Below, one piece after another: positions 1 to 64,000 of a stretch of 64,000 nucleotides of DNA. Source of the stretch: an uncultured Candidatus Saccharibacteria bacterium (lineage in GTDB: Bacteria > Patescibacteriota > Saccharimonadia > Saccharimonadales > JALRHH01). Made by a program: the position numbers and the translations under genes. Location: positions 66,609-130,608 of the forward strand of contig CAZXDT010000002.1 of assembly GCA_964639295.1 (NCBI GenBank), given 5' to 3'. The first letter of the stretch is position 1. Every line of letters begins with the position of its first letter. Under the pieces are notes generated by a model, which was given only the letters and a program-made list of their open reading frames with translations, made no database searches and was not told the DNA's origin.

Positions 1-67
1 TCGCGGAACAGCTTTACCTGCGGATTTGTACAGAAGTCAAAGGTAGAGACCCTAGCTAAGACGCACC

Positions 68-475
68 CTACAGAATATGGCTTGTACTGTTGAGTTTGAA
101 GTATTGTTCCAAAATTGATTTAGAGATTGGGGCGAACTTGTGCTTAGTTAGGTCGGAGGGGCCACCTATCAAACGATAGCCTTGACCTTCTTGCACACTC
201 ACTTGAGTTAGGTCAATATCGCCGTGGTAGAACACGTGACTCTCTGAGTCGTGGCCGTCACTCCAGGTAAATAGATACTCAAATTTAGATAGTGAAAGGG
301 TCGTTTCTTCTTCGATCTCACGTACAACAGCATCCCGTGGGGTCTCTCCGACTTTAAGAGCACCCGCAAACAAAGAAAGACTATTTGGGTCTTTAATTAA
401 TGGATTATTGTCCCTTAACTGCAGAATGATATGGCCATCCCGAGTCGTAAGTATGCATGATGCGTAGGATCTCAT
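68..475 (-). CDS. NUDIX hydrolase
   Basis: Nudix box readable in the translation: GALKVGETPRDAVVREIEEETTL (G-x5-E-x7-REUxEE pattern). 135 aa is typical for the family. Confidence 0.8.
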   Translation of the reverse strand: MRSYASCILTTRDGHIILQLRDNNPLIKDPNSLSLFAGALKVGETPRDAVVREIEEETTLSLSKFEYLFTWSDGHDSESHVFYHGDIDLTQVSVQEGQGYRLIGGPSDLTKHKFAPISKSILEQYFKLNSTSHIL

Positions 476-572
476 TCATCTCATAGTACCAAACTCTAGA
501 CGGAACGCTTTACTTCAATAAAGCAGTTTCTTTGTTTGATTCGGGATAGTACTGCCTGCAGGATATAATAGA

Positions 573-1670
573 ATGATGCATATTGTCATTGATGCCCGTA
601 TTCGCAGGTCTAGTACGGGCCGTTATACCGACCGATTGGTTCAGCATCTACAGGCAATTGATACGGAGAACACGTACACAATTCTGGTGCAACCAGATGA
701 TGATTGGCAGATGACCAACCCTAGTTTCCGCACCGTTCCGTGTAAATTCCAGCAGTTTTCTTTTAACCCTATCGATCAGATTGCTTTTGCATGGCAGATC
801 TATCGGCTCAAACCTGACCTGGTGCACTTTACTATGACCCAACAACCCTTGTTCTACTTCGGTAATATTGTCACCACGACTCATGATCTAACAATGCTCA
901 GTTTTACTCGTGCCAGTCGCTTCCCACGCTGGGTGCACGCAATTGGTATGGGTATGTATCGCTTCTTGTTCTGGTGGGCACACAAAAAATCTAAGAAAAT
1001 TATCGTGCCGACACAGTGGGTATACGACGATCTAGCCCAATATCAGCCATTTACCAGGGGTAAGCTGGTTGTTACATACGAATCAAGTGAGCCACCATTA
1101 GATATACCAGCCAAAAAACCAGCTGGGATCGATAAACCATTCGTATTCCACATTGGTGCGCCGTTCCCACACAAGAACATCCAGCGACTTATTCAAGCCT
1201 TTGAAATACTCAATGCTTCACAACCTGAACTAAAATTAGTCTTGCCAGGGAAGATAAAGGATCAGTTTAAAGAAGACCTCGACAGCTGGATCGAGGCCAG
1301 CCCAGCTAAACATTCTATTACTGTGCCTGGCTTCGTCTCTGATGCAGAGCTCAAGTGGCTGTACCAAAATGCCGAATGTTACGTACTCCCTTCCCTATCA
1401 GAAGGCTTTGGTTTGCCAGGGCTTGAAGCTATGGCCCATGGTTGCCCAGTGGCCAGCAGTAACGCTACATGCCTCCCAGAAGTCTACCAGGACGCTGCGC
1501 TGTACTTTGACCCCTATGACCCTGCGGACATCGCAGAAAAGGTCCGTGCCATCATAGACCAACCCAAAGTCGCTAAAGACCTCGCAGAAAAAGGTGAAAA
1601 ACTCCTCTCCCGCTACTCCTGGGGAAAAATGGCCCAAGAAACCTTGGTTGTATATAAATCAGTTTCTTAA
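573..1670 (+). CDS. Glycosyltransferase, GT-B fold (family 4-like)
   Basis: C-terminal GT4-type signature EGFGLPGLEAMAHGCPVASSNATCLPEV. 365 aa. Confidence 0.85.
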   Translation: MMHIVIDARIRRSSTGRYTDRLVQHLQAIDTENTYTILVQPDDDWQMTNPSFRTVPCKFQQFSFNPIDQIAFAWQIYRLKPDLVHFTMTQQPLFYFGNIVTTTHDLTMLSFTRASRFPRWVHAIGMGMYRFLFWWAHKKSKKIIVPTQWVYDDLAQYQPFTRGKLVVTYESSEPPLDIPAKKPAGIDKPFVFHIGAPFPHKNIQRLIQAFEILNASQPELKLVLPGKIKDQFKEDLDSWIEASPAKHSITVPGFVSDAELKWLYQNAECYVLPSLSEGFGLPGLEAMAHGCPVASSNATCLPEVYQDAALYFDPYDPADIAEKVRAIIDQPKVAKDLAEKGEKLLSRYSWGKMAQETLVVYKSVS

Positions 1671-2105
1671 CTATTCCGTAACTGTGATCGTTCCGGTCGT
1701 GCCACCTTGGTATTTGTCATGCCACCCAAAGGTACCAATAGTATTAAATGTATGACTGAATTTATCACCACTTTTTAGAAGTGGGCTTGAGAATATTTCA
1801 GTGGAGTCGGTATTATTTTCAATGCCATAATTTGGTATTTCTCCTGTGTCAGATATCTTCCAGGTGACAGTTGTGCCCTTCTTGATATCAATGGTTGTTG
1901 GAGAGTATGTACCCGTTACGAGATTTATTTCCTTTGTAACAACGTGACCGACTGCTGGACCCCCAATGTCAGTGTTTGTTGATTGTGGAAGGTCATTTTT
2001 CTGGGTGTGCCACACATAGTAGCCGCCCAAACCCAGAACAAGAACTACAAGTACAACTAGTAGTAGTTCTACTGTGCTAAAACCTTTGGTATTTAGTTTT
2101 TTCAT
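1671..2105 (-). CDS. Type IV pilin-like protein with a degenerate cupredoxin-like C-terminal domain
   Basis: Class III (prepilin) signal MKKLNTKG|FSTVELLLVVLVVLV. The C-terminus shows a cupredoxin-like strand pattern (YSPTTIDIKKGTTVTWK ... GTFGWHDKYQGGTTGTITV). The protein has no cysteine. Confidence 0.6.
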   Translation of the reverse strand: MKKLNTKGFSTVELLLVVLVVLVLGLGGYYVWHTQKNDLPQSTNTDIGGPAVGHVVTKEINLVTGTYSPTTIDIKKGTTVTWKISDTGEIPNYGIENNTDSTEIFSSPLLKSGDKFSHTFNTIGTFGWHDKYQGGTTGTITVTE

Positions 2106-2169
2106 ATGGTGCCCTTAATTAGTTAGCTTAAGCATAAGCCTTTTCTCAGTTTGTGACAATTGTAAGAAT

Positions 2170-5067
2170 TTATAAGCGGTACTTTGCGGCAAGCCTGCGG
2201 TAAAGCACCACGCTAATCAAGAAAGCAATAAGAACAAAAATCCAGAGTAAGTAGGGCTTGTTAGCCCTGCTGGAGCTGGTCGTTTCTTCATTATTAGCAA
2301 TTTCTCGGGTGGTGTTAGTGCCTTTAACTTGAGGCTTGGATCCATTGGCTGAAATCTCTGGTTGGTTGGCTATTATCGTATCCTGTGGGGTTGCAATAGC
2401 CGGCTGGGGCGCAGATATCGTAGATTGATTTACAAATGGTGTTTCTAGAACAAATTGACCTGCTTGAGTTGATTCGTCTACGCATTGCTGCAGCTTGTAG
2501 CAAATAGTAGGGTCAGGTTCTTGTGGGCTAGCCACTGTGTCGTTAGTAGCCTCCTCTGCAGAGGGAGTCTCTTCTTCAGGCCCCTGGACTTGCGGCGGGT
2601 CTGCTGGGGTTTGCCCTTCTGGACCTGGATCATTTGTCACGACCAATGGTGGGAGTAGCGGCTCAACTTGTACAAGGGTTGGCTGGCTGGACCCTCCGTC
2701 CGTTACCACTCGAGTACCCAACGAAGTAAGTCCTGATCCCGCCGACAGAGTTAGGGCTCCTTCTGTTAGGTCAGCGCTTACGAGAGGCAGGCCAGAATCT
2801 GGGTCTGTCACTACCAATGTTCCCTGCTCATCTGATTGCCAACTGAGGGTTATTGATCCGTCACTGTTTGCTTTTGCACTAACGTCTGGAACGGCCGGAA
2901 GTGTCGGAGGTTGTGGAGGATCGGCTTGAGTAACGTTCACTGCTAAGTGTGTCTCTGTCTCAATCACTCCACTATCAATCAAGCCCGCTATTCGTACAAA
3001 TGAGGTCTGTGGAGTATCGAAAACGTGTTCTACAACGGGCCCGGGAGAGGTTTCATCCCACTGGCCGTCGTTATTAAAGTCCCAATTATAGGCACTAAAA
3101 CGGGCGTTACTCTGGGAGGCATCTAAAATAACGGGTTGGTTTATGCGAGCGCCCAGCACTTGCCCGCTTTTAAAGCCATCTTTGGTCTCAAGCGCTTCTT
3201 TATATGCAATCGTGATGTCCTTTGGTTTATGGCTGAGTACTTGATACATCATGTCGCTGTAGGCGGCTTTATCAAACTTGTCGCGCTGGTTGTAATTGAT
3301 GAATATCCCACCTGTTGCCTTTGCTAAATACTCCAGATCGTTGGCCATTTTTGGTACAAGCTGCGGGAAGTACTGGTTTGTGATCTTGTTTGGAATAACC
3401 ACATCAACGGCAATGTGTTGTGATTGGGCTGCAATAATTGCATCATTTAGCGTCCTGGTGGTCATTTGGATATTGCCAGGCTTAGTTATTGGATTTTTAC
3501 ACTGGTCATTAGTGATCGCTAGATAAACCGTGGCGCAAAACTCCGAATGTTGGACTTTTGGCCAGATATCAAACACACCACCGTTGATATAGCACGCTAT
3601 GTATCCATTTGTTTCTGGAACGTGCATCCAACTACGAACCGTTCCGTTACACAGATTAAAAGAGTAAGTCGTCTTTGGTGGCCTGTCCGTGACAAGTACG
3701 ATGTGCTTCTCTGCCTCTGGACGCCAGCCACTTGCGAAGGCCGACTTCTCTACAGCAACGACATGCGGGTCTGCCCAGTCACCATTGCCCATTGCTTGAT
3801 TACCGAATGGGTAGCGACTGGCGAACGCGTTATACAAGTTGCTTGTAGAAAAAGAGGGGTTGTTAACATTATAGCCAGTGTACGGCATGAATGATTGAAT
3901 GTTATCGACTCTTGGGATGTACGTCTCGCCGTCGTCTGTCTCGCCAAAACCTTTAGCGGCGTAATTTACATTTGGATACACCGAAGAAATGCCTGATAAG
4001 ACAAGATCCGTGTCATAGCGGAACGAATAGAGCGCGTTGGCCATAGCATCATCATTAAGCAGGAGCATGACATCTTTGGGTTTGTTCGTTTCTTCCGGGC
4101 TCTGGTTCCCACCCATGATCGTACCAAGCCCACCTGCCGCCCTTTCAGCCTGCGCAAGCGTCGGAGCAGCCCATTGCATGAGTTCGTTCACATTGTTGCG
4201 CGTAGGTTCAGCAGCATAGCTAGAGTGGGCCTGCCTGTAGTCCTTATTAACACCAGACCATCCAGAGCAGATGATATCTACTCTATAGCAGTAACTTGCT
4301 GTACGTTTTTCTATATCCTCGGGTACATATGGAATCCTTGGCTCTAGCATCCCCTGATCGTGGTTTGTTACATCACCCCTACGCCAAGGGTAGGATATAG
4401 CTTTATCGAATGGGTTCACCAGACTATCTCCGTGCGCCGCAATAAACTTTGGGTCACCCACAAAGCTCACACCCAAGATTCTACTGCGTTCCAATGGCGA
4501 CAGCTGCGCAAGTGCGTCGCCCATAACTTGTGCACCCTGGGAGTATCCTCCAACAACTATCGATTGGCTCGGGCAAGAATTAATTTGGTCTTTTAAGTAA
4601 CCCACTGTTTCCGCCACTCCGTGTTCCACGCTCTCCCGATAGTCACCCGGAATCATAGAGACCTCTGAGTTGGCCAAATTGTCCGGATCTGTAAATATCC
4701 CTACCCCAACAGCCTTGTATCCAACCGGGTCATACTTCCCCGGAAAATCATGAATAGAAACAGGCTTATAGGTAACGTGCGGATACTCAACGTCCAAGTG
4801 TGTCTTGAATTGGTTGAAGAAAGCCGCTGATTCTTTCTCGGCTTTCTGAAAATCTTTTTCGAATGGGAAGTCTAGGAATTGGCTATCAGGATTCTGACCG
4901 GAGCCCCTTGTGAAGAGTAGAAGTAAGTCTTTACACTCAAACACTGGGTTGCTTGGTTCTGCATAGACCGATCCATGCAGAACAGATAGACCCGACAGGA
5001 TATAAAGAACAGTGAGAAGCCTAAAACCAGATCTCTTAGTCTGTGGAGACCGCCAAGTAAACCTCAC
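2170..5067 (-). CDS. Large secreted, C-terminally anchored protein: cutinase-like esterase + vWA-like + PKD-like domains
   Basis: N-terminal signal peptide. Cutinase serine motif GGYSQGAQVMGDAL. vWA-like blocks (VMLLLNDD..., IVLVTDRPP, LAKATGGIF). PKD-like NWDFNNDGQWDETSPGPVVEHVF. P/T/Q-rich stalk and terminal TM helix LLWIFVLIAFLISVVLY. Confidence 0.6.
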   Translation of the reverse strand: MRFTWRSPQTKRSGFRLLTVLYILSGLSVLHGSVYAEPSNPVFECKDLLLLFTRGSGQNPDSQFLDFPFEKDFQKAEKESAAFFNQFKTHLDVEYPHVTYKPVSIHDFPGKYDPVGYKAVGVGIFTDPDNLANSEVSMIPGDYRESVEHGVAETVGYLKDQINSCPSQSIVVGGYSQGAQVMGDALAQLSPLERSRILGVSFVGDPKFIAAHGDSLVNPFDKAISYPWRRGDVTNHDQGMLEPRIPYVPEDIEKRTASYCYRVDIICSGWSGVNKDYRQAHSSYAAEPTRNNVNELMQWAAPTLAQAERAAGGLGTIMGGNQSPEETNKPKDVMLLLNDDAMANALYSFRYDTDLVLSGISSVYPNVNYAAKGFGETDDGETYIPRVDNIQSFMPYTGYNVNNPSFSTSNLYNAFASRYPFGNQAMGNGDWADPHVVAVEKSAFASGWRPEAEKHIVLVTDRPPKTTYSFNLCNGTVRSWMHVPETNGYIACYINGGVFDIWPKVQHSEFCATVYLAITNDQCKNPITKPGNIQMTTRTLNDAIIAAQSQHIAVDVVIPNKITNQYFPQLVPKMANDLEYLAKATGGIFINYNQRDKFDKAAYSDMMYQVLSHKPKDITIAYKEALETKDGFKSGQVLGARINQPVILDASQSNARFSAYNWDFNNDGQWDETSPGPVVEHVFDTPQTSFVRIAGLIDSGVIETETHLAVNVTQADPPQPPTLPAVPDVSAKANSDGSITLSWQSDEQGTLVVTDPDSGLPLVSADLTEGALTLSAGSGLTSLGTRVVTDGGSSQPTLVQVEPLLPPLVVTNDPGPEGQTPADPPQVQGPEEETPSAEEATNDTVASPQEPDPTICYKLQQCVDESTQAGQFVLETPFVNQSTISAPQPAIATPQDTIIANQPEISANGSKPQVKGTNTTREIANNEETTSSSRANKPYLLWIFVLIAFLISVVLYRRLAAKYRL

Positions 5068-5500
5068 CCCTTAACCCCCTGAAGGTCCCATCAATTTTGA
5101 CACCATTTCCAACACCGCACTCATAGTTATTTGTTGGTTTAGCCTCTTGTTTATATAGAGGCTGGGAAACAACAAGACCTGTGCATAGGCCCGAGTCTGC
5201 AACGACTTTCTTAACTTCTTCGATTGTTGTAGATTCGGGAATACTGAATGTTTTGCTTTTGTGGAAGCAGCCCGAGTCGTTGAGGGGGTCACAGCCTCGG
5301 CCGAAAAGGCCTTTATTTTCTGAACTGTTTACTTCTTTCCAGTCGGCTGGGAATTGCAAGCGAGCAAACGCTTTCTCTACGTCAGCGTAGTTTGGACTTT
5401 CTGATTTAAAGGGATAGTAAAAGTTATCAACTGCCCATAGCCCAACAATCACAAACAGTACTGCTGCAATTATCGCTGTTATCTTGAGACCACGCTTCAT
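5036..5500 (-). CDS. Hypothetical membrane-anchored protein
   Basis: The start is moved to the ATG of MKRGLK, which follows a GGAGGG Shine-Dalgarno. One N-terminal TM helix. No recognisable motif. Confidence 0.5.
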   Translation of the reverse strand: MKRGLKITAIIAAVLFVIVGLWAVDNFYYPFKSESPNYADVEKAFARLQFPADWKEVNSSENKGLFGRGCDPLNDSGCFHKSKTFSIPESTTIEEVKKVVADSGLCTGLVVSQPLYKQEAKPTNNYECGVGNGVKIDGTFRGLRGEVYLAVSTD

Positions 5501-5589
5501 AGTTCCCTCCACCAGAAGATTTGTTTATATCATATAGCAATCGTCCGTCATACGGACAGACGATTCTTAAAGATTCCTGTGTAAAAGTC

Positions 5590-6048
5590 CTATTTAGCAG
5601 TTGGTTTGAGGACGACGTGGCGGTCGCGGGCTTCGCCTTCGGATTCTGTTGCTAAGCCAGCATCTGCGGCAACTTTGTGGACCGTGCGGCGATCTGCTGC
5701 ATTCATTGGTTGCAGGTGCATAGGCTCGCCGGATTCTTGGACCTTTTTGACCCAGTCCTCTGCTTGTTGCGCCAGGCGATCTGCACGTTGCTTCTTGTAT
5801 TCTGCAACGTCTACGTTCACACGGGTGACTTCGTAACCGTTGTTTTTGAGTGCATTACTAACCATGAACTGTAGGGCACGGACGGTATCGCCGTGTTGAC
5901 CAATTAGGAAGCCGTTGAGGTGAGTTGATGGCACCTGGAGTTCTATAACTTCGTCATCTTCAGTCGTTGCGTATACATCAGTGTTAAGACCAAAGAACGA
6001 CAAGACGTCTTCTAGGTACTTCTTGGCGTATTGTAGGGACTCTTCCAT
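5590..6048 (-). CDS. jag: Jag/KhpB-type RNA-binding protein (KH + R3H)
   Basis: R3H region MNAADRRTVHKVAADAGLATESEGEARDRHVVL. Conserved position downstream of yidC. Confidence 0.8.
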   Translation of the reverse strand: MEESLQYAKKYLEDVLSFFGLNTDVYATTEDDEVIELQVPSTHLNGFLIGQHGDTVRALQFMVSNALKNNGYEVTRVNVDVAEYKKQRADRLAQQAEDWVKKVQESGEPMHLQPMNAADRRTVHKVAADAGLATESEGEARDRHVVLKPTAK

Positions 6049-6050
6049 GA

Positions 6051-6968
6051 TTATTTCCTCCGCTTCTTTTTACTAGCTTTGGACTTTTTTGGTTTTGGTT
6101 TTTCTATGACTTCGCCTTCGAGGATAACTTTTTTGCTATCTTTCTCGTTTCCGATGGCTTCCATTTCTTCTTCGTCTTCTTTCAAAATACGGCTCTGTTG
6201 GATATACGCAACGATACCGCCGGTCATCCAGTACAAGCTGAGAGCGGATGGCAGACCTATGGTAAAGAGTAGGATCATACCAGGAATCAAGAAACGTGTA
6301 CCACGCATAACTGCGGCATTGACCTCTGTTTGATCGGCAGCTTCTCCAGAAGCAGCTTCCTTCAAGATTTGCTTAAGGCCACGGCCATCTTTAGGCTTAG
6401 GCATCAACTGTGAGCTCTGCTTGAACTGGGCAAAGGCACTACCAAGGACCAGTAGAAATGCTGGCGAGTAGAAGCCCTCTTTGCCAAGAGCTGGCTTGGT
6501 CAGGTCAACAACTCCGATGAGTGTCTCGTCAAAGTGGTGGATGTTAGTAGCTAGATCCTTGAGCCATGGCAAGCTGTGGAGGAAAGAGTATGACTGCGTA
6601 ATGAGTGTGTTGGGGTCACTTACGAGGTTACGCACGCCAAAGTACAAGCCAAGCAGCACGACGAACTGAATCAGAATGGTGCCGAGAGAGCCCATTGGAC
6701 TGATGTTGCGTTCCTTGTAGAGCTCCATCAGCATGACTGATTCTTTCTGGCGGTCGCCCTTTGCCTCTTTCTTGATGCGCTTGATCTCTGGCTGCATCAT
6801 ACGCATTGCCTTGGCGTGGTGGAGCTGTTTGCGGACAATTGGCCACATGAGCAAACGAACAAGGATGGTAAAGATAATGAGGGCGAGACCAAAGTTATGC
6901 CATGGCAGGATGGCATTTATAAAGACAAGTAGATTAAAGATCGGCAGTACGATCAGGTTGTGGAACAT
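6051..6968 (-). CDS. yidC: Membrane protein insertase YidC
   Basis: Polytopic, with a lysine-rich C-terminal tail (KSKASKKKRRK). Synteny rnpA-yidC-jag. YidC-like core LMWPIVRKQ...MQPEIKRIKK. Confidence 0.9.
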   Translation of the reverse strand: MFHNLIVLPIFNLLVFINAILPWHNFGLALIIFTILVRLLMWPIVRKQLHHAKAMRMMQPEIKRIKKEAKGDRQKESVMLMELYKERNISPMGSLGTILIQFVVLLGLYFGVRNLVSDPNTLITQSYSFLHSLPWLKDLATNIHHFDETLIGVVDLTKPALGKEGFYSPAFLLVLGSAFAQFKQSSQLMPKPKDGRGLKQILKEAASGEAADQTEVNAAVMRGTRFLIPGMILLFTIGLPSALSLYWMTGGIVAYIQQSRILKEDEEEMEAIGNEKDSKKVILEGEVIEKPKPKKSKASKKKRRK

Positions 6969-7030
6969 GTGGACTCCTGTTTCTTAGATCTATTCTATCA
7001 CCTCTGAAACCCTGTAAGAAGTGGCGTTGT

Positions 7031-7375
7031 TTATACTACTTTGGCTTGTTTGAGCTGAGCACGAACAAGTTTGCGGACTTCTTCTGCTGGAATTGTGGCG
7101 AGTTGGTCATTGAAAACAGTCAGGACCATGTCGTACGGGCCCTTAAATGACGCTGCCTCGAGGCGAAATGCCTCATACATACGGCGGCGGATACGGTTAC
7201 GGACCACAGCTGACTTATGAACCTTCTTACTAACAACTACAGCCAGACGATAATCTTTGCGTTTGGTGTTTAAGACAAACTTGAGTGCACATAGTGGCCC
7301 ACGCACCGTCTGACCATTACGATACACGTATCGCAGGCTGCCATGTCCATGAAATCTGTTCTTGCGTCCAATCAT
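7031..7375 (-). CDS. rnpA: Ribonuclease P protein component
   Basis: 114 aa basic protein with VSKKVHKSAVVRNRIRRRM (RNR motif). Lies between rpmH and yidC. Confidence 0.9.
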   Translation of the reverse strand: MIGRKNRFHGHGSLRYVYRNGQTVRGPLCALKFVLNTKRKDYRLAVVVSKKVHKSAVVRNRIRRRMYEAFRLEAASFKGPYDMVLTVFNDQLATIPAEEVRKLVRAQLKQAKVV

Positions 7376-7471
7376 GAGGTCTTGCCTCCTGGACGCATAT
7401 TAAGTTTTAGATTAAAGAAAATCATATTATATAGCGTAGCTTTTTTACTGTTATGGTTCTAGGGGTTTATA

Positions 7472-7497
7472 CAAAAAGAACCGCCGAAGCGGTTCCC
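7472..7497 (-). terminator. Intrinsic terminator after rpmH
   Basis: Read on the minus strand: GGAACCGC-TTCG-GCGGTTC followed by TTTTT. About 20 nt after the rpmH stop. Confidence 0.6.
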
Positions 7498-7514
7498 TAC
7501 TTTGTTCTCTGCGA

Positions 7515-7652
7515 CTAAGCTGAGAGCTCTTTGCGGCCTTTGTTGCGGCGGCGGTTAAGCACTGCTTTACCGGCTTTGCTAGCCATACGCTTCATGAAAC
7601 CATGTTCACGGGCGCGGCGGCGGGTCTTGGGTTGGTGTGTTCGCTTTGGCAT
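7515..7652 (-). CDS. rpmH: 50S ribosomal protein L34
   Basis: Not in the ORF track because it is under 60 aa. Hand translation of the minus strand gives [45 protein letters not shown], a canonical L34. Confidence 0.9.
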
Positions 7653-7993
7653 CTTATCCTTATTCTAACATTTTTACATCAATTATTACACTGTCGGCAA
7701 TCCTGTTGTCGACCAAACCGTATAAAAATACACTGGCTGGCGCGTGAGCGCAAGTGGGTCACACTCAAATGGGGTGAAATTGACAATATTTACCCACTAA
7801 TTCTAGCAAGTTATCCACTTTTACTCAAGGGTTTTCCACAGATTAACAGATTGGGCCTGATTTTGTGCATAAAAACCCTACTTTTTCATATTTTTGTAGA
7901 TCTACTCAAAAGTGTGATGAAAGGCTGTGGAAAACTCCCAACTTTCTGTTATATTTATTGGTAACGATCAACAATTTTTTGAGGAGAGGGTAG
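7653..7993. other. oriC candidate, part 1 (rpmH-dnaA intergenic DnaA-box cluster plus AT-rich stretch)
   Basis: DnaA-box-like 9-mers, each 8/9 to TTATCCACA or its TTTTCCACA variant: TTATCCACT 7811-7819, TTTTCCACA 7832-7840, TGTGCATAA (reverse) 7864-7872, TGTGGAAAA (reverse) 7926-7934. AT-rich tract 7869-7905 contains a GATC. Confidence 0.6.
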
Positions 7994-9385
7994 ATGCAGG
8001 ACAACCTGTGGCAAACAGTCTTAGGGGAAATTGAACTTACGGTATCCCGCGGCGCATATGTCACGTGGTTCAAGAATACTCGCCTGCTCCGCTTTAAAGA
8101 CAACGTCGTTGTTGTAGGTGTCCCGAACGTCTTTATAAAGCAACAGCTCGAAAAGAAATATAACCAGCTCATCACGGATAGTCTTATAAAGAATGGTGTC
8201 ACTCCAGACCACGTAGAATACAAGATCCACTCGTCCATCACCCTACCTAAGCGTAACGAGGAAGAGCCACTTATCCTCAGCGCCGCAACGACTGAACGTA
8301 TTGCTAACACCGTCACACACGCACAGTCACAAAACCAGAGCCGCTCCTCAACCCTTACTCATAATTACCGCCAGGGACTAAACGAGAAGTATACTTTTGA
8401 TAACTTTATTGTTGGCTCCGGTAACGAACTTGCCTACGCTGCGTGTCAGGCTGTAGCCGCGAACCCAGGAACTAAGTACAATCCACTCTTTCTCTACGGC
8501 GGTGTTGGGATTGGTAAGACTCACTTAGTACAAGCCGTCGGCAACGCTATCATGGCCGAGAATAAAGAAGCTCATGTCGTATACGTATCTATAGAACAGT
8601 TCCTGCAGGAGTTCCTCGATGCTATTAAGTTCAAGAAAAATACTGACTTTGCTAGCTACTACCGCAACGCAGATGTACTGATCATCGATGACATTCAGTT
8701 TATTGCTGGCAAGGAAAAGACTCAGGACGAATTCTTCCATACCTTTAACGCCCTCCACCAGGCCGACAAACAGATCATCATTAACAGTGACCGTCCACCA
8801 AAAGACATTGCTACGCTCGATGACCGACTGAAGAGCCGGTTTGCAATGGGCATGAGTATTGATATGCAGATTCCTGATTTTGAAACACGTTGTGTCATCT
8901 TACAGACTAAGGCACAGGTACATGGGCTTAACCTTGAGCAACCCGTGGTTGAGTATCTAGCGAACTTAGTGCAATCCAACATTCGTGAACTTGAGGGTGC
9001 ACTCAACCAGCTGCTCGCATTTTGTGAAATGCGTAATCTCAGCCCAGACTTAGCTATTGCAACTACACTACTTGGATCCGTGAAGACTAGGCCTAAGCAT
9101 ATTAGTGCTAAACAAATTATCGAACGTTGTTCCCGTCACTTCCAAATCTCTATGGAAGACATTATGGGGCCCAAGCGCGACAAAGATATTGTTGTGCCCC
9201 GCCAAGTTGCTATGTATATGCTGCGTAGTGAGTTGCACCTTAGCTTCCCGAAGATTGCACGTGAGCTTGGCCGCAAAGACCACACTACCGCCATTCATTC
9301 TGTCGAGAAGATTGAAAAAGAGGTTAATTACGATGCTGATATTAAGGCAGCCGTGGTTGAAATCAAGGAACGTTTGTATGCATAG
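7994..9385 (+). CDS. dnaA: Chromosomal replication initiator DnaA
   Basis: AAA+ Walker A GGVGIGKTHL, Walker B VLIIDDIQF, and C-terminal DNA-binding motif GRKDHTTAIHS. Confidence 0.97.
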   Translation: MQDNLWQTVLGEIELTVSRGAYVTWFKNTRLLRFKDNVVVVGVPNVFIKQQLEKKYNQLITDSLIKNGVTPDHVEYKIHSSITLPKRNEEEPLILSAATTERIANTVTHAQSQNQSRSSTLTHNYRQGLNEKYTFDNFIVGSGNELAYAACQAVAANPGTKYNPLFLYGGVGIGKTHLVQAVGNAIMAENKEAHVVYVSIEQFLQEFLDAIKFKKNTDFASYYRNADVLIIDDIQFIAGKEKTQDEFFHTFNALHQADKQIIINSDRPPKDIATLDDRLKSRFAMGMSIDMQIPDFETRCVILQTKAQVHGLNLEQPVVEYLANLVQSNIRELEGALNQLLAFCEMRNLSPDLAIATTLLGSVKTRPKHISAKQIIERCSRHFQISMEDIMGPKRDKDIVVPRQVAMYMLRSELHLSFPKIARELGRKDHTTAIHSVEKIEKEVNYDADIKAAVVEIKERLYA

Positions 9386-9691
9386 TCTTATCCTTTTTTC
9401 TGGCACTCGAATAGCTCGCTTGCCAAAAGTCAGTGGAAAAGCCTGTGTAGAACTTGTGGGTAGCTTGTGGGTTGGCCGCGGACAAAAAAATGGTGTTTTA
9501 CACACGCACAATTTCACACAAAAGGCACTATGGAAAACCTATGATTTTTCATGGTCGTTGTACACAAATTGTATCCATCTTTACACAGCTACTGTGGGTA
9601 AAATTACCTCTGTTATGGAGGACTTGTACACACAATACACACCCCTTACTACTATGACTACTACTTATATAAATACATTTAGGAGAATCGC
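9386..9691. other. oriC candidate, part 2 (dnaA-dnaN intergenic box cluster plus AT-rich end)
   Basis: 306 bp non-coding gap with repeated TGTGGGTA/TGTGGGTT (reverse complement TACCCACA) at ~9455, ~9466 and ~9593. Also AGTGGAAAA 9432-9440, TATGGAAAA 9529-9537, and an AT-rich run ACTACTTATATAAATACATTT just before dnaN. Confidence 0.5.
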
Positions 9692-10783
9692 ATGAAGCTG
9701 CAAGTCACCCAGGAAAATCTAAGCAAAGCATTGGGAAGTGTAGCTCGTGTAGCGAGTAGTCGAGGAACCTTACCTATATTGTCTAATGTATTAGTAAAGA
9801 CAGTTGATGGAAGACTCAGCATAGCAGCCACAAACCTAGATATTGCAATCACACACTACATTGGTTCAAAAGTAAGTCAGGAAGGCTCAATCACTGTCCC
9901 TGCCCGGCTTATGCAGGATTTTGTAAGTAGCCTTCCAAGCGGCGTTATAGAACTGAAACTTGATGATTTAAAACTCCACATCAATTCAGAAAAATATAAT
10001 TCAGTTATTAATGGGGTTTCTGCGGAAGACTACCCTGTCATGCCCGCAATTACAGAAGGTCAGTCATGGAATATTCCCGGTAAACTTCTAAAACAAGCCT
10101 TACAACAAGTTATTATTGCGGCATCAAGCGATGAAGCACGTCCAGTTCTAACCGGTGTCTATTGGCACACCCACGACGGCAAACTACATATGGTTGCAAC
10201 GGATAGTTACCGTTTAGCGGAAAAGTCACTGATCAATATGAAACAAGACATTGATTTACTAATCCCCGCTAGTGCTTTGAATGACCTACTCCGAATCATT
10301 GGTGATTATGAAGAAGAAGTTATCGTTACACACGATGATCAACAAGTACTCTTTAAAGTTGGTGATGTTGAACTCGTAACACGACTTATCGAAGGTAAAT
10401 ACCCCGACTACCGCAAGCTCATTCCCCGAACATTTGCGAGTGATGCAGTACTTAAGCGCGCAGAACTAACCAATATTACTAAGGTATCAAGCCTATTTGC
10501 CCGCGAAAGCGCAGGCAGTGTCACGATTAACCTCGATGCTGATAGTCAGCAAGTTAGTATTAAATCAATTGCGTCTCAAATTGGTGAGAACGTCGCAAGT
10601 GCTACGGCCGCCATTACAAATGAAGGCAGTATCACACTTAATTCTCGCTATATCCTCGATGCTCTCCATGCACTTGGTGGTGAGGACGTAAGACTCGCCT
10701 TTAACGGCAAACTCGAACCATGTATTCTTGCTGATCCAAAAGCCGGTGACTACCTTCATGTAGTAATGCCTCTTAAAAGCTAG
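9692..10783 (+). CDS. dnaN: DNA polymerase III beta sliding clamp
   Basis: 363 aa in the dnaA-dnaN-recF synteny. Typical N-terminus MKLQVTQENLSKAL...VARV and VATDSYRLA motif. Confidence 0.95.
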   Translation: MKLQVTQENLSKALGSVARVASSRGTLPILSNVLVKTVDGRLSIAATNLDIAITHYIGSKVSQEGSITVPARLMQDFVSSLPSGVIELKLDDLKLHINSEKYNSVINGVSAEDYPVMPAITEGQSWNIPGKLLKQALQQVIIAASSDEARPVLTGVYWHTHDGKLHMVATDSYRLAEKSLINMKQDIDLLIPASALNDLLRIIGDYEEEVIVTHDDQQVLFKVGDVELVTRLIEGKYPDYRKLIPRTFASDAVLKRAELTNITKVSSLFARESAGSVTINLDADSQQVSIKSIASQIGENVASATAAITNEGSITLNSRYILDALHALGGEDVRLAFNGKLEPCILADPKAGDYLHVVMPLKS

Positions 10784-10803
10784 AGCTCCGCTACAATAGA
10801 CTT

Positions 10804-11862
10804 ATGATTACCGATATACGGTTGCAGAAATTTCGTTCATATAAGGACGAGTCATTTGAAATTGACCCAGGCGTCAATATTATTGTTGGACCTAATGCGA
10901 GCGGTAAGACAAACCTACTTGAAGCAGTGCTGGTTACTTGCCTTGGTAGCTCATATAGAGCCCGTGAGACCGAGCTAGTCCAATTCGAACAACCATGGGC
11001 ACGAATTGATGCGCGTACGCCCACAGGAGCTCGTACAGTCAAACTAATTACTGAACCTAGTGGCGCAATAAAAAAAGAATTCATCATTAATGACCAGTCA
11101 CTTAAAAGATTACTATTACCTAAAACCGTTCCGGTAGTTATCTTTGAACCAAACCACCTGCAACTTTTGTCTGGTTCCCCTGATATGCGGCGCGAATACC
11201 TCGATAATTTACTAGAGCAATTAATGGTTGGATATGCCACATTACGTCGCCAATATAAACGTGCGTTGGCTCAACGCAATCGCTTATTAAAGCAAGGCCG
11301 CGAACATGCCGGTAGTCAGTTATTTGCCTGGAATATTCGTTTGAGCCAGTTGGGTGCAGAGATTGCAACTGCACGAGTAAACCTAGTAGAGCAGCTCAAT
11401 AAAGATATCCAGGGATTATACCGCGAGCTTTCGCACAGCGAAGCAAGGGTAGAGATTACCTATAGTGGCAGTTGTAAAACAGATCAATATAGTTCTGACA
11501 TGCTACATAAACTCGAGGCTAGTACCGAACAGGATTTTATCCGTGGCTTTACCGCATATGGCCCACATCGGGATGACATGACTGTTATGTTGAATGGTCA
11601 TCTGCTCCAAGAGTCAGCATCACGCGGGGAAACAAGAACTATGTTATTAGCGCTTAAAATATTAGAACTGCAACTTATAGAGAATAACCGTAACGAAAAA
11701 CCAATCTTACTACTGGATGATGTGTTTAGTGAACTTGATGGTGCTCGCCGCCGCGCCCTTACAGAAGTTCTAAAGGGCTACCAAACATTCATAACTACCA
11801 CAGATGCCGACGTTGTCGTCGAACACTTCATGGGTAGCTGTAATGTCATACCACTTGGTTAG
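10804..11862 (+). CDS. recF: DNA replication and repair protein RecF
   Basis: Walker A GPNASGKTNLLEA, signature SRGETRTMLLALK, Walker B LLLDDVFSELD. Confidence 0.92.
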   Translation: MITDIRLQKFRSYKDESFEIDPGVNIIVGPNASGKTNLLEAVLVTCLGSSYRARETELVQFEQPWARIDARTPTGARTVKLITEPSGAIKKEFIINDQSLKRLLLPKTVPVVIFEPNHLQLLSGSPDMRREYLDNLLEQLMVGYATLRRQYKRALAQRNRLLKQGREHAGSQLFAWNIRLSQLGAEIATARVNLVEQLNKDIQGLYRELSHSEARVEITYSGSCKTDQYSSDMLHKLEASTEQDFIRGFTAYGPHRDDMTVMLNGHLLQESASRGETRTMLLALKILELQLIENNRNEKPILLLDDVFSELDGARRRALTEVLKGYQTFITTTDADVVVEHFMGSCNVIPLG

Positions 11863-13148
11863 AAAGAGAGTGAGTACAGCGCACTCTTATTTTCTTCTGC
11901 TTCAACACCACCAGGGACGGTACTGAATAACAACCTACCGTCAGGGTTTAGTGAGAATGATCCTTTTAACCCCTGCTCATCGCCCGGAGTAGCTGACAAT
12001 AACTGTATGCTCGCATTATCTTTACCCACAGCCCATACTCCGGTTCTTGTTAGAATGAGCACTTTCCCTTTATAGACGACCATGTCGGCAGGGTTTTTGA
12101 AGTAGAGAGGAATAACCTGTTCAGTATTATTTGTAATGACAGTGAGGGACTTGTCGGTTAGTACATAGACACTATTATTTAGTGAGGTTACCCCAGTCAA
12201 CGTTTGTCCCGCCGCGGTGAACTCCCTTACTTTATTGCCAGTGTAGTCGTACTGGACTATAGAGTTGGTTTGTGTTGCCAAAAAGTCCTTTGTATTACCT
12301 TCACTCAGTTCATCAGAAGGTGCATCACCAGTAAACCAGAAGATTGAGTCAGGACTTGTGTAGATGCGCTCTAGCTCCCCACCTTTTGGGTGTGTGGTGA
12401 TATATTTTATGGTGTATCCCATGTCATCACTTGTAAACAGACTGTCCGCAGAAAGAAATATCATGGGTTTACCGGGTGTTCGTGAAAAATCAGTCAGTGC
12501 GACTCTTGGCTCCGGCGAATCACTACCCTCGTCTATAGGCTTGAGGTTGCTCACACCTTGTACCTGGCGTGCGATACCACTCTCTCCGTTGTCGACCGCC
12601 TTACTAAATTGTCCAATGACATCCTTAGTTGATTTGTATACAAAGTTGTTTTTATCAAACCAACTAATTTTGGACATATTAGGCAAGCCTACTAACTCTG
12701 GGCGAACTGCCATATAGTCGTCAGTCTTATAACTGATTAATGAGGCATCAATAGGCACAACACCCTGTATAAGTGTGCCTTCGATGAGAGCATTAGACAT
12801 CGACCCGGTAGATATTACTTGAGGAGTTATTGTAGATCCCAGTTCAAGTTTGATCGTCTGTGCTTTTCCTCTTTTGAGTGAGGCGCCAGAGATTGTTTGG
12901 TTATTGCCTTTTACAGACTTTACGTATACCACTGCAGGCAACTTACGAGTACTATATTTTGCTGTGCCAGTGCCAATCTTCTGGAACTCTCCGTTTTGCT
13001 CCGTTGAGAAGTAGATATCAGCCGAAGAGTCCGTAGTTACGGTTAATTTGGCTGGTCGGTTTAACCACAGAGCCACGGCTATAACGACAAATATTAGTGC
13101 CAAAGCACCAAATATATATTTTTTGGGAACGGTTACTACTGGTTGCAT
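11859..13148 (-). CDS. Bitopic membrane protein with a beta-rich ectodomain (last gene of the T4SS-like operon)
   Basis: N-terminal TM helix IFGALALIFVVIAVALWL, then a beta-strand-rich sequence. Good SD (AGGAGGG) 1 nt after the upstream gene's stop. No family recognised. Confidence 0.5.
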   Translation of the reverse strand: MQPVVTVPKKYIFGALALIFVVIAVALWLNRPAKLTVTTDSSADIYFSTEQNGEFQKIGTGTAKYSTRKLPAVVYVKSVKGNNQTISGASLKRGKAQTIKLELGSTITPQVISTGSMSNALIEGTLIQGVVPIDASLISYKTDDYMAVRPELVGLPNMSKISWFDKNNFVYKSTKDVIGQFSKAVDNGESGIARQVQGVSNLKPIDEGSDSPEPRVALTDFSRTPGKPMIFLSADSLFTSDDMGYTIKYITTHPKGGELERIYTSPDSIFWFTGDAPSDELSEGNTKDFLATQTNSIVQYDYTGNKVREFTAAGQTLTGVTSLNNSVYVLTDKSLTVITNNTEQVIPLYFKNPADMVVYKGKVLILTRTGVWAVGKDNASIQLLSATPGDEQGLKGSFSLNPDGRLLFSTVPGGVEAEENKSALYSLSF

Positions 13149-13149
13149 A

Positions 13150-15021
13150 TTACCCTCCTAGGTTGGCATTTCTGGAAGCCTTAAGGTTGATCTCGACGTG
13201 AAGGTGGTCTGTGTGTGGGTTGGGGCCGTCGTAATCGCGCCAACCATCTTTATTGGCTGACCAGATGTGATGATTCCATATAACTCGTTGCACGCCGTAC
13301 TTTGTTGCGTTGTTAATCATGTAGTTCCGTATGGTGTCCCCTACTTTTTGCGTTTGGGGATTATCTGCGCTGATCATGATATCAAGCGCCCTACCAACAC
13401 CGTGTACACTCACCCCAGGCGATGCGGTATTCTGTCTACAGGAATATCCCCCCACACTCGTAACCGGTGGTTTCCACTTATCTTCAACAAATTTTTTGAG
13501 ACTGGCCGCACCTACCGTGAACGTCCCCGTACACAAAGATTCGGTGAAAGCACCGCTCGGTGGTTCATCAACTTTTACATTAAGGTTAGCTGCAAAGTTA
13601 GGGGTTCTAGAACTTGCAGCGGCTGCCTCAACGGCGGCTGCGAGCTTCTGCTTAAGATCCGAATTTGCAATAAGGTTATCGTAAAAGAACTTACTTCCCT
13701 CCGCCTTTGGGTGAGTGCCATCATATGACTGGTTGGGGCTGAGTGACGGAACCATTACATACTTTGCGCCGATTCTTAGAGCATTTTCTTTGATAACGGG
13801 CTCTATGCGTCTTCGTTTTGCTTCAGCGTTTGGCCCCCAAGGAGTCCAGAAGTAGATAGTATCATGCGGTATACCAAGCTCGTCTGCTTGTTTTGCTAGA
13901 TCATCTATATAGCTGGAAATACCAGCTTGGATTTGTGCATCACTGGCCGGCTTTCCTTCCCCGTTCTCACAGTAACTTCCATCATTATAACCACCCGCAA
14001 CAATGATAAATGTCGGACTTTCCTGCTTTACGTCATCGAGACGTTCTTTGAAGGTTGTCCCCCCACAGGGTCCGTTATGGTTACCTTTTCTGATATAGCC
14101 CGAGCCACCTTGAGCGGATAGTCCGACCTCAACGCCACTATCGTCGCGTAGGTAGCCCCACCAACCCTTTCCATGCGCACTCTCATCTACGTTGCGAGCG
14201 GTCATTGAATCACCAATTGCAAGGATTTTTGGTGTTTTTCCTGACTGCTCGGCGGAGTCGTCACCCGCACATTCTACAGACTGCCCCGGATTATCTGTAT
14301 TAAACCCACTTTCTACGCTCACCCCACTTATAACTCCATTTGCTAAGTCTACTCTGGTATCAAGTGTGTCTTTGGCTGGTCCACTTGTCGGTTGATTTGG
14401 GTTTCTTGCGAGCCCCGCATCCACAACGGTCCCAGGCCTCTCAAAAAATGCTAGGAATATCCATGTTGCTTGCCGTAAGTCAGTTGCTTTTTTAAGCTCG
14501 TCTAGCCCATTTGCTGGGAGTTCTTTAAACAGGAATGGCAACTGAACTTCAAGGGTCATTGGGTCACCACCTGCTGCGGAGTCGAGCAGTCCTTGTTGCC
14601 TCCCCCAAGAAGTCCACTGAGCAATACCAATACCAAAACCCTTTGTTGAGTCTGCCTTGTTTAACCGAATTCCTTCTTTTAGGTCTTCTATTGTTGCGAT
14701 ATATGACGGCGGGTTACCTTGTTTACGGGTTGGTAGTGCGCTACTTTCGCCGAGGAGGTTCCCGACAACACCGGCGGCTTGATGTGTTTCTAGCCCCTGG
14801 GAAGTCAGGAAATTCATTATTTTTTCGGTATTACCACTACCAGATAGAGTAACGCCCGCTTGTCCACATACAACAGCGGCAGGTATCTTATAGTGAACGG
14901 AATCCTGATATATTGCTTTGAGGTCAGTCTCCGAGAGTGCAAGGACGGTGCTTGGTAACATCAGTACGACTATGAAACATAGAGATAGTAGTAGTGTAAG
15001 TGGTTTCACTGACCTGCTCAT
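13150..15021 (-). CDS. Secreted three-domain cell-wall hydrolase: phage-tail-lysozyme-like + SGNH esterase + LAS/M15-like metallopeptidase
   Basis: Signal peptide. AAGVVGNLLGESS...GFGIAQWTSWGR (tail-lysozyme family pattern). SGNH blocks ILAIGDSMTA / GGYNDG / DGTHP. C-terminal SVHGVGRALD (H-x6-D) plus HTDHLHVEI (HxH). Confidence 0.7.
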   Translation of the reverse strand: MSRSVKPLTLLLSLCFIVVLMLPSTVLALSETDLKAIYQDSVHYKIPAAVVCGQAGVTLSGSGNTEKIMNFLTSQGLETHQAAGVVGNLLGESSALPTRKQGNPPSYIATIEDLKEGIRLNKADSTKGFGIGIAQWTSWGRQQGLLDSAAGGDPMTLEVQLPFLFKELPANGLDELKKATDLRQATWIFLAFFERPGTVVDAGLARNPNQPTSGPAKDTLDTRVDLANGVISGVSVESGFNTDNPGQSVECAGDDSAEQSGKTPKILAIGDSMTARNVDESAHGKGWWGYLRDDSGVEVGLSAQGGSGYIRKGNHNGPCGGTTFKERLDDVKQESPTFIIVAGGYNDGSYCENGEGKPASDAQIQAGISSYIDDLAKQADELGIPHDTIYFWTPWGPNAEAKRRRIEPVIKENALRIGAKYVMVPSLSPNQSYDGTHPKAEGSKFFYDNLIANSDLKQKLAAAVEAAAASSRTPNFAANLNVKVDEPPSGAFTESLCTGTFTVGAASLKKFVEDKWKPPVTSVGGYSCRQNTASPGVSVHGVGRALDIMISADNPQTQKVGDTIRNYMINNATKYGVQRVIWNHHIWSANKDGWRDYDGPNPHTDHLHVEINLKASRNANLGG

Positions 15022-15506
15022 TAGTTTGCCTCGCTACAAGCCACGGGCTTATATATAAGTTCATTTTGAGCAGGACATACAACGTAGATGCTGTTGTATG
15101 TGCCATTTACAGTGCTCTCAAGCAGGACTTTGAATGATCGGGCAGCCTCAGGTATGTCCACAATGAAACTTCCTGTGATAACATCACCCGTTGAAGATCG
15201 AGTAAAACTACCTTCTCTGACGTTGCCTGAGTAGTAGGGTTTTGGGTTCTGAATCTGTTTAATAAGGAAACCATACACCATTTGTCCGGTTGCCGTACCA
15301 TCCTTAATAGAGAAATCGTTACTGAGATTAAGCCCGTCAATACCTGATATTGTGACTGTTCTCTGTTCATCGGAAACCGAGTTCGTGGCTTCGGTTGTAT
15401 CTTGTGTTTTGGATGGAGTCTTTGGTTTATTTGTTGCAAGAATAATCAGTAGCAACAAACAGGTAGCCACCGCCCCGACAAGTATCAGTCTCTTTTTAGT
15501 TATCAT
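15021..15506 (-). CDS. Small bitopic protein (possible VirB8-type scaffold; unproven)
   Basis: N-terminal TM helix LILVGAVATCLLLLIILA plus a ~120 aa ectodomain. Start and stop overlap both neighbouring genes. Confidence 0.45.
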   Translation of the reverse strand: MITKKRLILVGAVATCLLLLIILATNKPKTPSKTQDTTEATNSVSDEQRTVTISGIDGLNLSNDFSIKDGTATGQMVYGFLIKQIQNPKPYYSGNVREGSFTRSSTGDVITGSFIVDIPEAARSFKVLLESTVNGTYNSIYVVCPAQNELIYKPVACSEAN

Positions 15507-18500
15507 TTGTAATCCACCTCTGTATGGGCATAAGTTAGTAGCTTTGCTACGTTTGCCGGGATTGTCCGTGTACCGTACTGACCAGGGTTAACATTGTACT
15601 CTTCGACGACGATCGAACCATCAGCCTTAACTTCGGCTACCATGGCAACGTGTCCTGCACTTGAGTTGGCGTGCTCACCTTCATCTGATTTATATCCAGG
15701 CTTCCCAGGTGCGTCGTTATCTGCCTCTACTCCACCAGCGGGCCAAGAAACAACTGAATATACCGCAGCTGCATGATCTACCTTATACCCGAGCGCTCTA
15801 CCGATGCTAGCTGCGAATACATCACCATTACCCATCGGCTCGCCGTGGTACTTACTTACGTGTTTTACGAGCCTGAACTTTACAAAATCCACACACTGGC
15901 CTCCACAAATACCATACGTTGCACTACAGCCCTTGTAGTCATCGCCCATGACCGATGTACCAACTTTCGCAGGTCCAGCTGGTAAGCTAAGCGTTACATA
16001 AACTGGGGCGTGGTCAGAAGCTTGGGAAATAATGCCTGTTTCTGGTTTGCGCGTCCAGCCACTTGCCTTAAGACTACTTGGACCTGCTACAAATATATGG
16101 TCGACACCCCTACCTTTTTCCTGGCCAGTTGAGGGTTTGCCATCTGCGAGAAGACTTGTGTTTTGGAGTACACCACTAGAGTTAAATACATCAATAGCAG
16201 GCTGCCAGTTAAGGCCAATATCTCCACCCGTCAGTACAATGCTTGTATCATCGGCTTTTGTATTTACCCAATCCAGCGTTTTTTGAGCTGCTTCTCGGGT
16301 ATGAGCGGGCGATCCGTTAAATTGCGGGTAGGATGAGTAATGAAGTGGCATAGCATATACCATCTGTCCGGAAGTCATTCGCAGGCCCACCCACGGAGTT
16401 GGGCCGTATCTTCCTCCTCCGCTCCACTGATTAGATGTACCACCATCAACTTTATTCATAGTTTGTGTATTCCAGAAAACGGCGAATTCCCTATTCATTA
16501 CGCCTTCATAGCCACGCGGAGCTAACTCTGCTTTGAGTAGACTAAACATAACATCGGTAGTTTCATTAATCATTACAACGTCAAACTTAGGATTGTTAAG
16601 ATTGGTTGAATCATCACCAGAAATGATCCGTGCTTGTAGTTTTGCACGTGCTTGAGAACAAGCGAAAGTGTTTGTCATTCCCAGATTAGCGCAAGCGGCC
16701 CCTGCGTGTTTGTCGTCAGTCTCCCTTAGGGTGTTGTATGTGCCTACCGTCAGACTGCCTCCTGCTATTGAAGAACTTCCGGAGCTGTTCCCTGTTTGGT
16801 CGCCCAGTTCTTCTTGAGAAAGCAGAGAGTCGTCATACATGGCGCCAGCCATGCCCGTAGAAGCTTCTATAAGCTTACAACCGTTTGTGGTGTCATTTTC
16901 TGGCATCCCAGTATCAGGGTTAACATTATCTTTCTCTGCTTCACCCCAATTCTTAGCTTTGTCGGGGTTGCTACAATCATGCGTACTCCAATAGACTTCC
17001 GGATCCTCCTGGAACACAGGGTCGTTTGAATCATATCCATATTGAGTAACGCCGTACGGGTCCTTGCTGGATGCAGCATCTGCTTTTTTAGTGCCACCAA
17101 ACTGGCTGGTGAGGGTTGCAAACGGGTTTAGTAGTGAACCGGCAAACGAACGCATTGTTCCATTTGTGGTGGTACTTGGTAGTGCAAGCGCCATCTTGGA
17201 AACAACCGAGTATTGGCTAGAGGTATCAAAGACTCGGGCAAAGGTAGACTCGTGTTTGAAATTGTCTTCGTCTTGTTGTCTCATCTCGGCCCTGATCTCT
17301 GCCGCTGTGCTGTCTGGTATCTTATGCGCACCAAGCCCATAATGGGCAAAGATATTGCCCGAAACATCCGCACCACCACCTGCCAGTTCCATATTGCGAC
17401 CCCCGCTTGGGTGCTCTCCGATCACGTCTTTTATAGTTTTCGTTGCAAACCAGTTACCAATATTCGCTATTAAAGGTTCGGCGAGCTTTTCAAGCTGGTC
17501 TACCGCTTGGCTAACCCCAGGCAGGTGCATTACTAAATCGGCAGCTACACCTGAAATAGTGTTGAGTAAAGAACCAATAGTCCCGTTAATAATGTTTGCC
17601 ACCGGCCCTAAAGGGGCGGTAATATCCTTTAAGACACCCGCTAGATCAACGGCAAAGTTTCCTAGCGTCAGAACAACTTCTGGACAAACACCAGAGGTAA
17701 TAAGACTGCCATCGTTACACTTATATCCATTGAACGCCTGCACCTTAGGACCTAGTAAACTCGCAGTTTTAGACGAACTTGTTCCCATAATCTCTTGGTA
17801 TATAGGGGATTCCTCAGCACCCGCGCCGTTTTGATCTGTTCCGGCGTCAGGCCCTAATGAGTCGGCAACGATACCTATATCTGCTGCGTCGGCTTGTCCT
17901 GATTTTATTTCATCGGCGTTCGTCCGGTACATCATATACATAGTGACCATTGATTGAGAGTTGACTACATAGTTAATCTTTTTTAGCGCTGGGGCTGCAT
18001 GCTGCATTGCCCCCACTATTTGTGATACTGAAGTTATCCAGCCTAGTATTGGTATTGAACCACCAACAATTTTACCAGTAAGATCGTTGGTGAATTGCGA
18101 GACTATATGCCCAGTGACCCCTTTTTTCTTAATGCTTTCTGCTTGATCGGCTAATTTTTTTGAGTCGGGGGCATCAAGCCCTAGCGCCACTATCCTAGCT
18201 CTAACATCACGTTCAAGTGCACTTGTTCTTTGCCCGTCGTTATCAGTCGTATCTGAGGCGGTACACGAGAAGTTGCCCAGTGCACACTGGAAAGCAATTG
18301 CGTACATTCCAGCCCGCGGTGTGGTTATCTTATTTAGGAAGTAGTATTTCCACTTAAGACTCCTGGCTGCCTTACGATCTTCCCTGTTCTCTTGCCGCTT
18401 ATCTCGCGTTTCGCAGGCCACGAGGCAACGCTTGATACCGTATTTTTTCTCCAGCAAAAGACCTACTTTATAGCGGTACATGATACGTTTGGCGAATGTT

Positions 18501-19327
18501 TCGTTTTGGAAAGATTTCTTCATCTCCCGCCGGACTTCAGTTCTATTCATTTGTTCGTATACTTTACCTTCGAAAAGCTTCGGGTTTCTTTCGTCGAATA
18601 CACCAGAGAAAAGTTCCATATTCCCTTTACGCATTGAGAATTTATTATTACCGTCTTTCCTGATCTCGATACCCTGGTTCTCGGCAAGCTTACCCTCAAA
18701 GTTTTTATCGCGCCAGGCATTGTATAACTGCGCAACAGGCCCATCACCTGGCGTTACAGAAACACAACTTTTGTTTGCCTTGGTTGTTGTACACTTGGTG
18801 CTCTTGTACATGCTAGGTACAACCTTCTTAACGATGTACTGTCTAAAGAGAGCATCTGTCATCTTGTCGGTTGCTTGTTCTGAGCTGGCATAAAAGTGGT
18901 TTTGGAGGTTGTTGACGATGTGTTGCACTTTCAAGGGCAACAATAGCAACATACTCATAACGATGCCGGCAATAAAACTACCGATAGCTGCCCCGATAGA
19001 GATTTTCTTACCGTTACGCTTGAGTAGCCCGCCGCTTTTCTTTTTATTGGGCTTACCCTTGCCCTCTTCTCTATAACCCGAACCAACTTGAGAACCCTCT
19101 CTGGGGTCTACGGTCGGACCAGATGCGGATTGGCTTGGATTTTCTTCGGCTTCTTTGAGGTCTTCGCCAGAGAGTCCCTCACGTGCAGCAATATCATCAG
19201 CAGCGCCACTGTAAGCAGCATCTTCCATTGCCTGTTCTTCTTCAGGGCTAATAGCTATCCCTTTAAGAAAGTCGGGAGTAGTCGAATCTTTTGCAGTTTC
19301 GTCGTCTTGTTTTGTTGGTGACACCAA
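15503..19327 (-). CDS. 1274-aa membrane-anchored protein with EEP (endonuclease/exonuclease/phosphatase) and C-terminal CHAP peptidoglycan amidase/peptidase domains
   Basis: TM helix ISIGAAIGSFIAGIVMSMLLLLPL. EEP motifs LTVGTYNTLRE, GGDIGLN, VDHIFV, SDHAPVYVTL. CHAP triad context CGGQCVDFVKF ... GHVAMVAEV ... VEEYN. Confidence 0.7.
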   Translation of the reverse strand: MVSPTKQDDETAKDSTTPDFLKGIAISPEEEQAMEDAAYSGAADDIAAREGLSGEDLKEAEENPSQSASGPTVDPREGSQVGSGYREEGKGKPNKKKSGGLLKRNGKKISIGAAIGSFIAGIVMSMLLLLPLKVQHIVNNLQNHFYASSEQATDKMTDALFRQYIVKKVVPSMYKSTKCTTTKANKSCVSVTPGDGPVAQLYNAWRDKNFEGKLAENQGIEIRKDGNNKFSMRKGNMELFSGVFDERNPKLFEGKVYEQMNRTEVRREMKKSFQNETFAKRIMYRYKVGLLLEKKYGIKRCLVACETRDKRQENREDRKAARSLKWKYYFLNKITTPRAGMYAIAFQCALGNFSCTASDTTDNDGQRTSALERDVRARIVALGLDAPDSKKLADQAESIKKKGVTGHIVSQFTNDLTGKIVGGSIPILGWITSVSQIVGAMQHAAPALKKINYVVNSQSMVTMYMMYRTNADEIKSGQADAADIGIVADSLGPDAGTDQNGAGAEESPIYQEIMGTSSSKTASLLGPKVQAFNGYKCNDGSLITSGVCPEVVLTLGNFAVDLAGVLKDITAPLGPVANIINGTIGSLLNTISGVAADLVMHLPGVSQAVDQLEKLAEPLIANIGNWFATKTIKDVIGEHPSGGRNMELAGGGADVSGNIFAHYGLGAHKIPDSTAAEIRAEMRQQDEDNFKHESTFARVFDTSSQYSVVSKMALALPSTTTNGTMRSFAGSLLNPFATLTSQFGGTKKADAASSKDPYGVTQYGYDSNDPVFQEDPEVYWSTHDCSNPDKAKNWGEAEKDNVNPDTGMPENDTTNGCKLIEASTGMAGAMYDDSLLSQEELGDQTGNSSGSSSIAGGSLTVGTYNTLRETDDKHAGAACANLGMTNTFACSQARAKLQARIISGDDSTNLNNPKFDVVMINETTDVMFSLLKAELAPRGYEGVMNREFAVFWNTQTMNKVDGGTSNQWSGGGRYGPTPWVGLRMTSGQMVYAMPLHYSSYPQFNGSPAHTREAAQKTLDWVNTKADDTSIVLTGGDIGLNWQPAIDVFNSSGVLQNTSLLADGKPSTGQEKGRGVDHIFVAGPSSLKASGWTRKPETGIISQASDHAPVYVTLSLPAGPAKVGTSVMGDDYKGCSATYGICGGQCVDFVKFRLVKHVSKYHGEPMGNGDVFAASIGRALGYKVDHAAAVYSVVSWPAGGVEADNDAPGKPGYKSDEGEHANSSAGHVAMVAEVKADGSIVVEEYNVNPGQYGTRTIPANVAKLLTYAHTEVDYK

Positions 19328-19345
19328 AAACCCTCTATACGGTTA

Positions 19346-21250
19346 TTATATACCAGGCATGAGCCGGTTATTAAGATCGATCGTTCCTGTGCCACCCATT
19401 AACTCGCCTTGTTGCTGTATCTCTTGAACCTGGTTTGGGTTCGTTGTAATAAGATTGGTCTCTGTTGGGCTTGCAGCAATCTGAATGTGGACGTGGTTTT
19501 GACCCGCAAAGAATAAGCCCTGCCCTACAGGGAATTGACTAAGTCGCTTCTTTTCTTCACTCGTCAGTTTGAATGTCTGACTCAATACGTCAACAGCGGA
19601 GCTAGATTGCTTGAGAAGTATTTGCATAGATGCATTGGCTACAATTGCGCGACCCATGCGTGATCCCATAAAGTCTTCAACATCCTGAGTAATCGTGGTG
19701 ATTCCAAGATTATACTTACGCGCACGCTTAGCCAGGCTGAACAAGAAGCTTGCAGAATCTTCGTACTTCATCAGCTGCCAGGCCTCATCAACGATCAAGA
19801 TACGCTTTTTTTGGTCACTCTTGGTCTTGTTCCAGATAAAGTTCAATACGATGTACATGGCGACAGGACGCAACTCGTCTTCAAGATCACGAACATTAAA
19901 CACAACCAACGGGTTGTTGATGTCTATATTGCTCTGTTGGGAGAAAATACCAGCGAATGTTCCAGTAGTGTACTTGCGGAGGCGTTGCGCCAGCTGTGGG
20001 CCGGTACCACCCATGTGCAGTAAGGTGTCATACAGGTCGGTTATTGTTGGGGGAATACTACTGTGCGTCAGCGGATCGTTGGTAATACCCGCACGTGCAT
20101 AAGTTTCAATGAGGGCTGCATCAAGGTCGGCTTCCTCGCTTGGAGCAAGTGCTGGCATTGCTGGACCACCGTTGTTAGCCATGGCTGCTTGTGCACCACC
20201 CATCATGAGCCGCAGTAGGCCGTGTAGAGTTATGAGGTTACTACGCAGAGCGTTATCCGCCTCTTCAGTGTCAACGACGGTTGGTAGTTCAAAAGGATTT
20301 ATACGAGTTGTAGAGTTTAGGCTCAGTCTGACGTACGCACCGCCTACTGCTTCGCACATACGTTGATATTCGTTTTCTGGGTCGATGATAAACACTTCGA
20401 CACCCATCATCATGCTCCGTAGTGCTTCGAGCTTTACGGTAAACGACTTACCAGCACCAGACTTTGCAAATACCACTGAGTTTCCGTTTTCCAGGGAGAA
20501 CCGGTCAAAGATAACCAGTCCAGAGTTGTGCATGTTGATACCATACAAAATACCATCATCCTGAGTTAGGTCAGCTGATGTGAACGGGAAGCTCGTGCTC
20601 AGTGCACCGGTGTTGAGGTTGCGGCGGATCTGTAGCTGGTCCATAAGTTGTGGAATGGTGCTATTGAGCCCTTGTTCCTGTTGAGAAGTAGCTGGCTTGC
20701 TGTAGATCAGTTGTTGACCAAGCATAGATTCGACTTTGTGTGCCACAAACTCAAGTTCATCCATACTGCCGCCGTAAATAGTGAAATACAGACCAAATCG
20801 GAAGAACCGTTCCTCACCAACCTGCAACTTGTCACGCATTTCTTCGGCGTCAAGGATAGCGGCTTGCTTGCCCGGATCACGGATACGGCCCTTTTCGGCA
20901 TCTATTTGCAGGCCGGCCTCGAGCTGAGTCACTTTTTTACGTAAGTTTTCTAGGACCACTTGGCTTTCTACTGGGTAGACAAACATAGACACGTCAATAA
21001 CCTCATCAAGGTTCACCATACTACTAAGCCAACCAGTATAAATCTGGCGAGGGTATCCGTAGACATAGTATGTTCGGGCGTAACGTGTACCTAGCTGGAA
21101 GTGCGTACCAAAGAACTCCAAACTACTCGGCGCAATGAAGTCACGAAGTGCAGTAATACCCTTTTGGAACGCCGCCTGAACTTCTTGCTGCTCACGGAAC
21201 TGCTGCTGTTGCGCCAATGCTACTGGATCAAGAGGTTGTTTCCGTGCCAT
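19346..21250 (-). CDS. virB4: T4SS ATPase, VirB4/TrbE/PrgJ family
   Basis: Walker A FAKSGAGKSFT and Walker B RILIVDEAWQLM. The N-terminal domain pattern YYVYGYPRQIYTGWLSSMVNL is typical of monoderm VirB4s. Confidence 0.9.
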   Translation of the reverse strand: MARKQPLDPVALAQQQQFREQQEVQAAFQKGITALRDFIAPSSLEFFGTHFQLGTRYARTYYVYGYPRQIYTGWLSSMVNLDEVIDVSMFVYPVESQVVLENLRKKVTQLEAGLQIDAEKGRIRDPGKQAAILDAEEMRDKLQVGEERFFRFGLYFTIYGGSMDELEFVAHKVESMLGQQLIYSKPATSQQEQGLNSTIPQLMDQLQIRRNLNTGALSTSFPFTSADLTQDDGILYGINMHNSGLVIFDRFSLENGNSVVFAKSGAGKSFTVKLEALRSMMMGVEVFIIDPENEYQRMCEAVGGAYVRLSLNSTTRINPFELPTVVDTEEADNALRSNLITLHGLLRLMMGGAQAAMANNGGPAMPALAPSEEADLDAALIETYARAGITNDPLTHSSIPPTITDLYDTLLHMGGTGPQLAQRLRKYTTGTFAGIFSQQSNIDINNPLVVFNVRDLEDELRPVAMYIVLNFIWNKTKSDQKKRILIVDEAWQLMKYEDSASFLFSLAKRARKYNLGITTITQDVEDFMGSRMGRAIVANASMQILLKQSSSAVDVLSQTFKLTSEEKKRLSQFPVGQGLFFAGQNHVHIQIAASPTETNLITTNPNQVQEIQQQGELMGGTGTIDLNNRLMPGI

Positions 21251-22230
21251 TACTGTATTGCCCTATCGAGATTTGGTTGTGGTGCAACACCCTGGCCTTT
21301 AGTGACAACGGGTACGCTCAGATCATCAAAGTTCTTGAGCTGCTGACGAGTAGCGGTGTCAGGGTTGTATGCATCATAGTACAACTCAATAAGTTCTTGA
21401 GTATCAAGCGGAAGTCCTTGGACGCCACACTGTTGTAGTCCACCGAGTGCAGCTTGTACACGGTTACGAAGTTCGTCCTTGGCTTTTTGTAAGTCACCTT
21501 CGTTAATAACCACGTGTTGTTCCTTCTTATTGAACATGCCAGTCAAACCTGTAAAGAAGTTTTTACTCTGTGCAATTGCCTGCTGTGTAGCAGGTGTTGG
21601 GTTATACGGAATAACGACATAGAATTTCTTGTCCATAATGTTAGTTTGCTGTGCAATATTGTCCATGTAACCTATGTAATCTTCCATAAGTAGTGCGAGG
21701 AGCATGTTATCGTGCTCGCTACGGATCTTGTCCAAGCGATCAATATACGGACGGATATCTACCTTTTGTGAGCGGATAAATATCTGGATATCAAAGTAGA
21801 GCGAGTTTAAGAACCCTTGGTAGCTGAACTCTACGGCCTCACGCTCCTCTGGGCTCATCAGGTCAAAGTTAATAGATTTGACCATAATTACCGAGCGGAA
21901 GCTCCCGTCGTTCATTATCACGATACCATCGCGAATCTCAGCGATCTGCAGGGTGTTCTGTGTACTGTTCGGGTTACTCTTAACAACTGGCGCAGCTACG
22001 ACTTGTGGTTGCTGGGGTGCGTATTGGGGCATACCAGCTGGTTGTGGCGCATACTGCTGTGGCATTTGTTGAGCCGGTTGCTGCTGGTATTGGGGTTGAG
22101 GCATAGCCTGGGGCTGCTGATATTGCGCCGGTGCAGCTTGTTGGGGATATGGGCTATAGCCAGCCGGAACCGGACCCGGCATAGGGGGTTGCCCAACAGG
22201 ATATTGTGGATTTTGGTTTGTCGGATCCAT
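21250..22230 (-). CDS. P/Q-rich T4SS accessory protein; its C-terminal ~230 aa resemble a VirB4 N-terminal domain without a P-loop
   Basis: N-terminal ~85 aa is almost pure P/Q/A/Y low complexity. It is followed by IAEIRDGIVIMNDGSFRSVIMVKSINFDLMSPEEREAV...FYVVIPYNP. The stop overlaps the virB4 ATG (TAATG). Confidence 0.45.
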   Translation of the reverse strand: MDPTNQNPQYPVGQPPMPGPVPAGYSPYPQQAAPAQYQQPQAMPQPQYQQQPAQQMPQQYAPQPAGMPQYAPQQPQVVAAPVVKSNPNSTQNTLQIAEIRDGIVIMNDGSFRSVIMVKSINFDLMSPEEREAVEFSYQGFLNSLYFDIQIFIRSQKVDIRPYIDRLDKIRSEHDNMLLALLMEDYIGYMDNIAQQTNIMDKKFYVVIPYNPTPATQQAIAQSKNFFTGLTGMFNKKEQHVVINEGDLQKAKDELRNRVQAALGGLQQCGVQGLPLDTQELIELYYDAYNPDTATRQQLKNFDDLSVPVVTKGQGVAPQPNLDRAIQ

Positions 22231-22276
22231 TAACTCGCTTTACCCCACCCTCATAGGAGGCTTTCTGTACCAAGTA

Positions 22277-22305
22277 ATTATAGCGTAAGCACATCCCTGC
22301 GGGAA
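22277..22305 (-). promoter_or_regulatory. Possible internal sigma70-type promoter downstream of the four-helix-bundle cassette
   Basis: Minus strand reads TTCCCG-17 nt-TATAAT, about 45 nt upstream of the PQ-rich gene's start. Confidence 0.3.
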
Positions 22306-22312
22306 GAGATTA

Positions 22313-22347
22313 CATAAGGTTATAGGTATTAGGTTTTAGGTTGTAGA
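22313..22347. repeat. Heptamer tandem array (5 units, consensus TTNTAGG), left arm
   Basis: cataagg ttatagg tattagg ttttagg ttgtaga, read directly. Overlaps the last codons and stop of the four-helix-bundle gene. Confidence 0.85.
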
Positions 22348-22685
22348 TTTCGGACGAGTACGTTTAGCATCCTTTGGACCTCGTCTAACAGTGCTAATGT
22401 TGCAGAAAGCTCAAGTGTGTATATCTCTTGGCATAGCAGGAGCTGTGTTTCTAACTCTGCAGCAGACCCTTTGGCAATACCCAGGAATTGACAATATTCT
22501 TTTAAGTTATTTCTTTGTTGACCTTCGGCTATGTTGCTTGGGATAGACACCGCACATCTTTGCATCTGAGAAGCTAAACCATATAACTCGTCACGGGGTA
22601 ACTTTTTAGTAACCACGTATACTTGTTTTGCAAGGTCGAACGACTTTCTCCAAACAGTTAGATCTTTATATGATTGTATGGCCAC
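22329..22685 (-). CDS. Four-helix-bundle protein (23S rRNA intervening-sequence protein / Avd family)
   Basis: Family hallmark YKDLTVWRKSFDLAKQVY...LPRDELYGLASQMQRCAVSIPSNIAEGQQR...FLGIAKGSAAELETQLLL. GTG start. Confidence 0.85.
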   Translation of the reverse strand: MAIQSYKDLTVWRKSFDLAKQVYVVTKKLPRDELYGLASQMQRCAVSIPSNIAEGQQRNNLKEYCQFLGIAKGSAAELETQLLLCQEIYTLELSATLALLDEVQRMLNVLVRNLQPKT

Positions 22686-22720
22686 CCTATAACCTCTAAC
22701 CTACCACCTAAAACCTATCA
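22686..22720. repeat. Heptamer tandem array (5 units, CCTNNNA, the reverse complement of TNNTAGG), right arm
   Basis: cctataa cctctaa cctacca cctaaaa cctatca. It fills the gap between the PrgI-like stop and the four-helix-bundle start, and is inverted relative to the 22313-22347 array. Confidence 0.85.
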
Positions 22721-23815
22721 TCTCAGAGAGATCGTCACTTCACCGTCATCAGAGGTTTTAATCTGATTAGCTTGGCGGGCTAGAACATCTACATTGAGAT
22801 CATTATTCTGGGCTAGTTGTTGGGCTGCTGGGCTTGGTACGGCTTGCTCTTGGGCTTGCTTCTCTGCCACGCGTCGTTTCTTCTCGGCCTGTTCTTCTTG
22901 TTGTTCATCTAGGGTCTTGATGGTTCGAAGGTGCTTATTAGACCCCTTAGACTTCTTGTGCTCAGTATGTAGTTTGTCTAGCAACGCTTGCTGGTCGTCA
23001 GTACTTGGCCCAGCAACTACAGGTGCTACCGGAGTGGCTACACCTGGGGCAACCGTTTGGTTATGATCAAATGTTGCGTACCCTGGCTGTGTTGCGGCTT
23101 GCTGGCCTGCGGTCGCGTTCAGGAACCAGTAGTCAGCCGGTTGCCCAGTCTTGGGGGCTGCTGGAGCTGGGTTTTGCATTTGTGCCACAACTTGCTGCCG
23201 GTGAGCTTGAGTTGACTGCGCTATCATCTGGTCAAGGTGGTGAGCAGTTGGATTACTTTGTTCATCCAGGATGTCATCTTGAGCAGTTACTTCGTATGTT
23301 GGCACGTCTTGCGTAAATGATGACGTGTCCAACAGTCGGTCCGATCCAGCCATTGCATAGTTAGGCTGAGCAAACAGGTTCACGTTGACGTTTTTGACGG
23401 CCCAGCCACGGCTATCTATAGTGTTGGCTAGTGCTGATAGGCGACTCTTGACCTCTGTCTGGGATAGCCCGTCAGTGAGTCGTCGTTCCACTTTCTTTGG
23501 CACGGTAATAGTCACCATCTCTTTAATACCACTTTGGTCCCAAATACGACGACGTGGTAGTAAAAAGAACTTAATTTTTGCCAGTAACCACACTTCTGAT
23601 GGCTGATCGTGGACAAATGGTCCAGATAGCACTGACAAAAGTATCATATGGGGCAAAAATATAATGCCGAGCCACCAGAAACCAGAGGTAGCAAACATAA
23701 ACCAAAAGAACCCAGAAATAATCACAATAGCGGAGTAAATAGTCTGCCTAGGTGTCATCCACCCAATCAGCTTATCCTCTGCCTCAATATCCTGAATTAC
23801 CTTATACGTAGCCAT
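22718..23815 (-). CDS. PrgI/VirB3-like T4SS membrane protein with a long Q/A-rich C-terminal extension
   Basis: The N-terminus MATYKVIQDIEAEDKLIGWMTPRQTIYSAIVI followed by two TM helices matches the PrgI-family pattern. The start is set at the ATG (23815) rather than the TTG at 23848. Confidence 0.6.
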   Translation of the reverse strand: MATYKVIQDIEAEDKLIGWMTPRQTIYSAIVIISGFFWFMFATSGFWWLGIIFLPHMILLSVLSGPFVHDQPSEVWLLAKIKFFLLPRRRIWDQSGIKEMVTITVPKKVERRLTDGLSQTEVKSRLSALANTIDSRGWAVKNVNVNLFAQPNYAMAGSDRLLDTSSFTQDVPTYEVTAQDDILDEQSNPTAHHLDQMIAQSTQAHRQQVVAQMQNPAPAAPKTGQPADYWFLNATAGQQAATQPGYATFDHNQTVAPGVATPVAPVVAGPSTDDQQALLDKLHTEHKKSKGSNKHLRTIKTLDEQQEEQAEKKRRVAEKQAQEQAVPSPAAQQLAQNNDLNVDVLARQANQIKTSDDGEVTISLR

Positions 23816-23880
23816 ACTGCTTAAGTATAGCAAGAACCAGCGTGTCAACGATACATTGTCGCATAAATATCAAACGTGAT

Positions 23881-26800
23881 TTATATGGAGTGGGCTTTGT
23901 TGTTCGAGGCAGGAATTGGTAACTGGATTGAGTTCGGATTACTTGTCCACTCTTCGAGTGTAATCATCCTAAGGCCAAGTACCGAGTAGTTTACGCGGTA
24001 GAAGCCCTCGTCCTTGTGCTTTACAACAGCGTGTGGGTATTTGACCAACAAGTCTTGGGCCATAACTCCAACGAAGGCTTGAGTAGGGTCCCAGAGGTAG
24101 TTGAAACTGTATATTTTGATACCACTGACCGTAGTGTATATATGGTTAACATTTGTCTTAAGCCGTTGATCAGAGGGGGGTGCACCACCTGCGCCGCCAG
24201 CGCCGCCAGCCGGAGGTGCGCCGCCAGCCGGAGGTGCGGCTGCACCACCTGCAGCCGCAGTAGCTGACCAGGTCTTGCGTCGATCTAAGTACGCACTATT
24301 GCCTGTAGCTTCCATCTCTGCCTCGTGTTCACGTATATATTTTCCACCGACAGCATCCCCGTTGAGTTGTGTTGCAAATTCTTCACGAACATCAGGGGTC
24401 ATGCCGTTCATCATATCGTGTATGCCGGCGGCATTAGCGATGGCCGTCGCAAATTCAACTGAACCAACACCATGCTGAATTTCAGCTGCCTCGGCTCTGC
24501 CTAACATATGCCGGGCGAGTTCTCCTGCCTGGCCTTTGCGCATCCGATGGCTGTTTGCTGGGTTAAATCCGTTGCTAGCAGCTGCTAATAGCCCCGCATC
24601 GCTTAGGGTACCGTTTGCCGCACCCATCAGTTCACCGAATCCCGCACTAGATGCTAAGCTTCCACTCTGCTTTACTAGAGAGGCGGCTTGTGAATCAGTC
24701 ATAATGCCGCTTGAGACAGCATTTCTCATCCATGAGGCGCGTTCAGCGGTTGAGTCTGTCGAAGACGCTGAGGCAAGTGATGCCGTAGCTGCTGTGTGTT
24801 GCATCTGCTTAGAACCCATAACAGTACCGTATGCTTGCTCAGTGTAGGCTAGCTGTCTTTCGGCCTCTTCGTGTGAGACTCTCATGCTGGAACTGTATCG
24901 ATTTATAAAGTCTTTCTTACTTGTAGCGTATTGAGCAATCTTGTTGGCATCATCGTTTGCGGCAGCAGACGGATTGTTCTTGATCGACTCAGCTGCAGCT
25001 GCTGCAAAGTGACCCATCTCAGCATTTTCTAACTCGCTGCGATATCGACCAGTTCTAGGAAGTGCACCAGATCCAAGGGCGGCTGTTCTGGCTAAGCGAT
25101 GTTGTCGTCCTGCAACAAGACTAGACCCGATCCTTGTCCTATCAAAACCTGCTTTGAGTGCTGCCCGACCTTCGGCTCGTTGTCCTTGGCGCCACTTCTT
25201 TTGACCGTCAAAGAAGCCACGGCCACGGTCGTTAATTGCCCCAGTAAGTGCGTTAAAGGCACCCATGCCTGCCCTAAACGTTGCTGGGATAAAGAAGTAC
25301 GGTGCAATGTATGCAATGAGCTTAATAAATACTCCTGTTGGTCCATCGTAAATAGTGTCCGCTGTGGCTGCAAAGAATCGTCCTGATGCGATGAGCACCA
25401 TAATAAGCGGGAACATCATCAGCATGGCTATAAAGGTAGTTTTCCAGACGGTCCACAGTTTGTCGTTGCCCGGGAAGATCCAGACGAGAATTGCGATTGG
25501 TGACAATACAACCAATAAGATAATGAGAACTTGTCGGATAACCAGCGTTACATACCCAAGAAGTAGCGCACCTATAGTTACGAGTGCAAAGCTACCAAGA
25601 ATACCCCAGGTGACTGCACCAATTCCCGCTCCAACTAATAGTCCACCAGTTGATAATCCCAAGAACAGGCCACCTTCGCCTCCACCAAACAGTTGTGTTA
25701 GCGAACTAACATCACCACCAGGTGCTGCTAGGGTTATGAGGTGGAATATGCCAGTACCTATGGCATTGGATAGTTCAATCAGCCAAACACACAAGTAATA
25801 GGATATAGACATGAACAGTACGGCTGAGAGCATGCGAGGTAGGGCTTTCTTAACGGTATATGCATCAAATAGGTTGCTACCGAGAGCCGTTCCAATAACC
25901 ATCACCAGCATCATTGGAACAAGGATGAGGTAAGCAAAATTACGCATAATTCCCCATGCTTTTTTGAGGCCACCGCTAGCAGTCATCTTATCTGTCTGGA
26001 CCGTTAGTAAATTACGGACTTGAGAGTCGAGGAACCCAACTATGCCGTCCATAGCTTCTAGAACTGCACAGCCAATCCAACCAAAGCTTCCTTGATCTGC
26101 TTCACAGGTATTTTCTCGTGGTTCTGATCCACCGGTAGTTGCACCACCTATACCGGTTTGTTGTAGCTGTGCTGCTGCATCAGAAGCAAGATCTGTTTTA
26201 AGGTCGGCTGCGAGGGCATTCATGTTATCAGCTAAGTCTCGACACTTAATAATATCGTTATGATCACCTTTGTTGTCGAGCATCCCATAGCCACTAATGT
26301 GCGTATCGTCACCTTTTTTGGAGTCATCAGTTATCACGTAACTATCGACTACTTTACCATCGGTGTACCACTGCAAGTGATAAGTTTTATCTTGGATAGG
26401 CTGATCTGTGCCAGTCCAGTCGAATCGCTCGAAGCCACTTGCGCCCTCGTCATTGCCACACTTCTCTTTAAAGTCACCAAAGTATATCAGGTACCTCATA
26501 CCATTAGACAACGCACCCTCTATGTCCTTGCCTCCTAGATATTTGGATTGAAACAGATCATTCCAGGCATTGCCGTAGAAGTCATCTTTCTTTTCGGCAT
26601 TTTCATAGGCGTGCCTATCGTCTATCTCGTAGAGCCCACTACCTTGCCTACAGCTACCGGTTTCACGGATGTATTTAAATGTGTCACAAGCTGTATCTGT
26701 GGTACTCCAGCCAAGAAGCTCGTGTGCTTTTTTCCAAATAGGATCACAGTCTACCTGGGCGTCATTGCTACTGTCACCTTCAACGAGTCTGCCAACGTAT

Positions 26801-27093
26801 TCACCGGCCGTTATGTCTCCCTTCAGAATGTCGTTGGTATTATTTTTTGTTTGTACACCATTGCTGTCGATACATTCCTCAACTGCTCTGGCAAGCACCC
26901 ATTTGTCTGCTTTGGAGGTGACACTGTCTTTACCGTAGGGGCTCGTATCCACGGGTGTGGTTCCACCACCGGGGTCAATAAGGCTTGCGTATACTTTAGT
27001 CGCGGGTAATACAACAGATGCCAGCTGGATAAATACTAGAAACCCAACGAAATATAGTGCCCACGACTGTCTCTTTTTTTGTCTACGTATCAT
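23881..27093 (-). CDS. VirB6/TrbL-like polytopic T4SS protein fused to a C-terminal Peptidase-S74 (endosialidase/tail-fibre intramolecular chaperone) domain
   Basis: Signal/TM, then a ~380 aa Cys-containing ectodomain, then ~7 TM helices (aa ~390-620). An Ala-rich ~350 aa region is followed by the G/A/P linker AAAGGAAAPPAGGAPPAGGAGGAGGAPP. The S74 signature follows: SDQRLKTNVNHIYTTVSGIKIYSFNYLWDPTQAFVGVMAQDLLVKYPHAVV...FYRVNYSVLG. Confidence 0.7.
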   Translation of the reverse strand: MIRRQKKRQSWALYFVGFLVFIQLASVVLPATKVYASLIDPGGGTTPVDTSPYGKDSVTSKADKWVLARAVEECIDSNGVQTKNNTNDILKGDITAGEYVGRLVEGDSSNDAQVDCDPIWKKAHELLGWSTTDTACDTFKYIRETGSCRQGSGLYEIDDRHAYENAEKKDDFYGNAWNDLFQSKYLGGKDIEGALSNGMRYLIYFGDFKEKCGNDEGASGFERFDWTGTDQPIQDKTYHLQWYTDGKVVDSYVITDDSKKGDDTHISGYGMLDNKGDHNDIIKCRDLADNMNALAADLKTDLASDAAAQLQQTGIGGATTGGSEPRENTCEADQGSFGWIGCAVLEAMDGIVGFLDSQVRNLLTVQTDKMTASGGLKKAWGIMRNFAYLILVPMMLVMVIGTALGSNLFDAYTVKKALPRMLSAVLFMSISYYLCVWLIELSNAIGTGIFHLITLAAPGGDVSSLTQLFGGGEGGLFLGLSTGGLLVGAGIGAVTWGILGSFALVTIGALLLGYVTLVIRQVLIILLVVLSPIAILVWIFPGNDKLWTVWKTTFIAMLMMFPLIMVLIASGRFFAATADTIYDGPTGVFIKLIAYIAPYFFIPATFRAGMGAFNALTGAINDRGRGFFDGQKKWRQGQRAEGRAALKAGFDRTRIGSSLVAGRQHRLARTAALGSGALPRTGRYRSELENAEMGHFAAAAAESIKNNPSAAANDDANKIAQYATSKKDFINRYSSSMRVSHEEAERQLAYTEQAYGTVMGSKQMQHTAATASLASASSTDSTAERASWMRNAVSSGIMTDSQAASLVKQSGSLASSAGFGELMGAANGTLSDAGLLAAASNGFNPANSHRMRKGQAGELARHMLGRAEAAEIQHGVGSVEFATAIANAAGIHDMMNGMTPDVREEFATQLNGDAVGGKYIREHEAEMEATGNSAYLDRRKTWSATAAAGGAAAPPAGGAPPAGGAGGAGGAPPSDQRLKTNVNHIYTTVSGIKIYSFNYLWDPTQAFVGVMAQDLLVKYPHAVVKHKDEGFYRVNYSVLGLRMITLEEWTSNPNSIQLPIPASNNKAHSI
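24202..24237. repeat. Perfect 18-bp tandem duplication (gccgccagccggaggtgc x2) inside the G/A/P linker
   Basis: Read directly. Encodes APPAGG x2 on the minus strand. Also flanked by a 12-bp direct repeat tgcaccacctgc (24181-24192 and 24241-24252). Confidence 0.85.
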
Positions 27094-27223
27094 AAGATGT
27101 TGTCAATTATATAGGCATATCATAGCACTGGCCATACTTTTACCATAATAATTATAGATGAGCGTTTACCGCGTACCACCGAGGCTTGCCAGAACGAGCA
27201 AATCACCATATAGTAAGCATCAA

Positions 27224-27886
27224 ATGAAATTACTAAAATACACATGTCTTGTCATGATAAGCCTGTTCGGAATCGGATTTGCTTCAGTAGTTATTCCGCA
27301 GCCCGTGCAGGCAGCAGGAGGTTGCATGACCAGCGCAAGCACTGATTCACAAGCTACCGCTCAACAGGCCTGTAAAGAAGGATATATAACTGAATGCAAA
27401 AAAACGTATAAGAAGGCGTTTTGTGATGATCTAACAGTTGCTCAGATAAATAAATGTGCAACCGGCACCGGTAATGGGCTCAAGGCTAACTGTATGAAAC
27501 CACTTGAAACGGCATGGAAGCCATCAACAACAGCATCTTCGGGCAGTAGTTCAGGAGCCAGCTCTGGCACCGGATGCTCTTCCCTTGACCCGACGTGTAC
27601 CCATACAAGTGGTGATTGTGACGAGGGCAGTATCGAGAATATTAATAAAGATAACTGCACAGTGATTAGTTACATAGTCATTATTACTAATGCGTTATCG
27701 GCACTTGTGGGGGTTGTGATAGTGACGATGATTATCATCGGTGGTATTCAGTACTCTACTGCCGGTCCGGACCCAAGTAAGGTTCAGGCTGCCAGGACAA
27801 AGATTACCAATGCCCTGCTCGCGCTTGTGTTGTTTGTGTTTGGGTTCTCTATATTACAGTGGCTGATACCAGGAGGAATATTCTAG
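27224..27886 (+). CDS. T4SS pilin-like protein 1 (VirB2/TrbC-type hairpin; Cys/Ser-rich ectodomain)
   Basis: The signal peptide starts at MKLLKYTCLVMISLFGIGFA (the track start at 27158 is probably too early). There are 10 Cys and an SSGSSSGASSG tract. C-terminal TM-loop-TM: VGVVIVTMIIIGGIQYSTAGPDPSKVQAARTKITNALLALVLFVFG. Confidence 0.65.
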   Translation: MKLLKYTCLVMISLFGIGFASVVIPQPVQAAGGCMTSASTDSQATAQQACKEGYITECKKTYKKAFCDDLTVAQINKCATGTGNGLKANCMKPLETAWKPSTTASSGSSSGASSGTGCSSLDPTCTHTSGDCDEGSIENINKDNCTVISYIVIITNALSALVGVVIVTMIIIGGIQYSTAGPDPSKVQAARTKITNALLALVLFVFGFSILQWLIPGGIF

Positions 27887-28341
27887 ACATGAAACTACTA
27901 AAGATAGCTTACGCCTCTGTAACAATGTTATTTCTTGCAGTATGTATTAATACTTTGAGCTCGCAGACAGTTTCTGCTGCTGCCTCACCTACTGGGGCGA
28001 ATGTTGCCGGTTGTGCTGGCCAGGGTATCAAGATAATCCCACCTTGGTACAAATACATAGAGCGATCAGTTGATGATACTGGCCACTGTGGTTTGAACTT
28101 TGACTTTCCGAACGATCTTGGGCTGGTTGCGCTGGCCTTGGTTGAGATTCTACTCCGAATTGCTGCAATTGTGGCCGTAGCTTACATCGTGTATGCCGGA
28201 TTCCTATATATAACGAGTCAGGGTGAGCCGGATAAGGCTAAGAGCGCCCAACAAACCATTACAAATGCGGTGATAGGCTTAATTGTGTCTATATTGGCTA
28301 CTGGTATTGTGGCATTTATTGGTTCGAGGTTGACCTCATGA
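27859..28341 (+). CDS. T4SS pilin-like protein 2
   Basis: Signal peptide. C-terminal hairpin IVAVAYIVYAGFLYITSQGEPDKAKSAQQTITNAVIGLIVSILATGIV. 28-nt overlap with paralogue 1. Confidence 0.7.
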   Translation: MADTRRNILDMKLLKIAYASVTMLFLAVCINTLSSQTVSAAASPTGANVAGCAGQGIKIIPPWYKYIERSVDDTGHCGLNFDFPNDLGLVALALVEILLRIAAIVAVAYIVYAGFLYITSQGEPDKAKSAQQTITNAVIGLIVSILATGIVAFIGSRLTS

Positions 28342-28616
28342 AATACTTATTTGGGCTTGCTGACAAGAATGATTTTGACGTGCCCCAGACACTAGTTACT
28401 ACTAGTACGTCAACCAACATATTCCAGATTGTATTCGCAATTGCTGGCGGCATAGCACTGATCGTCCTTATGTTGGCTGGGTTGAAGTACGTCACCTCTC
28501 AAGGTGATCCGGCAGCCGTTGCTAAAGCCAAGAACACTATTATTTATGCAGCCATCGGTTTAATGGTTGCTGGGCTTGCCTTTACTATCGTAGCGTTCAT
28601 ATTGAGGACGGTGTGA
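28338..28616 (+). CDS. T4SS pilin-like protein 3 (minimal, 92 aa)
   Basis: GGIALIVLMLAGLKYVTSQGDPAAVAKAKNTIIYAAIGLMVAGLAFTIV. ATGA overlap with the upstream gene. No obvious leader. Confidence 0.7.
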   Translation: MKYLFGLADKNDFDVPQTLVTTSTSTNIFQIVFAIAGGIALIVLMLAGLKYVTSQGDPAAVAKAKNTIIYAAIGLMVAGLAFTIVAFILRTV

Positions 28617-29053
28617 TGTTACGGCGCCTCAGATTACTTATAGCCAGCTTTGCCTGTATGGGTATGCTTGTTGTACCCGCTGCTGGTGTATTTGCAGAAG
28701 ATACTTCCACCACCGGCTCCCCTCCCTCTGGTTTCGATTTTTTCAAGCCGTGTGAGACTACTGATCGAAACGCGACAGTATGTACTGACAAGGATCAGGC
28801 TCAAACAGAGACCAACAACAGTATCTACGGCCCCAACGGTATTATTACTAAGATTGCTAACATCGTTGCCATAATTGTGGGTGTTGCAGCGGTTATTGTC
28901 ATTGTTATTGCCGGCATACAATATATGTTATCTACGGGTGACCCCAGTAAGGTCAGTAGAGCCAAAGATGCAATAATCTATGCGGTCATTGGGCTTGTTG
29001 TCGTAGTGCTGGCTCGGACGTTAGTGGTATTCATAATAGGAAAGTTAAAGTAA
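28613..29053 (+). CDS. T4SS pilin-like protein 4
   Basis: Signal peptide. VAAVIVIVIAGIQYMLSTGDPSKVSRAKDAIIYAVIGLVVVVLA. 4-nt overlap with the upstream gene. Confidence 0.7.
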   Translation: MMLRRLRLLIASFACMGMLVVPAAGVFAEDTSTTGSPPSGFDFFKPCETTDRNATVCTDKDQAQTETNNSIYGPNGIITKIANIVAIIVGVAAVIVIVIAGIQYMLSTGDPSKVSRAKDAIIYAVIGLVVVVLARTLVVFIIGKLK

Positions 29054-29055
29054 GA

Positions 29056-29445
29056 ATGAAATTTGTTAAACAATTAATGCTCCTTGCTCTCATGGTGAGT
29101 GCACTCTTCGTCGCTGCTCCTCCAGCAGTAAGCTTTGCGGCCGGTACCTCAAACTATGAAGCGTGCGAGGCAGTAAAAGCAATCAACCCCAACGGCGTTT
29201 GTAATCCTAACGCCTCCAGTCGTCTTAGTAAGATATTGAAAATTGTTCTGCAACTATTAAGTCTGGTTGCAGGAGTAATTGCGGTTATCATGCTAATTGT
29301 TGGGGGGCTCAAGTATATAACCTCCCAAGGTGATGCTGCAGGGGCTGCCAGTGCCCGGAATACGATAATTTACGCGGTTGTTGGGCTTGTTATAGTGGTG
29401 TTTGCTCAGATATTGGTTAAGTTCGTGCTGAGCAAGGCTACATAA
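29056..29445 (+). CDS. T4SS pilin-like protein 5
   Basis: Signal peptide. VIAVIMLIVGGLKYITSQGDAAGAASARNTIIYAVVGLVIVVFAQILVKFVLSKA. Confidence 0.7.
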   Translation: MKFVKQLMLLALMVSALFVAAPPAVSFAAGTSNYEACEAVKAINPNGVCNPNASSRLSKILKIVLQLLSLVAGVIAVIMLIVGGLKYITSQGDAAGAASARNTIIYAVVGLVIVVFAQILVKFVLSKAT

Positions 29446-29511
29446 CCTAAGTCCTTGATGACGCAACAGTGGTATGGTATAAGTAAACAAGAAATAAGAA
29501 AGGTAATCTAA

Positions 29512-29928
29512 ATGATTCAAACTATAAAAAAATATATTACTAACGCGATGCTTGCAGCGCTCTTTTTGGTGCCAGTTCTAACACCAGCAGTAGCACACGC
29601 AGATGACATCCAGAGCGGACTTTGTGCAGGTGTAAACTTGAGTGTGTCTGACTCAGCAACCTGTAACGCTAACGACCAAGCTGCAGAAAGCAAAGTTAAC
29701 GGACTGATCAAGCTTGTTATCAACATCTTCTCACTTGTTGTTGGTGTTGTATCTGTTATCATGATCATCATCGGTGGTCTTAAGTACATCACCTCTTCTG
29801 GTGATTCAAACAATGTTACTAATGCAAAGAACACTATCCTCTACGCCGTAGTCGGTCTAGTAGTAGTTGCCTTGGCACAATTCATTGTGAAGTTTGTACT
29901 CAGTAAAGCTGCAGGCGCTGGCGAATAA
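29512..29928 (+). CDS. T4SS pilin-like protein 6
   Basis: Signal peptide. VVSVIMIIIGGLKYITSSGDSNNVTNAKNTILYAVVGLVVVALAQFIVKFVLSKA. Its C-terminus is closest to paralogue 5. It has its own 66-nt upstream spacer and a strong terminator. Confidence 0.7.
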   Translation: MIQTIKKYITNAMLAALFLVPVLTPAVAHADDIQSGLCAGVNLSVSDSATCNANDQAAESKVNGLIKLVINIFSLVVGVVSVIMIIIGGLKYITSSGDSNNVTNAKNTILYAVVGLVVVALAQFIVKFVLSKAAGAGE

Positions 29929-29947
29929 AGCCTAAGCCCAAGAATTT

Positions 29948-29972
29948 AAAGCCCCTTTCCGGGGCTTTTTTC
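29948..29972 (+). terminator. Intrinsic terminator of the pilin operon
   Basis: AAAGCCCC-TTTCC-GGGGCTTTTTTTC, 20 nt after the stop of pilin 6. Confidence 0.75.
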
Positions 29973-29991
29973 TTGGGTAAAAATATCAGTG

Positions 29992-30022
29992 TAAAAGAAA
30001 AGCTCCTCGTAATGAGGAGCTT
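29992..30022 (-). terminator. Intrinsic terminator of hsp20
   Basis: 9-bp stem AAGCTCCTC/GAGGAGCTT (30000-30022) followed on the minus strand by TTCTTTTAC. 22 nt after the hsp20 stop. Confidence 0.6.
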
Positions 30023-30043
30023 TAAGTATGAATCCAGAATGGA

Positions 30044-30514
30044 TTACATAATCTGGATCTTCTTGACCGTGTCTTGTTTGACCTTAGTGAAGCTAATAGT
30101 CAGAACACCGTCCTTGAGAAGTGCTTCAATCTCATCTTCCTTAACAGGCACAGGGAGTGCGATGCTACGGCTGAATTCGCCCCAGTAACATTCCTGAACG
30201 AAGTAGTTCTCTACATCGTCCTCGTTACCGGCACTCAAAGTACCACGAATACTAAGTGTGTTATCTGCAATGCTGACGTCAAGGTCGTGCTTGTTCACAC
30301 CAGCGGTGCGAGCCTTTACTACCAAGCGCTCACGCGTTTCGTATACATCAACAGCGAGTTGGCCAGGGACTGCATCGTCCTCTTCCCACTCGTCAGCTGG
30401 TGCGACTGTCTGTAGACCAGGGTCGTCAGTCGTTGGCATATCATCCTCACCCAGGAATGCTGCGGTCAATTCATCTTCCATCAGCAGATCTTCATCGCGG
30501 CTACGTCGCGCCAT
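30044..30514 (-). CDS. Small heat-shock protein, Hsp20/alpha-crystallin family
   Basis: Alpha-crystallin domain pattern VDVYETRERLVVKARTAGVNKHDLDVSIADNTLSIRG...GEFSRSIALPVPV...LKDGVLTISFTK. Confidence 0.9.
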   Translation of the reverse strand: MARRSRDEDLLMEDELTAAFLGEDDMPTTDDPGLQTVAPADEWEEDDAVPGQLAVDVYETRERLVVKARTAGVNKHDLDVSIADNTLSIRGTLSAGNEDDVENYFVQECYWGEFSRSIALPVPVKEDEIEALLKDGVLTISFTKVKQDTVKKIQIM

Positions 30515-30695
30515 AGTTGTTACCCTCCAAATATTATTTCAAGATTTTGATTTCTTCGTCCCCTAACAGAGGTCTCGCAGAAGAATATCGTTTGCAATTT
30601 TTGTTACTACTCAGTATAGCTTGGTGTTACCAGAGGTGCAACAGTGAACACTTTATTTACAACACAATATCGACAACACGGGATACTATAGAGAC

Positions 30696-31361
30696 ATGAT
30701 TGATCGACTAATTGGTCTCCTGGCGCCCCATAGCTGTATCGTCTGTGGCACTGAAGGATCATTGCTATGTATGTGGTGCCAGCCAGATGCGTTAGACCAG
30801 GTTCCTGACCGCTGTTATCACTGCCGGGCTGTTAGTCAGGACTCAGCAGTCTGTAAGAAGTGTAAGAGACTCAGTCCGTTGCAACACGTATGGGTGACTA
30901 CGTTATACAAAGATGCGGCTAAAGAGCTTGTATATAGACTCAAGTTTGCACGGTCCAAGGCCGCAGCCACGCTAATTGCAGAATTACTCAATGAATCAGT
31001 CCCCTATCTGCAGCCAGACACACTTGTTACATATGTTCCCACCGCGACAAGTCGTGTGCGCCAGCGTGGCTATGACCAAACACGCCTTGTGGCTCAAGCA
31101 TTTGCCCACCAGAGGGGTCTACGGTGTACTCCCCTACTCATTCGCCACGGACAGGCCCGCCAAGTAGGTTCCGATCGTAAGCACCGCATAGAACAAGCTG
31201 CAGGTAACTACAGTGTGGTTAATGCTAAACGAGCCCAAAAGGCACAAATTTTGCTCATAGATGACATCTTGACCACCGGTGCTACGGTAGAATCAGCAGC
31301 AAGAGTACTTAAAAAAGCCGGTACAAAGGTTATAAACGCCGCAATTTTCGCCCAAAGATAA
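30696..31361 (+). CDS. comFC: ComF-family phosphoribosyltransferase (ComFC-like competence protein)
   Basis: N-terminal double CxxC zinc-finger pattern (CIVCG...CMWC, CYHC...CKKC). PRTase motif ILLIDDILTTGATV. Confidence 0.8.
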   Translation: MIDRLIGLLAPHSCIVCGTEGSLLCMWCQPDALDQVPDRCYHCRAVSQDSAVCKKCKRLSPLQHVWVTTLYKDAAKELVYRLKFARSKAAATLIAELLNESVPYLQPDTLVTYVPTATSRVRQRGYDQTRLVAQAFAHQRGLRCTPLLIRHGQARQVGSDRKHRIEQAAGNYSVVNAKRAQKAQILLIDDILTTGATVESAARVLKKAGTKVINAAIFAQR

Positions 31362-31398
31362 TAAAAAACGACCCATTTGGATCGTTCATATGTAGTTC

Positions 31399-31488
31399 TG
31401 GCGGAAGGGGAGGGATTCGAACCCTCGGTACCGTTGCCGGCACGACAGTTTTCAAGACTGTTTCCTTCAACCACTCGGACACCCTTCC
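31399..31488 (-). tRNA. tRNA-Ser (anticodon UGA), CCA encoded
   Basis: The hand-folded reverse complement gives GGAAGGG acceptor, anticodon loop CT-TGA-AA, a long variable arm, T-loop GGTTCGAATCC and CCCTTCC-G-CCA. Confidence 0.9.
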
Positions 31489-31494
31489 AGAACT

Positions 31495-31587
31495 TGGCGG
31501 AGAGAGAGGGATTCGAACCCTCGCGGGAGATCGCTCCCCCCTAATGATTTAGCAAACCATCCCCTTCAGCCACTTGGGTACCTCTCC
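31495..31587 (-). tRNA. tRNA-Ser (anticodon GCU), CCA encoded
   Basis: Reverse complement: GGAGAGG acceptor, anticodon loop TT-GCT-AA, long variable arm, GGTTCGAATCC T-loop, terminal GCCA. Confidence 0.9.
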
Positions 31588-31716
31588 GTATTTGAATGTA
31601 ATGTCCGTACGCTAACGTAACAGATAGAGATTATAGCAACTAAACCCGTTTACTCAAAGGTGTTTTAGCAACAAGAACGGTTCCATTTTTGAGCAATCCC
31701 CGTTACAATAACGCTT

Positions 31717-32394
31717 ATGCAACCGGGAGAGACCATTACACCTGGAGCCGTGCAACCGCCAGCTCCTGAACCAGAAAAGCAGGATCAGCCTGTCGTTGAT
31801 GGGCAAGCTACGCAACCACAGCCTGCGACACCTCCTGCCGTGGCTACACCTGAGCCAGCTACAGCCTGGCAGTTTAGCCCCGAGGGCGGAGAGCCTTTGC
31901 CTAACAATGACTCCCAAGCTCTGCTGCAACAAACCACTCAGCCAGTTACATGGAACGCTTCTGAGTTCATTGCTCATACTAAGGGGCTATCGTGGTTTGC
32001 GGCGTTGGGTATAGGTCTTTTCGTCTTTACGGCGTTGATTTATTTTATATCACGCGATATTTTTGCATCAGTTATGATCGCTGTTGCTGGCATAACATTT
32101 GGTGTGTTTGCTGCCCGTCCCCCGAGGGTACTTGAGTATTCAGTAGATGCACGTGGCATTAACATTGGTCAGAAGTCCTATACGTACAGCGACTTTAAAT
32201 CGTTCGCAGTTGTTGAAGATGGTCCCTTGCCTGCGGTTATGTTGTTGCCGCTTAAAAGGTTTTTACCCCCAATAACAGTGTTTTACGAACCAAAACAAGA
32301 AGATGCCATACTTAACGTCATAGCAGATTACCTTCCGCATGAGGAAAAGCAGCCAGATGTTGTTGACAGACTTATGAGTCGCATCCGCTTTTAG
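31717..32394 (+). CDS. Hypothetical membrane protein (P/Q-rich N-terminus, two TM helices)
   Basis: Low-complexity N-terminal region. TM helices WFAALGIGLFVFTALIYFI and ASVMIAVAGITFGVFAA. No motif recognised. Confidence 0.5.
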   Translation: MQPGETITPGAVQPPAPEPEKQDQPVVDGQATQPQPATPPAVATPEPATAWQFSPEGGEPLPNNDSQALLQQTTQPVTWNASEFIAHTKGLSWFAALGIGLFVFTALIYFISRDIFASVMIAVAGITFGVFAARPPRVLEYSVDARGINIGQKSYTYSDFKSFAVVEDGPLPAVMLLPLKRFLPPITVFYEPKQEDAILNVIADYLPHEEKQPDVVDRLMSRIRF

Positions 32395-32402
32395 TCAAAC
32401 TT

Positions 32403-32807
32403 CTAGAGTTTCGTGAGTACCTGACGCAAGTCGTCAGTACTTTTCCATGTAAAACACTTGTCGACTAAACGTGGTAAATATGATGATCCCTCAGCTGAGC
32501 TGTGCTCAAAAAGATAGACTGGCTTCCCTTGGCTCATGGCAATGCCGATTTCCATGATCTGTCCGACGCTACGACTAGGCGAAGTAATTATTGCGACTAG
32601 CGCTTCACTCTTCTCGATGTTCATAAAAGCTTCTCGAAAAATGCCCTTTATGTCATCTTGCTCTTGCAACTTGTCTACTATTTCATCAAAACGATTACAG
32701 TATGCCTCGTGGCCATTGGCGTTTAGGGTATCCACCACTAGCTTCATGCGTTTGGTAACAATATCGGGGTCTTCTCCCGTAAAGGCGTATGCGCAGAATA
32801 ATTTCAT
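32403..32807 (-). CDS. Nucleoside 2-deoxyribosyltransferase-like protein (tentative)
   Basis: Flavodoxin-like pattern: the N-terminal strand MKLFCAYAF and ...ALVAIITSPSRSVGQIMEIGIAMSQGKPVYLF resemble the NDT-family E-x-G-x-A core. Confidence 0.4.
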   Translation of the reverse strand: MKLFCAYAFTGEDPDIVTKRMKLVVDTLNANGHEAYCNRFDEIVDKLQEQDDIKGIFREAFMNIEKSEALVAIITSPSRSVGQIMEIGIAMSQGKPVYLFEHSSAEGSSYLPRLVDKCFTWKSTDDLRQVLTKL

Positions 32808-32865
32808 GGGGATATAATAAATTAAAAACAGAGATAATGATACCTCTGTTTAAATATAAGCTACT

Positions 32866-32942
32866 TGGTGCACCCGGCAGGAGTCGAACCTGCGACCTCT
32901 TGTACCGCAAACAAACGCTCTATCCAGCTGAGCTACGGGTGC
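32866..32942 (-). tRNA. tRNA-Arg, anticodon reads GCG in my hand fold; CCA encoded
   Basis: Reverse complement GCACCCG-TA-GCTC-AGCTGGATA-GAGC-G-TTTGT-TTGCGGT-ACAAG-AGGTC-GCAGG-TTCGACT-CCTGC-CGGGTGC-A-CCA. Confidence 0.8.
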
Positions 32943-33044
32943 ATGTCACAAAACCTTGCGAACAGGGGAAATCTTATCATAAATAACAGATAAAAGCCAG
33001 TGTCAGGCGTATTTGTTTCTTAGGTATCATGTACAATAAAGTTT

Positions 33045-33323
33045 ATGACTAAAAAGAAACCAACCTCCAAGGCAAAAACCCAGCCAGTAAAACAACCAGT
33101 ACCTGCTAAAACTCCACGAACACTCACGCTTGTTCTGGCAATCATTGCTTCCGTACTTGCCTCTGCGCTTTTGTACGTACTCTATTTTGTATTCGTTGAG
33201 TACCTAGAAACCGCAAGCCCAGATGCCGTACTGCTATGGCTAGCCATTTTTGTGTTCGTAGTGGTACTTGGTCCCGGCATAGCAGTTGCAGCGATTGTAT
33301 ATCCTCGACTTAAGAAGAAGTAA
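33045..33323 (+). CDS. Small membrane protein
   Basis: Lys-rich N-terminus followed by two hydrophobic helices. 92 aa. Confidence 0.4.
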   Translation: MTKKKPTSKAKTQPVKQPVPAKTPRTLTLVLAIIASVLASALLYVLYFVFVEYLETASPDAVLLWLAIFVFVVVLGPGIAVAAIVYPRLKKK

Positions 33324-33690
33324 GAGCCTTAACTTTTTGACGGCCCTTCCAGATAGATAAAGCATCTTTTATAAGTAGTGGTAGCCCAATTGCCAAAACT
33401 ACAAAAATTAGCGGGTTCCTACTGTACGCCGAACTAATATCAAGATGTAACACGAGCCAGTAAGCTCTGGTCAGCCCAATAGATGGAGCTCGGTCAAACC
33501 CAACGTGCTGCCATATAGATAAATGACCTAGTACATCGTACGGTGTCAGGAATATTGCTGCACTCGCCACAATAAAAAACAAAAGCCTGCCACGAGGGGT
33601 TTGCAGGCTTATTGTTTCACGTAGAACGTGTAGAAACTGTCTAGTGCTGAAGTGGCGCACCCGAGGCGTCCCCGAGCTTACCGGTTGCAA
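33310..33690 (-). CDS. DUF2752-like membrane protein (Cys motif lost)
   Basis: ...[31 protein letters not shown] resembles the CPxCGxTRA...A...NPL pattern. Adjacent to and overlapping a TM2-domain gene, a pairing I recall as common. Confidence 0.45.
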
Positions 33691-33964
33691 TCAGGATAAT
33701 ATCCACAATTGCCCAAATACCACAGCCACCAAGGGTGACGAGCTTCAAGATACCAAGGCCAGTATAGCCAAGGTAGAAGCGGTCAACACCGAGTGAACCG
33801 ACAAAGATCGATAGCAAAATAGCTACTAAGAAGCTTTTTTGTTCTGTTCCGACAGGTGCCGCAGCGCCTGCGCCATACTGTGGTTGTGGAGCTGCTGGCT
33901 GCTGAGGAGCTTGTGGTGCTACTGGAGCTGGTTGTTGTTCTGGTTGCTGTACGTTAGGGTCCAT
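33641..33964 (-). CDS. TM2 domain-containing protein
   Basis: P/Q-rich N-terminus, then [50 protein letters not shown] (TM2 DRF motif). Confidence 0.75.
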
Positions 33965-34005
33965 ATTTTTCCTTTTTATTACCTTAGATAAATAGTATCA
34001 CAAAA

Positions 34006-34890
34006 CTAGTATTCCAAGTCTTTTTGTGATCTAGTTGCATCCAGAAATGCTTGGAGTACTGGAGTTTGTGTCTTACCTCTGAGTTGCGCAATGCATACCG
34101 GCCGCTCTATTCTCAACAGTTCCCCATTATGTACAAGAGCGATAAGGCTCCCGTCTGTAAGGTGAGGATTTACGAGTAGTCGAGGCAGTGCAGCAACCCC
34201 TTTGCCCCTTACAGACAAGTCCAACATGATTGCGGGACTCGTAGAAAAGAGCACGGTTTGTGTCTTAACTCCTTTGGCTTGTAGCGTTTGTTGTATGTGT
34301 CGGTATGTCGTCGAAGGCTTGTCGTAGGATATAAATCGGCTGAGTCTACTACTGTTGAGCTCCACAGTTGCCGTAGTTGCCACCTTTGGGTTACAAACCA
34401 CCACAAGCTCGTCAGTACCTACAGGTTCTACAAGTAATGTTGGGTGTTCTACTCCATCATCTATAGAAAAGATGGCATCAAGACGACGACGTTCAAGTGC
34501 TTCACGCAAGTACCTTGAGTTGTTAACGACTACCGTAACGTCCGCGGCAGCTTCCAACACCTCGAAGGCGGGTGTTGCGCACAATACTGCCGCAACACTG
34601 TCAATCATGCCAATGACAACCGCCGGTCGTTTCTTGGCGATGCGGCTGAGTACTGTCTGCAAGTGGTCAGTAGTACTTTGGTGGTCAAGCGCTGCCTGGT
34701 AGGCCGCCTGTCCTGATTCAGTCAGCTCGAATTTCTTACTACTCCGTATAAGTAGCTCGGCGCCTAGTTCACGCTCCAATTTATCTATAGCAATTGACAG
34801 CGCTGGCTGCGAAATATGCAGTTCTTTTGCGGCTCGTGTAAAGCTACCTATCTCTGTTAAGCGTGCGAACTTCTGCAAACGGTCATCCAT
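34006..34890 (-). CDS. LysR-family transcriptional regulator
   Basis: N-terminal wHTH FTRAAKELHISQPALSIAIDKLERELG. ~290 aa. Divergent from ino1. Confidence 0.9.
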   Translation of the reverse strand: MDDRLQKFARLTEIGSFTRAAKELHISQPALSIAIDKLERELGAELLIRSSKKFELTESGQAAYQAALDHQSTTDHLQTVLSRIAKKRPAVVIGMIDSVAAVLCATPAFEVLEAAADVTVVVNNSRYLREALERRRLDAIFSIDDGVEHPTLLVEPVGTDELVVVCNPKVATTATVELNSSRLSRFISYDKPSTTYRHIQQTLQAKGVKTQTVLFSTSPAIMLDLSVRGKGVAALPRLLVNPHLTDGSLIALVHNGELLRIERPVCIAQLRGKTQTPVLQAFLDATRSQKDLEY

Positions 34891-34978
34891 AACTTAAGAT
34901 TATACTACTATTGAAACTATATATTGGATTTATAACTCCCTCCCCTCTAGTATTAGCTACTGAAGGAGTAACAATATT

Positions 34979-36169
34979 ATGGCCGTTAAGGAATCTATTA
35001 AAGTCGCAATCGTGGGGGTTGGCAACTGCGCCTCTGCTATATACCAAGGCTTGAGTTACTACAAAGAGTCTACTGGTAGCAATATACCAGGTGTTATGTT
35101 TGCTGACATCGGTGGATATCAACTGAAGGATATTGAAGTTGTAGCTGCTTTTGATGTTGATGAGCGCAAGGTTGGTCTACCTATAGGCCAAGCAATATTC
35201 GAGGAACCAAACTGTGCTCGCGTGTTCGCAAAAGACGTGCCCGATGGACCAATTGTACAGATGGGTGAGGTGCTTGATGGTATCTCTGAATATATGCAGC
35301 AGGAACGTGCCGATCGAGGTTTTCGGGCTGCGGATAAAGCCCCTGTTGATGTCGTAAAGGCACTAAAAGACAGCGGCGCGCAGATACTCATTAACTACTT
35401 GCCTGTTGGCTCTCAAAAAGCGACTGAATTCTACATGCAAGCAGCAATCGATGCTGGTGTAGCTGTAGTGAACTGTATCCCAGTGTTTATTGCGAGTGAC
35501 CCAAAGTGGGAGCAGAAGTTTATCGATGCTAAATTGCCAATTATTGGTGATGATATGCGCAGCCAAGTGGGCGCAAGTGTACTATCACAGATGCTCCAGG
35601 AGCTTGCTTTTGACAGGGGTGCTGAGGTTGATTTTCACCAGCAGATCAACATTGGTGGTAACACAGACTTTAATAATATGATGGTCCAGAGTCGCCTTGC
35701 CAGTAAGAAAAAGTCCAAGGAAAACGTCATTCGTGCCCAGAACGACATCCGCGACATACCGCTGGCTAAAGACAGCTTGTTCGCCGGACCGAGTACGTTT
35801 ATTCCGTATTTGGAAGACAACAAAGTTGCTTATCTAAACATCCGCTTACGTGGATTTGGCGATGCGCCTATTACGATTGATGCAAAACTATCTGTTCAAG
35901 ATAGTGAAAACTCTGCCGGAGTCGTTGTAGATGCTATTCGCTACCTGCAGGTAGCCCGCGAAATGGGTATGGTTGGAACAATTAATGGTCCGAGTGCCTT
36001 TACGCAAAAAAGCCCCAAATACCAGATGAAATTCAAAGATGCGATGGCTGAATGTGAAGCGATTGCTAAGCGCGAGGTTACAGTTGTTACTAAACGTGAG
36101 AATGTATTCCACGGAGATAGTGTGGAGACTAAGAAGGCAGCTACCGAAAAAGACTTACTCTTCGTTTAG
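34979..36169 (+). CDS. ino1: myo-Inositol-1-phosphate (inositol-3-phosphate) synthase
   Basis: N-terminus KVAIVGVGNCASAIYQGLSYY closely resembles the actinobacterial Ino1 N-terminus as I recall it. NYLPVGS and the SQVGAS block are present. Confidence 0.85.
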   Translation: MAVKESIKVAIVGVGNCASAIYQGLSYYKESTGSNIPGVMFADIGGYQLKDIEVVAAFDVDERKVGLPIGQAIFEEPNCARVFAKDVPDGPIVQMGEVLDGISEYMQQERADRGFRAADKAPVDVVKALKDSGAQILINYLPVGSQKATEFYMQAAIDAGVAVVNCIPVFIASDPKWEQKFIDAKLPIIGDDMRSQVGASVLSQMLQELAFDRGAEVDFHQQINIGGNTDFNNMMVQSRLASKKKSKENVIRAQNDIRDIPLAKDSLFAGPSTFIPYLEDNKVAYLNIRLRGFGDAPITIDAKLSVQDSENSAGVVVDAIRYLQVAREMGMVGTINGPSAFTQKSPKYQMKFKDAMAECEAIAKREVTVVTKRENVFHGDSVETKKAATEKDLLFV

Positions 36170-37708
36170 GAGAGTACTCTTTCGAGATTCTATCCCCGCT
36201 GCTGATAGGTGATCTAGGTTAATTGCATAGTAGGGGTTTACGACGACCGTTCCTTCCTTGGTAAGCACCTCGGTTTGGATGCCAACTGGCCTGCCATTAC
36301 GAAGTGTTAAGAGTGCCATCGTAGCGTCCGAATGGAGTTTATGCCACAGTGCAATAGGCAACACTCCTCCTGCCCCACCCGATGTGCCGTTAACAAACAG
36401 CGTCGTGTTACCTAACACTCCTTGTACTTTCTCTGGACCCTTCATGACATGTGAGTGTCCGGCCAATACCACATCGACACACCCAGTCTCTGCGATAATC
36501 TTTGCAGCTGAGGGGCTATGAACCATGGCGATACTAACATTTCCTGCTTTACAGGCCGCTCCACCGAGGCGTTGGCCAAGTTGTATGCTTGTTTCTTGCC
36601 CTTCTACCTCTGGTATATCCGCGAGACCACTCCGATTAGGGTCCTTGTCACCAAGGATAGTCATGCCGTCGGCAAGCTCTTCGGCGGTACCGTCGAGCAC
36701 GGTAATTTCAGCCTTCTTGTAGGCTTCTTTTGTGAAAGAAGCCCAATCGTGATTACCCGGTGAAACAAAGCGCTGCTTATAGTGCTTGAACGTAGTGCCA
36801 AGTGAGTCGGTGCTAAATGACTCCCATTTCTGGCTGGCTCCAAAATCATCACCTGCGTCGAGCAGTATTGTGGCACCAACAGCATCGCCAACAGCCTTTA
36901 TGACAGGATCAATATTACTGTTGTCGTGTCTGTCGGAGATGATCACGGCTACTGTTTCGCCCGGCTCGGGTTGGCGAAGTTGATCAGCGACAGCCGCTAC
37001 CTGGTCTTTAAGCGGTCCGTAAAAATCAATGCTGTCTATATACCCGACAACACCACCATTAATAAGCTGGATGGCTGTAGCGTTGAGGTCAGTTTTGCTT
37101 ATCTCTATCTGGCTGACTAGCGGCTGTTCAATCTGTTTTAGGACAGGAACTTGTTGTTCAAGTGAGCTCCAGTGCGGATGTGCCTGCTGTAAATATGTGC
37201 CTGGTATCGCTATAAGCCCGATCGTTATCAGTGAGCCAGCAGTTGCCATGATAGTACCCACCTCGCCTACGGCTGACTGGCCATAACGGCGGCGGGCATA
37301 TATACCGCCTGTCGTGAGTATCCCAAGTGCAGCGCCGCCAAGGACACTTTGGAGTACAAGTTTGTGGGCAACATCTTTGACTTTCTCCCTCTCGCCTCTA
37401 GGCTGGGCAGCAATTAGGAAGTCATTCTGGATGGCTGATGCAATATCTGGCGTATGCTCAATGTCGAAATGTATGCCAGTAGACAACGGCGAGTCTACAG
37501 GGATTCGGGCATCACCACCGACAACTGGGATGTTTTGTGCGGTTGCGTGAGCATCATGTGTCAGGGTAATTGTGCCTTCGTGGGTACCAACAGTAGTTTC
37601 CTCACTAGCATGGTTAGCCACCCCTGCTGCAGCGGCAATACTCATGCCCAAGCCTATACCACTCCACGCCAGTGCATTCCTGATATGATGCGTTTCGCTC
37701 TCTCTCAT
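36155..37708 (-). CDS. Membrane-bound metallophosphoesterase
   Basis: Three N-terminal TM segments. Calcineurin-like motifs VIISDRHDN, DAGDDF, GNHD, AGHSH. Confidence 0.7.
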   Translation of the reverse strand: MRESETHHIRNALAWSGIGLGMSIAAAAGVANHASEETTVGTHEGTITLTHDAHATAQNIPVVGGDARIPVDSPLSTGIHFDIEHTPDIASAIQNDFLIAAQPRGEREKVKDVAHKLVLQSVLGGAALGILTTGGIYARRRYGQSAVGEVGTIMATAGSLITIGLIAIPGTYLQQAHPHWSSLEQQVPVLKQIEQPLVSQIEISKTDLNATAIQLINGGVVGYIDSIDFYGPLKDQVAAVADQLRQPEPGETVAVIISDRHDNSNIDPVIKAVGDAVGATILLDAGDDFGASQKWESFSTDSLGTTFKHYKQRFVSPGNHDWASFTKEAYKKAEITVLDGTAEELADGMTILGDKDPNRSGLADIPEVEGQETSIQLGQRLGGAACKAGNVSIAMVHSPSAAKIIAETGCVDVVLAGHSHVMKGPEKVQGVLGNTTLFVNGTSGGAGGVLPIALWHKLHSDATMALLTLRNGRPVGIQTEVLTKEGTVVVNPYYAINLDHLSAAGIESRKSTLLNEE

Positions 37709-37892
37709 GTGAGACGAGTGTACGCCTCTGAGGCCAGCAGTTCAATAAGTATGTTTGTTTAATGTTGTGAAAAATGGTATGGTTAAGGAACTAGATATAG
37801 CTGCTAAGTGTTCTAGGTTAATAAAGTATTCGTTTGAGGAGCAGCTAGGGCATCCTACCTCAGAGAAAAGTTATACGAGGAGTATGCCCAAA

Positions 37893-38210
37893 ATGGCAGC
37901 TAAACTATTTGTAGGCTCATTGGCCTACAGCGTACGTGACGAAGAGCTAGCGGAATTTTTCGCTACTGTTGGTACCGTAGAATCAGCAAAAGTAATCATG
38001 GACCGCGAAACCAACCGCTCAAAAGGCTTTGGTTTTGTAGAAATGAGCAGCGACGACGAGGCTAAGGCCGCAGTTGAGCAGCTTAACGGTAAAGAGCTTG
38101 CTGGTCGCGCAGTTATTGTTAGCGAAGCTCGCCCACAGGAACCACGTGAACGACGTTCATTTGGTGGCGGTGGCGGCGGTGGACGCGACAACAGCACCCG
38201 TAGCTGGTAA
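37893..38210 (+). CDS. RRM-type RNA-binding protein with a Gly-rich tail
   Basis: RNP2 LFVGSL, RNP1 KGFGFVEM, tail FGGGGGGGRD. The start is moved to MAAKLFVG, 11 nt after GAGGAG. Confidence 0.85.
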   Translation: MAAKLFVGSLAYSVRDEELAEFFATVGTVESAKVIMDRETNRSKGFGFVEMSSDDEAKAAVEQLNGKELAGRAVIVSEARPQEPRERRSFGGGGGGGRDNSTRSW

Positions 38211-38227
38211 TTACTACCAAATACACA

Positions 38228-38256
38228 AAAACCGCTCCACTGGGGCGGTTTTTTGT
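38228..38256 (+). terminator. Intrinsic terminator
   Basis: AAAACCGCTCC-ACT-GGGGCGGTTTTTTG. Confidence 0.7.
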
Positions 38257-38302
38257 TTACCCCTGATATGTGCTACTGTAAAGGCATAAACGTAATATAA
38301 AA

Positions 38303-39985
38303 ATGCAACATCAAACTCCACCAATACACCCCATCCATCGCGGTCTCCACGCACTCCACTTTGGCTTTTTGGGTGGGTTAATAGCCGTGACCTTCCTGGG
38401 TACGTTGTTTATAAGTATTCTGTCACCACTTTGGGTTAAGCAGGCAGATGCTGCCGTGACGCGATTTGCCAGCGGTAGCTTTTGGGATACGACGGTTCCT
38501 AGCTACACAGCACTTAGCCCCAGCTCAGCTGCACTTGTATCAAATATTGTTGGTCAAACCGGAAGTTACGGTGCGGACATCACACATAACAGTGGTGCAA
38601 GTACCGTGTATGAAGTTGATGCCAGTACACCGCTGGTATCAGTAATTCCTTATGATTGCGGTAGCGGTATTGCAGCTGGTTTAGCGTCTCAGTGGCAGGC
38701 AGTCCCCATCCCCTTCTTTGCAGCTCCCAGTGGTGGCTCAAACTCACAGATGGTCATCTATCAACCGAGCAGCGGAACCGTTTGGGAGTTTGGCAAAATG
38801 CGTAGTATTAGCGGCCAGTGGCAAGCATGTACAGGCGGCCAGATTAGTACAAGTAGCGCCGGCGTCTTCCCGAGCCCATATGGCATAACTTCTAGCGGCT
38901 TAGCAGTCTTGGCTGGCCAGTTGAGTATTCAAGAACTACAATCGGGGACCATAAATCATGTCGTTGGACTTAATTTGCCTCAAACTAACGGTGTTACCTG
39001 GCCTGCAAGTCAGTACAATGGCTCTAGCCCAGGGGCTCCACCTATGGGACAGCGATTTAGGCTCGATCCATCTGTAAATATTGATAATCTTGGTTTGTCG
39101 CCAGTGGCTAAAGCCATTGCCCGTGCCGGCCAAACATACGGCTTTGTTGTCTGGAATACGGGTGGCACAGTTGGCTTTACGGCAGAAAGTTCTGCATCAA
39201 GCACTTCCCGCGGCCTCCCAGACCCCTATAGCAGTCTGTCTACAAGCCTTAACGCCTTCCCGTGGGACAAATTACAAGCCCTACCATCAGACTATGGTCA
39301 AGCTACGGGTATTCCTGCTATTTCACAGTTCTCTGTCTCGCAAACCAAAATAAGAGCTGATAACAGCGTCACATTGACCTGGCAAGCCAGCAATGTGAAT
39401 CGTTGTGCCATTTCCGGCATTGGAGATAATCTGAGCGCGAGTGGTACCGCTCAGTCGAGTGCCCTCAGGGCATCAACTACTTTTGTGCTGCGCTGTGGCG
39501 GCCCATTGGGCACAACAACCAGCCAAGTAAGTGTTCAGGTCGTCCCAATTGGCGCAAATGATGACATACCAATACCCCCTGCTCCGCTCACAATCAACGA
39601 ACCCTACGCTGGCTACGCAAATATATTCACTGACTTGATGGCTGGTGAATCAGCTAAGGGTGTATACAAAGTCGTCTATTACGAGCAAAAAACTTATATC
39701 TATGAGACAGCTACCCCGCCCTTTGCCCTCAACACCCTGAGACTTGATAATGGCTCACACACCATTAGCGCCAAGGTCTACTACCAGGATGGACACACAA
39801 CAGATCGTACACTCGGTATATCTGTGAGTAACGGTCTAGAAACATTTGCCGCAGTAACTCAAAGTAAGCCAATCCCAGCTCCAGCGACAATCCCGCTGCT
39901 CTGGGGAATTCTAGGTGGCATCGCTGCAGCCCTTGTTATGGGGACGGGCACCCTCTGGGGTTGGCACCGTGCTCACCTGAACTAG
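38303..39985 (+). CDS. Secreted, C-terminally anchored surface protein with Ig-like repeats
   Basis: N-terminal TM/signal. Beta-sandwich-like segments (SVSQTKIRADNSVTLTWQASNVNRCAISG...; YKVVYYEQKTYIYE...HTISAKVYYQDG). Terminal TM helix LLWGILGGIAAALVMGTG. Confidence 0.5.
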   Translation: MQHQTPPIHPIHRGLHALHFGFLGGLIAVTFLGTLFISILSPLWVKQADAAVTRFASGSFWDTTVPSYTALSPSSAALVSNIVGQTGSYGADITHNSGASTVYEVDASTPLVSVIPYDCGSGIAAGLASQWQAVPIPFFAAPSGGSNSQMVIYQPSSGTVWEFGKMRSISGQWQACTGGQISTSSAGVFPSPYGITSSGLAVLAGQLSIQELQSGTINHVVGLNLPQTNGVTWPASQYNGSSPGAPPMGQRFRLDPSVNIDNLGLSPVAKAIARAGQTYGFVVWNTGGTVGFTAESSASSTSRGLPDPYSSLSTSLNAFPWDKLQALPSDYGQATGIPAISQFSVSQTKIRADNSVTLTWQASNVNRCAISGIGDNLSASGTAQSSALRASTTFVLRCGGPLGTTTSQVSVQVVPIGANDDIPIPPAPLTINEPYAGYANIFTDLMAGESAKGVYKVVYYEQKTYIYETATPPFALNTLRLDNGSHTISAKVYYQDGHTTDRTLGISVSNGLETFAAVTQSKPIPAPATIPLLWGILGGIAAALVMGTGTLWGWHRAHLN

Positions 39986-39986
39986 C

Positions 39987-41087
39987 CTATACTTCTTTTT
40001 TCTCTGAATCTTTAGTTTCTGGCTTGTGGACGTGTCCAGGTTTAGGAAGTTCTGGGTCGCCAATGAGAGGGTCTAGTGCTGGGCCATTCGGAGCTGGAGA
40101 GAACTTGGTACGTAGTAAGACAAGTAGTCCCCCGCCAACAACTGCGTAGCCAGCAATGAACCAAAGGAGGACTTTGTTGAACTCGCGAATCAGGGCCTTT
40201 ACTCCGTCCAGTACCATTACTTGTGTGGCGGTACCGTTTGAGCCACCCTTGTTAGCTGTATCAAATACGAACCAGTAAACAATCTGCCCAATGACCAGGA
40301 ATGTTGCAACACCAATCATACCCCAGGCAACATGGCGTATACCTGCCCTGCGGTTCTTGCGGGCAAGTATGAGTAGTGCACCGAGCAGTATGGTGAGAAC
40401 AAATAGTACCCATTTGCCGGCCTGTACTGCTTTGTACGCATCTGGCGCTGCCTTCAAGTTCTGGTCGATTGATTTACCATCATTATTTTTGGCGATGGTC
40501 TCGTTGGTAATAACTGGCTTGTCTAGGAAGTCTGCTCCGTTCTGGAAATCCTGAGCAAATTGGTTTGCCAAAGCCTGGGTGTTGGTGCCAGGAGGCACAC
40601 AAGGGACTGATAATAGGTCCATATTCGGGTCAAGCAACCGGAGTTGCTGCAAGGTACATACTGGCAGACTGTCAGCTCGTTTCTTGGCATAGTCTGTTAC
40701 ACCTTGTACGAGGTCGTTCTTAGGCTTAGTTAGGTCAATACTAAACTCTGGCTTAGCCGTATTCCCCTGTAACCACCCGTATATTCCCTCGAGAAAGTTC
40801 TCGCTGGCACCTTGAAGCACCGTAGGATTGAAGGCTTTCTCTGCTGCAGCTTGGATTTCGGGTTGGCTCAAGACCTCTTGCGTATTATTATCCTTAGCGT
40901 CTTTCTTGGAGTTATCTATGATAACGCCGACGATCTGGTCGTACACCCTGCTCTCCTTAAGAGCCGTTTCTATATGCTTTGGTGTTCCCAGCACAATAGC
41001 TAGAGCAAAAATAATTGGTACAAGGAGGAGTAGGAGCTTAAAAATAGCACCGGTTCCCTGATATAAGGCTTTTTTGAGGAAATTCAT
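39987..41087 (-). CDS. Hypothetical polytopic membrane protein
   Basis: The start is set at MNFLKKALYQG (41087) to avoid overlapping the HIT gene. N-terminal TM, a ~200 aa loop, then three TM helices. Confidence 0.5.
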   Translation of the reverse strand: MNFLKKALYQGTGAIFKLLLLLVPIIFALAIVLGTPKHIETALKESRVYDQIVGVIIDNSKKDAKDNNTQEVLSQPEIQAAAEKAFNPTVLQGASENFLEGIYGWLQGNTAKPEFSIDLTKPKNDLVQGVTDYAKKRADSLPVCTLQQLRLLDPNMDLLSVPCVPPGTNTQALANQFAQDFQNGADFLDKPVITNETIAKNNDGKSIDQNLKAAPDAYKAVQAGKWVLFVLTILLGALLILARKNRRAGIRHVAWGMIGVATFLVIGQIVYWFVFDTANKGGSNGTATQVMVLDGVKALIREFNKVLLWFIAGYAVVGGGLLVLLRTKFSPAPNGPALDPLIGDPELPKPGHVHKPETKDSEKKEV

Positions 41088-41121
41088 AGTCACATTGTAC
41101 TTACGGTTATAGTATAAGTAC

Positions 41122-41511
41122 ATGCAAGACAGTATCTTTACTAAGATTATTAAGGGTGAGATCCCCTGCCACAAAGTCTATGAGGATGATAAGGTTATCG
41201 CTTTTCTGGATGTTCACCCCAAGCAACCAGGGCATACTCTTGTTGTGCCCAAACAACAAATTGATCTCATATGGGATCTCGATGACGAAACATATCAGTA
41301 CCTGTGGGCAGTGTCCAAAAAGCTCGCACAGCACATGGGTTCAGTGCTTGGTCGTCGTATCGGCGTACAAGTAGAGGGTATGGGAGTGCCACATGCACAT
41401 ATACACCTTGTCCCATTTGGAACAACGGAAGAGTTTCTAAGCGTGGTTGATATGTCTGCAGAGCCAAATCACGCCGAACTTGCCGAATTGGCTGCAAAAC
41501 TAGCCTTTTAG
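41122..41511 (+). CDS. HIT-family nucleotide hydrolase/transferase
   Basis: Histidine triad GVPHAHIHLVP. N-terminus IFTKIIKGEIPCHKVYEDD. Confidence 0.9.
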   Translation: MQDSIFTKIIKGEIPCHKVYEDDKVIAFLDVHPKQPGHTLVVPKQQIDLIWDLDDETYQYLWAVSKKLAQHMGSVLGRRIGVQVEGMGVPHAHIHLVPFGTTEEFLSVVDMSAEPNHAELAELAAKLAF

Positions 41512-41526
41512 TGATATCATCCACCT

Positions 41527-41700
41527 ATGTCTACATTCCTTATCGCATTCTTAGTCGCCCTCGGCGGCGGCACATGGGCTTTTACTAAAATCCAACGCAC
41601 CACAGGTGGGAACACCCAGACTTCGGCACTTATGGGTGCAGTTGCCGGTGTTATCCTATTTCTCCTTATCTTTATTGTCGCCGGTTTCCTCCCAGAGTAA
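41527..41700 (+). CDS. Possible 57-aa two-TM membrane peptide
   Basis: Hand-translated in frame: MSTFLIAFLVALGGGTWAFTKIQRTTGGNTQTSALMGAVAGVILFLLIFIVAGFLPE*. No clear SD. Below the ORF-track cutoff. Confidence 0.35.
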   Translation: MSTFLIAFLVALGGGTWAFTKIQRTTGGNTQTSALMGAVAGVILFLLIFIVAGFLPE

Positions 41701-41767
41701 TTCGTATACCGTAACTAGCCGTTTCATACTAGTTTTTAGACCCTAAAAAGGGTACTATAAGGTCCAT

Positions 41768-42619
41768 ATGGATGAAGTGGGCCTAGGGAAACTCTTACAA
41801 GATGCTCGTAAAAAGGCGGGACTAACGCAGCAAGAGCTGTGTCAGAAAGCCGGTTTGAGCTACTCTACTCTCGCAAAAATCGAGCGTGGTGCTATTAAGG
41901 CTCCGTCAATCTTCACGATTCAGAGCATTGCTGGCGCGCTCAACACCAACCTCAACCAGCTGATGGGTGACTTCGGCCCTTCCCTGCCAGTAGAGACTCC
42001 CAAAAAGCGCAGCAAAAGTGGCGTGCGATTTGTCTATTTCGATATCAATGGCTGTTTGATTCGCTTTTTCCACCCCGCCTTTACCCGTTTAGCAGAGGAC
42101 ACCGGCTTGTCTGCAGACATTATAGAGACCGCTTTTTGGCACCTCAACGAAGAAACCTGTCGTGGTGATATGACTATGTCTGAGTTTAACGACGCGTTTG
42201 CTGCTCGGTTGGGCATTGACCCGATTGATTGGCAGAGCTACTACTTTGAAGCAATTGATCCTGTAACAGAGATGCAAGACCTCCTGGCTTGGGCGGCACA
42301 AAACTACCGAATCGGGCTACTCAGCAACATAATGCCAGGTTTTATTGACCGCATGATGCGAGAAGGCGTCCTGCCACGCGTAAAATACGACCAGATTATT
42401 GATTCGTCAGTCGAAAAGACCGTAAAGCCAGAGGAAAGAATCTTCCAGATCGCCCAAGAGAGAGCTGGTGTTTCCCCAGAAGAAATTTTACTTATTGATG
42501 ATTCCCGTCCCAATCTCATGGCAGCAGAAAAACAGGGATGGAAAGTCATCTGGTTTGACGACTATCGTCCAGATATCAGCGTTGACCGTGTCCGTGTCGC
42601 CTTAGAGCCCGAAGAGTAG
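41768..42619 (+). CDS. XRE-type HTH domain fused to a HAD-superfamily hydrolase domain
   Basis: HTH LQDARKKAGLTQQELCQKAGLSYSTLAKIERG. HAD motifs VYFDINGCLI (motif I-like), LLSN (motif II), LLIDDSRPN (motif IV). Confidence 0.7.
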   Translation: MDEVGLGKLLQDARKKAGLTQQELCQKAGLSYSTLAKIERGAIKAPSIFTIQSIAGALNTNLNQLMGDFGPSLPVETPKKRSKSGVRFVYFDINGCLIRFFHPAFTRLAEDTGLSADIIETAFWHLNEETCRGDMTMSEFNDAFAARLGIDPIDWQSYYFEAIDPVTEMQDLLAWAAQNYRIGLLSNIMPGFIDRMMREGVLPRVKYDQIIDSSVEKTVKPEERIFQIAQERAGVSPEEILLIDDSRPNLMAAEKQGWKVIWFDDYRPDISVDRVRVALEPEE

Positions 42620-42624
42620 CTTTA

Positions 42625-42864
42625 TTATCTTAGGATAAGAGATATCAGTCCGGTCATAAGATCATCAGACATGGTTTGGTGGGGTGATGGGCTAATTGCT
42701 GCGCTAATTGAGGCAAGTAGCAACCCAATACATATCGCTGCAACCCCAATAATTGCGATAAGGACCAGCCCAGCCGGCTTAGCCAACACCGCCAACAGTA
42801 TGGCTAGGGCAGTTAGTAGGGCAAATAGCACAGCGAGTTTCAAATAGAGTTTGCGTGTTTTCAT
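42625..42864 (-). CDS. Small two-TM membrane protein
   Basis: 79 aa, two hydrophobic helices. Confidence 0.4.
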   Translation of the reverse strand: MKTRKLYLKLAVLFALLTALAILLAVLAKPAGLVLIAIIGVAAICIGLLLASISAAISPSPHQTMSDDLMTGLISLILR

Positions 42865-42897
42865 AAAATCATTCTACAGTACTTCCTAAAACAAGTG

Positions 42898-45465
42898 CTA
42901 ATTGCCGAAGCGTTCGTGTTCGTTTTGGAGCTTCTCAAGCTGTGTGGTGGCTTCTGTGAGTTGATCGCGTGTTTGGTCGACAATGGTTTTTGGCGCGTTC
43001 TGAACGTAGCTGGTGTTGCTCAGGCGGCCTTCCAACTGCTTGATTACCTGCTTTTGCTCGGCAATTTTAGTCGCAAGCTCTTCGACAAAGTGTTTAGCGG
43101 TCTCTTGATCAATATCTAACCAGCAGCTAAATGGCACGCTTGTCAGGTGGAGGCCATGGCCATCTTTGACCTGTGTAACACCCTCTAATCGAGCCAATGA
43201 AGCGATCAGTTCACCCTGCTCTACGAGCAATGCTTCACCGGTGTGATACAGGCTTATACCCCCACGCAGGTGCATAGCGCCTTTGATGTAGCGGATTTCT
43301 GTAATGATGTTTTTCACCTGTTCGAATATAGCGGCATCGGTAGCTTTGCTCTTAACGGGCGTTGGCCAGCTGGTGGTGACCAGTAGACTGTCGTCTTCCC
43401 ATTTGAGTGTTTGCCAGATAGTTTCGGTTACAAATGGTGCAAATGGATGTACTAACTTAATGATAGTTTCCAGACTATAGGCCAATACGCCAGGGTTGAG
43501 CTGAGATTTAGATGCTTCAATATACCAATCGGCAAAGTCATCCCAGACCAAGTGGTACAGCAATTCGTAGGCTTCACTGAGGCGATATTCGTTCAAGAGC
43601 TTAGTCACATCTTCGGTAGATTGTTGTAACTTGCTCAACATCCAGGCATCTGCAATGGATTCTGCTTTTGGTGCATGCTTGAGCTTAAAGTCGTCCCCAA
43701 CGTTGTCTTCCACGAAGCGGGCAATGTTCCATAGCTTGTTACAGAAGTTACGGGCTGCGACCAGGCGGTTCTCATCGTACGACTGATTATTACCGGCAGA
43801 CTGGCCAGCGATAACTCCCATGCGGAAAGCATCTGATCCATACTGATCAATCTTGTCCATTGGGTTTACGACATTTCCCTTACTTTTGCTCATCTTGGCG
43901 CCGTGTTCATCAAGTACTAAGCCGTGTAGGTACACATCTTTAAATGGCACTTCACCGGTGTTATACAGGCCAAACATCAGCATACGGCTCACCCAGGGGT
44001 AGAGGATATCTGCACCAGTTTCCATGACACTCAGTGGGTAATATTTCTTGAAATCTTCCCCGTCTGGGTAGTCGAGCGTAGCGTATGGCCAGCTAGAACT
44101 ACTAAACCAAGTATCAAATACGTCTGAGTCGCGGCGGTATGTTTTGCCGTCAACTTCTATAGTCTCTTCTGTTACTCGTTCATCAAATATCCAATCATCG
44201 GGGTTTTCGAGGTTTTGGAAGGCTGGAATTGGAATCCCCCAGGCAATCTGACGACTAATATTCCAGTCCCGAAGCCCTTCTAGGTAGCCAATCAACTGGT
44301 GCTTCTTGGTCTCTGGATAGAACGTGACTTTGTCGGCTTTAAGTGCCTTAATGGCCTCCGTACTCAGAGGTTGCATATCAATGAACCACTGGTCACGTAA
44401 TAGGGGTTGTAGGACCGTCCCACATTTGTAACAGTGCCCAACGCTGTGCGCGTATGCTTCTTCTTTGTCGAGGAATTTCTGGTCCTTGAGATCTGCCACG
44501 ATTTTCTTCCGAGCTTCTAATACTTCGAGCCCTGCGTATGCTTCCGGCATGTCATGAGTGATCTTGCCTTCGTGGTTGATTACGGTAATAAACGGCAGGT
44601 CGTGGCGCTTCCCTGCTTCATAGTCGTTTGGATCGTGAGCTGGAGTAATCTTTACCGCTCCGGTACCAAAGTCTTTTTCTACAAAGTCGTCAGCGATGAC
44701 AGGGATTTCGCGCTTTGTCAGGGGTAGTTTAACGGTTTTGCCAATAAATTGCTTGTAGCGTTCGTCATCAGGATGCACAGCTACGGCCGTATCGCCAAGC
44801 ATTGTTTCCGGGCGTGTGGTGGCAACGGTAATCTGTCCCGAACCATCAGTTAACGGGTAATTTATGTGCCACAGGTGGCTGTTCTCTTCCTTGTACTCTA
44901 CCTCGATATCAGCAAAGCCGGTTCCGTGGAATGTACAGAAGTTTACTAAGCGTTCACCCCTGTAGATAAGGCCCTCGTCCCACATTTTTTTGAAGGTTGC
45001 GTGGGCTTGCTTAACGATCTTTTCATCGAGCGTAAATGTATAGTGTTCCCAGTCTAGGCTGGCACCTAACCTGCGGAACTGTGCTTCATAGTTGTCTTTG
45101 TTCTGGGCAACAAAGTCGTAGACGCGGCTGTAGAGCTCTTCACGGGTGAAATCAAAGCGACTCTTCCCTTCTTTGGCCAGCTGTTTTTCATATACTGACT
45201 GGGTTTCAAATCCAGCGTGGTCTGCCCCAGGCAAAAACAACGTTGGTTTACCCAGCATACGGTTGTAACGTATAAGAATGTCCTCTACCCCAAGGGTCAA
45301 CCCATGACCAATGTGTAGGTCACCATTGGCGTTGGGGGGTGGTATAACGATACTGAAAGGCTCATCATTCCCTCTGTTTTTAGGCGCAAATGCCCCGCTC
45401 TTTTCCCACAGAGCGTAGATATCAGATTCATATTCTTTTGGTTCGTAAGTTTTAGGTAAATTCAT
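42898..45465 (-). CDS. valS: Valine--tRNA ligase
   Basis: HIGH (PNANGDLHIGHG), KMSKS, ValRS-type editing domain, and a C-terminal coiled coil. Confidence 0.97.
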   Translation of the reverse strand: MNLPKTYEPKEYESDIYALWEKSGAFAPKNRGNDEPFSIVIPPPNANGDLHIGHGLTLGVEDILIRYNRMLGKPTLFLPGADHAGFETQSVYEKQLAKEGKSRFDFTREELYSRVYDFVAQNKDNYEAQFRRLGASLDWEHYTFTLDEKIVKQAHATFKKMWDEGLIYRGERLVNFCTFHGTGFADIEVEYKEENSHLWHINYPLTDGSGQITVATTRPETMLGDTAVAVHPDDERYKQFIGKTVKLPLTKREIPVIADDFVEKDFGTGAVKITPAHDPNDYEAGKRHDLPFITVINHEGKITHDMPEAYAGLEVLEARKKIVADLKDQKFLDKEEAYAHSVGHCYKCGTVLQPLLRDQWFIDMQPLSTEAIKALKADKVTFYPETKKHQLIGYLEGLRDWNISRQIAWGIPIPAFQNLENPDDWIFDERVTEETIEVDGKTYRRDSDVFDTWFSSSSWPYATLDYPDGEDFKKYYPLSVMETGADILYPWVSRMLMFGLYNTGEVPFKDVYLHGLVLDEHGAKMSKSKGNVVNPMDKIDQYGSDAFRMGVIAGQSAGNNQSYDENRLVAARNFCNKLWNIARFVEDNVGDDFKLKHAPKAESIADAWMLSKLQQSTEDVTKLLNEYRLSEAYELLYHLVWDDFADWYIEASKSQLNPGVLAYSLETIIKLVHPFAPFVTETIWQTLKWEDDSLLVTTSWPTPVKSKATDAAIFEQVKNIITEIRYIKGAMHLRGGISLYHTGEALLVEQGELIASLARLEGVTQVKDGHGLHLTSVPFSCWLDIDQETAKHFVEELATKIAEQKQVIKQLEGRLSNTSYVQNAPKTIVDQTRDQLTEATTQLEKLQNEHERFGN

Positions 45466-45676
45466 AAATACAGACTTAATAATAACATCTTAGAGAAAGC
45501 ATTTCTAATCTGTAAATTTTGGCAACTAAACACAAGGGCTTTCACGTGAAAGCTTTTCTGCAATGTCTCCAAAATGTAGTTTTGTTTCGAAGGTGCTAGG
45601 CCCACCGGCCAACGAATCAGAACTTTTTGTTTTCATAAGCAGTTTACCACCTCTGTAAATTGACTGCAAGTACAAA

Positions 45677-46738
45677 TTACATAGATAGGTTAGGGGCGAT
45701 TTCGAGAGAGTAGGGGTCGGCTTTGGGCTGACCGAGTTTGGCGTGAAAACTTCCTAGGGTAGCAATCATGGCGCCGTTGTCGGTGCAGAGTTTGGGGTCG
45801 GTATAGAGGATTTCTATAGGCAAGCGGTCGGCTAGCTGCTTGCGGAGCTCTGGGCTGGATGCCACGCCACCACCTATGACAACAGATTTGGGCTGGAACT
45901 CTTCAAATGCTTGGACGGTCTTGTCCACCACTGTCTCTACGGCTATACGCTGGAAGCTGGCTGCAATGTTTGCCTTCTGGGCTTCCGTAAGCCTCTCTGA
46001 TAGGCCCTGGGAGGGAAATGTGTGGTCTTCACCGATTTCTGCCTGGGCGGTCCGTAGAACGGCTGTCTTGATGCCAGAGAAAGAATAGTCATATTTATTC
46101 TGTAGTTTGGACTTAGGGAACGCGAAAGCGTATGGATCGCCTTCGAGGGCTTTTTTACTGACCGAAGGGCCACCAGGATAGGGTAGGCCGAGGATTTTGG
46201 CCACCTTATCAAAGGCTTCACCGATGGCATCATCGTGTGTCTGGCCTAGTAATGTGTAATTAAAATGGTCTCGCCAGATGACCAATTGGCTATGCCCACC
46301 AGAGACAATCAGGCCCAGCATAGGGAATTCTGGAGCTCGAGCGGGTAGGGAATAGTTCTCTAAGGTCGTCTCGGTTAAGAAGTTAACGTAAATGTGCCCC
46401 TCGACGTGGTTGATAGCATACAGGGGTTTGTCTTTTGTGATGGCCAGTGTGCGCGCAGTCAGAACACCAACTAACAGGGAACCGCCAAGCCCCGCACCGT
46501 AGGTTACGGCAATGGCATCAATGTCATCCCAGGTGCATTTTGCATCAGACAAAGCCTGATCAATAACAGGGGTCATTGCCTCCATGTGACTACGCGCGGC
46601 AATCTCTGGTACAACGCCACCGTAAACAGCATGTAGATCCATACTCGACAGTACGGCATTAGACAGCAGCTTTTTGCCGTCTTCCACGACCGCAGCAGCG
46701 GTTTCATCGCAACTTGTTTCAATTCCCAAGATCTTCAT
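45677..46738 (-). CDS. tsaD: tRNA N6-adenosine threonylcarbamoyltransferase
   Basis: ILGIETSCDETAAAVV and HVEGHI metal-binding motifs. 353 aa. Confidence 0.95.
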   Translation of the reverse strand: MKILGIETSCDETAAAVVEDGKKLLSNAVLSSMDLHAVYGGVVPEIAARSHMEAMTPVIDQALSDAKCTWDDIDAIAVTYGAGLGGSLLVGVLTARTLAITKDKPLYAINHVEGHIYVNFLTETTLENYSLPARAPEFPMLGLIVSGGHSQLVIWRDHFNYTLLGQTHDDAIGEAFDKVAKILGLPYPGGPSVSKKALEGDPYAFAFPKSKLQNKYDYSFSGIKTAVLRTAQAEIGEDHTFPSQGLSERLTEAQKANIAASFQRIAVETVVDKTVQAFEEFQPKSVVIGGGVASSPELRKQLADRLPIEILYTDPKLCTDNGAMIATLGSFHAKLGQPKADPYSLEIAPNLSM

Positions 46739-46916
46739 AACAGGCTTTAGTATACCTAACTTTTTCCGTCTTTATCACTATGGCTGATGTAGCCACACTG
46801 GGTGAGACGGAAAGGGCAACATGTGTGTAAAACATCGCTTGGTAGCGAAACACACATGCGCCCCTTCCGTAGGAGTTATAGGCTGATCTCCGTAGAGCCT
46901 CTTCTTACATTTCTTG

Positions 46917-48428
46917 CTAGAACAGCCCGAGCTTGTTCATGGTGCGCGCGATTTCAACGAGGTACTTCGTGACCTGCGGTTGATTGCGCAACTCGCGCCT
47001 GAACCGTAACACCTTAGGTGCCTCATTGAATGCCTCTCTGAGGTTGGCATCAGCCCGAACGAAACGATGGAGCTTGGCGCAGGCCAGCTCAAACGCTTGT
47101 TCAGCTTCCGCGTCACCCCAGTTCTTGAAGCTGTGCTGCTGGGCACTCACGGCCTTCCCGAGAAGTTCCCGAGCTTTCTGGCTGTGGTTGGTGACGAGCT
47201 GCACGTAGTGGCAAGCCGGCCACGGTCCGCTGATCAGCTCGACTTCGTCGAACCCGAGTTCCCGGTTGATGAGGACGATGGGTTGCTGGTAGCTGCCGTC
47301 ATACTCGGTGATCGGGATGAGGGTACGCCCACGGGCATTGTGGAAGTCAGCAACTTCTTCCCGAGTGAAGTCACGCTGAGTAGACCCCGGCGGAAGCTTG
47401 ACGATGGCATCGTCCAACTCCTTTCGGCGCTGCTCAAGTGCGGCATGGTCAGCGATGTAGACACCGTTAGCCCGGTTGGGGGTGATCTTGAACACGTACT
47501 CCAAGTCCATCTCCCAGTAGCCACCAGGGACGGTCAAGCTGTCCTTGGCGGTCGTGGGTTGCACATCTGCTAGTCCACACCAGATGAAACCGTCGTAGAC
47601 CAGATCAGACACGGAGTCGTCCTTGGCCACTGACCAGCTCATCAGCCGGAAGTTGGGTCCCAGTGCGTAGCGCTTGCTGGGGTCCAGTTCCAGCGGATCG
47701 ACCCTTCCCTGATAGGTGCGGTAGGCGTCGTCAGGTTTGCCGAAGCAGAAGATCGGACCAATGTTCTTTGGGAAAGGGATCGCCTCTTCCGCAAACACGT
47801 CCAGTTTGGTCGCGGCCGCCGGCTGGTCCAGGATTCTGGCCAGCACGTTGGTTTCGAGCCACTGCGTGAACACGGCGAACACCTCCTTGGTGACGAAACT
47901 GGTTGGCTCGTCGCTCTCAGGCAGGTATTGCCGATCGAGATCGGAGTTGGCCTTGAGGAGCGGCGGACGGCCACGGTAGAGGTACTCGTTAGTCCAACCA
48001 CCCTTGTACGCCAGGTACCACCGCTGCTCACCGTGGAGCTTGCTGTGGAGCTTGCTGCTGTGCATGAAGCGGTCCTTGTCCTGCTCCCAGTCGTTGCCGA
48101 CGTAGTTGTAGAACGTGGGACCCGATTCGTCCTCGTAGACGCTGATCTCCATTTTGGGGATGTTGATCTTGCTGACTGCGGCGGTGTCGTTCCAGCTGCC
48201 GAGGCGTTGCTGGGGGCGGCAGAACCACAGTTTGAAGTCGTCTCCACGCAGGTTACGAACCAGTCTGAACTGTTCTGCTCCAGAGCCGTAGATGTCGAAC
48301 TCGACCTCAATTCCCGGTACGTCCCAATTCCGCTCCTCAAGGGCGCGAACGATCTGCTCGCAGACCTCATCGAACGGAAACTGCCTAGACGTGGGGTAGA
48401 GGAAAGTTGGTGCGGTAAGAGTGATCAT
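46917..48428 (-). CDS. Hypothetical protein encoded in a high-GC island (no family recognised)
   Basis: Long ORF with G/C-ending codons. The start is set at MITLTAP (48428), 9 nt after AAGGA. The ORF track shows 4-5 stacked shadow ORFs here, typical of high-GC DNA. Confidence 0.6.
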   Translation of the reverse strand: MITLTAPTFLYPTSRQFPFDEVCEQIVRALEERNWDVPGIEVEFDIYGSGAEQFRLVRNLRGDDFKLWFCRPQQRLGSWNDTAAVSKINIPKMEISVYEDESGPTFYNYVGNDWEQDKDRFMHSSKLHSKLHGEQRWYLAYKGGWTNEYLYRGRPPLLKANSDLDRQYLPESDEPTSFVTKEVFAVFTQWLETNVLARILDQPAAATKLDVFAEEAIPFPKNIGPIFCFGKPDDAYRTYQGRVDPLELDPSKRYALGPNFRLMSWSVAKDDSVSDLVYDGFIWCGLADVQPTTAKDSLTVPGGYWEMDLEYVFKITPNRANGVYIADHAALEQRRKELDDAIVKLPPGSTQRDFTREEVADFHNARGRTLIPITEYDGSYQQPIVLINRELGFDEVELISGPWPACHYVQLVTNHSQKARELLGKAVSAQQHSFKNWGDAEAEQAFELACAKLHRFVRADANLREAFNEAPKVLRFRRELRNQPQVTKYLVEIARTMNKLGLF

Positions 48429-48588
48429 GCTGATTCCGTCCTTTCGGGGCGGTAGGTGCAATGAAATGTGAGGTGCTTCAAAAGGCCTCCGGAGGAGTCC
48501 TCAAAACTAGTATATTTTATCATAAAACATACAAAATGTAAATACATTTATCTCTGTAATATTGACCATTTCATAGTATGATTGACGC

Positions 48589-49890
48589 ATGAATATCCGA
48601 AAGATTGTTAAAAGCTTTATACCAACCTCACTGTTCAGTAAGGTAGAGCCACTCGGCCACCTTATTGAAGCGATTATCTACAATATGCTCTATGGGTTCC
48701 CGGGACGTAAGTTCAAAGTTATTGGTGTTACAGGGACAAATGGCAAGACTACAACTACCTACATGATCCACCGCATGATGCGTGAGGCAGGCTACAGTGT
48801 GGGACTTATGACCACTGTTGCCTACGGTGCAAACGACGATATTCGTAACCAGACGTACCATATGACCAACGTACCCATTCCAGCTCTGATGAAGCGGCTC
48901 AAATGGATGCGCAAACAGGGTGTTGAGTGGCTCGTGCTGGAGACAACCAGTCATGCCTTAGCCCAGAACCGCGTCTGGGGCATCCCATACAGCGTGGCTG
49001 TTATGACCAATGTCACACACGAGCACTTAGACTTCCACGGTACATTTGAAAATTATCGTGATGCCAAACGTAAGTTATTCAAAATAACAGATAAGAATAA
49101 GAAGGGCCTCCGAACCGGCATCGTTAATACCGATGATCCTAGTGCTCGGCTGTTTTCTGGTGACGTATTACACCCGGTTGGCTATGGCCTTAAGAGCGGC
49201 CACATTGTTGCGAAGGACCTCAAACTAACCCCTGCAGGTAGTACCTACAAAGCAATTGCTGACGATATTACGTACGACATTACTTGTAATATCCCAGGTA
49301 GCTTCAATGTCTCTAACTCGCTCGCCGTAGTTGCCGTAGGGCACACGCTTGGCATCAAGAAAGAGAAAGTTGAGGAGGGAATTGCCGCACTGAAAGCAGT
49401 AGAAGGTCGCATGACACGCGTAGACGAAGGCCAGGACTTCGATGTGATTGTCGACTTTGCCCACACGCCAGACAGCTTTGAGAAGCTGTTTAAGGACCTA
49501 CGTCCAGTCGTAAAGGGCAAGTTAATCGTTATGTTTGGCAGCGCTGGTCGGCGTGATGAAGCCAAACGTGCCGTACAGGGCAAACTAGCTGGTGAATACA
49601 CTGATGAAGTCGTTATAACAGAGGAAGATGACCGCGATATCGATGGCATAGAAATCATGAACCAGATTGCCGAAGGTGCAGAAAACACAGGTAAACTACG
49701 TGAACAAAACCTCTTTTTGGTACACGACCGAACCGAGGCAATTAACTTTGCCATTAACCGAGCACAAAAAGGGGACGCTGTTTTGTTACTCGGTAAAGGG
49801 CATGAAAAAACGATCGAACGCGCCAACGGCGAAAACCCTTGGGACGAAATTGGCACCGCCCACGAAGCAGCGCGATTAGTTAAAAGTTAA
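48589..49890 (+). CDS. murE: Mur ligase, MurE-like (short N-terminus)
   Basis: P-loop IGVTGTNGKTTTT, ETTSHAL, NVTHEHLDFHG, DFAHTPDS, and C-terminal LLLGKGHE. Confidence 0.75.
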   Translation: MNIRKIVKSFIPTSLFSKVEPLGHLIEAIIYNMLYGFPGRKFKVIGVTGTNGKTTTTYMIHRMMREAGYSVGLMTTVAYGANDDIRNQTYHMTNVPIPALMKRLKWMRKQGVEWLVLETTSHALAQNRVWGIPYSVAVMTNVTHEHLDFHGTFENYRDAKRKLFKITDKNKKGLRTGIVNTDDPSARLFSGDVLHPVGYGLKSGHIVAKDLKLTPAGSTYKAIADDITYDITCNIPGSFNVSNSLAVVAVGHTLGIKKEKVEEGIAALKAVEGRMTRVDEGQDFDVIVDFAHTPDSFEKLFKDLRPVVKGKLIVMFGSAGRRDEAKRAVQGKLAGEYTDEVVITEEDDRDIDGIEIMNQIAEGAENTGKLREQNLFLVHDRTEAINFAINRAQKGDAVLLLGKGHEKTIERANGENPWDEIGTAHEAARLVKS

Positions 49891-50891
49891 GAAACAGCTT
49901 GGTTGTTGGCGACTTTTAGTGTGTGGTCGATAGTACTCTTGAAGTATTCATCAGTACTAGTTTCAAGAGTGGACGACTTGAGACCAGATTCTTTTTTACC
50001 CTGTCGTAAGCCTCCACGATATGCCTTGGCAAGGCGTTCGGGCATCTTATGCTTTGCCAGAACAGGTGCAATGTCTCCGTTGTTTTCATCAACTTGAGTC
50101 GTCGAATCAAAAAATGTCTCAATATCGTGACGTATTAGGCTGGTTGTAGCATCTGAGGCCTCAATGGTTGCCCCATTTCGTGGTAATTGCTTGATGCCCT
50201 CGAGGTCAATAAAACGTATACCACTCAAATCAGCTGCTAAATTCTTTGCTTCGGCGTCGGTATGAACAAGCCCCGCGCCGTGAAGGTAGCCTAGCCCACG
50301 GAGACAATCCATAAGGGCGTGTTCAATAACTGGAGCGCGCAGTGCCTCAGGTGTTACGTTTCTATCTGCCCAGAAAACGTTATCGTAGGACTTTACGCCG
50401 TGATCATAAAGCGATAACAGGTGGTTTACGCCTTCTGCAGTGCGCCATACCCCAAGTGGGAGGTATGCTAACTGTGCATCGCCAAGACTGTTTAGGTAGT
50501 TGCTTGCTGCCCATTCGCGCTGCAGGAAAGTATCTGGGTGTTCATCCTCTGAGCCCTGGAAGGGTTTAGCGCCTACAAGTATCGGCCGCTCATGCAGACC
50601 ATAGCCGTTAAGCAGCATTTGCCCAAAGCGGGGCTGGTGGCGTGCTTCGTCACGACCTAGCCCAAGATCAGCGCTATCAATAAAGGTAGCACGGTGAGGC
50701 TTAGAGGAAGCGGGGACGTCCGGAAGTCGAAACTCACTGTCTAAAAGGGCTACAGAACCGAGGGGAATCGTTGCCATTAATCGACCAATGGCACGCTCGC
50801 CTTGGTCGATTGCATCTGGGATCTCAACAGAGGGCAGAGTAACGATCTCGCCCATTTGTTCTGAAGGTCCGTTTATTCGTATATTAGCCAT
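49887..50891 (-). CDS. Protein-kinase-like fold protein (tentative)
   Basis: Catalytic-loop-like YLHGAGLVHTDAEAKNLA followed by IRFIDLEG (HxDxxxxN ... D-x-x pattern). Confidence 0.45.
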   Translation of the reverse strand: MANIRINGPSEQMGEIVTLPSVEIPDAIDQGERAIGRLMATIPLGSVALLDSEFRLPDVPASSKPHRATFIDSADLGLGRDEARHQPRFGQMLLNGYGLHERPILVGAKPFQGSEDEHPDTFLQREWAASNYLNSLGDAQLAYLPLGVWRTAEGVNHLLSLYDHGVKSYDNVFWADRNVTPEALRAPVIEHALMDCLRGLGYLHGAGLVHTDAEAKNLAADLSGIRFIDLEGIKQLPRNGATIEASDATTSLIRHDIETFFDSTTQVDENNGDIAPVLAKHKMPERLAKAYRGGLRQGKKESGLKSSTLETSTDEYFKSTIDHTLKVANNQAVS

Positions 50892-50929
50892 TTAAAAACC
50901 TTATGCTAAATAGTAGCATAATATTGTGT

Positions 50930-51778
50930 TTATGTCAATGTGAGGGTGGTGCAGCGGATGTAGCCACCACCTTTAGCTAGTTCGTTGATTTCTGGGGTGA
51001 TGGTGTGGAGGCCTTTGGTTTCTACCGCTGCTTGGAACAGGGGAGCATGGGCGCTCATGACCACGATTTCTCCGGTGCTGACCAGGTTACAGGCAAAGCC
51101 CTGCATGGCTTCTTCAAGGGTGACTTCGATTTTATCTATAGGCAGGGCGCGTATTTTATCCTGTGAATCAGGCATGAAAGCCTCTGGGCACCAGGCTATT
51201 AAATCTTCGCGCAGGACAGACAGCGCGAGGTCAATGTCGTAGAAAAAGCTATCTGGCCAGCCAGAAACAGCGTTGGTGATAGGTTGTCCGTTGGCGTCTA
51301 GGTTTGGGATGGTTTGCAAACCAATGACTTCGTAGCCCAGGTGTTCTGTTATAAATTGGGCCATTCGTGGATCTGTGCGGTACTCGCTACCCATGAAGAG
51401 GTAATTGCCACAGGGCAGGGCATCACCCTGACCACTGAAACGATATGGGGCTTCTATAACCTTTTTACCTAACGATTCTAGGGCTGCACGGGCATGTGGC
51501 TGTTCGGCCTGCCGTTTATTAGGTAATGAGGACAAAATGGCTGTATCACCTCGTATAAGTGCCCAATTGGCCGTATATACGCCATCCTGGCAGTCTTTTG
51601 GCGCTGGAGTAGTGACAACCTCTACTCCGGCAGTTTTTAGCGCATCTGCAACCGCCTGGTGCTCTGCAATGGCTCGTTTGGTATCGACGGGGACTGATGC
51701 GTCCATATATGGGTTGATGGCAAAGTCGTCGTTGAAGTATTCGGCTCCGGACATAAGGACTTTTTGGTTTATCTTCAT
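50930..51778 (-). CDS. Guanidino-group-modifying enzyme (amidinotransferase / DDAH / arginine-deiminase-related family)
   Basis: C-terminal catalytic-Cys motif KGGGYIRCTTLTL. 282 aa, so shorter than ArcA. Confidence 0.7.
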   Translation of the reverse strand: MKINQKVLMSGAEYFNDDFAINPYMDASVPVDTKRAIAEHQAVADALKTAGVEVVTTPAPKDCQDGVYTANWALIRGDTAILSSLPNKRQAEQPHARAALESLGKKVIEAPYRFSGQGDALPCGNYLFMGSEYRTDPRMAQFITEHLGYEVIGLQTIPNLDANGQPITNAVSGWPDSFFYDIDLALSVLREDLIAWCPEAFMPDSQDKIRALPIDKIEVTLEEAMQGFACNLVSTGEIVVMSAHAPLFQAAVETKGLHTITPEINELAKGGGYIRCTTLTLT

Positions 51779-51945
51779 GTAAATATTGTAAAGCAGGGTT
51801 GGACATAATTGACAAAAAAGTTCATAAATTGTATTGCAATACTAAAAAATAGGCGTATACTTTGAAGATATTTTTGATATGACCCCAGTTATGGGATCTC
51901 AAAATATGTCTACTTCCTTGAGGCTCATGCTTCGGAAGTATTAAC

Positions 51946-51959
51946 ATTGAGATTGTGAG
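51946..51959. repeat. Left copy of a perfect 14-bp inverted repeat (ATTGAGATTGTGAG)
   Basis: Read directly. The exact reverse complement is at 52782-52795. Confidence 0.85.
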
Positions 51960-52081
51960 TACCAAAATGGAAGCAAGAGCATCGTAGTATGCGATGTTGT
52001 TGCTTCCATTTTGGGAGAAAGTAACACCCTATCTCGGACGTTCAGCACATGTCGTAACACTACTCAACGAGGAGTTTTCGC

Positions 52082-52657
52082 ATGACCACTGAAGTAACGA
52101 CCATGGCCCCAGCCATGACCATCCCTTCCCAGCCGACTGCCACCGACGTCAACGACACCGAGAAGGTGCTCAGCGACATCGAGGACTGCTGGCTTCTGCA
52201 CGACGCTCAGTTCGCCGACCCCGACTACCTCACGCCCGAGATGGCCGACCACCTCGCCCGCAAGGACATCATGGACTTCCAGGGTGACCAAGCCGACGAG
52301 GAGCTCGGTGTCGACAAGCTGCCTGTCATGCCGGAGCCGGCCCCGTCTCGCTTCGCCGACTACGTCGACAGGGTGAATCGTGGCCTCCGTTGTGCGCGCA
52401 ACCGGTTCGTCGCCAGGACCAGGCGTCGCGCCTCCAAGGCTGAGAAGTACGCTCCGGTGAAGGACATCGAGCTCAAGGGAAGCGTCAACCTCCAGATCTG
52501 GGTGACCAAGGAGCTCAGCTGCAGTACCAACTGGAACAGGGTCATCTTCGACAAGAAGACCTTCGACGAGTTCAACAAGCTCGTCAAGAAGATGCCCACC
52601 AAGCGTCGCCGCTACTTCCGTCAGCGCTTCTGCTACGCCGGCGTCGTAGCCATCTGA
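52082..52657 (+). CDS. Hypothetical protein in a high-GC cassette (acidic N-half, basic C-half)
   Basis: Good SD (GAGGAG, 8 nt upstream). Strong G/C third-position bias. No family recognised. Confidence 0.55.
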   Translation: MTTEVTTMAPAMTIPSQPTATDVNDTEKVLSDIEDCWLLHDAQFADPDYLTPEMADHLARKDIMDFQGDQADEELGVDKLPVMPEPAPSRFADYVDRVNRGLRCARNRFVARTRRRASKAEKYAPVKDIELKGSVNLQIWVTKELSCSTNWNRVIFDKKTFDEFNKLVKKMPTKRRRYFRQRFCYAGVVAI

Positions 52658-52781
52658 TCCACCTGGGAAGGTGATTCGAGGGATCGGCGGCTCCCTCGAG
52701 GGATAAAAGACAGGGTCCGGGTGGCTACCATAACCGCAAGGTTATCACCCGGACTCTGTCCATCCCTCGTTACTCTCTCCG

Positions 52782-52795
52782 CTCACAATCTCAAT
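52782..52795. repeat. Right copy of the perfect 14-bp inverted repeat (CTCACAATCTCAAT)
   Basis: Reverse complement equals 51946-51959. Confidence 0.85.
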
Positions 52796-52840
52796 CTCAT
52801 CTATGTCTGTAAGCACCTACAACAGAGGTGTTTTTTTGTA

Positions 52841-52866
52841 TCAAAAAACCAGCCGGGTGGCTGGTT
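52841..52866 (-). terminator. Intrinsic terminator (minus strand)
   Basis: 8-bp stem AACCAGCC/GGCTGGTT with a GGGT loop, followed on the minus strand by TTTTTTGA. A weaker plus-strand hairpin CACCT-N7-AGGTG plus T7 lies at 52814-52837. Confidence 0.6.
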
Positions 52867-53085
52867 GCATTATCGATGGGGTGAATGTGGGCTTAGCTGG
52901 GGTGATACGGGGTTGGAGGCAAATGCCTACGACAACGGTATTAAACCAACTAAGCCCGATACCCAGGAGGAGCGTCAGCTCGTCATCCGCCGATTGGCGA
53001 GACGCTCCTCCTGGGGGTTCCGGGTGTCAGACTGGCACAACGAGCAGAAATGCCAGGGTGAGATTACCCAGAGGGTATTCCTCCG

Positions 53086-53439
53086 TCAGTGGATACGCAT
53101 GCCGTTGCGGCGGGTGCGGGTCCTGCTGACACCGTTGATCGCGGACTCCAGGGCTGAGTAGAAGTCCTTGATGAACGGGTGTGCGCTGCTGAACATGGTC
53201 GGTTCGTGAACCCTGGCTCGGACCGTGACTGCGCTTTTGGCGCGGTCCTTGAGGGTGTACGAGACGCCAGTCATGGCAGTCGCTTCCTTGGCGACGATGT
53301 CGAGTGCCATCGGGTCGCTAGACCTCACTACGAAAGTGATTTCCAGTTGGCCGTTGGACAACAACGTGATGTTCTCGTCATCGAGAGAGACCATCCCGAA
53401 GCCTCGGAAATTACCGGTCGACAATGTAACCACATCCAA
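53086..53439 (-). CDS. Hypothetical protein, high-GC (possibly truncated)
   Basis: 117-aa ORF with G/C-rich codons. The odd basic C-terminus (SRTRTRRNGMRIH) suggests a possible frame disruption. No motif recognised. Confidence 0.4.
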   Translation of the reverse strand: MDVVTLSTGNFRGFGMVSLDDENITLLSNGQLEITFVVRSSDPMALDIVAKEATAMTGVSYTLKDRAKSAVTVRARVHEPTMFSSAHPFIKDFYSALESAINGVSRTRTRRNGMRIH

Positions 53440-53527
53440 TCTTCTAGTTATGGAAGGAACTTTAGGAGTTTATCACAGAGGTGAATCTATTGCAACACAG
53501 GCAATTGAATGGTATAATAAGTGAAGT

Positions 53528-54007
53528 ATGAGTGCAGAACGAGATACTAACCACGAACAACTTCCAGGGGAGTTTGAATTCTCTCTCGTTTTTGGTGCAC
53601 TAAAAGCAAAACTCATGAAGGCAAAAGATGAGCAGAAACAGATGGTCGGCTACAGACTATTTACGACTGATAGAGTAGATGCTGCTAAAGATGCACTTGT
53701 GCGCTTTAGGTTAGTTGATAGTAGGTTTACGGACGATCTTCAGGCTGCTGCCCAGAACCCTGACGCCGTGGTTGATGTAGGTTTGCCAGTTGCTATCCCC
53801 AGTAGTACGGATCCAATATTAATTAGCGACACCGTTTTAGGCCAAGAAGAGCTTGATTATTTTGTTCTATACAAGCAAGCAGGACCGATAGTCGTTGATG
53901 CTGCACATATGCAACATGATGTGCTTAACGATGACCCAGACTTTACTATGAAGGCTCTCAATGCTGAGGTTGTACCCATGAGTAAACCCAGTGAGAACGA
54001 ACGCTAA
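53528..54007 (+). CDS. Hypothetical protein
   Basis: 159-aa ORF with window-typical composition. No motif recognised. Confidence 0.5.
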   Translation: MSAERDTNHEQLPGEFEFSLVFGALKAKLMKAKDEQKQMVGYRLFTTDRVDAAKDALVRFRLVDSRFTDDLQAAAQNPDAVVDVGLPVAIPSSTDPILISDTVLGQEELDYFVLYKQAGPIVVDAAHMQHDVLNDDPDFTMKALNAEVVPMSKPSENER

Positions 54008-54025
54008 GCTTGCTTGACAGGGATG

Positions 54026-54052
54026 TTGGCACTCGGGTAGTATGAGTGCTAG
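54026..54052 (+). promoter_or_regulatory. CIRCE operator (HrcA binding site) upstream of groES
   Basis: TTGGCACTC-N9-GAGTGCTAG versus the consensus TTAGCACTC-N9-GAGTGCTAA. It overlaps a candidate promoter: TTGACA 54014-54019, 18 nt, TAGTAT 54038-54043. Confidence 0.85.
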
Positions 54053-54112
54053 AAGGTTGGACGCTATTTGCGAGAAGTGTCGAACCAAAAACAGTCTAAT
54101 TGAGGAGTAGCT

Positions 54113-54376
54113 ATGTCTGTGAACATTAAGCCGCTTGCCGACTATGTGGTCGTCCAGCAGGAACAAGCTGAAACTAAAACTGCCAGTGGTTTGTACCTAC
54201 CAACACAGGCGCAGGAAAAGCCAAAAGTAGCTAAAGTTATAGCGGTTGGCAAGGAAGTTAAGGAAGTTAGAGTAGGCGATAAAGTCGTCTATGGTGGCTA
54301 TAGCAATGTCGAAGTCAAACAAGACGGCAAAGAATATATAGTAATCAAAGAAGAGAACATTTACGCGACAGTTTAA
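54113..54376 (+). CDS. groES: Co-chaperonin GroES
   Basis: 87 aa, IKPLADYVVVQQ...TASGLYLP...VGDKVVY. Confidence 0.95.
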   Translation: MSVNIKPLADYVVVQQEQAETKTASGLYLPTQAQEKPKVAKVIAVGKEVKEVRVGDKVVYGGYSNVEVKQDGKEYIVIKEENIYATV

Positions 54377-54388
54377 AGGGGTTATATA

Positions 54389-56029
54389 ATGGCTAAAAAA
54401 GTATTTTACGATGATGACGCTCGCCGCCGAGTACTAGCAGGCGCAGAGATTCTATACAACGCAGTTAAGACAACTATGGGTCCTAAAGGGCGCAATGTAG
54501 TTATAAGCAAAAGCTACGGCAACCCAACTGTTACGCACGATGGTGTGACCGTTGCTAAGGGTGTAGAAATCGCTGATGTTGATGACGAGACTTTGGGTTA
54601 TAAAGTTGGTGCAGAACTTATTAAGCAAGCCGCAAACAAGATGAACGATGTTGCGGGTGACGGTACAACCACCGTAACCGTACTGACTTACCACATCCTG
54701 AACGAAGCCAACAAGCTCATTGCTGCTGGCCACAACCCAATGTTGCTCCGAAAGGGTCTAGAAACAGCAGCTCACGATGTTATCAAGGAGCTTGGCAAAC
54801 TCGCAGAAGACGTAACTGCTAAAAAGAGCCGTATCGCCGAAGTTGCAACTATTTCTGCAGGTGATGCAGAAATTGGAAACTTGATCGCAGATATCATTCA
54901 CAAAGTCGGCAAGGACGGTGTGGTGACTGTTGAAGAGGGCCAAGGCCTGGATCTTGAGTCAGAGGTTGTAGAGGGCTTTACCTTTGACCGTGGCTTCGTT
55001 AGCCCTTACATGGTCACTGACACAACTCGTATGGAAGCTATTTACGAGAAGCCAGCCATTCTGATTACCGACAAAAAAGTAACTTCTATCCAGGAGTTCC
55101 TGCCTATTCTTGAAAAGCTTGCCCAAAGTGGCAAAAAAGACCTTGTTTTGATTGCCGAGGACGTAGAGGGCGAAGCCATGGGAACGCTCATCCTGAACCG
55201 CCTCAAAGGTGTATTTAACACCGTAGCAATTAAGGCGCCGTCATTCGGTGATCGTCGTAAAGATGTCCTTGGGGACATCGCAACGCTCACTGGAGCAACG
55301 GTTATTTCAGAAGAGCAGGGGTATACGTTCGAAAACGCTGAACTTGAAATGCTTGGTTCTGCTCGCAAAGTGATTGTGACCAAGGACGAAACAACCATCA
55401 TCGAAGGTGCTGGTAACCCGGTTAATGTTGAAACACGCATCAACCAAATCACCGCTCAAGCAAACGCTGCAAGTAGTGAATACGACCGTGAAAACTTAGA
55501 GAAGCGCCGTGCGGCACTTGACGGGAAAGTCGCAGTTATCAAAGTCGGTGGTGCTACCGAAACAGAGATAGAAGAGAAGAAATACCGTGTCGACGACGCC
55601 GTTGCAGCCGTAAAAGCAGCCTTGGACGAAGGAATTGTTTCAGGTGGTGGTGTAACGCTCATTAACCTTGCACAGGGTATCACCGTAAAAGGTAACGATT
55701 CTGCAGCTGCTGGCGCGCAAATCCTTAAGAATTCCCTCGAACAGCCGTTCCGTATCCTGATGGAAAACTCAGGTCTGAATGCCGACGAATGGTTGCCGTT
55801 GGTCAAGAAAGCTAAGGCTGGACAGGGTGTAAACGTTAATGAACCAACAGAATTAGTTGACCTAAAAACTGCCGGTGTAGTTGACCCTGCACGTGTTACC
55901 AAAGAAGCCCTTCAGAATGCCGTTTCTATCGCCGGAACAGCCATGACCATGGGCGCACTCGTTGTAGAAGTCCCCGAACCAAAAGCCCCCGAAGCCCCCG
56001 GAATGGGTGGCATGGGCGGAATGATGTAA
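54389..56029 (+). CDS. groEL: Chaperonin GroEL
   Basis: AGDGTTTVTVL, the GGG block DEGIVSGGG, and the C-terminal GMGGMGGMM tail. Confidence 0.98.
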   Translation: MAKKVFYDDDARRRVLAGAEILYNAVKTTMGPKGRNVVISKSYGNPTVTHDGVTVAKGVEIADVDDETLGYKVGAELIKQAANKMNDVAGDGTTTVTVLTYHILNEANKLIAAGHNPMLLRKGLETAAHDVIKELGKLAEDVTAKKSRIAEVATISAGDAEIGNLIADIIHKVGKDGVVTVEEGQGLDLESEVVEGFTFDRGFVSPYMVTDTTRMEAIYEKPAILITDKKVTSIQEFLPILEKLAQSGKKDLVLIAEDVEGEAMGTLILNRLKGVFNTVAIKAPSFGDRRKDVLGDIATLTGATVISEEQGYTFENAELEMLGSARKVIVTKDETTIIEGAGNPVNVETRINQITAQANAASSEYDRENLEKRRAALDGKVAVIKVGGATETEIEEKKYRVDDAVAAVKAALDEGIVSGGGVTLINLAQGITVKGNDSAAAGAQILKNSLEQPFRILMENSGLNADEWLPLVKKAKAGQGVNVNEPTELVDLKTAGVVDPARVTKEALQNAVSIAGTAMTMGALVVEVPEPKAPEAPGMGGMGGMM

Positions 56030-56046
56030 GCTAGGCTTACTTCGAT

Positions 56047-56076
56047 AAAAAAACGACCGTAACAGGTCGTTTTTTA
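56047..56076 (+). terminator. Intrinsic terminator of groESL
   Basis: AAAAAACGACC-GTAACA-GGTCGTTTTTTATT. Confidence 0.8.
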
Positions 56077-56167
56077 TTGCCCTGTAAGCACTAGCGGGAA
56101 TGAGTGAATTATTGCAAAAAAGGTATTTTGGGTGTATTGTAGGTTTAATCTAAGGAGTTAGGACTAC

Positions 56168-56617
56168 ATGGCCTTTTTTAAGCGCAAGAAGCAAAATACT
56201 GATGTACTACCAGCAGAAGTACGTGAATACTACCAAAGCGAACGCCGCGAACGTGCAGGTGTTGCGTGGTTGCTCGCACTTGGTACATTGCTACTAACTT
56301 TTGTAATTGCTGCAGCATTGTTCTTCGGTGGCCGATGGCTCTACAACACTATCTTTAACAACGACAACAATGATTCCGACACCAAGCAGACTACATCACA
56401 AGATAGTAGCTTGCGTGTTGATGAAAACGGTAATGTTACGGGCGGCAACAACCAAAATGCTACAAACGGCAGTACTGGTACCAGCAGCACAAGTACAAAC
56501 ACACCCAGTGCTCCAGCTACCACTCCTAATACGGCTACAACCCCTACAACTACACCGAACACCGGTGATCTAACACCCGCATCTCTCGTAGATACTGGTC
56601 CTGGCGACGAAGAATAG
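56168..56617 (+). CDS. Membrane-anchored low-complexity (N/T/S-rich) protein
   Basis: One TM helix VAWLLALGTLLLTFVIAAALFF, then a T/N/S/P-rich tail. Confidence 0.5.
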   Translation: MAFFKRKKQNTDVLPAEVREYYQSERRERAGVAWLLALGTLLLTFVIAAALFFGGRWLYNTIFNNDNNDSDTKQTTSQDSSLRVDENGNVTGGNNQNATNGSTGTSSTSTNTPSAPATTPNTATTPTTTPNTGDLTPASLVDTGPGDEE

Positions 56618-56817
56618 TCCTCGTAACCCTCCTAAGATAATTATCATAAGAGAAATGTGACCTAGCTCACAGATAGGTCTGTTTTTAGTTGGTATACTCT
56701 AAGGCATAACACGCGGAGGTATTGGCAACTAACAGAGTATTTGGAGTAGATGGGGGTCTTACGAATACTACGCCTAAACCCAGTAACATAACTAACCTAA
56801 GAAAGTAGGGAGGGGAA

Positions 56818-57195
56818 ATGGGTCCACAAATAACAAGGCAAGATGTACAAAATATCGTTGATGTTGCGCGCAATCGCATAGAACAACGAACAGTTGCCAA
56901 GCAGGATATTATTAACCTGACTGACTCACTACGCCAACTCATTGGCCTGCATCAGCAGAGCCAACAAATGATCAAGCAAAGCGAGTACCAGCGTTTACAG
57001 CTGACTCGACGATCAACAGCACTTGAAGCACGTATGTCATCTCTTGAGAATGAAATTCGTTCATTAACGGCAGCCACGAATCGTATGGCTGGCCAGAAAC
57101 AGCAGCCAATCATTGTGCCAGCTCCTATATTGCAGACACAGGATACTACTGAGCCAGGGATGGCCCGGCAATACGGCTATTCCACTTCTTCCTAA
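56818..57195 (+). CDS. Hypothetical coiled-coil protein
   Basis: Strong SD (GGGAGGGG). Q/L/R-rich heptad-like sequence. Confidence 0.45.
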   Translation: MGPQITRQDVQNIVDVARNRIEQRTVAKQDIINLTDSLRQLIGLHQQSQQMIKQSEYQRLQLTRRSTALEARMSSLENEIRSLTAATNRMAGQKQQPIIVPAPILQTQDTTEPGMARQYGYSTSS

Positions 57196-57355
57196 GTCTC
57201 GCACTTGAGTTCCAGATTCAATTTCTCCTTGAGAAACAGACCGAGCCATACAGATGGTATGGTGACGGGAGTATCGCAAAGGAAAATTGGATATGGAACC
57301 AAGAAACCAGCAGAGTTTGTGGCTCTGCTACAAAGTCAGGTGGGTGGTGCGTGGC

Positions 57356-57832
57356 TTAGGATTGGTGTTGCTGAGTGAAGTAGTTGATCTCGTTCACAAC
57401 ATCTAGGAGCGCTTGGGCACGGGCCTTCTCGTCGGTGATCTGCTTAGCAGATTCGTATGCGCTCTTAATGAGACTGTGATCATCAGTCGCCTGGATCATC
57501 ATCATTGTTGTGCGGAACTTTTCTTCTGCAGTTTGTTCAAGGTGGCCTACGAGAGGGGTTAGTTCCTGTAATGCGTCCTGTTTGATGCCGAGTAAGTCAT
57601 CTGATGCGCCTGTAGCTGCTATGTGGTCAGCTATCTCTGGCGTGCTGAGGTCTTGTACGGGCGCAGTTGGTGCGGAACTGTCTTGAGGATGTGAATCGTC
57701 ACCAATTGGACCAATCGGGGCGCCTGGTGCCGGAGCTGGCGCGTCTGTAGAACTAGCGTCGTTAGTCGCCTGCCCAAAGATGTTGTTATAGTCTTGCTGC
57801 TGATTGTCGTCGTTCTGGCCGAACATTCCCAC
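57356..57832 (-). CDS. Hypothetical acidic protein
   Basis: Disordered D/Q/P/A-rich N-half and a helical C-half. Confidence 0.5.
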   Translation of the reverse strand: MGMFGQNDDNQQQDYNNIFGQATNDASSTDAPAPAPGAPIGPIGDDSHPQDSSAPTAPVQDLSTPEIADHIAATGASDDLLGIKQDALQELTPLVGHLEQTAEEKFRTTMMMIQATDDHSLIKSAYESAKQITDEKARAQALLDVVNEINYFTQQHQS

Positions 57833-57896
57833 CCCCTATTACTTTCGTATATACTATACGAGACAGTATAACCATAAACACCTCGGGAGAAAAGCC

Positions 57897-58931
57897 TTGC
57901 TTGATGATTTGAAATATATCCATGACCGTGACGCAAGTGACGCACTCGGCATTGCTGAGAAACAAGCTGCTCAGTTGGTTCAAACATTCGAATTTACGGG
58001 TAATCAAACATTTTCAAACATTCAGAATGTTGTATATGCGGGAATGGGTGGCTCTGCCTTGGCAGCGCTACTTATCCATACGTGGCCAAAGCTGAACTTA
58101 CCGTTTGAAGTGGTTCGTGACTATGACTTACCGGCCTATGTTGGCTCTAATACACTAGTCATTGTAGCCAGTTATTCAGGTAACACGGAAGAAACACTGA
58201 GTGCCCTCGAACAGGCTGAGTCAAAAGGTGCCCAGATTGCAGTAATTGCTGGCGGGGGTAGGTTACAAGAAGCTGCCCAGACAAAGAATTACTTGCTTGG
58301 CGTTCTGCCAAAGGTGGTCCAGCCACGCTATGCAGTACTTTCTAACTTCAAGTTACTTCTTGATATTCTTGCTACTGCTGGTGTTCTGACAGATGATGTT
58401 GGCCCGGAATTACGTCAGGCCTCAGAGTTCCTTAATACTGCCGTTGCTGCTTGGATTCCTACGGTGCAAACCAGCCAGAACAAGGCAAAACAAATTGCAC
58501 TCGAAGCCATCGGTAAGTCAATTGTTGTCTATGGGGGACCAAAATTATTCCCAGCAGCCTATAAATGGAAGATCAGCTTTAACGAAAATGCCAAACAAGT
58601 TGCATGGACGGGGCAGTACCCCGAGTTTAATCACAATGAATTTATCGGTTGGAGCAAGCAGCCAGTCGATAAACCATACCTTGTCGTTGATTTGAGGAGC
58701 AACTTGGAACACGAACGTGTTCAGAAACGATTCGAAGTTAGCGAACGATTACTATCGGGTATGCGTCCGAGTCCAGAGATCGTCAACGTTGAGGGTAGCA
58801 CTGTTCTCGAGCAGTTGCTTTGGGTGATTGCTCTGGGTGATTTTGTATCGCTGTACACTGGTATTGCAAATGGACTCAACCCAGCACCCGTAGATTTAGT
58901 AGAAAAGTTTAAACAGGAACTAAGTAATTAA
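57897..58931 (+). CDS. Bifunctional phosphoglucose/phosphomannose isomerase (SIS domain)
   Basis: SIS motifs VVYAGMGGSALAA and ASYSGNTEETL. The start is moved to TTG 57897 (SD GGGAGA) to avoid overlap with the divergent gene. Confidence 0.75.
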   Translation: MLDDLKYIHDRDASDALGIAEKQAAQLVQTFEFTGNQTFSNIQNVVYAGMGGSALAALLIHTWPKLNLPFEVVRDYDLPAYVGSNTLVIVASYSGNTEETLSALEQAESKGAQIAVIAGGGRLQEAAQTKNYLLGVLPKVVQPRYAVLSNFKLLLDILATAGVLTDDVGPELRQASEFLNTAVAAWIPTVQTSQNKAKQIALEAIGKSIVVYGGPKLFPAAYKWKISFNENAKQVAWTGQYPEFNHNEFIGWSKQPVDKPYLVVDLRSNLEHERVQKRFEVSERLLSGMRPSPEIVNVEGSTVLEQLLWVIALGDFVSLYTGIANGLNPAPVDLVEKFKQELSN

Positions 58932-59374
58932 TGTCAGATTCACAAGCACCAACCTTTGACCCAAGCGGGTTTACCAACGACGAATATCTTAAAAAAGTTG
59001 ATAAACCATGGGGCTACGAACTCCACTGGGTCCCCGAAGGCCTGCCATATATGGGTAAAGTATTACACCTTGATGAAGGCAAACGCCTGAGCATGCAGGT
59101 GCATGACGAAAAACAAGAAGCCTACTTTCTAATCAAGGGCCGAGCTAAAATTATTTGGGATAATGATAAGGGCGAACTGATTGAAACCGAACTCAAACCA
59201 TTTACTGGCTATCGCACGCTTGTAGGGCAGCGACACCGTCTTTGCGGTATCACTGACTGCGACATAGTTGAATCTTCAACCCCTGAGAGTGGGACTACTT
59301 ATCGCCTTGATGATGACTTCGCCCGTCCAGACGAAACACCCGAACAACGCAAAAAAGAACGCGGCGAGATCTAA
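58931..59374 (+). CDS. Cupin-domain protein, mannose-6-phosphate isomerase type II-like
   Basis: KPWGYELHW...GKVLHLDEGKRLSMQVHDEKQEAYFLIKG (cupin motif 1 with the conserved His). Confidence 0.65.
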   Translation: MSDSQAPTFDPSGFTNDEYLKKVDKPWGYELHWVPEGLPYMGKVLHLDEGKRLSMQVHDEKQEAYFLIKGRAKIIWDNDKGELIETELKPFTGYRTLVGQRHRLCGITDCDIVESSTPESGTTYRLDDDFARPDETPEQRKKERGEI

Positions 59375-59376
59375 TA

Positions 59377-60117
59377 ATGGTCACCCAGGATGTGTCTCAA
59401 CTCGGAACAATACTGGGGATTTGGGCGCATCCTGACGACGAGTCGTTTATGGTCGGCGGCATTTTAAGCATGGCTGCAGCCAACGGCCAGGAAATTGTTT
59501 GTGTAACACTTACAAAAGGTGAAGCAGGGGTCCAAGATGAGTCCAAGTGGCCAGCGGCAACACTTGGTCAGACACGTGAGGCTGAACTTAATAATGCACT
59601 CGATATTTTAGGTATAAAGAACCTGCACCTTTTTGATTATGGGGATGGCAAGTGCACCGATGTTTCTGAGGCAGAAGTTCTACCAAAGATTGTCGAGCTC
59701 ATTAATCAGTACCAACCTGACACAATTATTACGTTCCCACCAGATGGCGTAACTGGGCACTCTGACCACCAGGCAGTATCACGTTGGGCTCAGAAGGCTG
59801 CGGCCACTGCAGAGAAAGAAGCACAAGTGTATTTTGCGGTGCAGACCCAAGAAGCTTATGACTCATTCCTGAAAGTCATGGATGAAAAATTCAACATATA
59901 CTTTGCGACCGATAACCCAATTTTTGTGCCAGAAGCTGAATGCGATGTATTAGTGAAACTTGAGATCCCTGTTGCTGAACGCAAAATGCATGCGCTGAAG
60001 GCTCAGGAGTCACAGTTCACTGCAATGTTTGAATTTCTCGGTGATAAAGGCGTAGAATTTGCACTTGGTGTAGAGGGCCTCGTTAAGGCCGAAAACGACC
60101 ACTTCTGGCCTAAATAG
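59377..60117 (+). CDS. PIG-L/LmbE-family N-acetylglucosaminyl deacetylase
   Basis: AHPDDESF and TGHSDHQAV zinc-binding motifs. Confidence 0.85.
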   Translation: MVTQDVSQLGTILGIWAHPDDESFMVGGILSMAAANGQEIVCVTLTKGEAGVQDESKWPAATLGQTREAELNNALDILGIKNLHLFDYGDGKCTDVSEAEVLPKIVELINQYQPDTIITFPPDGVTGHSDHQAVSRWAQKAAATAEKEAQVYFAVQTQEAYDSFLKVMDEKFNIYFATDNPIFVPEAECDVLVKLEIPVAERKMHALKAQESQFTAMFEFLGDKGVEFALGVEGLVKAENDHFWPK

Positions 60118-60637
60118 GTTTGTCCTTGAGGCCCAGTTTATAGCCTACATATGCGCTCAATAAATGTAGGCCAAAGAACCAGCCAAAAATCCACAGTACC
60201 AATGATAGTGACAATGTCTCAAACGGCAAGATAAATAACAGTCCACCAATAATGTAATCTGTTTGATCAAAAGGAAACCAGGGCTCGCCTGAAGGAACGC
60301 CACGTTGTCGCTTGAAGAAGCTCTCTACGGCATCGCCAATCAAGGCGCCTGCACTCATTGCTGCAGCAACCAGTAAGTAATGTCCGAGTGGATCATCTGG
60401 GAAAAACCACATGTGCATTAGCCAGCCAACAAACGTTCCAAATATAATGCCGCTGAACAACCCACGCCAAGATTTATTCTTGCCAAAAATTCGTTGGCCA
60501 CGGTAACTATGACCAAAATCTAGCGGAGTTTTAAATCGTGTGATAAAGGGCAGCTTGTTTGCCAGAACTGGCGCCATGTTAGATGCGCCAGCTGGTAGGA
60601 AAAAGAAGAGCGCAACCAAAAATTCCGGTAAATTCAC
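60110..60637 (-). CDS. CDP-archaeol synthase (CarS/DUF46)-family membrane protein
   Basis: LPAGASNMAPVLA, GKNKSWRG, GDAVESFFKRQRG and PFDQTDY match the CarS-family pattern as I recall it. Confidence 0.65.
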   Translation of the reverse strand: MNLPEFLVALFFFLPAGASNMAPVLANKLPFITRFKTPLDFGHSYRGQRIFGKNKSWRGLFSGIIFGTFVGWLMHMWFFPDDPLGHYLLVAAAMSAGALIGDAVESFFKRQRGVPSGEPWFPFDQTDYIIGGLLFILPFETLSLSLVLWIFGWFFGLHLLSAYVGYKLGLKDKPI

Positions 60638-61290
60638 TAGTTCTGGCCCTTAATTCGTTTACGTATACGGTGGTACTTAGGGTAGAGCAGGGCGCGAACC
60701 GTTGGATTCTTTGTGCGGAGTACTGAGCGGTCAAGAATCTGCAGTAGATTGTCCCTCGTTGGCATTTCTGGTAGGTCGCTATACGTTCGACCGAGTCCTC
60801 GGTAACCATGCGCATCACTGCTTGCAGCGCTATCTTTTTGGTTAAGTCTTGCCCAGACGACTGCTTGTGCACTGCGGTTTTGTAAGAATGCGCGACCATT
60901 GCAAACTTCGATGATATCTACAAAGTCAGCAATACTTTCCAGCGTGTGGGGATCAATACCTTTACGGAATGTCTCAAAAGGGTGTGGAATGTAGACAACC
61001 CCGCCTTGGTTTTTGATGTGCTTAATGGTGTCGAGAGGGCTCAGACCGGCTGGTACAAGATCGGTCAGGTAGAGCCCAACTATTTCACCGTGGGTTGTCA
61101 TAATTTCTTCACCGACGATAATTTGATCACCAAGCTCACGGTGTAAATCAAGCGCCACAGTGATCGCGTTATGATCCGTTATGGCAATTGCACTGAGCAT
61201 CCCACTAGAAAGAGCTTTCCGATATTGTTCAGGAGTAATCCCTCCATCTGGTGAGGCACTCGAGTGGGTATGCAGGTCAACCTTGTACAT
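60637..61290 (-). CDS. PHP-domain metal-dependent phosphoesterase
   Basis: VDLHTHSSASPDG N-terminal PHP motif, ITDHN, SDAHG. Confidence 0.8.
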   Translation of the reverse strand: MYKVDLHTHSSASPDGGITPEQYRKALSSGMLSAIAITDHNAITVALDLHRELGDQIIVGEEIMTTHGEIVGLYLTDLVPAGLSPLDTIKHIKNQGGVVYIPHPFETFRKGIDPHTLESIADFVDIIEVCNGRAFLQNRSAQAVVWARLNQKDSAASSDAHGYRGLGRTYSDLPEMPTRDNLLQILDRSVLRTKNPTVRALLYPKYHRIRKRIKGQN

Positions 61291-61338
61291 TAGTGACTAT
61301 TATAGCCTATTACCCCTTATAGGAGGTATACTGTACGT

Positions 61339-62100
61339 ATGAAAACTCCGAGACCGCTGAGGTGGTGGTCCTCTCAGCTCCGCTGGGCAGTCCGGTTTGT
61401 GAGCACACAAGCCGCATTCGGTGCTCTTACGGTGCACACGCATCGATACAGAAAACTTATTTACGCACTGTTACTTACAAATGCAGTCAGCGTGTTCTTG
61501 TTTGGGCTACGATTACTTGGAGCTGAGAACATACGGTACTGGTTCATGCTTTGGAATCTGGTTTTGGCCTGGATTGCACCGTTTATTGCCTGGCAATTAG
61601 CTCGCAGATTACAAAAAACGAGCTGGCGCACCTGGCAGAATGTAGCTCTGACCATCATTTGGCTCGGGTTTCTACCCAATAGTTTTTACATGGTGAGTGA
61701 TCTTATCCATGTGCAGCAAACAGGAGAAGTGAGCATTATCTTTGACGCGGTGATGTTTACCTCGTTTATTTTTAACGGCTTTATCGCAGGTTTCTTGGGT
61801 GTAATGTTGCTGCACCGCGAACTGATCAAGCGTGTTCGTAAACTATATAGCTTCCTTGTGATAACAGGTGTGTTTGCTGTGTGCGGTTATGCAATATATT
61901 TGGGCCGAGTTTTACGTTGGAATACCTGGGATGCGCTACTTCATCCATCTGGATTATTGTTCGATGTTTCGGATAATATTTTGCATCCACTTTCACACCC
62001 GCAATCATTTGTTGTGACACTTTCTTTTACACTCCTGATTAGCAGTTTTTATGTTTTGGTCTGGGAATTCTTGCAAGTTCTACGGTCTAACAGAGGTTAA
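61339..62100 (+). CDS. DUF1361-family membrane protein
   Basis: WNLVLAWIAPFIAW and WLGFLPNSFYMVSDLIHV resemble DUF1361 conserved blocks. Confidence 0.6.
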   Translation: MKTPRPLRWWSSQLRWAVRFVSTQAAFGALTVHTHRYRKLIYALLLTNAVSVFLFGLRLLGAENIRYWFMLWNLVLAWIAPFIAWQLARRLQKTSWRTWQNVALTIIWLGFLPNSFYMVSDLIHVQQTGEVSIIFDAVMFTSFIFNGFIAGFLGVMLLHRELIKRVRKLYSFLVITGVFAVCGYAIYLGRVLRWNTWDALLHPSGLLFDVSDNILHPLSHPQSFVVTLSFTLLISSFYVLVWEFLQVLRSNRG

Positions 62101-62120
62101 TCTGGTATACTTTCTCTAAT

Positions 62121-63812
62121 ATGCAAGAGATTTCTAATGCTATTCAGGCGGTGTGCAAAGAATTGTTCGATGTGGATGCGGACATTGTACTCACACGGCC
62201 TGATGAACAATTTGGTGATTACGCTACCAATATCGCCTTGCAACTGAGCAAGCAATTAGGCAAAAACCCGCGAGAAATTGCCGAAGCCATTGCCGCTAAA
62301 CTTAGTGAAAAATCCTCAGAAATAATCGCTGACATTTCTGTTGCCGGCCCTGGATTCCTAAACATCCATCTGACAGACAAAGCTTTGTTAAGTGCCCTGG
62401 ACCAAGAACAGGTTAAAAGCTTAGCAGGCAAGACAATAGTTGCGGAGTATTCTGATCCAAACCCTTTCAAGGTGCTGCACGCGGGTCATCTATACACAAC
62501 TATCGTGGGTAATGCTGTGGCTAATTTGCTGCAGAACGCTGGTGCTAAGGTTGTGCGCATAAACTTCGGTGGTGATGTTGGACTACATGTAGGCAAAACT
62601 ATGTGGGCAATCCGCAAAGAGCTTGGTGGATGGGATCTAGCCAAACTAGAACATTCTATTGAGGCACAAGACAATGACTTAAGGGCTGGCTGGCTTAGCA
62701 AGCGCTACATTGAAGGTACCAATGCTTACGAAGATGACGAGGAAGCAAAATCAGAGATTATCTCTATAAACGAAGCTGTCTACGAACTCTACGGCAAGCA
62801 TGACTTTAGCTCAGACTTTGGTAAGTTGTACCAACTCTGCCGTCAGTGGAGCTACGACTACTTCAAGTATTTCTACGATGAAATTAACGTAACACCCTTT
62901 GATAGATACTTGCCAGAGAGTGAGACGGCACCAGTTGGCCTTAAGGTTGTCAAAGAACAACTTGCCAAGGGTGTGTATACCGAAAGTGACGGAGCTATAG
63001 TATTCGACGGTGAGAAGCACGGCCTTCACACAAGAGTCTTTATAAATTCAAAAGGTTTACCAACATACGAGGCAAAAGACGTGGGGCTTCTGATGGTCAA
63101 GTGGGCGGACTATGCATTTGATCAATCTGTCATTATCACTGGTAACGATATTGTTGAATATATGAAAGTTGTACTCAAAAGCATAGAACAGTTCGAGCCC
63201 GAACCAGCCAAACGTACTAGGCATATTACACACGGCCAGGTGAAACTTGCTGGTGGTGTAAAAATGAGCAGCCGAAAGGGCAACATCCTGGGTGCTCTAG
63301 AAATTATTGAGGCAGCAGCTGTAGCCTCCAAGGAATATGCAGAAGCTGCAGGCAATGTGTACGACAAGACAAGGGTCCACGATGCTTTCAAATACGCCTT
63401 CCTCAAGAATCGCGTCGGTGGTGATGTCATTTATGACCCCAAAGAATCTGTAGCAATCGAAGGCAACAGTGGTCCGTACCTCCAGTATGCGCATGCACGG
63501 GCACGTAGTATTTTGGCAAAAGTTGAACAAAGTAGTGTACAGCTATCTGATCTGGAAGCAGGGGAGCGTTCGCTTGTACGTAAACTGACCGAATACCAAG
63601 ATGTCGTCGCCAAAGCAACCGAAGAACTCATGCCACACCTCGTCTGTACCTACTTATATGAACTTGCACAGACCTTTAACCGGTTCTATGAACAAAATCG
63701 TGTATTAGGTGATCCACGTCAAGCTGAGCGCCTAACTCTCGTGAACAAATATGCAGATACGCTGAAGAACGGCCTGACTCTCCTCGGCATCCAAGCACCC
63801 GATCGAATGTAG
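62121..63812 (+). CDS. argS: Arginine--tRNA ligase
   Basis: HIGH-type VLHAGHLYT, KMSK-type MSSRKGN, and a C-terminal anticodon-binding DALR-like domain. Confidence 0.95.
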   Translation: MQEISNAIQAVCKELFDVDADIVLTRPDEQFGDYATNIALQLSKQLGKNPREIAEAIAAKLSEKSSEIIADISVAGPGFLNIHLTDKALLSALDQEQVKSLAGKTIVAEYSDPNPFKVLHAGHLYTTIVGNAVANLLQNAGAKVVRINFGGDVGLHVGKTMWAIRKELGGWDLAKLEHSIEAQDNDLRAGWLSKRYIEGTNAYEDDEEAKSEIISINEAVYELYGKHDFSSDFGKLYQLCRQWSYDYFKYFYDEINVTPFDRYLPESETAPVGLKVVKEQLAKGVYTESDGAIVFDGEKHGLHTRVFINSKGLPTYEAKDVGLLMVKWADYAFDQSVIITGNDIVEYMKVVLKSIEQFEPEPAKRTRHITHGQVKLAGGVKMSSRKGNILGALEIIEAAAVASKEYAEAAGNVYDKTRVHDAFKYAFLKNRVGGDVIYDPKESVAIEGNSGPYLQYAHARARSILAKVEQSSVQLSDLEAGERSLVRKLTEYQDVVAKATEELMPHLVCTYLYELAQTFNRFYEQNRVLGDPRQAERLTLVNKYADTLKNGLTLLGIQAPDRM

Positions 63813-63851
63813 CTCTCCTCAAAAAGTGAATTGTGTGTAAGAATAAGCGTA

Positions 63852-64000
63852 ATGAAAAGCGTTTTAATCTTGTATCCTCATCAACTTTTTCCTGTGCAGG
63901 AATTACCCCAGGTTGATGCGGTCATATTAGTCGAAGAACCTCTGTTATTTGGCATGGACAATGAGCATCGCATGCGCTTGCATAAGCAAAAGATCATTCT
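63852..64000 (+). CDS. Cryptochrome/photolyase-related protein, N-terminal fragment (runs off the window)
   Basis: MKSVLILYPHQLFP...VILVEEPLLFG...RLHKQKII resembles the N-terminus of the photolyase-related family. Only 49 codons are visible. Confidence 0.4.
   Translation, partial: MKSVLILYPHQLFPVQELPQVDAVILVEEPLLFGMDNEHRMRLHKQKII

Follow-up and report, generated by a model that had tools for sequence, protein, structure and literature searches.

A T4SS-linked lysozyme, SGNH esterase and VldE-type peptidase fusion in an uncultured Saccharibacterium

Introduction

Patescibacteria, among them the Saccharibacteria, depend on a T4SS for their attached life on host bacteria. In Candidatus Southlakia epibionticum ML1 the T4SS cluster SEML1_0006-0019 is essential; this system has neither a relaxase nor a coupling protein and is needed for host-dependent growth, that is, for epibiotic growth rather than conjugation (PMC10633639). 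PMC12102498, citing Wang et al. (2023), reports that lysozyme/peptidase homologues encoded just downstream of virB4 are essential for the epibiotic growth of S. epibionticum. Judged by position, these are genes of the same kind, in the same kind of locus, as the gene described here. With respect to an SGNH module in the ML1 papers, the word 'GDSL' has 0 occurrences in PMC12102498 and 'esterase' has 0 in PMC10633639.

Multi-domain murein hydrolases are encoded in other T4SS operons as well, namely PrgK of pCF10, TraG of pIP501 and Orf14 of Tn916. PrgK, which has three extracellular domains (LytM, muramidase and CHAP), opens the cell's own wall and acts in the donor (PMC12857230). The domains found across these three proteins are SLT or muramidase, CHAP and LytM, and none of the three carries an esterase. 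A related plan is seen in gp13 of phage phi29 (tail-tip morphogenesis protein 1), a virion component in which a lysozyme is followed by a C-terminal M23 peptidase. Finally, pneumococcal VldE (Spr1875) is a stress-regulated septal enzyme with a LysM wall-binding module; it belongs with MT3 of the tape-measure protein of mycobacteriophage TM4. The characterised VldE cleaves the L-Ala-D-iGlu bond in cross-linked stems, and its residues H301, D308, H370, D372, H373 and H375 are each required for activity, with H301, D308 and H375 serving as zinc ligands (PMC11667670).

Here we describe a gene from a stretch of 64,000 nucleotides of an uncultured Candidatus Saccharibacteria bacterium (the window), for which a first-pass annotation had proposed a secreted protein with three cell-wall-directed activities. 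Compared with the T4SS hydrolases above, its product is predicted to combine a gp13-type lysozyme, an SGNH esterase and a VldE-type peptidase, and the T4SS to which it is linked is chromosomal and lies next to oriC.

Results

A 623-residue protein with three modules and a putative signal peptide

The minus-strand ORF list confirmed the extent given for the gene exactly, with a product of 623 aa. Its parts, all on the minus strand, are as follows.

13150..15021, minus strand: whole gene, encoding a probably exported 623-aa tri-modular wall hydrolase (lysozyme, SGNH esterase, VldE-type zinc peptidase); based on the ORF list, Pfam, homologues and AF2
14938..15021, minus strand: putative signal peptide, residues 1-28, MSRSVKPLTLLLSLCFIVVLMLPSTVLA followed by LSE; based on sequence features
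14857..14937, minus strand: conserved N-terminal peptide, residues 29-55, LSETDLKAIYQDSVHYK...C52G; based on family alignment A2, and of low confidence or disordered in the AF2 model
14317..14856, minus strand: phage-tail-type lysozyme module, residues 56-235 (Pfam match 64-200), predicted catalytic Glu92; PF18013
13612..14250, minus strand: SGNH/GDSL esterase module, residues 258-470, with Ser272, Gly308, Asn346 and Asp434/His437; PF13472, PF00657 and AF2
13153..13590, minus strand: VldE/MT3-type LAS zinc peptidase module, residues 478-623, with His540, Asp547, His603, Asp605, His606 and His608; PF26571

In TAATG, the ATG start codon and the stop codon of the preceding ORF overlap; a ribosome-binding site, GAGG, is located 9-12 nt 5' of the ATG. 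The protein's NCBI record (P0001) begins at Met21 and comprises 603 aa, a start with which the signal peptide would be lost. We prefer the longer start, since it agrees with the family alignment and with the orthologue P0002, which also has 623 aa. The resulting N-terminus has a basic n-region; the AF2 model shows a hydrophobic helix at residues 7-21, and the A/LS junction is kept across the family alignment. These features point to a Sec signal peptide, with no recognisable T4SS substrate signal in the protein, and they lend support to the proposed secretion. The peptide of residues 29-55 keeps its place directly behind the signal sequence also when an orthologue has GDSL, and not the lysozyme, as its next domain, and its residue C52 is nearly invariant (A2).

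The full-length AF2 model (mean pLDDT 80.9) contained three confident domains separated by low-confidence linkers, and its matches in the PDB were confined to the GDSL part. The diagnostic motifs lie in the same three parts: GNLLGES (87-93) and GIAQWT (132-137) at the glycosidase end; GDS (270-272), GYND (344-347) and DGTH (434-437) in the esterase; and SVHGVGRALD (538-547) and HTDHLH (603-608) in the peptidase. Together with the Pfam scores and family profiles given below, these positions bear out the idea of three hydrolase modules in series with intact active sites. An assembly or frameshift artefact as the origin of the fusion was ruled out, as two independent sequencing runs each yielded contigs with a 53%-identical orthologue of the same architecture. 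NCBIfam returned no significant family for the 623-aa protein, and the PADLOC defence models matched neither this gene nor its two small neighbours.

Both end modules fall in hydrolase families that also occur in virions

The N-terminal module was matched by Phage_lysozyme2 (PF18013) at residues 64-200 with an E-value of 9.6e-24 and 84.6 bits (cut-off 28.2), as expected from its earlier description as phage-tail-lysozyme-like. A profile of the lysozyme family matched phi29 gp13 (3csr) across the entire lysozyme domain (E 2.2e-11). E92, within GNLLGES, aligned with the catalytic Glu45 of gp13, within GNMQSES, and E92 was invariant in 48/48 orthologues. The PHROG matches of the module were to endolysin and tape-measure families. 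By sequence, the module is thus a phi29-gp13-type lysozyme with the catalytic Glu kept, and a predicted muramidase. The motif quoted for it in the first-pass annotation, GFGIAQWT, is present, although two residues had been dropped from the string, which reads GFGIGIAQWT.

For the C-terminal module, which had been assigned to a LAS/M15-type zinc peptidase, the precomputed Pfam annotation of P0001 and of 17 homologues listed PF26571 'VldE'. A phmmer comparison of the module with the VldE crystal structure 9flh gave an E-value of 0.0016, and the profile of the peptidase family, which is independent of PF26571, reached 7.1e-7 against the same structure with both motifs aligned. Residues H540, D547, H603, D605, H606 and H608 aligned residue for residue with VldE H301, D308, H370, D372, H373 and H375. 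In alignment A3, H540, D547, H603, H606 and H608 were invariant and D605 nearly so. The PHROG match of this module was to a tape-measure protein. In the Pfam check for M15, no VanY or Peptidase_M15 model was found at E<=0.1, and the sole related match was Extensin-like_C with 16.6 bits, under its cut-off of 25.4. The string SxHxxGxAxD is common to M15 and this module. The LAS fold and the motifs of the earlier assignment therefore stood, and the family did not: on alignment evidence the module is a LAS-fold member of the VldE/MT3 family rather than of M15 proper, and all six functional residues are kept. It has the LAS fold, the H-x6-D and HxDHxH motifs and PF26571 in common with pneumococcal VldE and TM4 MT3, but in the pneumococcal enzyme the domain is joined to LysM, whereas here it forms the C-terminus of a lysozyme/esterase fusion. 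With both ends placed in hydrolase families, the profile searches left the proposed wall-hydrolase function in place.

In both the tri-modular protein and gp13 the glycosidase comes first and a LAS-fold zinc peptidase after it, and their lysozyme domains are homologous throughout. Saccharibacterial relatives with an M23 C-terminus (P0019, P0021 and P0023; L010 and L033) match the plan of gp13 exactly. In contrast to gp13, which is part of a virion and ends in M23, the tri-modular protein is cellular, encoded in a T4SS operon, probably Sec-exported, and has a VldE/MT3 peptidase and an SGNH module between its ends.

The central module belongs to a small SGNH subfamily

The description of the central module as an SGNH/GDSL esterase with all its diagnostic blocks was confirmed. 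Lipase_GDSL_2 (PF13472) matched with an E-value of 9e-10 (39.8 bits, cut-off 32.9) and Lipase_GDSL (PF00657) with 29.6 bits (cut-off 23.6). All four blocks are present, with S272 in block I, G308 in block II, N346 in block III and the Asp-x-x-His of block V at D434/H437, and the catalytic tetrad was invariant in an alignment of 37 sequences of the subfamily (A4). The AF2 model of the module (pLDDT 96.8, pTM 0.93) adopts the three-layer alpha/beta/alpha SGNH fold. In an exhaustive search of 1.84 billion cluster representatives, 202 were retrieved at E<=1e-3, and we accordingly regard the module, as judged from sequence, as a small separate subfamily.

With Foldseek, the model of the module yielded 42 matches in the PDB at E<=1e-3, of which nearly all were SGNH enzymes. 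The best matches were PatB and the CE2/CE3 acetyl esterases, with PatB of Neisseria gonorrhoeae on top (E 3.8e-8, TM-score ~0.57). PatB, Ape and the CE2/CE3 acetyl-xylan esterases resemble the module in fold and catalytic tetrad and are its best structural neighbours, but they are merely 15-21% identical to it, and it stands in its own small subfamily. The structure does not assign a specificity: with TM-scores of only 0.55-0.66, the top matches are followed by generic thioesterases and lipases whose scores come within about two orders of magnitude of theirs. Support for removal of O-acetyl groups from peptidoglycan comes from context. Relatives of this GDSL subfamily in Actinobacteria are fused to CHAP, others adjoin VanY, Wzy_C and MurJ in a Saccharibacteria-like genome, and the closest ones are stand-alone proteins at conserved chromosomal sites beside cell-envelope genes in Saccharibacteria-like genomes. 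The GDSL-lysozyme fusions, the CHAP fusions, the envelope-gene neighbours and the PatB/CE2/CE3 matches tie the esterase to wall lysis, and from this context its most likely target would be the 6-O-acetyl group on MurNAc. O-acetylation at C6 of MurNAc blocks lysozymes (PMC6174289).

Two other activities of the module have to be considered. It could be a lipase or phospholipase, or a LysB-like mycolyl-ester esterase, attacking the host membrane or outer lipid layers: the GDSL families of Pfam include lipases and lysophospholipases, two relatives were named 'lysophospholipase L1-like esterase' by JGI, TesA and thermolabile haemolysin appear lower among the structural matches, and the cutinase-domain protein encoded nearby (see below) brings lipid or ester chemistry into the neighbourhood. 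We consider this improbable, since the best structural matches are the acetyl-specific glycan enzymes PatB, CE2 and CE3, the fusion partners of the GDSL module are always murein hydrolases, and the match to the Rv0518 GDSL lipase family of NCBIfam was rejected as noise (E 0.07; 12.6 bits, cut-off 300). The top rank of PatB could, on the other hand, mean that the module is a PatB-like O-acetyltransferase which modifies peptidoglycan instead of de-acetylating it. PatB types work with a membrane MBOAT donor partner (PMC12148441), and none was seen among the scanned operon genes. Furthermore, a lysozyme-blocking transferase fused to a lysozyme would be self-defeating, and the TM-score to PatB is merely ~0.57. 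This makes a transferase highly implausible, and an esterase acting on glycan O-acyl groups is the activity that we carry forward.

The gene is part of a T4SS operon next to dnaA

The gene is translationally coupled, on the same strand, within a Gram-positive-type T4SS operon that adjoins recF-dnaN-dnaA. Overlaps of 1-4 nt connect the genes for a 1274-aa CHAP protein, a 161-aa ORF, the tri-modular protein and a 429-aa ORF, and VirB4, a PrgI-like gene and a TraC-like gene are located upstream in the operon.

11859..13148, minus strand: downstream coupled ORF of 429 aa, membrane-anchored, the last gene of the operon and convergent with recF; based on the ORF list and Pfam
15021..15506, minus strand: upstream coupled ORF whose 161-aa product has a hydrophobic segment at its N-terminus and lacks any known domain; homologues only in L001, L002 and L007
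15503..19327, minus strand: protein of 1274 aa with a C-terminal CHAP domain (E 3e-9)
19346..21250, minus strand: VirB4-type T4SS ATPase (TraG P-loop E 2.6e-28, AAA_10)

The 1274-aa protein is probably a second wall hydrolase of the locus, as suggested by its CHAP domain; its orthologues contain PF03372 (Exo_endo_phos, EEP) plus PF05257. The 429-aa ORF is syntenic in relatives yet merely 23-39% identical. Promoter and terminator scans gave counts no higher than those in shuffled sequence, so the operon boundaries cannot be inferred from them. The operon also includes a bAvd-like/23S-IVP gene. When the 11-30 kb region was searched for a diversity-generating retroelement, paralogous pilin-like genes were all that came up, and no template/variable repeat pair was present. 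Pilin-like proteins are encoded at 27158..29928. Nearby, at 2170..5067, lies the gene for a protein with a cutinase domain.

The operon setting is widely shared. Among Saccharibacteria and Patescibacteria, virB4 is located upstream of the orthologue in 38 of the 40 informative species loci, and dnaN/dnaA downstream in 36 of 38. The orthologues are thus tied to virB4, and the co-occurrence that the first-pass annotation had suggested checking was seen, although this linkage is inseparable from vertical inheritance because nearly all genomes compared have a T4SS. The architecture itself is not strictly T4SS-dependent, since one lysozyme-GDSL-M23 protein (L044) adjoins uvrA and has no virB4 within 10 kb.

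The modules are exchanged while the T4SS is conserved

The order lysozyme-GDSL-VldE was found in exactly one further sequence. The idea that the tri-modular design is unique was nevertheless rejected after a species-level census of orthologues, in which about a quarter of the species have the three activities in other orders, such as GDSL-lysozyme-M23 and GDSL-lysozyme-VanY. In numbers, a GDSL module occurs in 12 of the 48 orthologues; 11 of the 47 species orthologues share it with the tri-modular protein, mostly in another domain order. As the remaining 36 orthologues are without any GDSL module, the esterase is dispensable for the core function. The module occupies the linker where relatives have an EEP domain or nothing, and the GDSL-lysozyme fusions comprise at least three domain orders and different SGNH subfamilies. 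GDSL modules have been fused to this lysozyme family recurrently and independently. We place the tri-modular protein, as a variant that has not been described before, in a known family of wall-opening enzymes whose modules are reshuffled fast.

The peptidase varies in the same way. At the same syntenic gene, relatives whose VirB4 is 83-92% identical have VldE, CHAP, C39-like, VanY or M23 modules. For the close relatives L001 and L003-L008, the identity of VirB4 itself is 85-92%. In four relatives (L001, L003, L004 and L007) the tri-modular gene and the two large flanking operon ORFs are only 34-64% identical, against 84-92% for VirB4 and DnaA.

These data bear on which wall is opened. The enzyme might serve the cell's own wall only, like VirB1, opening the peptidoglycan for T4SS or pilus assembly and de-O-acetylating the cell's own murein, and never reaching the host wall. 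T4SS-linked hydrolases of Gram-positive conjugation are established in this role, PrgK works in the donor, the signal is of the Sec type rather than a recognisable T4SS substrate signal, and the closest GDSL relatives stand alone beside cell-envelope genes. However, five peptidase families and a variable GDSL module at one syntenic gene, and the divergence of the hydrolase and its large neighbours relative to VirB4 and DnaA, represent a turnover that would be unexpected for an enzyme fitted to one conserved wall of its own; moreover, the locus already has a second hydrolase in the giant CHAP protein. We therefore regard an exclusive role at the cell's own wall as doubtful.

Conversely, the enzyme might be dedicated to the host wall at the epibiont-host interface, possibly at the pilus tip like a phage tail-tip lysin, where it would drill through this wall or free muropeptides, sugars and acetate as nutrients, with modules matched to the wall chemistry of the host. 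Consistent with this, both end modules come from families of virion-associated lysins (the phi29 gp13 tail lysozyme and the tape-measure MT3), the M23-ended relatives reproduce the complete gp13 architecture, the modules are swapped like those of phage lysins, and a T4SS without relaxase or coupling protein is essential for host-dependent growth (PMC10633639). The argument that the toolkit exceeds what a T4SS would require at its own wall proved weak: with PrgK as a precedent for three extracellular domains in a self-wall hydrolase, breadth of activities alone is no evidence for a host target. In addition, saccharibacterial walls may themselves vary, and the T4SS linkage carries the caveat of vertical inheritance. 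A dedicated host-wall function is conceivable and can be held only tentatively. The peptidase swapping in close relatives and the virion-lysin ancestry of both end domains favour a host-wall target, and in our judgement the host wall is at least an additional target.

Discussion

We conclude, with a probability of roughly 0.6, that the tri-modular protein is an accessory murein hydrolase of a chromosomal Gram-positive-type T4SS, in which the esterase removes O-acyl groups that would block the lysozyme. In the mechanism that we infer, the protein would be exported via Sec and act outside the membrane, where the T4SS or pilus channel crosses the peptidoglycan. There, the SGNH esterase would remove O-acyl groups from the glycan, likeliest the 6-O-acetyl of MurNAc, the gp13-type lysozyme would next cleave the glycan strands, and the VldE-type zinc peptidase would cleave the stems, by analogy with pneumococcal VldE at L-Ala-D-iGlu. 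The outcome of the three activities would be a local hole in the wall. Export, the substrate of the esterase, the order of action and the wall that is targeted are each to be read as predictions.

Among the catalytic parts of an otherwise conserved T4SS locus, the hydrolase gene family varies most. It has repeatedly taken up an esterase beside a lysozyme and exchanges its peptidase among close relatives, which leads to the hypothesis that removal of wall decorations, combined with a matched peptide cleavage, would determine which walls can be opened. A further-reaching hypothesis, which we consider unlikely as it stands but worth stating, is that the T4SS-linked lysozyme sets the host range, in the manner of a phage tail-tip lysin that is displayed at the pilus tip via the N-terminal peptide and has modules matched to the host wall. 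SGNH or EEP domains would then strip decorations, while VldE, M23, VanY, CHAP and C39-like peptidases would suit different cross-bridges. The three-enzyme version would, if this is true, represent an adaptation to hosts whose walls are O-acylated and resist lysozyme. If the host wall is indeed targeted, the modules would be candidate host-range markers in uncultured lineages, and the family would be a source of lysins against O-acetylated, lysozyme-resistant peptidoglycan.

Gene organization and translational start

The target gene encodes 623 amino acids, and its coordinates in the ORF list are exactly 13150..15021 on the minus strand. Its ATG, preceded by GAGG, shares bases with the stop codon of an upstream 161-aa ORF (TAATG), which in turn has a 4-nt overlap with a 1274-aa ORF, while a 429-aa ORF starts 1 nt past the stop codon of the target gene. 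Because of these overlaps and the 1-nt spacing, the following four ORFs are tightly coupled:

15503..19327, minus strand: 1274-aa protein with a CHAP domain at the C-terminus
15021..15506, minus strand: 161-aa ORF
13150..15021, minus strand: target gene
11859..13148, minus strand: 429-aa ORF

The NCBI record of the target protein (P0001, 603 aa) begins at residue Met21 and would lose the hydrophobic leader. P0002, an orthologue of equal length to the 623-aa product, supports the longer start, as do the family alignment and the coupling signals. Since the start at Met21 drops the signal peptide, automated localization on P0001 would wrongly give a cytoplasmic protein.

Directly after the signal peptide, all orthologues carry a short conserved peptide (window 14857-14937, minus strand; residues 29-55) with the pattern A|LS-x-x-D/Q...I-Y...[FYH]-[YD]...C-G. 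The AF2 model shows this peptide as disordered. Loci L009, L014 and L046, where GDSL rather than lysozyme comes next, retain it as well; it might help with docking or anchoring at the T4SS or pilus. The 161-aa ORF encodes a hydrophobic segment at its N-terminus and lacks known domains, with homologues only in loci L001, L002 and L007 and none detected in most relatives. Its product might inhibit the target hydrolase or act as its partner.

Three catalytic modules

The first-pass annotation had read lysozyme-like, SGNH/GDSL and LAS/M15-type modules from motifs, all of which are present, with a two-residue slip only (the real string is GFGIGIAQWT). Residues 64-200 matched Pfam Phage_lysozyme2 (E 9.6e-24), and the family profile matched the phi29 gp13 crystal structure over the whole lysozyme domain (E 2.2e-11), with Glu92, invariant across 48 orthologues, aligned to gp13 Glu45. 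Residues 266-448 scored above the cut-offs of both GDSL Pfam families; in a 37-sequence subfamily alignment Ser272, Gly308, Asn346 and Asp434/His437 were invariant, and with this alignment as input AlphaFold modeled the module at pLDDT 96.8. The closest solved structures were PatB of N. gonorrhoeae and C. jejuni and the CE2/CE3 acetyl-xylan esterases. PatB is a peptidoglycan O-acetyltransferase. The SGNH fold of the middle module is thus certain, but its substrate is not, because TM-scores were only 0.55-0.66 and generic thioesterases and lipases were also among the best neighbors.

The C-terminal module is annotated as Pfam PF26571 'VldE' (precomputed), and the family profile matched the VldE structure 9flh (E 7.1e-7) with both H-x6-D and HxDHxH aligned. 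In pneumococcal VldE, a LAS-fold enzyme that, within cross-linked stems, cleaves the acceptor strand at L-Ala-D-iGlu, H301, D308, H370, D372, H373 and H375 are each required for muralytic activity (PMC11667670). The name of its 'MT3' domain comes from the mycobacteriophage TM4 tape-measure protein, where it is motif 3 (PMC11667670), and PHROG matches of our module to tape-measure proteins agree with this assignment. Profile searches therefore placed both end modules in hydrolase families; a LAS-type zinc peptidase stood, whereas the M15 label did not. In the full-length AF2 model, low-confidence linkers connect three domains modeled with confidence. Judged by these conserved residues, the three predicted active sites are intact.

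Distribution and architectures of the family

Scanning 185,579 genomes, each representing a species, yielded 60 loci, 47 of them in Saccharibacteria/Patescibacteria. There, virB4 lies upstream of the orthologue in 38 of 40 informative loci, and dnaN/dnaA downstream in 36 of 38. Since these neighbors are so constant, the refuting case put forward earlier, a gene conserved without the T4SS as a housekeeping autolysin would be, fails; the co-occurrence is nevertheless a weak test, as nearly all of these Saccharibacteria/Patescibacteria genomes carry a T4SS.

Pfam domains in 47 orthologues plus the target (n=48)
Phage_lysozyme2: 48/48
GDSL: 12/48
Peptidase_M23: 10/48
Peptidase_C39_2: 9/48
CHAP: 4/48
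VanY: 3/48
NlpC/P60: 2/48
Beta-lactamase fold: 1/48

VldE lay outside this census and was scored by a purpose-built HMM, which matched in L005-L008. Only the window protein and P0002 (53% identity; two sequencing runs) showed the order lysozyme-GDSL-VldE, and the esterase is mostly N-terminal in the other GDSL-bearing orthologues: GDSL-lysozyme-M23 in L009, L014, L016, L028 and L046 (L016 and L028 assigned via sequence similarity to L009), GDSL-lysozyme-VanY in L050 and L054, and GDSL-lysozyme in L039. The three-activity combination is not unique: esterase-lysozyme-peptidase fusion is recurrent. The target gene itself is a member of a T4SS operon.

Further mosaics of the same slot or family were L047 (8564-11851; N-terminal extension, lysozyme, class-A-like beta-lactamase fold with Beta-lactamase2 E 4e-18, weak NlpC/P60 match) and L055 (9275-11824; lysozyme, NlpC/P60 and C39-like peptidase). 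In a goat-gut Saccharibacterium (L044, 9965-12586, 873 aa), the order of lysozyme, GDSL and peptidase modules is that of the window protein, the peptidase here being M23, with ~230 further residues at the C-terminus; this gene adjoins uvrA and a GT2 glycosyltransferase, and virB4 is absent within 10 kb. Five Clostridia MAG loci (L058, L060, L061, L063, L064) encode proteins of ~900 aa with the lysozyme domain near residue 600, and a weak VirB4-like match lies near only some Clostridia loci (L056, L060). Rather than orthologues, the Clostridia proteins are probably products of ICEs or prophages.

Origin of the SGNH module

An HMM of the window GDSL subfamily barely recognized the N-terminal esterases of orthologues (E ~1e-4), from which we infer at least two independent recruitments of an SGNH module. 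Nearest to the window module (38-45% identity) were stand-alone GDSL proteins that Saccharibacteria-like genomes encode at a conserved site, one beside VanY, Wzy_C and MurJ; actinobacterial GDSL+CHAP fusions were also similar. Exactly the same inter-domain linker holds an EEP (Exo_endo_phos) domain in other relatives (family alignment). The stand-alone proteins (P0032-P0036; L065 6001-7245; L066 4121-5254), at the site hrcA-grpE-gmk ... lepA, share an N-terminus 'KGFAHxLIP + hydrophobic' that resembles a prepilin-type leader, but without Glu at +5.

The T4SS locus

The source is a Saccharibacterium, and every one of its nearest relatives bears the title Candidatus Saccharibacteria/Saccharimonadales. 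Upstream of the target on the same strand lie genes for the 1274-aa CHAP-domain protein, VirB4, TraC-like and PrgI-like proteins and a 1070-aa S74 protein; recF, dnaN and dnaA are downstream and convergent. The locus is the Gram-positive-type T4SS that has been described for Patescibacteria as chromosomal and close to oriC (PMC12102498), of a kind essential for epibiotic growth of Ca. Southlakia epibionticum (PMC10633639). Other features of this region were:

2170-5067, minus strand: 965-aa protein, cutinase domain (E 1.6e-19), weak PKD match, beside the oriC gene set
22329-22685, minus strand: 118-aa '23S rRNA intervening-sequence protein' family member (PF05635, E 1e-35), weak bAvd-like match, between the PrgI-like and TraC-like genes
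23881-27093, minus strand: 1070-aa protein heading the T4SS operon, C-terminal Peptidase_S74 'chaperone of endosialidase' domain
27158-29928, plus strand: five small tandem ORFs with common diverged repeats encoding hydrophobic stretches (families D1-D3)

Peptidase_S74 domains are typical of phage tail fibers and spikes; the 1070-aa protein, kept in several relatives at 42-45% identity, is a further phage-tail-like component of the locus. The five tandem ORFs are probably a paralogous VirB2-like pilin cluster as reported for Saccharibacterial T4SS loci. Gene calls for L003 and L004 leave the position of the 118-aa gene empty, and window 11-30 kb yielded no DGR-type template/variable repeat pair. 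The 1274-aa protein contains SDHAPVYVTL, a string similar to the motif with which endonuclease/exonuclease/phosphatase (EEP) enzymes end, and its orthologues match both PF03372 and CHAP. Some target-gene orthologues have a domain of this EEP family in their linker. L004 encodes a 966-aa cutinase protein at the position of the 965-aa one, which, speculatively and by analogy with mycobacteriophage LysB, could hydrolyze esters in the lipids of the host envelope.

Divergence of the gene slot and the wall attacked

Identity to the window proteins in the nearest relatives L001, L003, L004 and L007
VirB4: 91-92%
DnaA: 84-85%
Target protein: 53-64%
1274-aa CHAP protein: 35-42%
429-aa neighbor: 34-37%

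Where VirB4 is 83-92% identical to that of the window, five different peptidase families end the gene in this slot: VldE (L003-L008), CHAP (L037, L048, L049), C39-like (L018, L036), VanY (L054) and M23 (L046). VanY also ends the gene in L031 (VirB4 78% identical). By analogy, such swapping is the phage-lysin style of evolution and would be unexpected for a housekeeping enzyme fitted to one wall.

MurNAc C6 O-acetylation sterically blocks lysozymes and SGNH esterases remove the O-acetyl group (PMC6174289). We propose that Sec would export the target protein, that the esterase would de-O-acylate the glycan so that the lysozyme could cut, and that the VldE-type peptidase would cut the stems, making a local wall breach for the T4SS or pilus.

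A role at the host wall is favored by the module turnover in this slot, the descent of both end domains from virion lysins and the second hydrolase encoded in the locus; such a role is one that we infer, and we give dedication to the host wall a probability of roughly one in three. An action on the own wall only is the textbook role and has a three-domain precedent in PrgK (PMC12857230); we rate it only slightly less probable. The same precedent defeats the earlier argument that the toolkit is too broad for the own wall. The earlier observation is sound and its interpretation partly supported: the three modules and the T4SS setting were borne out, the M15 label and the breadth argument were not. 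The probability left over falls mainly to a dual role on own and host wall.

The lysozyme/peptidase family and its T4SS link are known in outline. In PMC12102498 and PMC10633639, both on Patescibacteria T4SSs, no GDSL or esterase module comes up in this connection, and a full-text literature search for Saccharibacteria with SGNH/GDSL gave nothing relevant among the top matches. The SGNH module at this locus, its repeated independent fusion to lysozyme and the fast exchange of peptidases within one fixed syntenic position appear undescribed. The tri-modular gene leads to a testable hypothesis on host-wall specificity in epibiotic bacteria.

Follow-up and report, generated by a model that had tools for sequence, protein, structure and literature searches.

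The window analysed here, a 64-kb stretch of DNA, carries a Saccharibacteria T4SS operon in which a small PF05635 gene lies between the prgI-like and TraC-like genes, co-directional with the operon and bracketed by two heptamer arrays. The features of the locus are given below with the basis of each in brackets.

22718..23848, minus strand: prgI-like T4SS gene, the upstream host gene (PF12666, E 5.9e-7)
22686..22720, minus strand: 5' array of five heptamers in the (T/G)AGGTNN register (sequence, TRF, pattern enrichment, pairing probability)
22329..22685, minus strand: PF05635 gene with a GTG start, 118 aa, 357 nt (Pfam, PDB, PHROG, dN/dS)
22313..22347, minus strand: 3' array of five heptamers in the NNACCTN register (sequence, TRF, inverted repeats, MFE and partition function)
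22306..22310, minus strand: AUCUC, the predicted partner of GAGAU at the end of the prgI-like ORF, 22720-22724 (MFE structure)
22231..22312, minus strand: intergenic spacer of the host operon, native and outside the insert (same motifs in L007, L010, L004 and L196)
21250..22230, minus strand: TraC-like gene, the downstream host gene (PF26593 TraC-like recorded for an identical protein)
19346-21250: VirB4-like ATPase, following the TraC-like gene (VirB4-like P-loop domains, Pfam)

On the minus strand, the 5' array (22720-22686) is composed of the units TGATAGG, TTTTAGG, TGGTAGG, TTAGAGG and TTATAGG. The TGA stop codon of the prgI-like gene forms its first three bases, the last units hold a GAGG/TAGG ribosome-binding site, and the GTG start (22685) of the PF05635 gene follows directly. 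The 3' array (22347-22313; TCTACAA, CCTAAAA, CCTAATA, CCTATAA, CCTTATG) is the reverse complement of the 5' array, and spans the last six codons (residues NLQPKT) and the TAA stop codon (22331-22329) before running 16 nt past the stop. TRF called both arrays with a period of 7, at 22317-22350 (4.9 copies) and 22686-22718 (4.7 copies), and the inverted repeats between them show 90% complementarity over 20 nt and 100% over 10 nt. The third period-7 call in the 64 kb, at 29479-29501, is only a weak A-rich stretch in a ribosome-binding region, and no AGGTTNN array beyond the cassette's two was found in the window. Allowing at most one mismatch, AGGTNNNAGGTNNNAGG gave 8 matches against 0.9 expected, 7 of them inside the two arrays. 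The coordinates and sequences of the arrays in the earlier note were exact, and no other such arrays exist in the 64 kb. Compared with the orthologous L196 cassette, 3 of 32 positions in the 5' array and 2 of 35 in the 3' array differ, against 57% of the synonymous sites. The arrays are complementary and far more conserved than synonymous sites.

The cassette protein matches PF05635 with an E-value of 1e-35 and 122.6 bits (cut-off 33.8), its residues 7-108 aligning with positions 1-105 of the 106 in the profile. The five-chain PDB entry 2GSC (XCC0516) was matched at E 7e-20 and the PHROG entry 'Avd protein of DGR' at E 6.6e-7, and the bAvd Pfam model gave E 3.6e-4 and 21.4 bits, below its 40-bit cut-off. 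The invariant residues R43, S47, N51, E54 and G55 of alignment A1 are all present, and the first four satisfy the family motif R-x3-S-x3-N-x2-E; a conserved motif GxxRxxxSxxxNxxE is given by Zhang 2013 (PMC3936711) and Lin 2006. Judged from these matches, the protein is a four-helix-bundle member of the 23S rRNA-IVS/S23p family (PF05635), in agreement with the 23S-IVS/Avd assignment made earlier. S23p-family proteins are described as homopentamers (Lin 2006, as cited in PMC4990558), and by analogy with its relative 2GSC the cassette protein may form a homopentameric toroid. Comparison of the gene with that of L196 gave a dN/dS of 0.09 with a pS of 0.57. The protein is under strong purifying selection, and hence the cassette is not just an RNA element.

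The C-terminus of the prgI-like protein (...ISLR) is native and kept as in relatives. Within the spacer 22231..22312 are a GCTTACGC-TATAAT box and, serving the TraC-like gene, the ribosome-binding site GGGTGGGG; these motifs recur in L007 and L010, both without the insert, as well as in L004 and L196, both with it. A 98-nt spacer had previously been read as a mark of the cassette. Since the same motifs are present in relatives without the insert, the spacer provides no evidence for the cassette; by this comparison, the 98-nt spacer, the TATAAT box and GGGTGGGG belong to the host. The promoter-like TTCCCG-17-TATAAT is present in the sequence as described, but it is native to the spacer and was not called by the promoter scanner, because the -35 hexamer matches at only 3 of 6 positions. 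The scan of the minus strand gave no call inside or after the cassette, and no promoter-like site of the cassette's own was found upstream of its gene. In a separate search, PADLOC gave no defence-system match for the cassette, and a defence-system reading was rejected on that ground.

We compared 80 orthologous T4SS loci for PF05635 ORFs. Such an ORF is absent in 74 of them, and L004 is the only one with a cassette where the window has it. In four of the other five loci (L021, L069 with three cassettes, L074 and L081) the cassettes sit within the operon at PrgI/TraC, TraC/VirB4 and post-VirB4 junctions, and in L015 the ORF adjoins recF. The three cassettes of L069 have three different units; in L081 one cassette is in inverted orientation, and a cassette directly adjoins another cassette's truncated N-terminus. 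Alignment with the empty sites placed the insert at about 22313-22720, beginning at the prgI-like stop codon, and no target-site duplication was seen at these boundaries. The proposal of an inserted cassette is thus borne out, with the empty sites defining its limits. Apart from the cassette gene, no PF05635 gene was found in the 64-kb window, and no near-identical cassette copy in the window or the 80 loci.

SRR8931239, SRR8931241 and SRR8931242 hold a cassette identical to that of the window. Orthologous cassettes occupy the same T4SS slot without DGR parts, and the amino acid identity to the window protein is 83% in L196, 74% in L197 and 61% in L004. The repeat unit is AGGTTNN in the window, L196 and L197 and GACTTAA in L004, and each time the two sides are complementary; the host stop codon makes up the first triplet of the first unit in both the window and L004. 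In addition, inverted heptamer arrays with no ORF occur at the same operon junctions in L052 (-47 kcal/mol) and L045. The earlier note held that repeats scattered at random without the gene would speak against it; the gene-less arrays sit at neighbouring junctions of the operon in relatives and are not random.

Folding of a 451-nt RNA supported the long-range stem proposed in the earlier note. Both the MFE and the centroid structure pair the 5' array with the 3' array, and in the partition function the 5'-array bases pair with the 3' array at a mean probability of 0.71, with the cores above 0.9; overall, the pairing probability is put at about 0.7-0.99. The arm duplex has an energy of -30.5 kcal/mol compared to -18.5 ± 3.5 kcal/mol for shuffles (z = -3.4). 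The z-score of the whole 451-nt RNA was 0.19 and not significant, because internal structure dominates. The predicted stem, about 35 nt long, closes around the ORF and masks the ribosome-binding site and GTG start. Its five helices, each of 5-6 bp, are separated by small internal loops that recur every 7 nt in the MFE structure and the partition function, and a 20-bp register is the alternative; with these interruptions, the nested register makes the stem less ideal as an RNase III substrate. The AUCUC/GAGAU pairing lengthens the closing stem by 5 bp in the MFE structure; it is not conserved in L196 or L197 and is possibly fortuitous. Among 10 other cassettes, 8, including the orthologs L196, L197 and L004, showed long-range pairing probabilities of 0.75-0.93, and the predicted pairing was weak, with the coordinates used, in L021 and the post-VirB4 cassette of L069.

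A survey of 99 non-redundant PF05635-family genes from metagenomes and viral contigs revealed that this arrangement is common in the family. A TRF array was found in at least one flank of 92 genes and in both flanks of 62, and about 80% of the arrays (61 of 75 at the 5' side, 63 of 79 at the 3' side) have a period of 7 or 14. The copy number has its mode at 4-5 and a median of 4.3, ranging from 2 to about 16, with some arrays of period 8, and 72 distinct repeat units were counted among 102 arrays. Flank complementarity was tested by ungapped comparison of each gene's own flanks against mismatched flank pairs; the duplex-folding energy of 96 x 130-nt flanks was dropped as a measure because mismatched pairs reach -37 kcal/mol by noise. 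The own-flank complementarity exceeded the 99th percentile of mismatched pairs in 70 of the 99 genes, where about one is expected, with a median arm of 26 nt. In the 53 loci where the ORF upstream is co-directional, the distance from its stop codon to the start of the 5' arm has a median of 4 nt, and 55% of the arms start between -10 and +15 nt. The 5' arms are G-rich and the 3' arms C-rich (G 725 vs C 256), and the cassettes show a strong orientation bias with the host operon. Cassettes were also found on viral contigs and plasmids, between cmr genes of Picosynechococcus with flanking arrays, and, in Azospirillum lipoferum AZO_p2 (L202), inside the LSU rRNA (Rfam 919.7 bits), where five CAGAGGA/CGGAKGA units and their complement enclose the family gene. 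The bracket of inverted arrays around the gene is therefore general, occurring in at least 4 phyla, on viral contigs and in a genuine rRNA IVS.

We consider it reasonably probable that the window contains an IVS-type cassette that landed in a protein-coding T4SS operon, immediately after the stop of the prgI-like gene. The cassette would be transcribed as part of the operon mRNA, where its arrays would pair into the stem of about 35 nt that closes off the ORF and hides the ribosome-binding site and GTG. By analogy with the IVSs of Coxiella, Leptospira and Salmonella, such a co-transcribed stem might be a substrate of RNase III, whose cleavage would release the cassette from the transcript and part the upstream from the downstream cistrons; the TraC-like gene would then retain its native promoter-like box and ribosome-binding site. 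Because the upstream stop codon is where the stem starts, ribosomes terminating on prgI should melt the outer turns of the stem, which would couple expression of the cassette to host translation. The cassette is promoterless and probably selfish, and would be mobile and persist as a selfish or neutral passenger. Against this reading, a plain RNase III stem needs neither a 7-nt period, nor 4-5 copies, nor placement at a stop codon. The interruption of the stem every 7 nt, the strong selection on the protein, the weak predicted pairing in L021 and the post-VirB4 cassette of L069, and stem mismatches that do not favour G-U over A-C count against it too.

A second explanation, possible in our view though rather doubtful, is that the cassette's putative pentamer binds the arrays that flank its gene, with one heptamer per protomer, in RNA or in single-stranded or hairpin DNA. 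Protein and arrays would form a self-propagating or self-regulating pair and the ORF-less hairpins would be non-autonomous relatives, all of which is compatible with an RNA stem. The copy number of the arrays (mode 4-5, median 4.3) is consistent with a homopentameric family (PDB 2GSC; Lin 2006 via PMC4990558). In the related Avd, the pentamer contacts an RNA stem-loop via all five protomers, with flipped bases in the inter-protomer crevices (10.1101/2023.10.23.563531), and the window stem has its internal loop every 7 nt. The explanation also accommodates the ORF-less inverted arrays of L052 and L045 at the same junctions, the conservation of the arrays well beyond synonymous sites, and the case of Xanthomonas, where 186 GGGAATC arrays, including 70 inverted pairs, are found genome-wide and share their unit with the array before the S23p gene XCC0516. 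Moreover, G-U mismatches in 73 stems were not above A-C (66 vs 90); therefore, we make no claim of RNA-specific co-variation or selection on the sense RNA, and a DNA-level or protein-binding role of the arrays fits equally well. However, the units differ even within one genome, as the three cassettes of L069 demonstrate, there is no second AGGTTNN array in the window, and the copy number extends from 2 to about 16, with some arrays of period 8. Shared ancestry alone would also make protein and unit co-vary.

The missing wobble bias is equally in line with a role at the DNA level, in which the arrays would be terminal inverted repeats or recombination sites of a transposable element, MITE-like with cargo. 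We regard this as unlikely. The sporadic cassettes at differing junctions, among them the inverted one and the one abutting a truncated N-terminus in L081, point to movement of this kind, as do the viral contigs and plasmids, where two Nostoc plasmids each carry a copy of one protein with a differing array copy number. Yet neither the cassette nor the nearby ORFs contain a transposase or recombinase, and the pairing of conserved ends with a target-site duplication typical of transposons and MITEs is not seen either: the boundaries have no duplication, the 72 units are not conserved among relatives, unlike ends recognised by a transposase, and near-identical copies are lacking in the window and the 80 loci. 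The orientation bias with the operon and the G-rich 5' and C-rich 3' arms also count against it, pointing instead to a strand-specific, expression-level role.

The arrays might also be a translational insulator and coupler, in which the stops of the array end read-through from the host gene and its AGG/GAG motifs allow re-initiation on the cassette gene; this explanation, too, seems improbable to us. Heptamers with TAG, TGA or TAA would close all three frames because 7 is not a multiple of 3. In the 5' arms, sense-direction stops occur at 0.096 per nt compared to 0.057 in composition-matched shuffles, and 40% of the arms, against 7% of the shuffles, have no frame left open. The G-rich 5' arms and their start at the upstream stop, which is the first triplet in the window and L004, also agree with it. 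Nevertheless, 60% of the 5' arms leave one or more frames open, the complementary 3' array and the ORF-less hairpins are left unaccounted for, and the rRNA IVSs have no upstream translation.

A remnant of a diversity-generating retroelement with an orphan Avd gene is very improbable and was rejected: apart from the weak bAvd match (E 3.6e-4) and the PHROG match (E 6.6e-7), the PF05635 score of 122.6 bits stands against 21.4 bits for bAvd with its 40-bit cut-off, orthologous cassettes occupy the same slot without DGR parts, there is no reverse transcriptase among the six neighbouring ORFs of 15.5-27.1 kb (T4SS, CHAP or S74-type by Pfam), in agreement with the earlier note, and there is no TR/VR-like direct repeat pair (near-identical, about 100 bp) in the 64-kb window, whose sole direct-repeat family of at least 45 nt corresponds to paralogous small membrane-protein genes at 27.7-29.8 kb. 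An integron gene cassette was likewise rejected, as the repeats lie on both sides of the ORF, the cassette is alone in the T4SS operon and no integrase is adjacent.

The purifying selection on the protein, together with the conservation of the arrays beyond synonymous sites, indicates that the system does something. A broader proposal, which we put forward only as an unlikely one, is that PF05635 proteins and heptamer arrays constitute one widespread element system, in which the pentamer reads its own heptamers at about one per protomer. If true, the gene-bearing cassettes would be the autonomous form and ORF-less hairpins or arrays, such as the Xanthomonas GGGAATC arrays, the cyanobacterial heptamer repeats and the hairpins at T4SS junctions, the non-autonomous derivatives, and the system would aim at sites immediately behind stop codons or at rRNA helix tips. 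This would account for the excess of heptameric repeats reported from intergenic DNA of bacteria, to which it links the PF05635 cassettes, for the way in which protein-coding rRNA intervening sequences arose, and for the presence of PF05635 genes inside cas, T4SS and phage operons. Since the gene with inverted arrays is mostly found outside rRNA, at operon junctions (T4SS, Picosynechococcus cmr), on plasmids and on viral contigs, the rRNA IVSs may be seen as one special case, in which a cassette of general occurrence has landed in rRNA.

In 23S rRNA, intervening sequences that encode a protein have been on record since the 1990s. Like the window cassette, they encode an S23p/PF05635 protein in about 400 nt, enclose the ORF within terminal inverted repeats forming a long stem, and vary in copy number between strains; stem arms of tandem heptamers, as in the window, are found in Coxiella (GACAGAT) and Azospirillum (CAGAGGA/CGGAKGA). 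The helix 45 IVS of Coxiella burnetii has 2-3 GACAGAT heptamers and a degenerate one in the 5' arm of a 28-bp terminal stem, and RNase III cuts in vitro at the first heptamer (PMC4990558). Together with the Azospirillum IVS and its inverted heptamer arrays, this makes the likeness to IVSs drawn in the earlier note a stronger one. Also as in the window, the ribosome-binding region of the Coxiella IVS lies inside the stem. An IVS of Leptospira 23S rRNA was described by Ralph & McClelland 1993, as cited in PMC4990558. In the literature searched, heptameric repeats were mentioned together with an IVS only by the Coxiella paper (PMC4990558). The differences concern the site and the state of the gene. 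IVSs lie inside the 23S rRNA gene (helix 9, 25 or 45), whereas the window cassette is placed at an mRNA operon junction behind a stop codon and not at the tip of an rRNA helix. A search for conserved rRNA strings in the window and about 200 fetched loci gave one chance match only; it also missed L202, the same strings being absent from the L202 stretch, and is therefore a weak negative. The window gene has a dN/dS of 0.09, whereas the Coxiella ORF is reported to be decaying and untranslated (Warrier et al. 2016, PMC4990558), and RNase III cutting has been demonstrated for the rRNA cases only.

Intergenic heptamer arrays are a second likeness. Such arrays have been described for Xanthomonas (GGGAATC) and Nostoc (GGGGAYT) by Rehm et al. 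2015 (PMC4692102) and for Beggiatoaceae (TAACTGA) by MacGregor 2015 (PMC4679880), where they are discussed as G-quadruplex or regulatory repeats; the main texts of both papers mention neither S23 nor a four-helix bundle. These arrays and the cyanobacterial STRR have a period of 7 with about 4 copies commonest, as here, often form convergent (inverted) pairs like those of the cassettes, and lie near the end of the ORF that precedes them, at a mean of 28 nt as compared with 160 nt for the distance to the following ORF. In Xanthomonas, one array lies 6 nt behind bccP and extends over the annotated XCC0516 start. In contrast to the cassettes, which each have their own unit and a gene, they have one genome-wide unit and mostly enclose no gene. 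The Avd proteins of diversity-generating retroelements share the fold class, a four-helix bundle in a pentameric barrel, and bind structured RNA, whereas the window has no reverse transcriptase or template/variable repeats and its protein is PF05635 and not bAvd. Finally, PF05635 genes are known in CRISPR-cas loci, for example between cmr3 and cmr2, where Zhang et al. 2013 (PMC3936711) took the association as functional and the gene as a candidate cas gene. As in the window, a small gene of the family is wedged between operon genes. The flanking arrays and the T4SS cases suggest an alternative reading, that the PF05635 genes in cas loci are generic operon-junction cassettes.

The cassette consists of a PF05635 gene and two flanking heptamer arrays, and the sequence matches the earlier description exactly in its heptamers, coordinates, open reading frame (ORF) and array geometry. 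Its features and the upstream neighbour are:

22718-23848, minus strand: prgI-like gene (PF12666), with its TGA stop at 22720-22718
22720-22686, minus strand: 5' array read from the sequence, five heptamers, TGATAGG TTTTAGG TGGTAGG TTAGAGG TTATAGG
22329-22685, minus strand: PF05635 ORF of 118 aa with a GTG start (Pfam E 1e-35)
22347-22313, minus strand: 3' array read from the sequence, five opposite-sense heptamers, TCTACAA CCTAAAA CCTAATA CCTATAA CCTTATG

The TGA of the prgI-like gene forms the first bases of the 5' array, which abuts the GTG start at 22685, and the 3' array is made up of the final ORF codons, the TAA and 16 nt beyond. In the 64-kb window, Tandem Repeats Finder (TRF) called period-7 arrays at the two cassette flanks and made one weak call elsewhere (29479-29501), an A-rich ribosome-binding stretch that was rejected as a cassette-like array. 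A degenerate three-unit heptamer pattern gave 8 matches against 0.9 expected, 7 of them inside the two arrays, and the repeat finder showed the arms to be complementary over 20 nt at 90% and 10 nt at 100%. The nearest solved structure to the cassette protein is Xanthomonas XCC0516 (PDB 2GSC), with five chains.

Pairing of the two arrays on the mRNA, suggested in the earlier note, is borne out by the predicted folds. Both the MFE and the centroid fold of the 451-nt RNA pair the 5' array with the 3' array. Under the partition function, a 5'-array base pairs with the 3' array at a mean probability of 0.71; values for the five AGGU(U) cores are above 0.9, and the ribosome-binding site (GAGG/UAGG) and GTG start codon are mostly paired. 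The arms alone fold at -30.5 kcal/mol versus -18.5 ± 3.5 in shuffles (z = -3.4); the whole-RNA z-score of 0.19 is not significant because structure internal to the ORF dominates. The nested register comprises five helices of 5-6 bp each, with 1-2-nt loops between them; slipping the register yields 20 bp at 90%. Of 10 cassettes tested, 8 have a predicted long-range pairing probability of 0.75-0.93, among them a true 23S rRNA intervening sequence (IVS) of Azospirillum.

A search with the VirB4-like protein retrieved eighty orthologous loci, all from Saccharibacteria, and a profile search found PF05635 ORFs in just six of them: a cassette in the window's slot (L004), one at the TraC-like/VirB4 junction (L021 and L074), three at three junctions (L069), several including one split by an IS (L081), and an ORF adjoining recF (L015). 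Protein look-ups added two orthologous cassettes in the same slot, L196 (83% aa identity) and L197 (74%). Empty sites (L007, L010 and others) carry a 100-115-nt spacer with a GCTTACG-TATAAT box and a GGGTGGG ribosome-binding site, and these motifs also follow the cassette in the window; therefore, the insert spans about 22313-22720. The empty sites support insertion into the operon as first proposed. The 98-nt spacer and TATAAT box are native and lie outside the cassette, being found in relatives without the insert. In intact operon cassettes whose upstream junction was read, an array begins at, or a few nt at most past, the stop of the gene on that side, and this placement holds for the inverted L081 cassette too.

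Cassettes lie within the PrgI-TraC-VirB4 three-gene stretch in five of the six cassette-bearing relatives, the exception being L015. The three L069 cassettes (3800-4290, 5455-5945 and 7895-8330; PrgI/TraC, TraC/VirB4 and post-VirB4 junctions) each use a different heptamer unit; RSSxSxGANYxEA is the motif of a divergent subfamily that includes two of them. At the PrgI/TraC junction of L081 (1600-4543), an inverted PF05635 cassette abuts the truncated N-terminus of another, alongside a second family gene in two pieces, an ORF of 336 aa resembling a transposase, and a PIN-like ORF and its small partner; this junction looks like a pile-up of insertions. Elsewhere in the window, the T4SS operon encodes a 1070-aa protein (23881-27093, minus) with a C-terminal Peptidase_S74 (intramolecular chaperone) domain, unusual in a secretion-system component, and an 18-nt tandem repeat at 24191-24238 giving a Gly/Ala/Pro-rich stretch. 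Directly after the VirB4-like gene lies a 1274-aa protein (15503-19327, minus) with a C-terminal CHAP peptidoglycan-hydrolase domain, an arrangement typical of Gram-positive-type T4SS. Divergent from the operon runs a series of small paralogous membrane-protein genes (27158-29930, plus) sharing a conserved 50-nt segment (27705, 28875, 29738), which may be pilin-like or VirB2-like.

Arrays can also occur without the gene. In other Saccharibacteria, the junction from the stop codon of the TraC-like gene to the start of VirB4 holds heptamer arrays that enclose no ORF. Two form perfect inverted hairpins, L052:5653-5733 (predicted -47 kcal/mol) and L045:5854-5980, and the others are single arrays (L020:5901-5926, L049:5932-5962, L083:5929-5954, L016:383-407, L013:4685-4713, L004:5963-5981). 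Such arrays may have been left behind by cassettes or may be related elements that carry no gene.

The family-wide rule exposed by this element is more interesting than the element itself. Inverted-orientation tandem repeats stand on both gene sides in nearly all of 112 further family loci (80 metagenome and 32 viral contigs), and the unit differs by locus. Among 99 non-redundant genes, 92 have a TRF array on at least one flank and 62 on both, with a period of 7 or 14 in 61/75 arrays on the 5' flank and 63/79 on the 3' flank; about 10% of arrays have period 8. Period-7 arrays have a median of 4.3 copies (mode 4-5), and 72 distinct units occur among 102 arrays. Own-flank complementarity exceeds the 99th percentile of mismatched pairs in 70/99 genes (about 1 expected; median arm length 26 nt), and a comparable repeat occurs in 6/475 random control segments. 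The arrangement is also present in Riemerella. On Azospirillum lipoferum AZO_p2, five CAGAGGA/CGGAKGA units and their complement bracket a family gene that is embedded in a gene for 23S rRNA (Rfam LSU, 919.7 bits). Nostoc plasmids have the 3' array; no complementary 5' array was seen in the two copies examined. These Nostoc sp. PCC 7120 plasmids, gamma and alpha, encode one protein (WP_010994075.1), with homology that starts at the ATG and continues for about 90 nt beyond the stop, and 2 versus 3 CTCTGCC units in the 3' array. Upstream of one copy is a perfect TTGACT-17-TATAAT box, and an ISL3 transposase adjoins this copy.

Comparison with L196 (dN/dS 0.09, pS 0.57) shows the cassette gene to be under strong purifying selection, and the arrays differ at only 3/32 and 2/35 positions. 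In L004 (61% protein identity) the unit is wholly different yet still complementary. Across 73 stems there was no G-U excess (66 G-U versus 90 A-C mismatches); therefore, the mismatches give no sign of selection acting on the sense RNA itself. G predominates in the 5' arms (G 725, C 256), an asymmetry that follows gene orientation. Where the upstream ORF is co-directional, the median distance between its stop codon and the beginning of the 5' arm is 4 nt. Stop codons are enriched in the arms (0.096 versus 0.057 per nt in shuffles), and 40% of 5' arms have stops in every frame, versus 7% of shuffles.

The best-supported reading, which we consider rather probable, is that the cassette is an IVS-type unit sitting in mRNA. 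Transcription would be shared with the T4SS operon, and the array stem would close the cassette off in the transcript; RNase III would probably cut this stem, by analogy with the rRNA relatives. The cassette's translation start may be masked until ribosomes finishing prgI open the stem. An IVS in mRNA does not by itself account for the 7-nt period, the copy number of 4-5, the placement at stop codons or the hairpins without an ORF. This leaves room for a more tentative model in which a pentameric PF05635 protein may read its own heptamers. In the related Avd pentamer, inter-protomer crevices make the contact with an RNA stem-loop (preprint 10.1101/2023.10.23.563531). Three other readings are unsupported. 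Against a remnant of a diversity-generating retroelement, Pfam's bAvd model scores the cassette protein under its threshold, the six ORFs at 15.5-27.1 kb include no reverse transcriptase, and the window has no template/variable-type repeat. Against a classical transposon, these ORFs include no transposase, the insert boundaries show no target-site duplication, and the repeat unit varies among relatives. Nor is there an integrase among the neighbours, as an integron cassette would call for. The interpretation in the earlier note is supported, with two corrections: the spacer and box are native, and arrays can lack the gene.

Our literature search found no paper tying heptamer arrays to the PF05635 family in general. 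In the Coxiella burnetii IVS, the ORF of the PF05635-type protein S23p follows two or three tandem GACAGAT heptamers and a degenerate one, copy number differs among strains, and RNase III cleaves the 28-bp terminal stem in vitro where the first repeat begins (Warrier et al. 2016). In Xanthomonas, Rehm et al. (2015) described 186 GGGAATC arrays, including 70 convergent pairs, at a mean of 28 nt past the upstream ORF; the S23p family goes unmentioned in their main text, and their supplement places one array 6 nt after bccP, overlapping the annotated start of XCC0516, which is the crystallised S23p protein. Zhang et al. (2013) took 18 family genes within cas loci as candidate cas genes. The family gene with flanking arrays between cas10/cmr2 and cmr3 on a Picosynechococcus sp. 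PCC 7003 plasmid (NZ_CP016476.1, 126543-126899) matches these 'cas-associated' cases, and looks like an operon-junction insertion of the same kind rather than a cas component.
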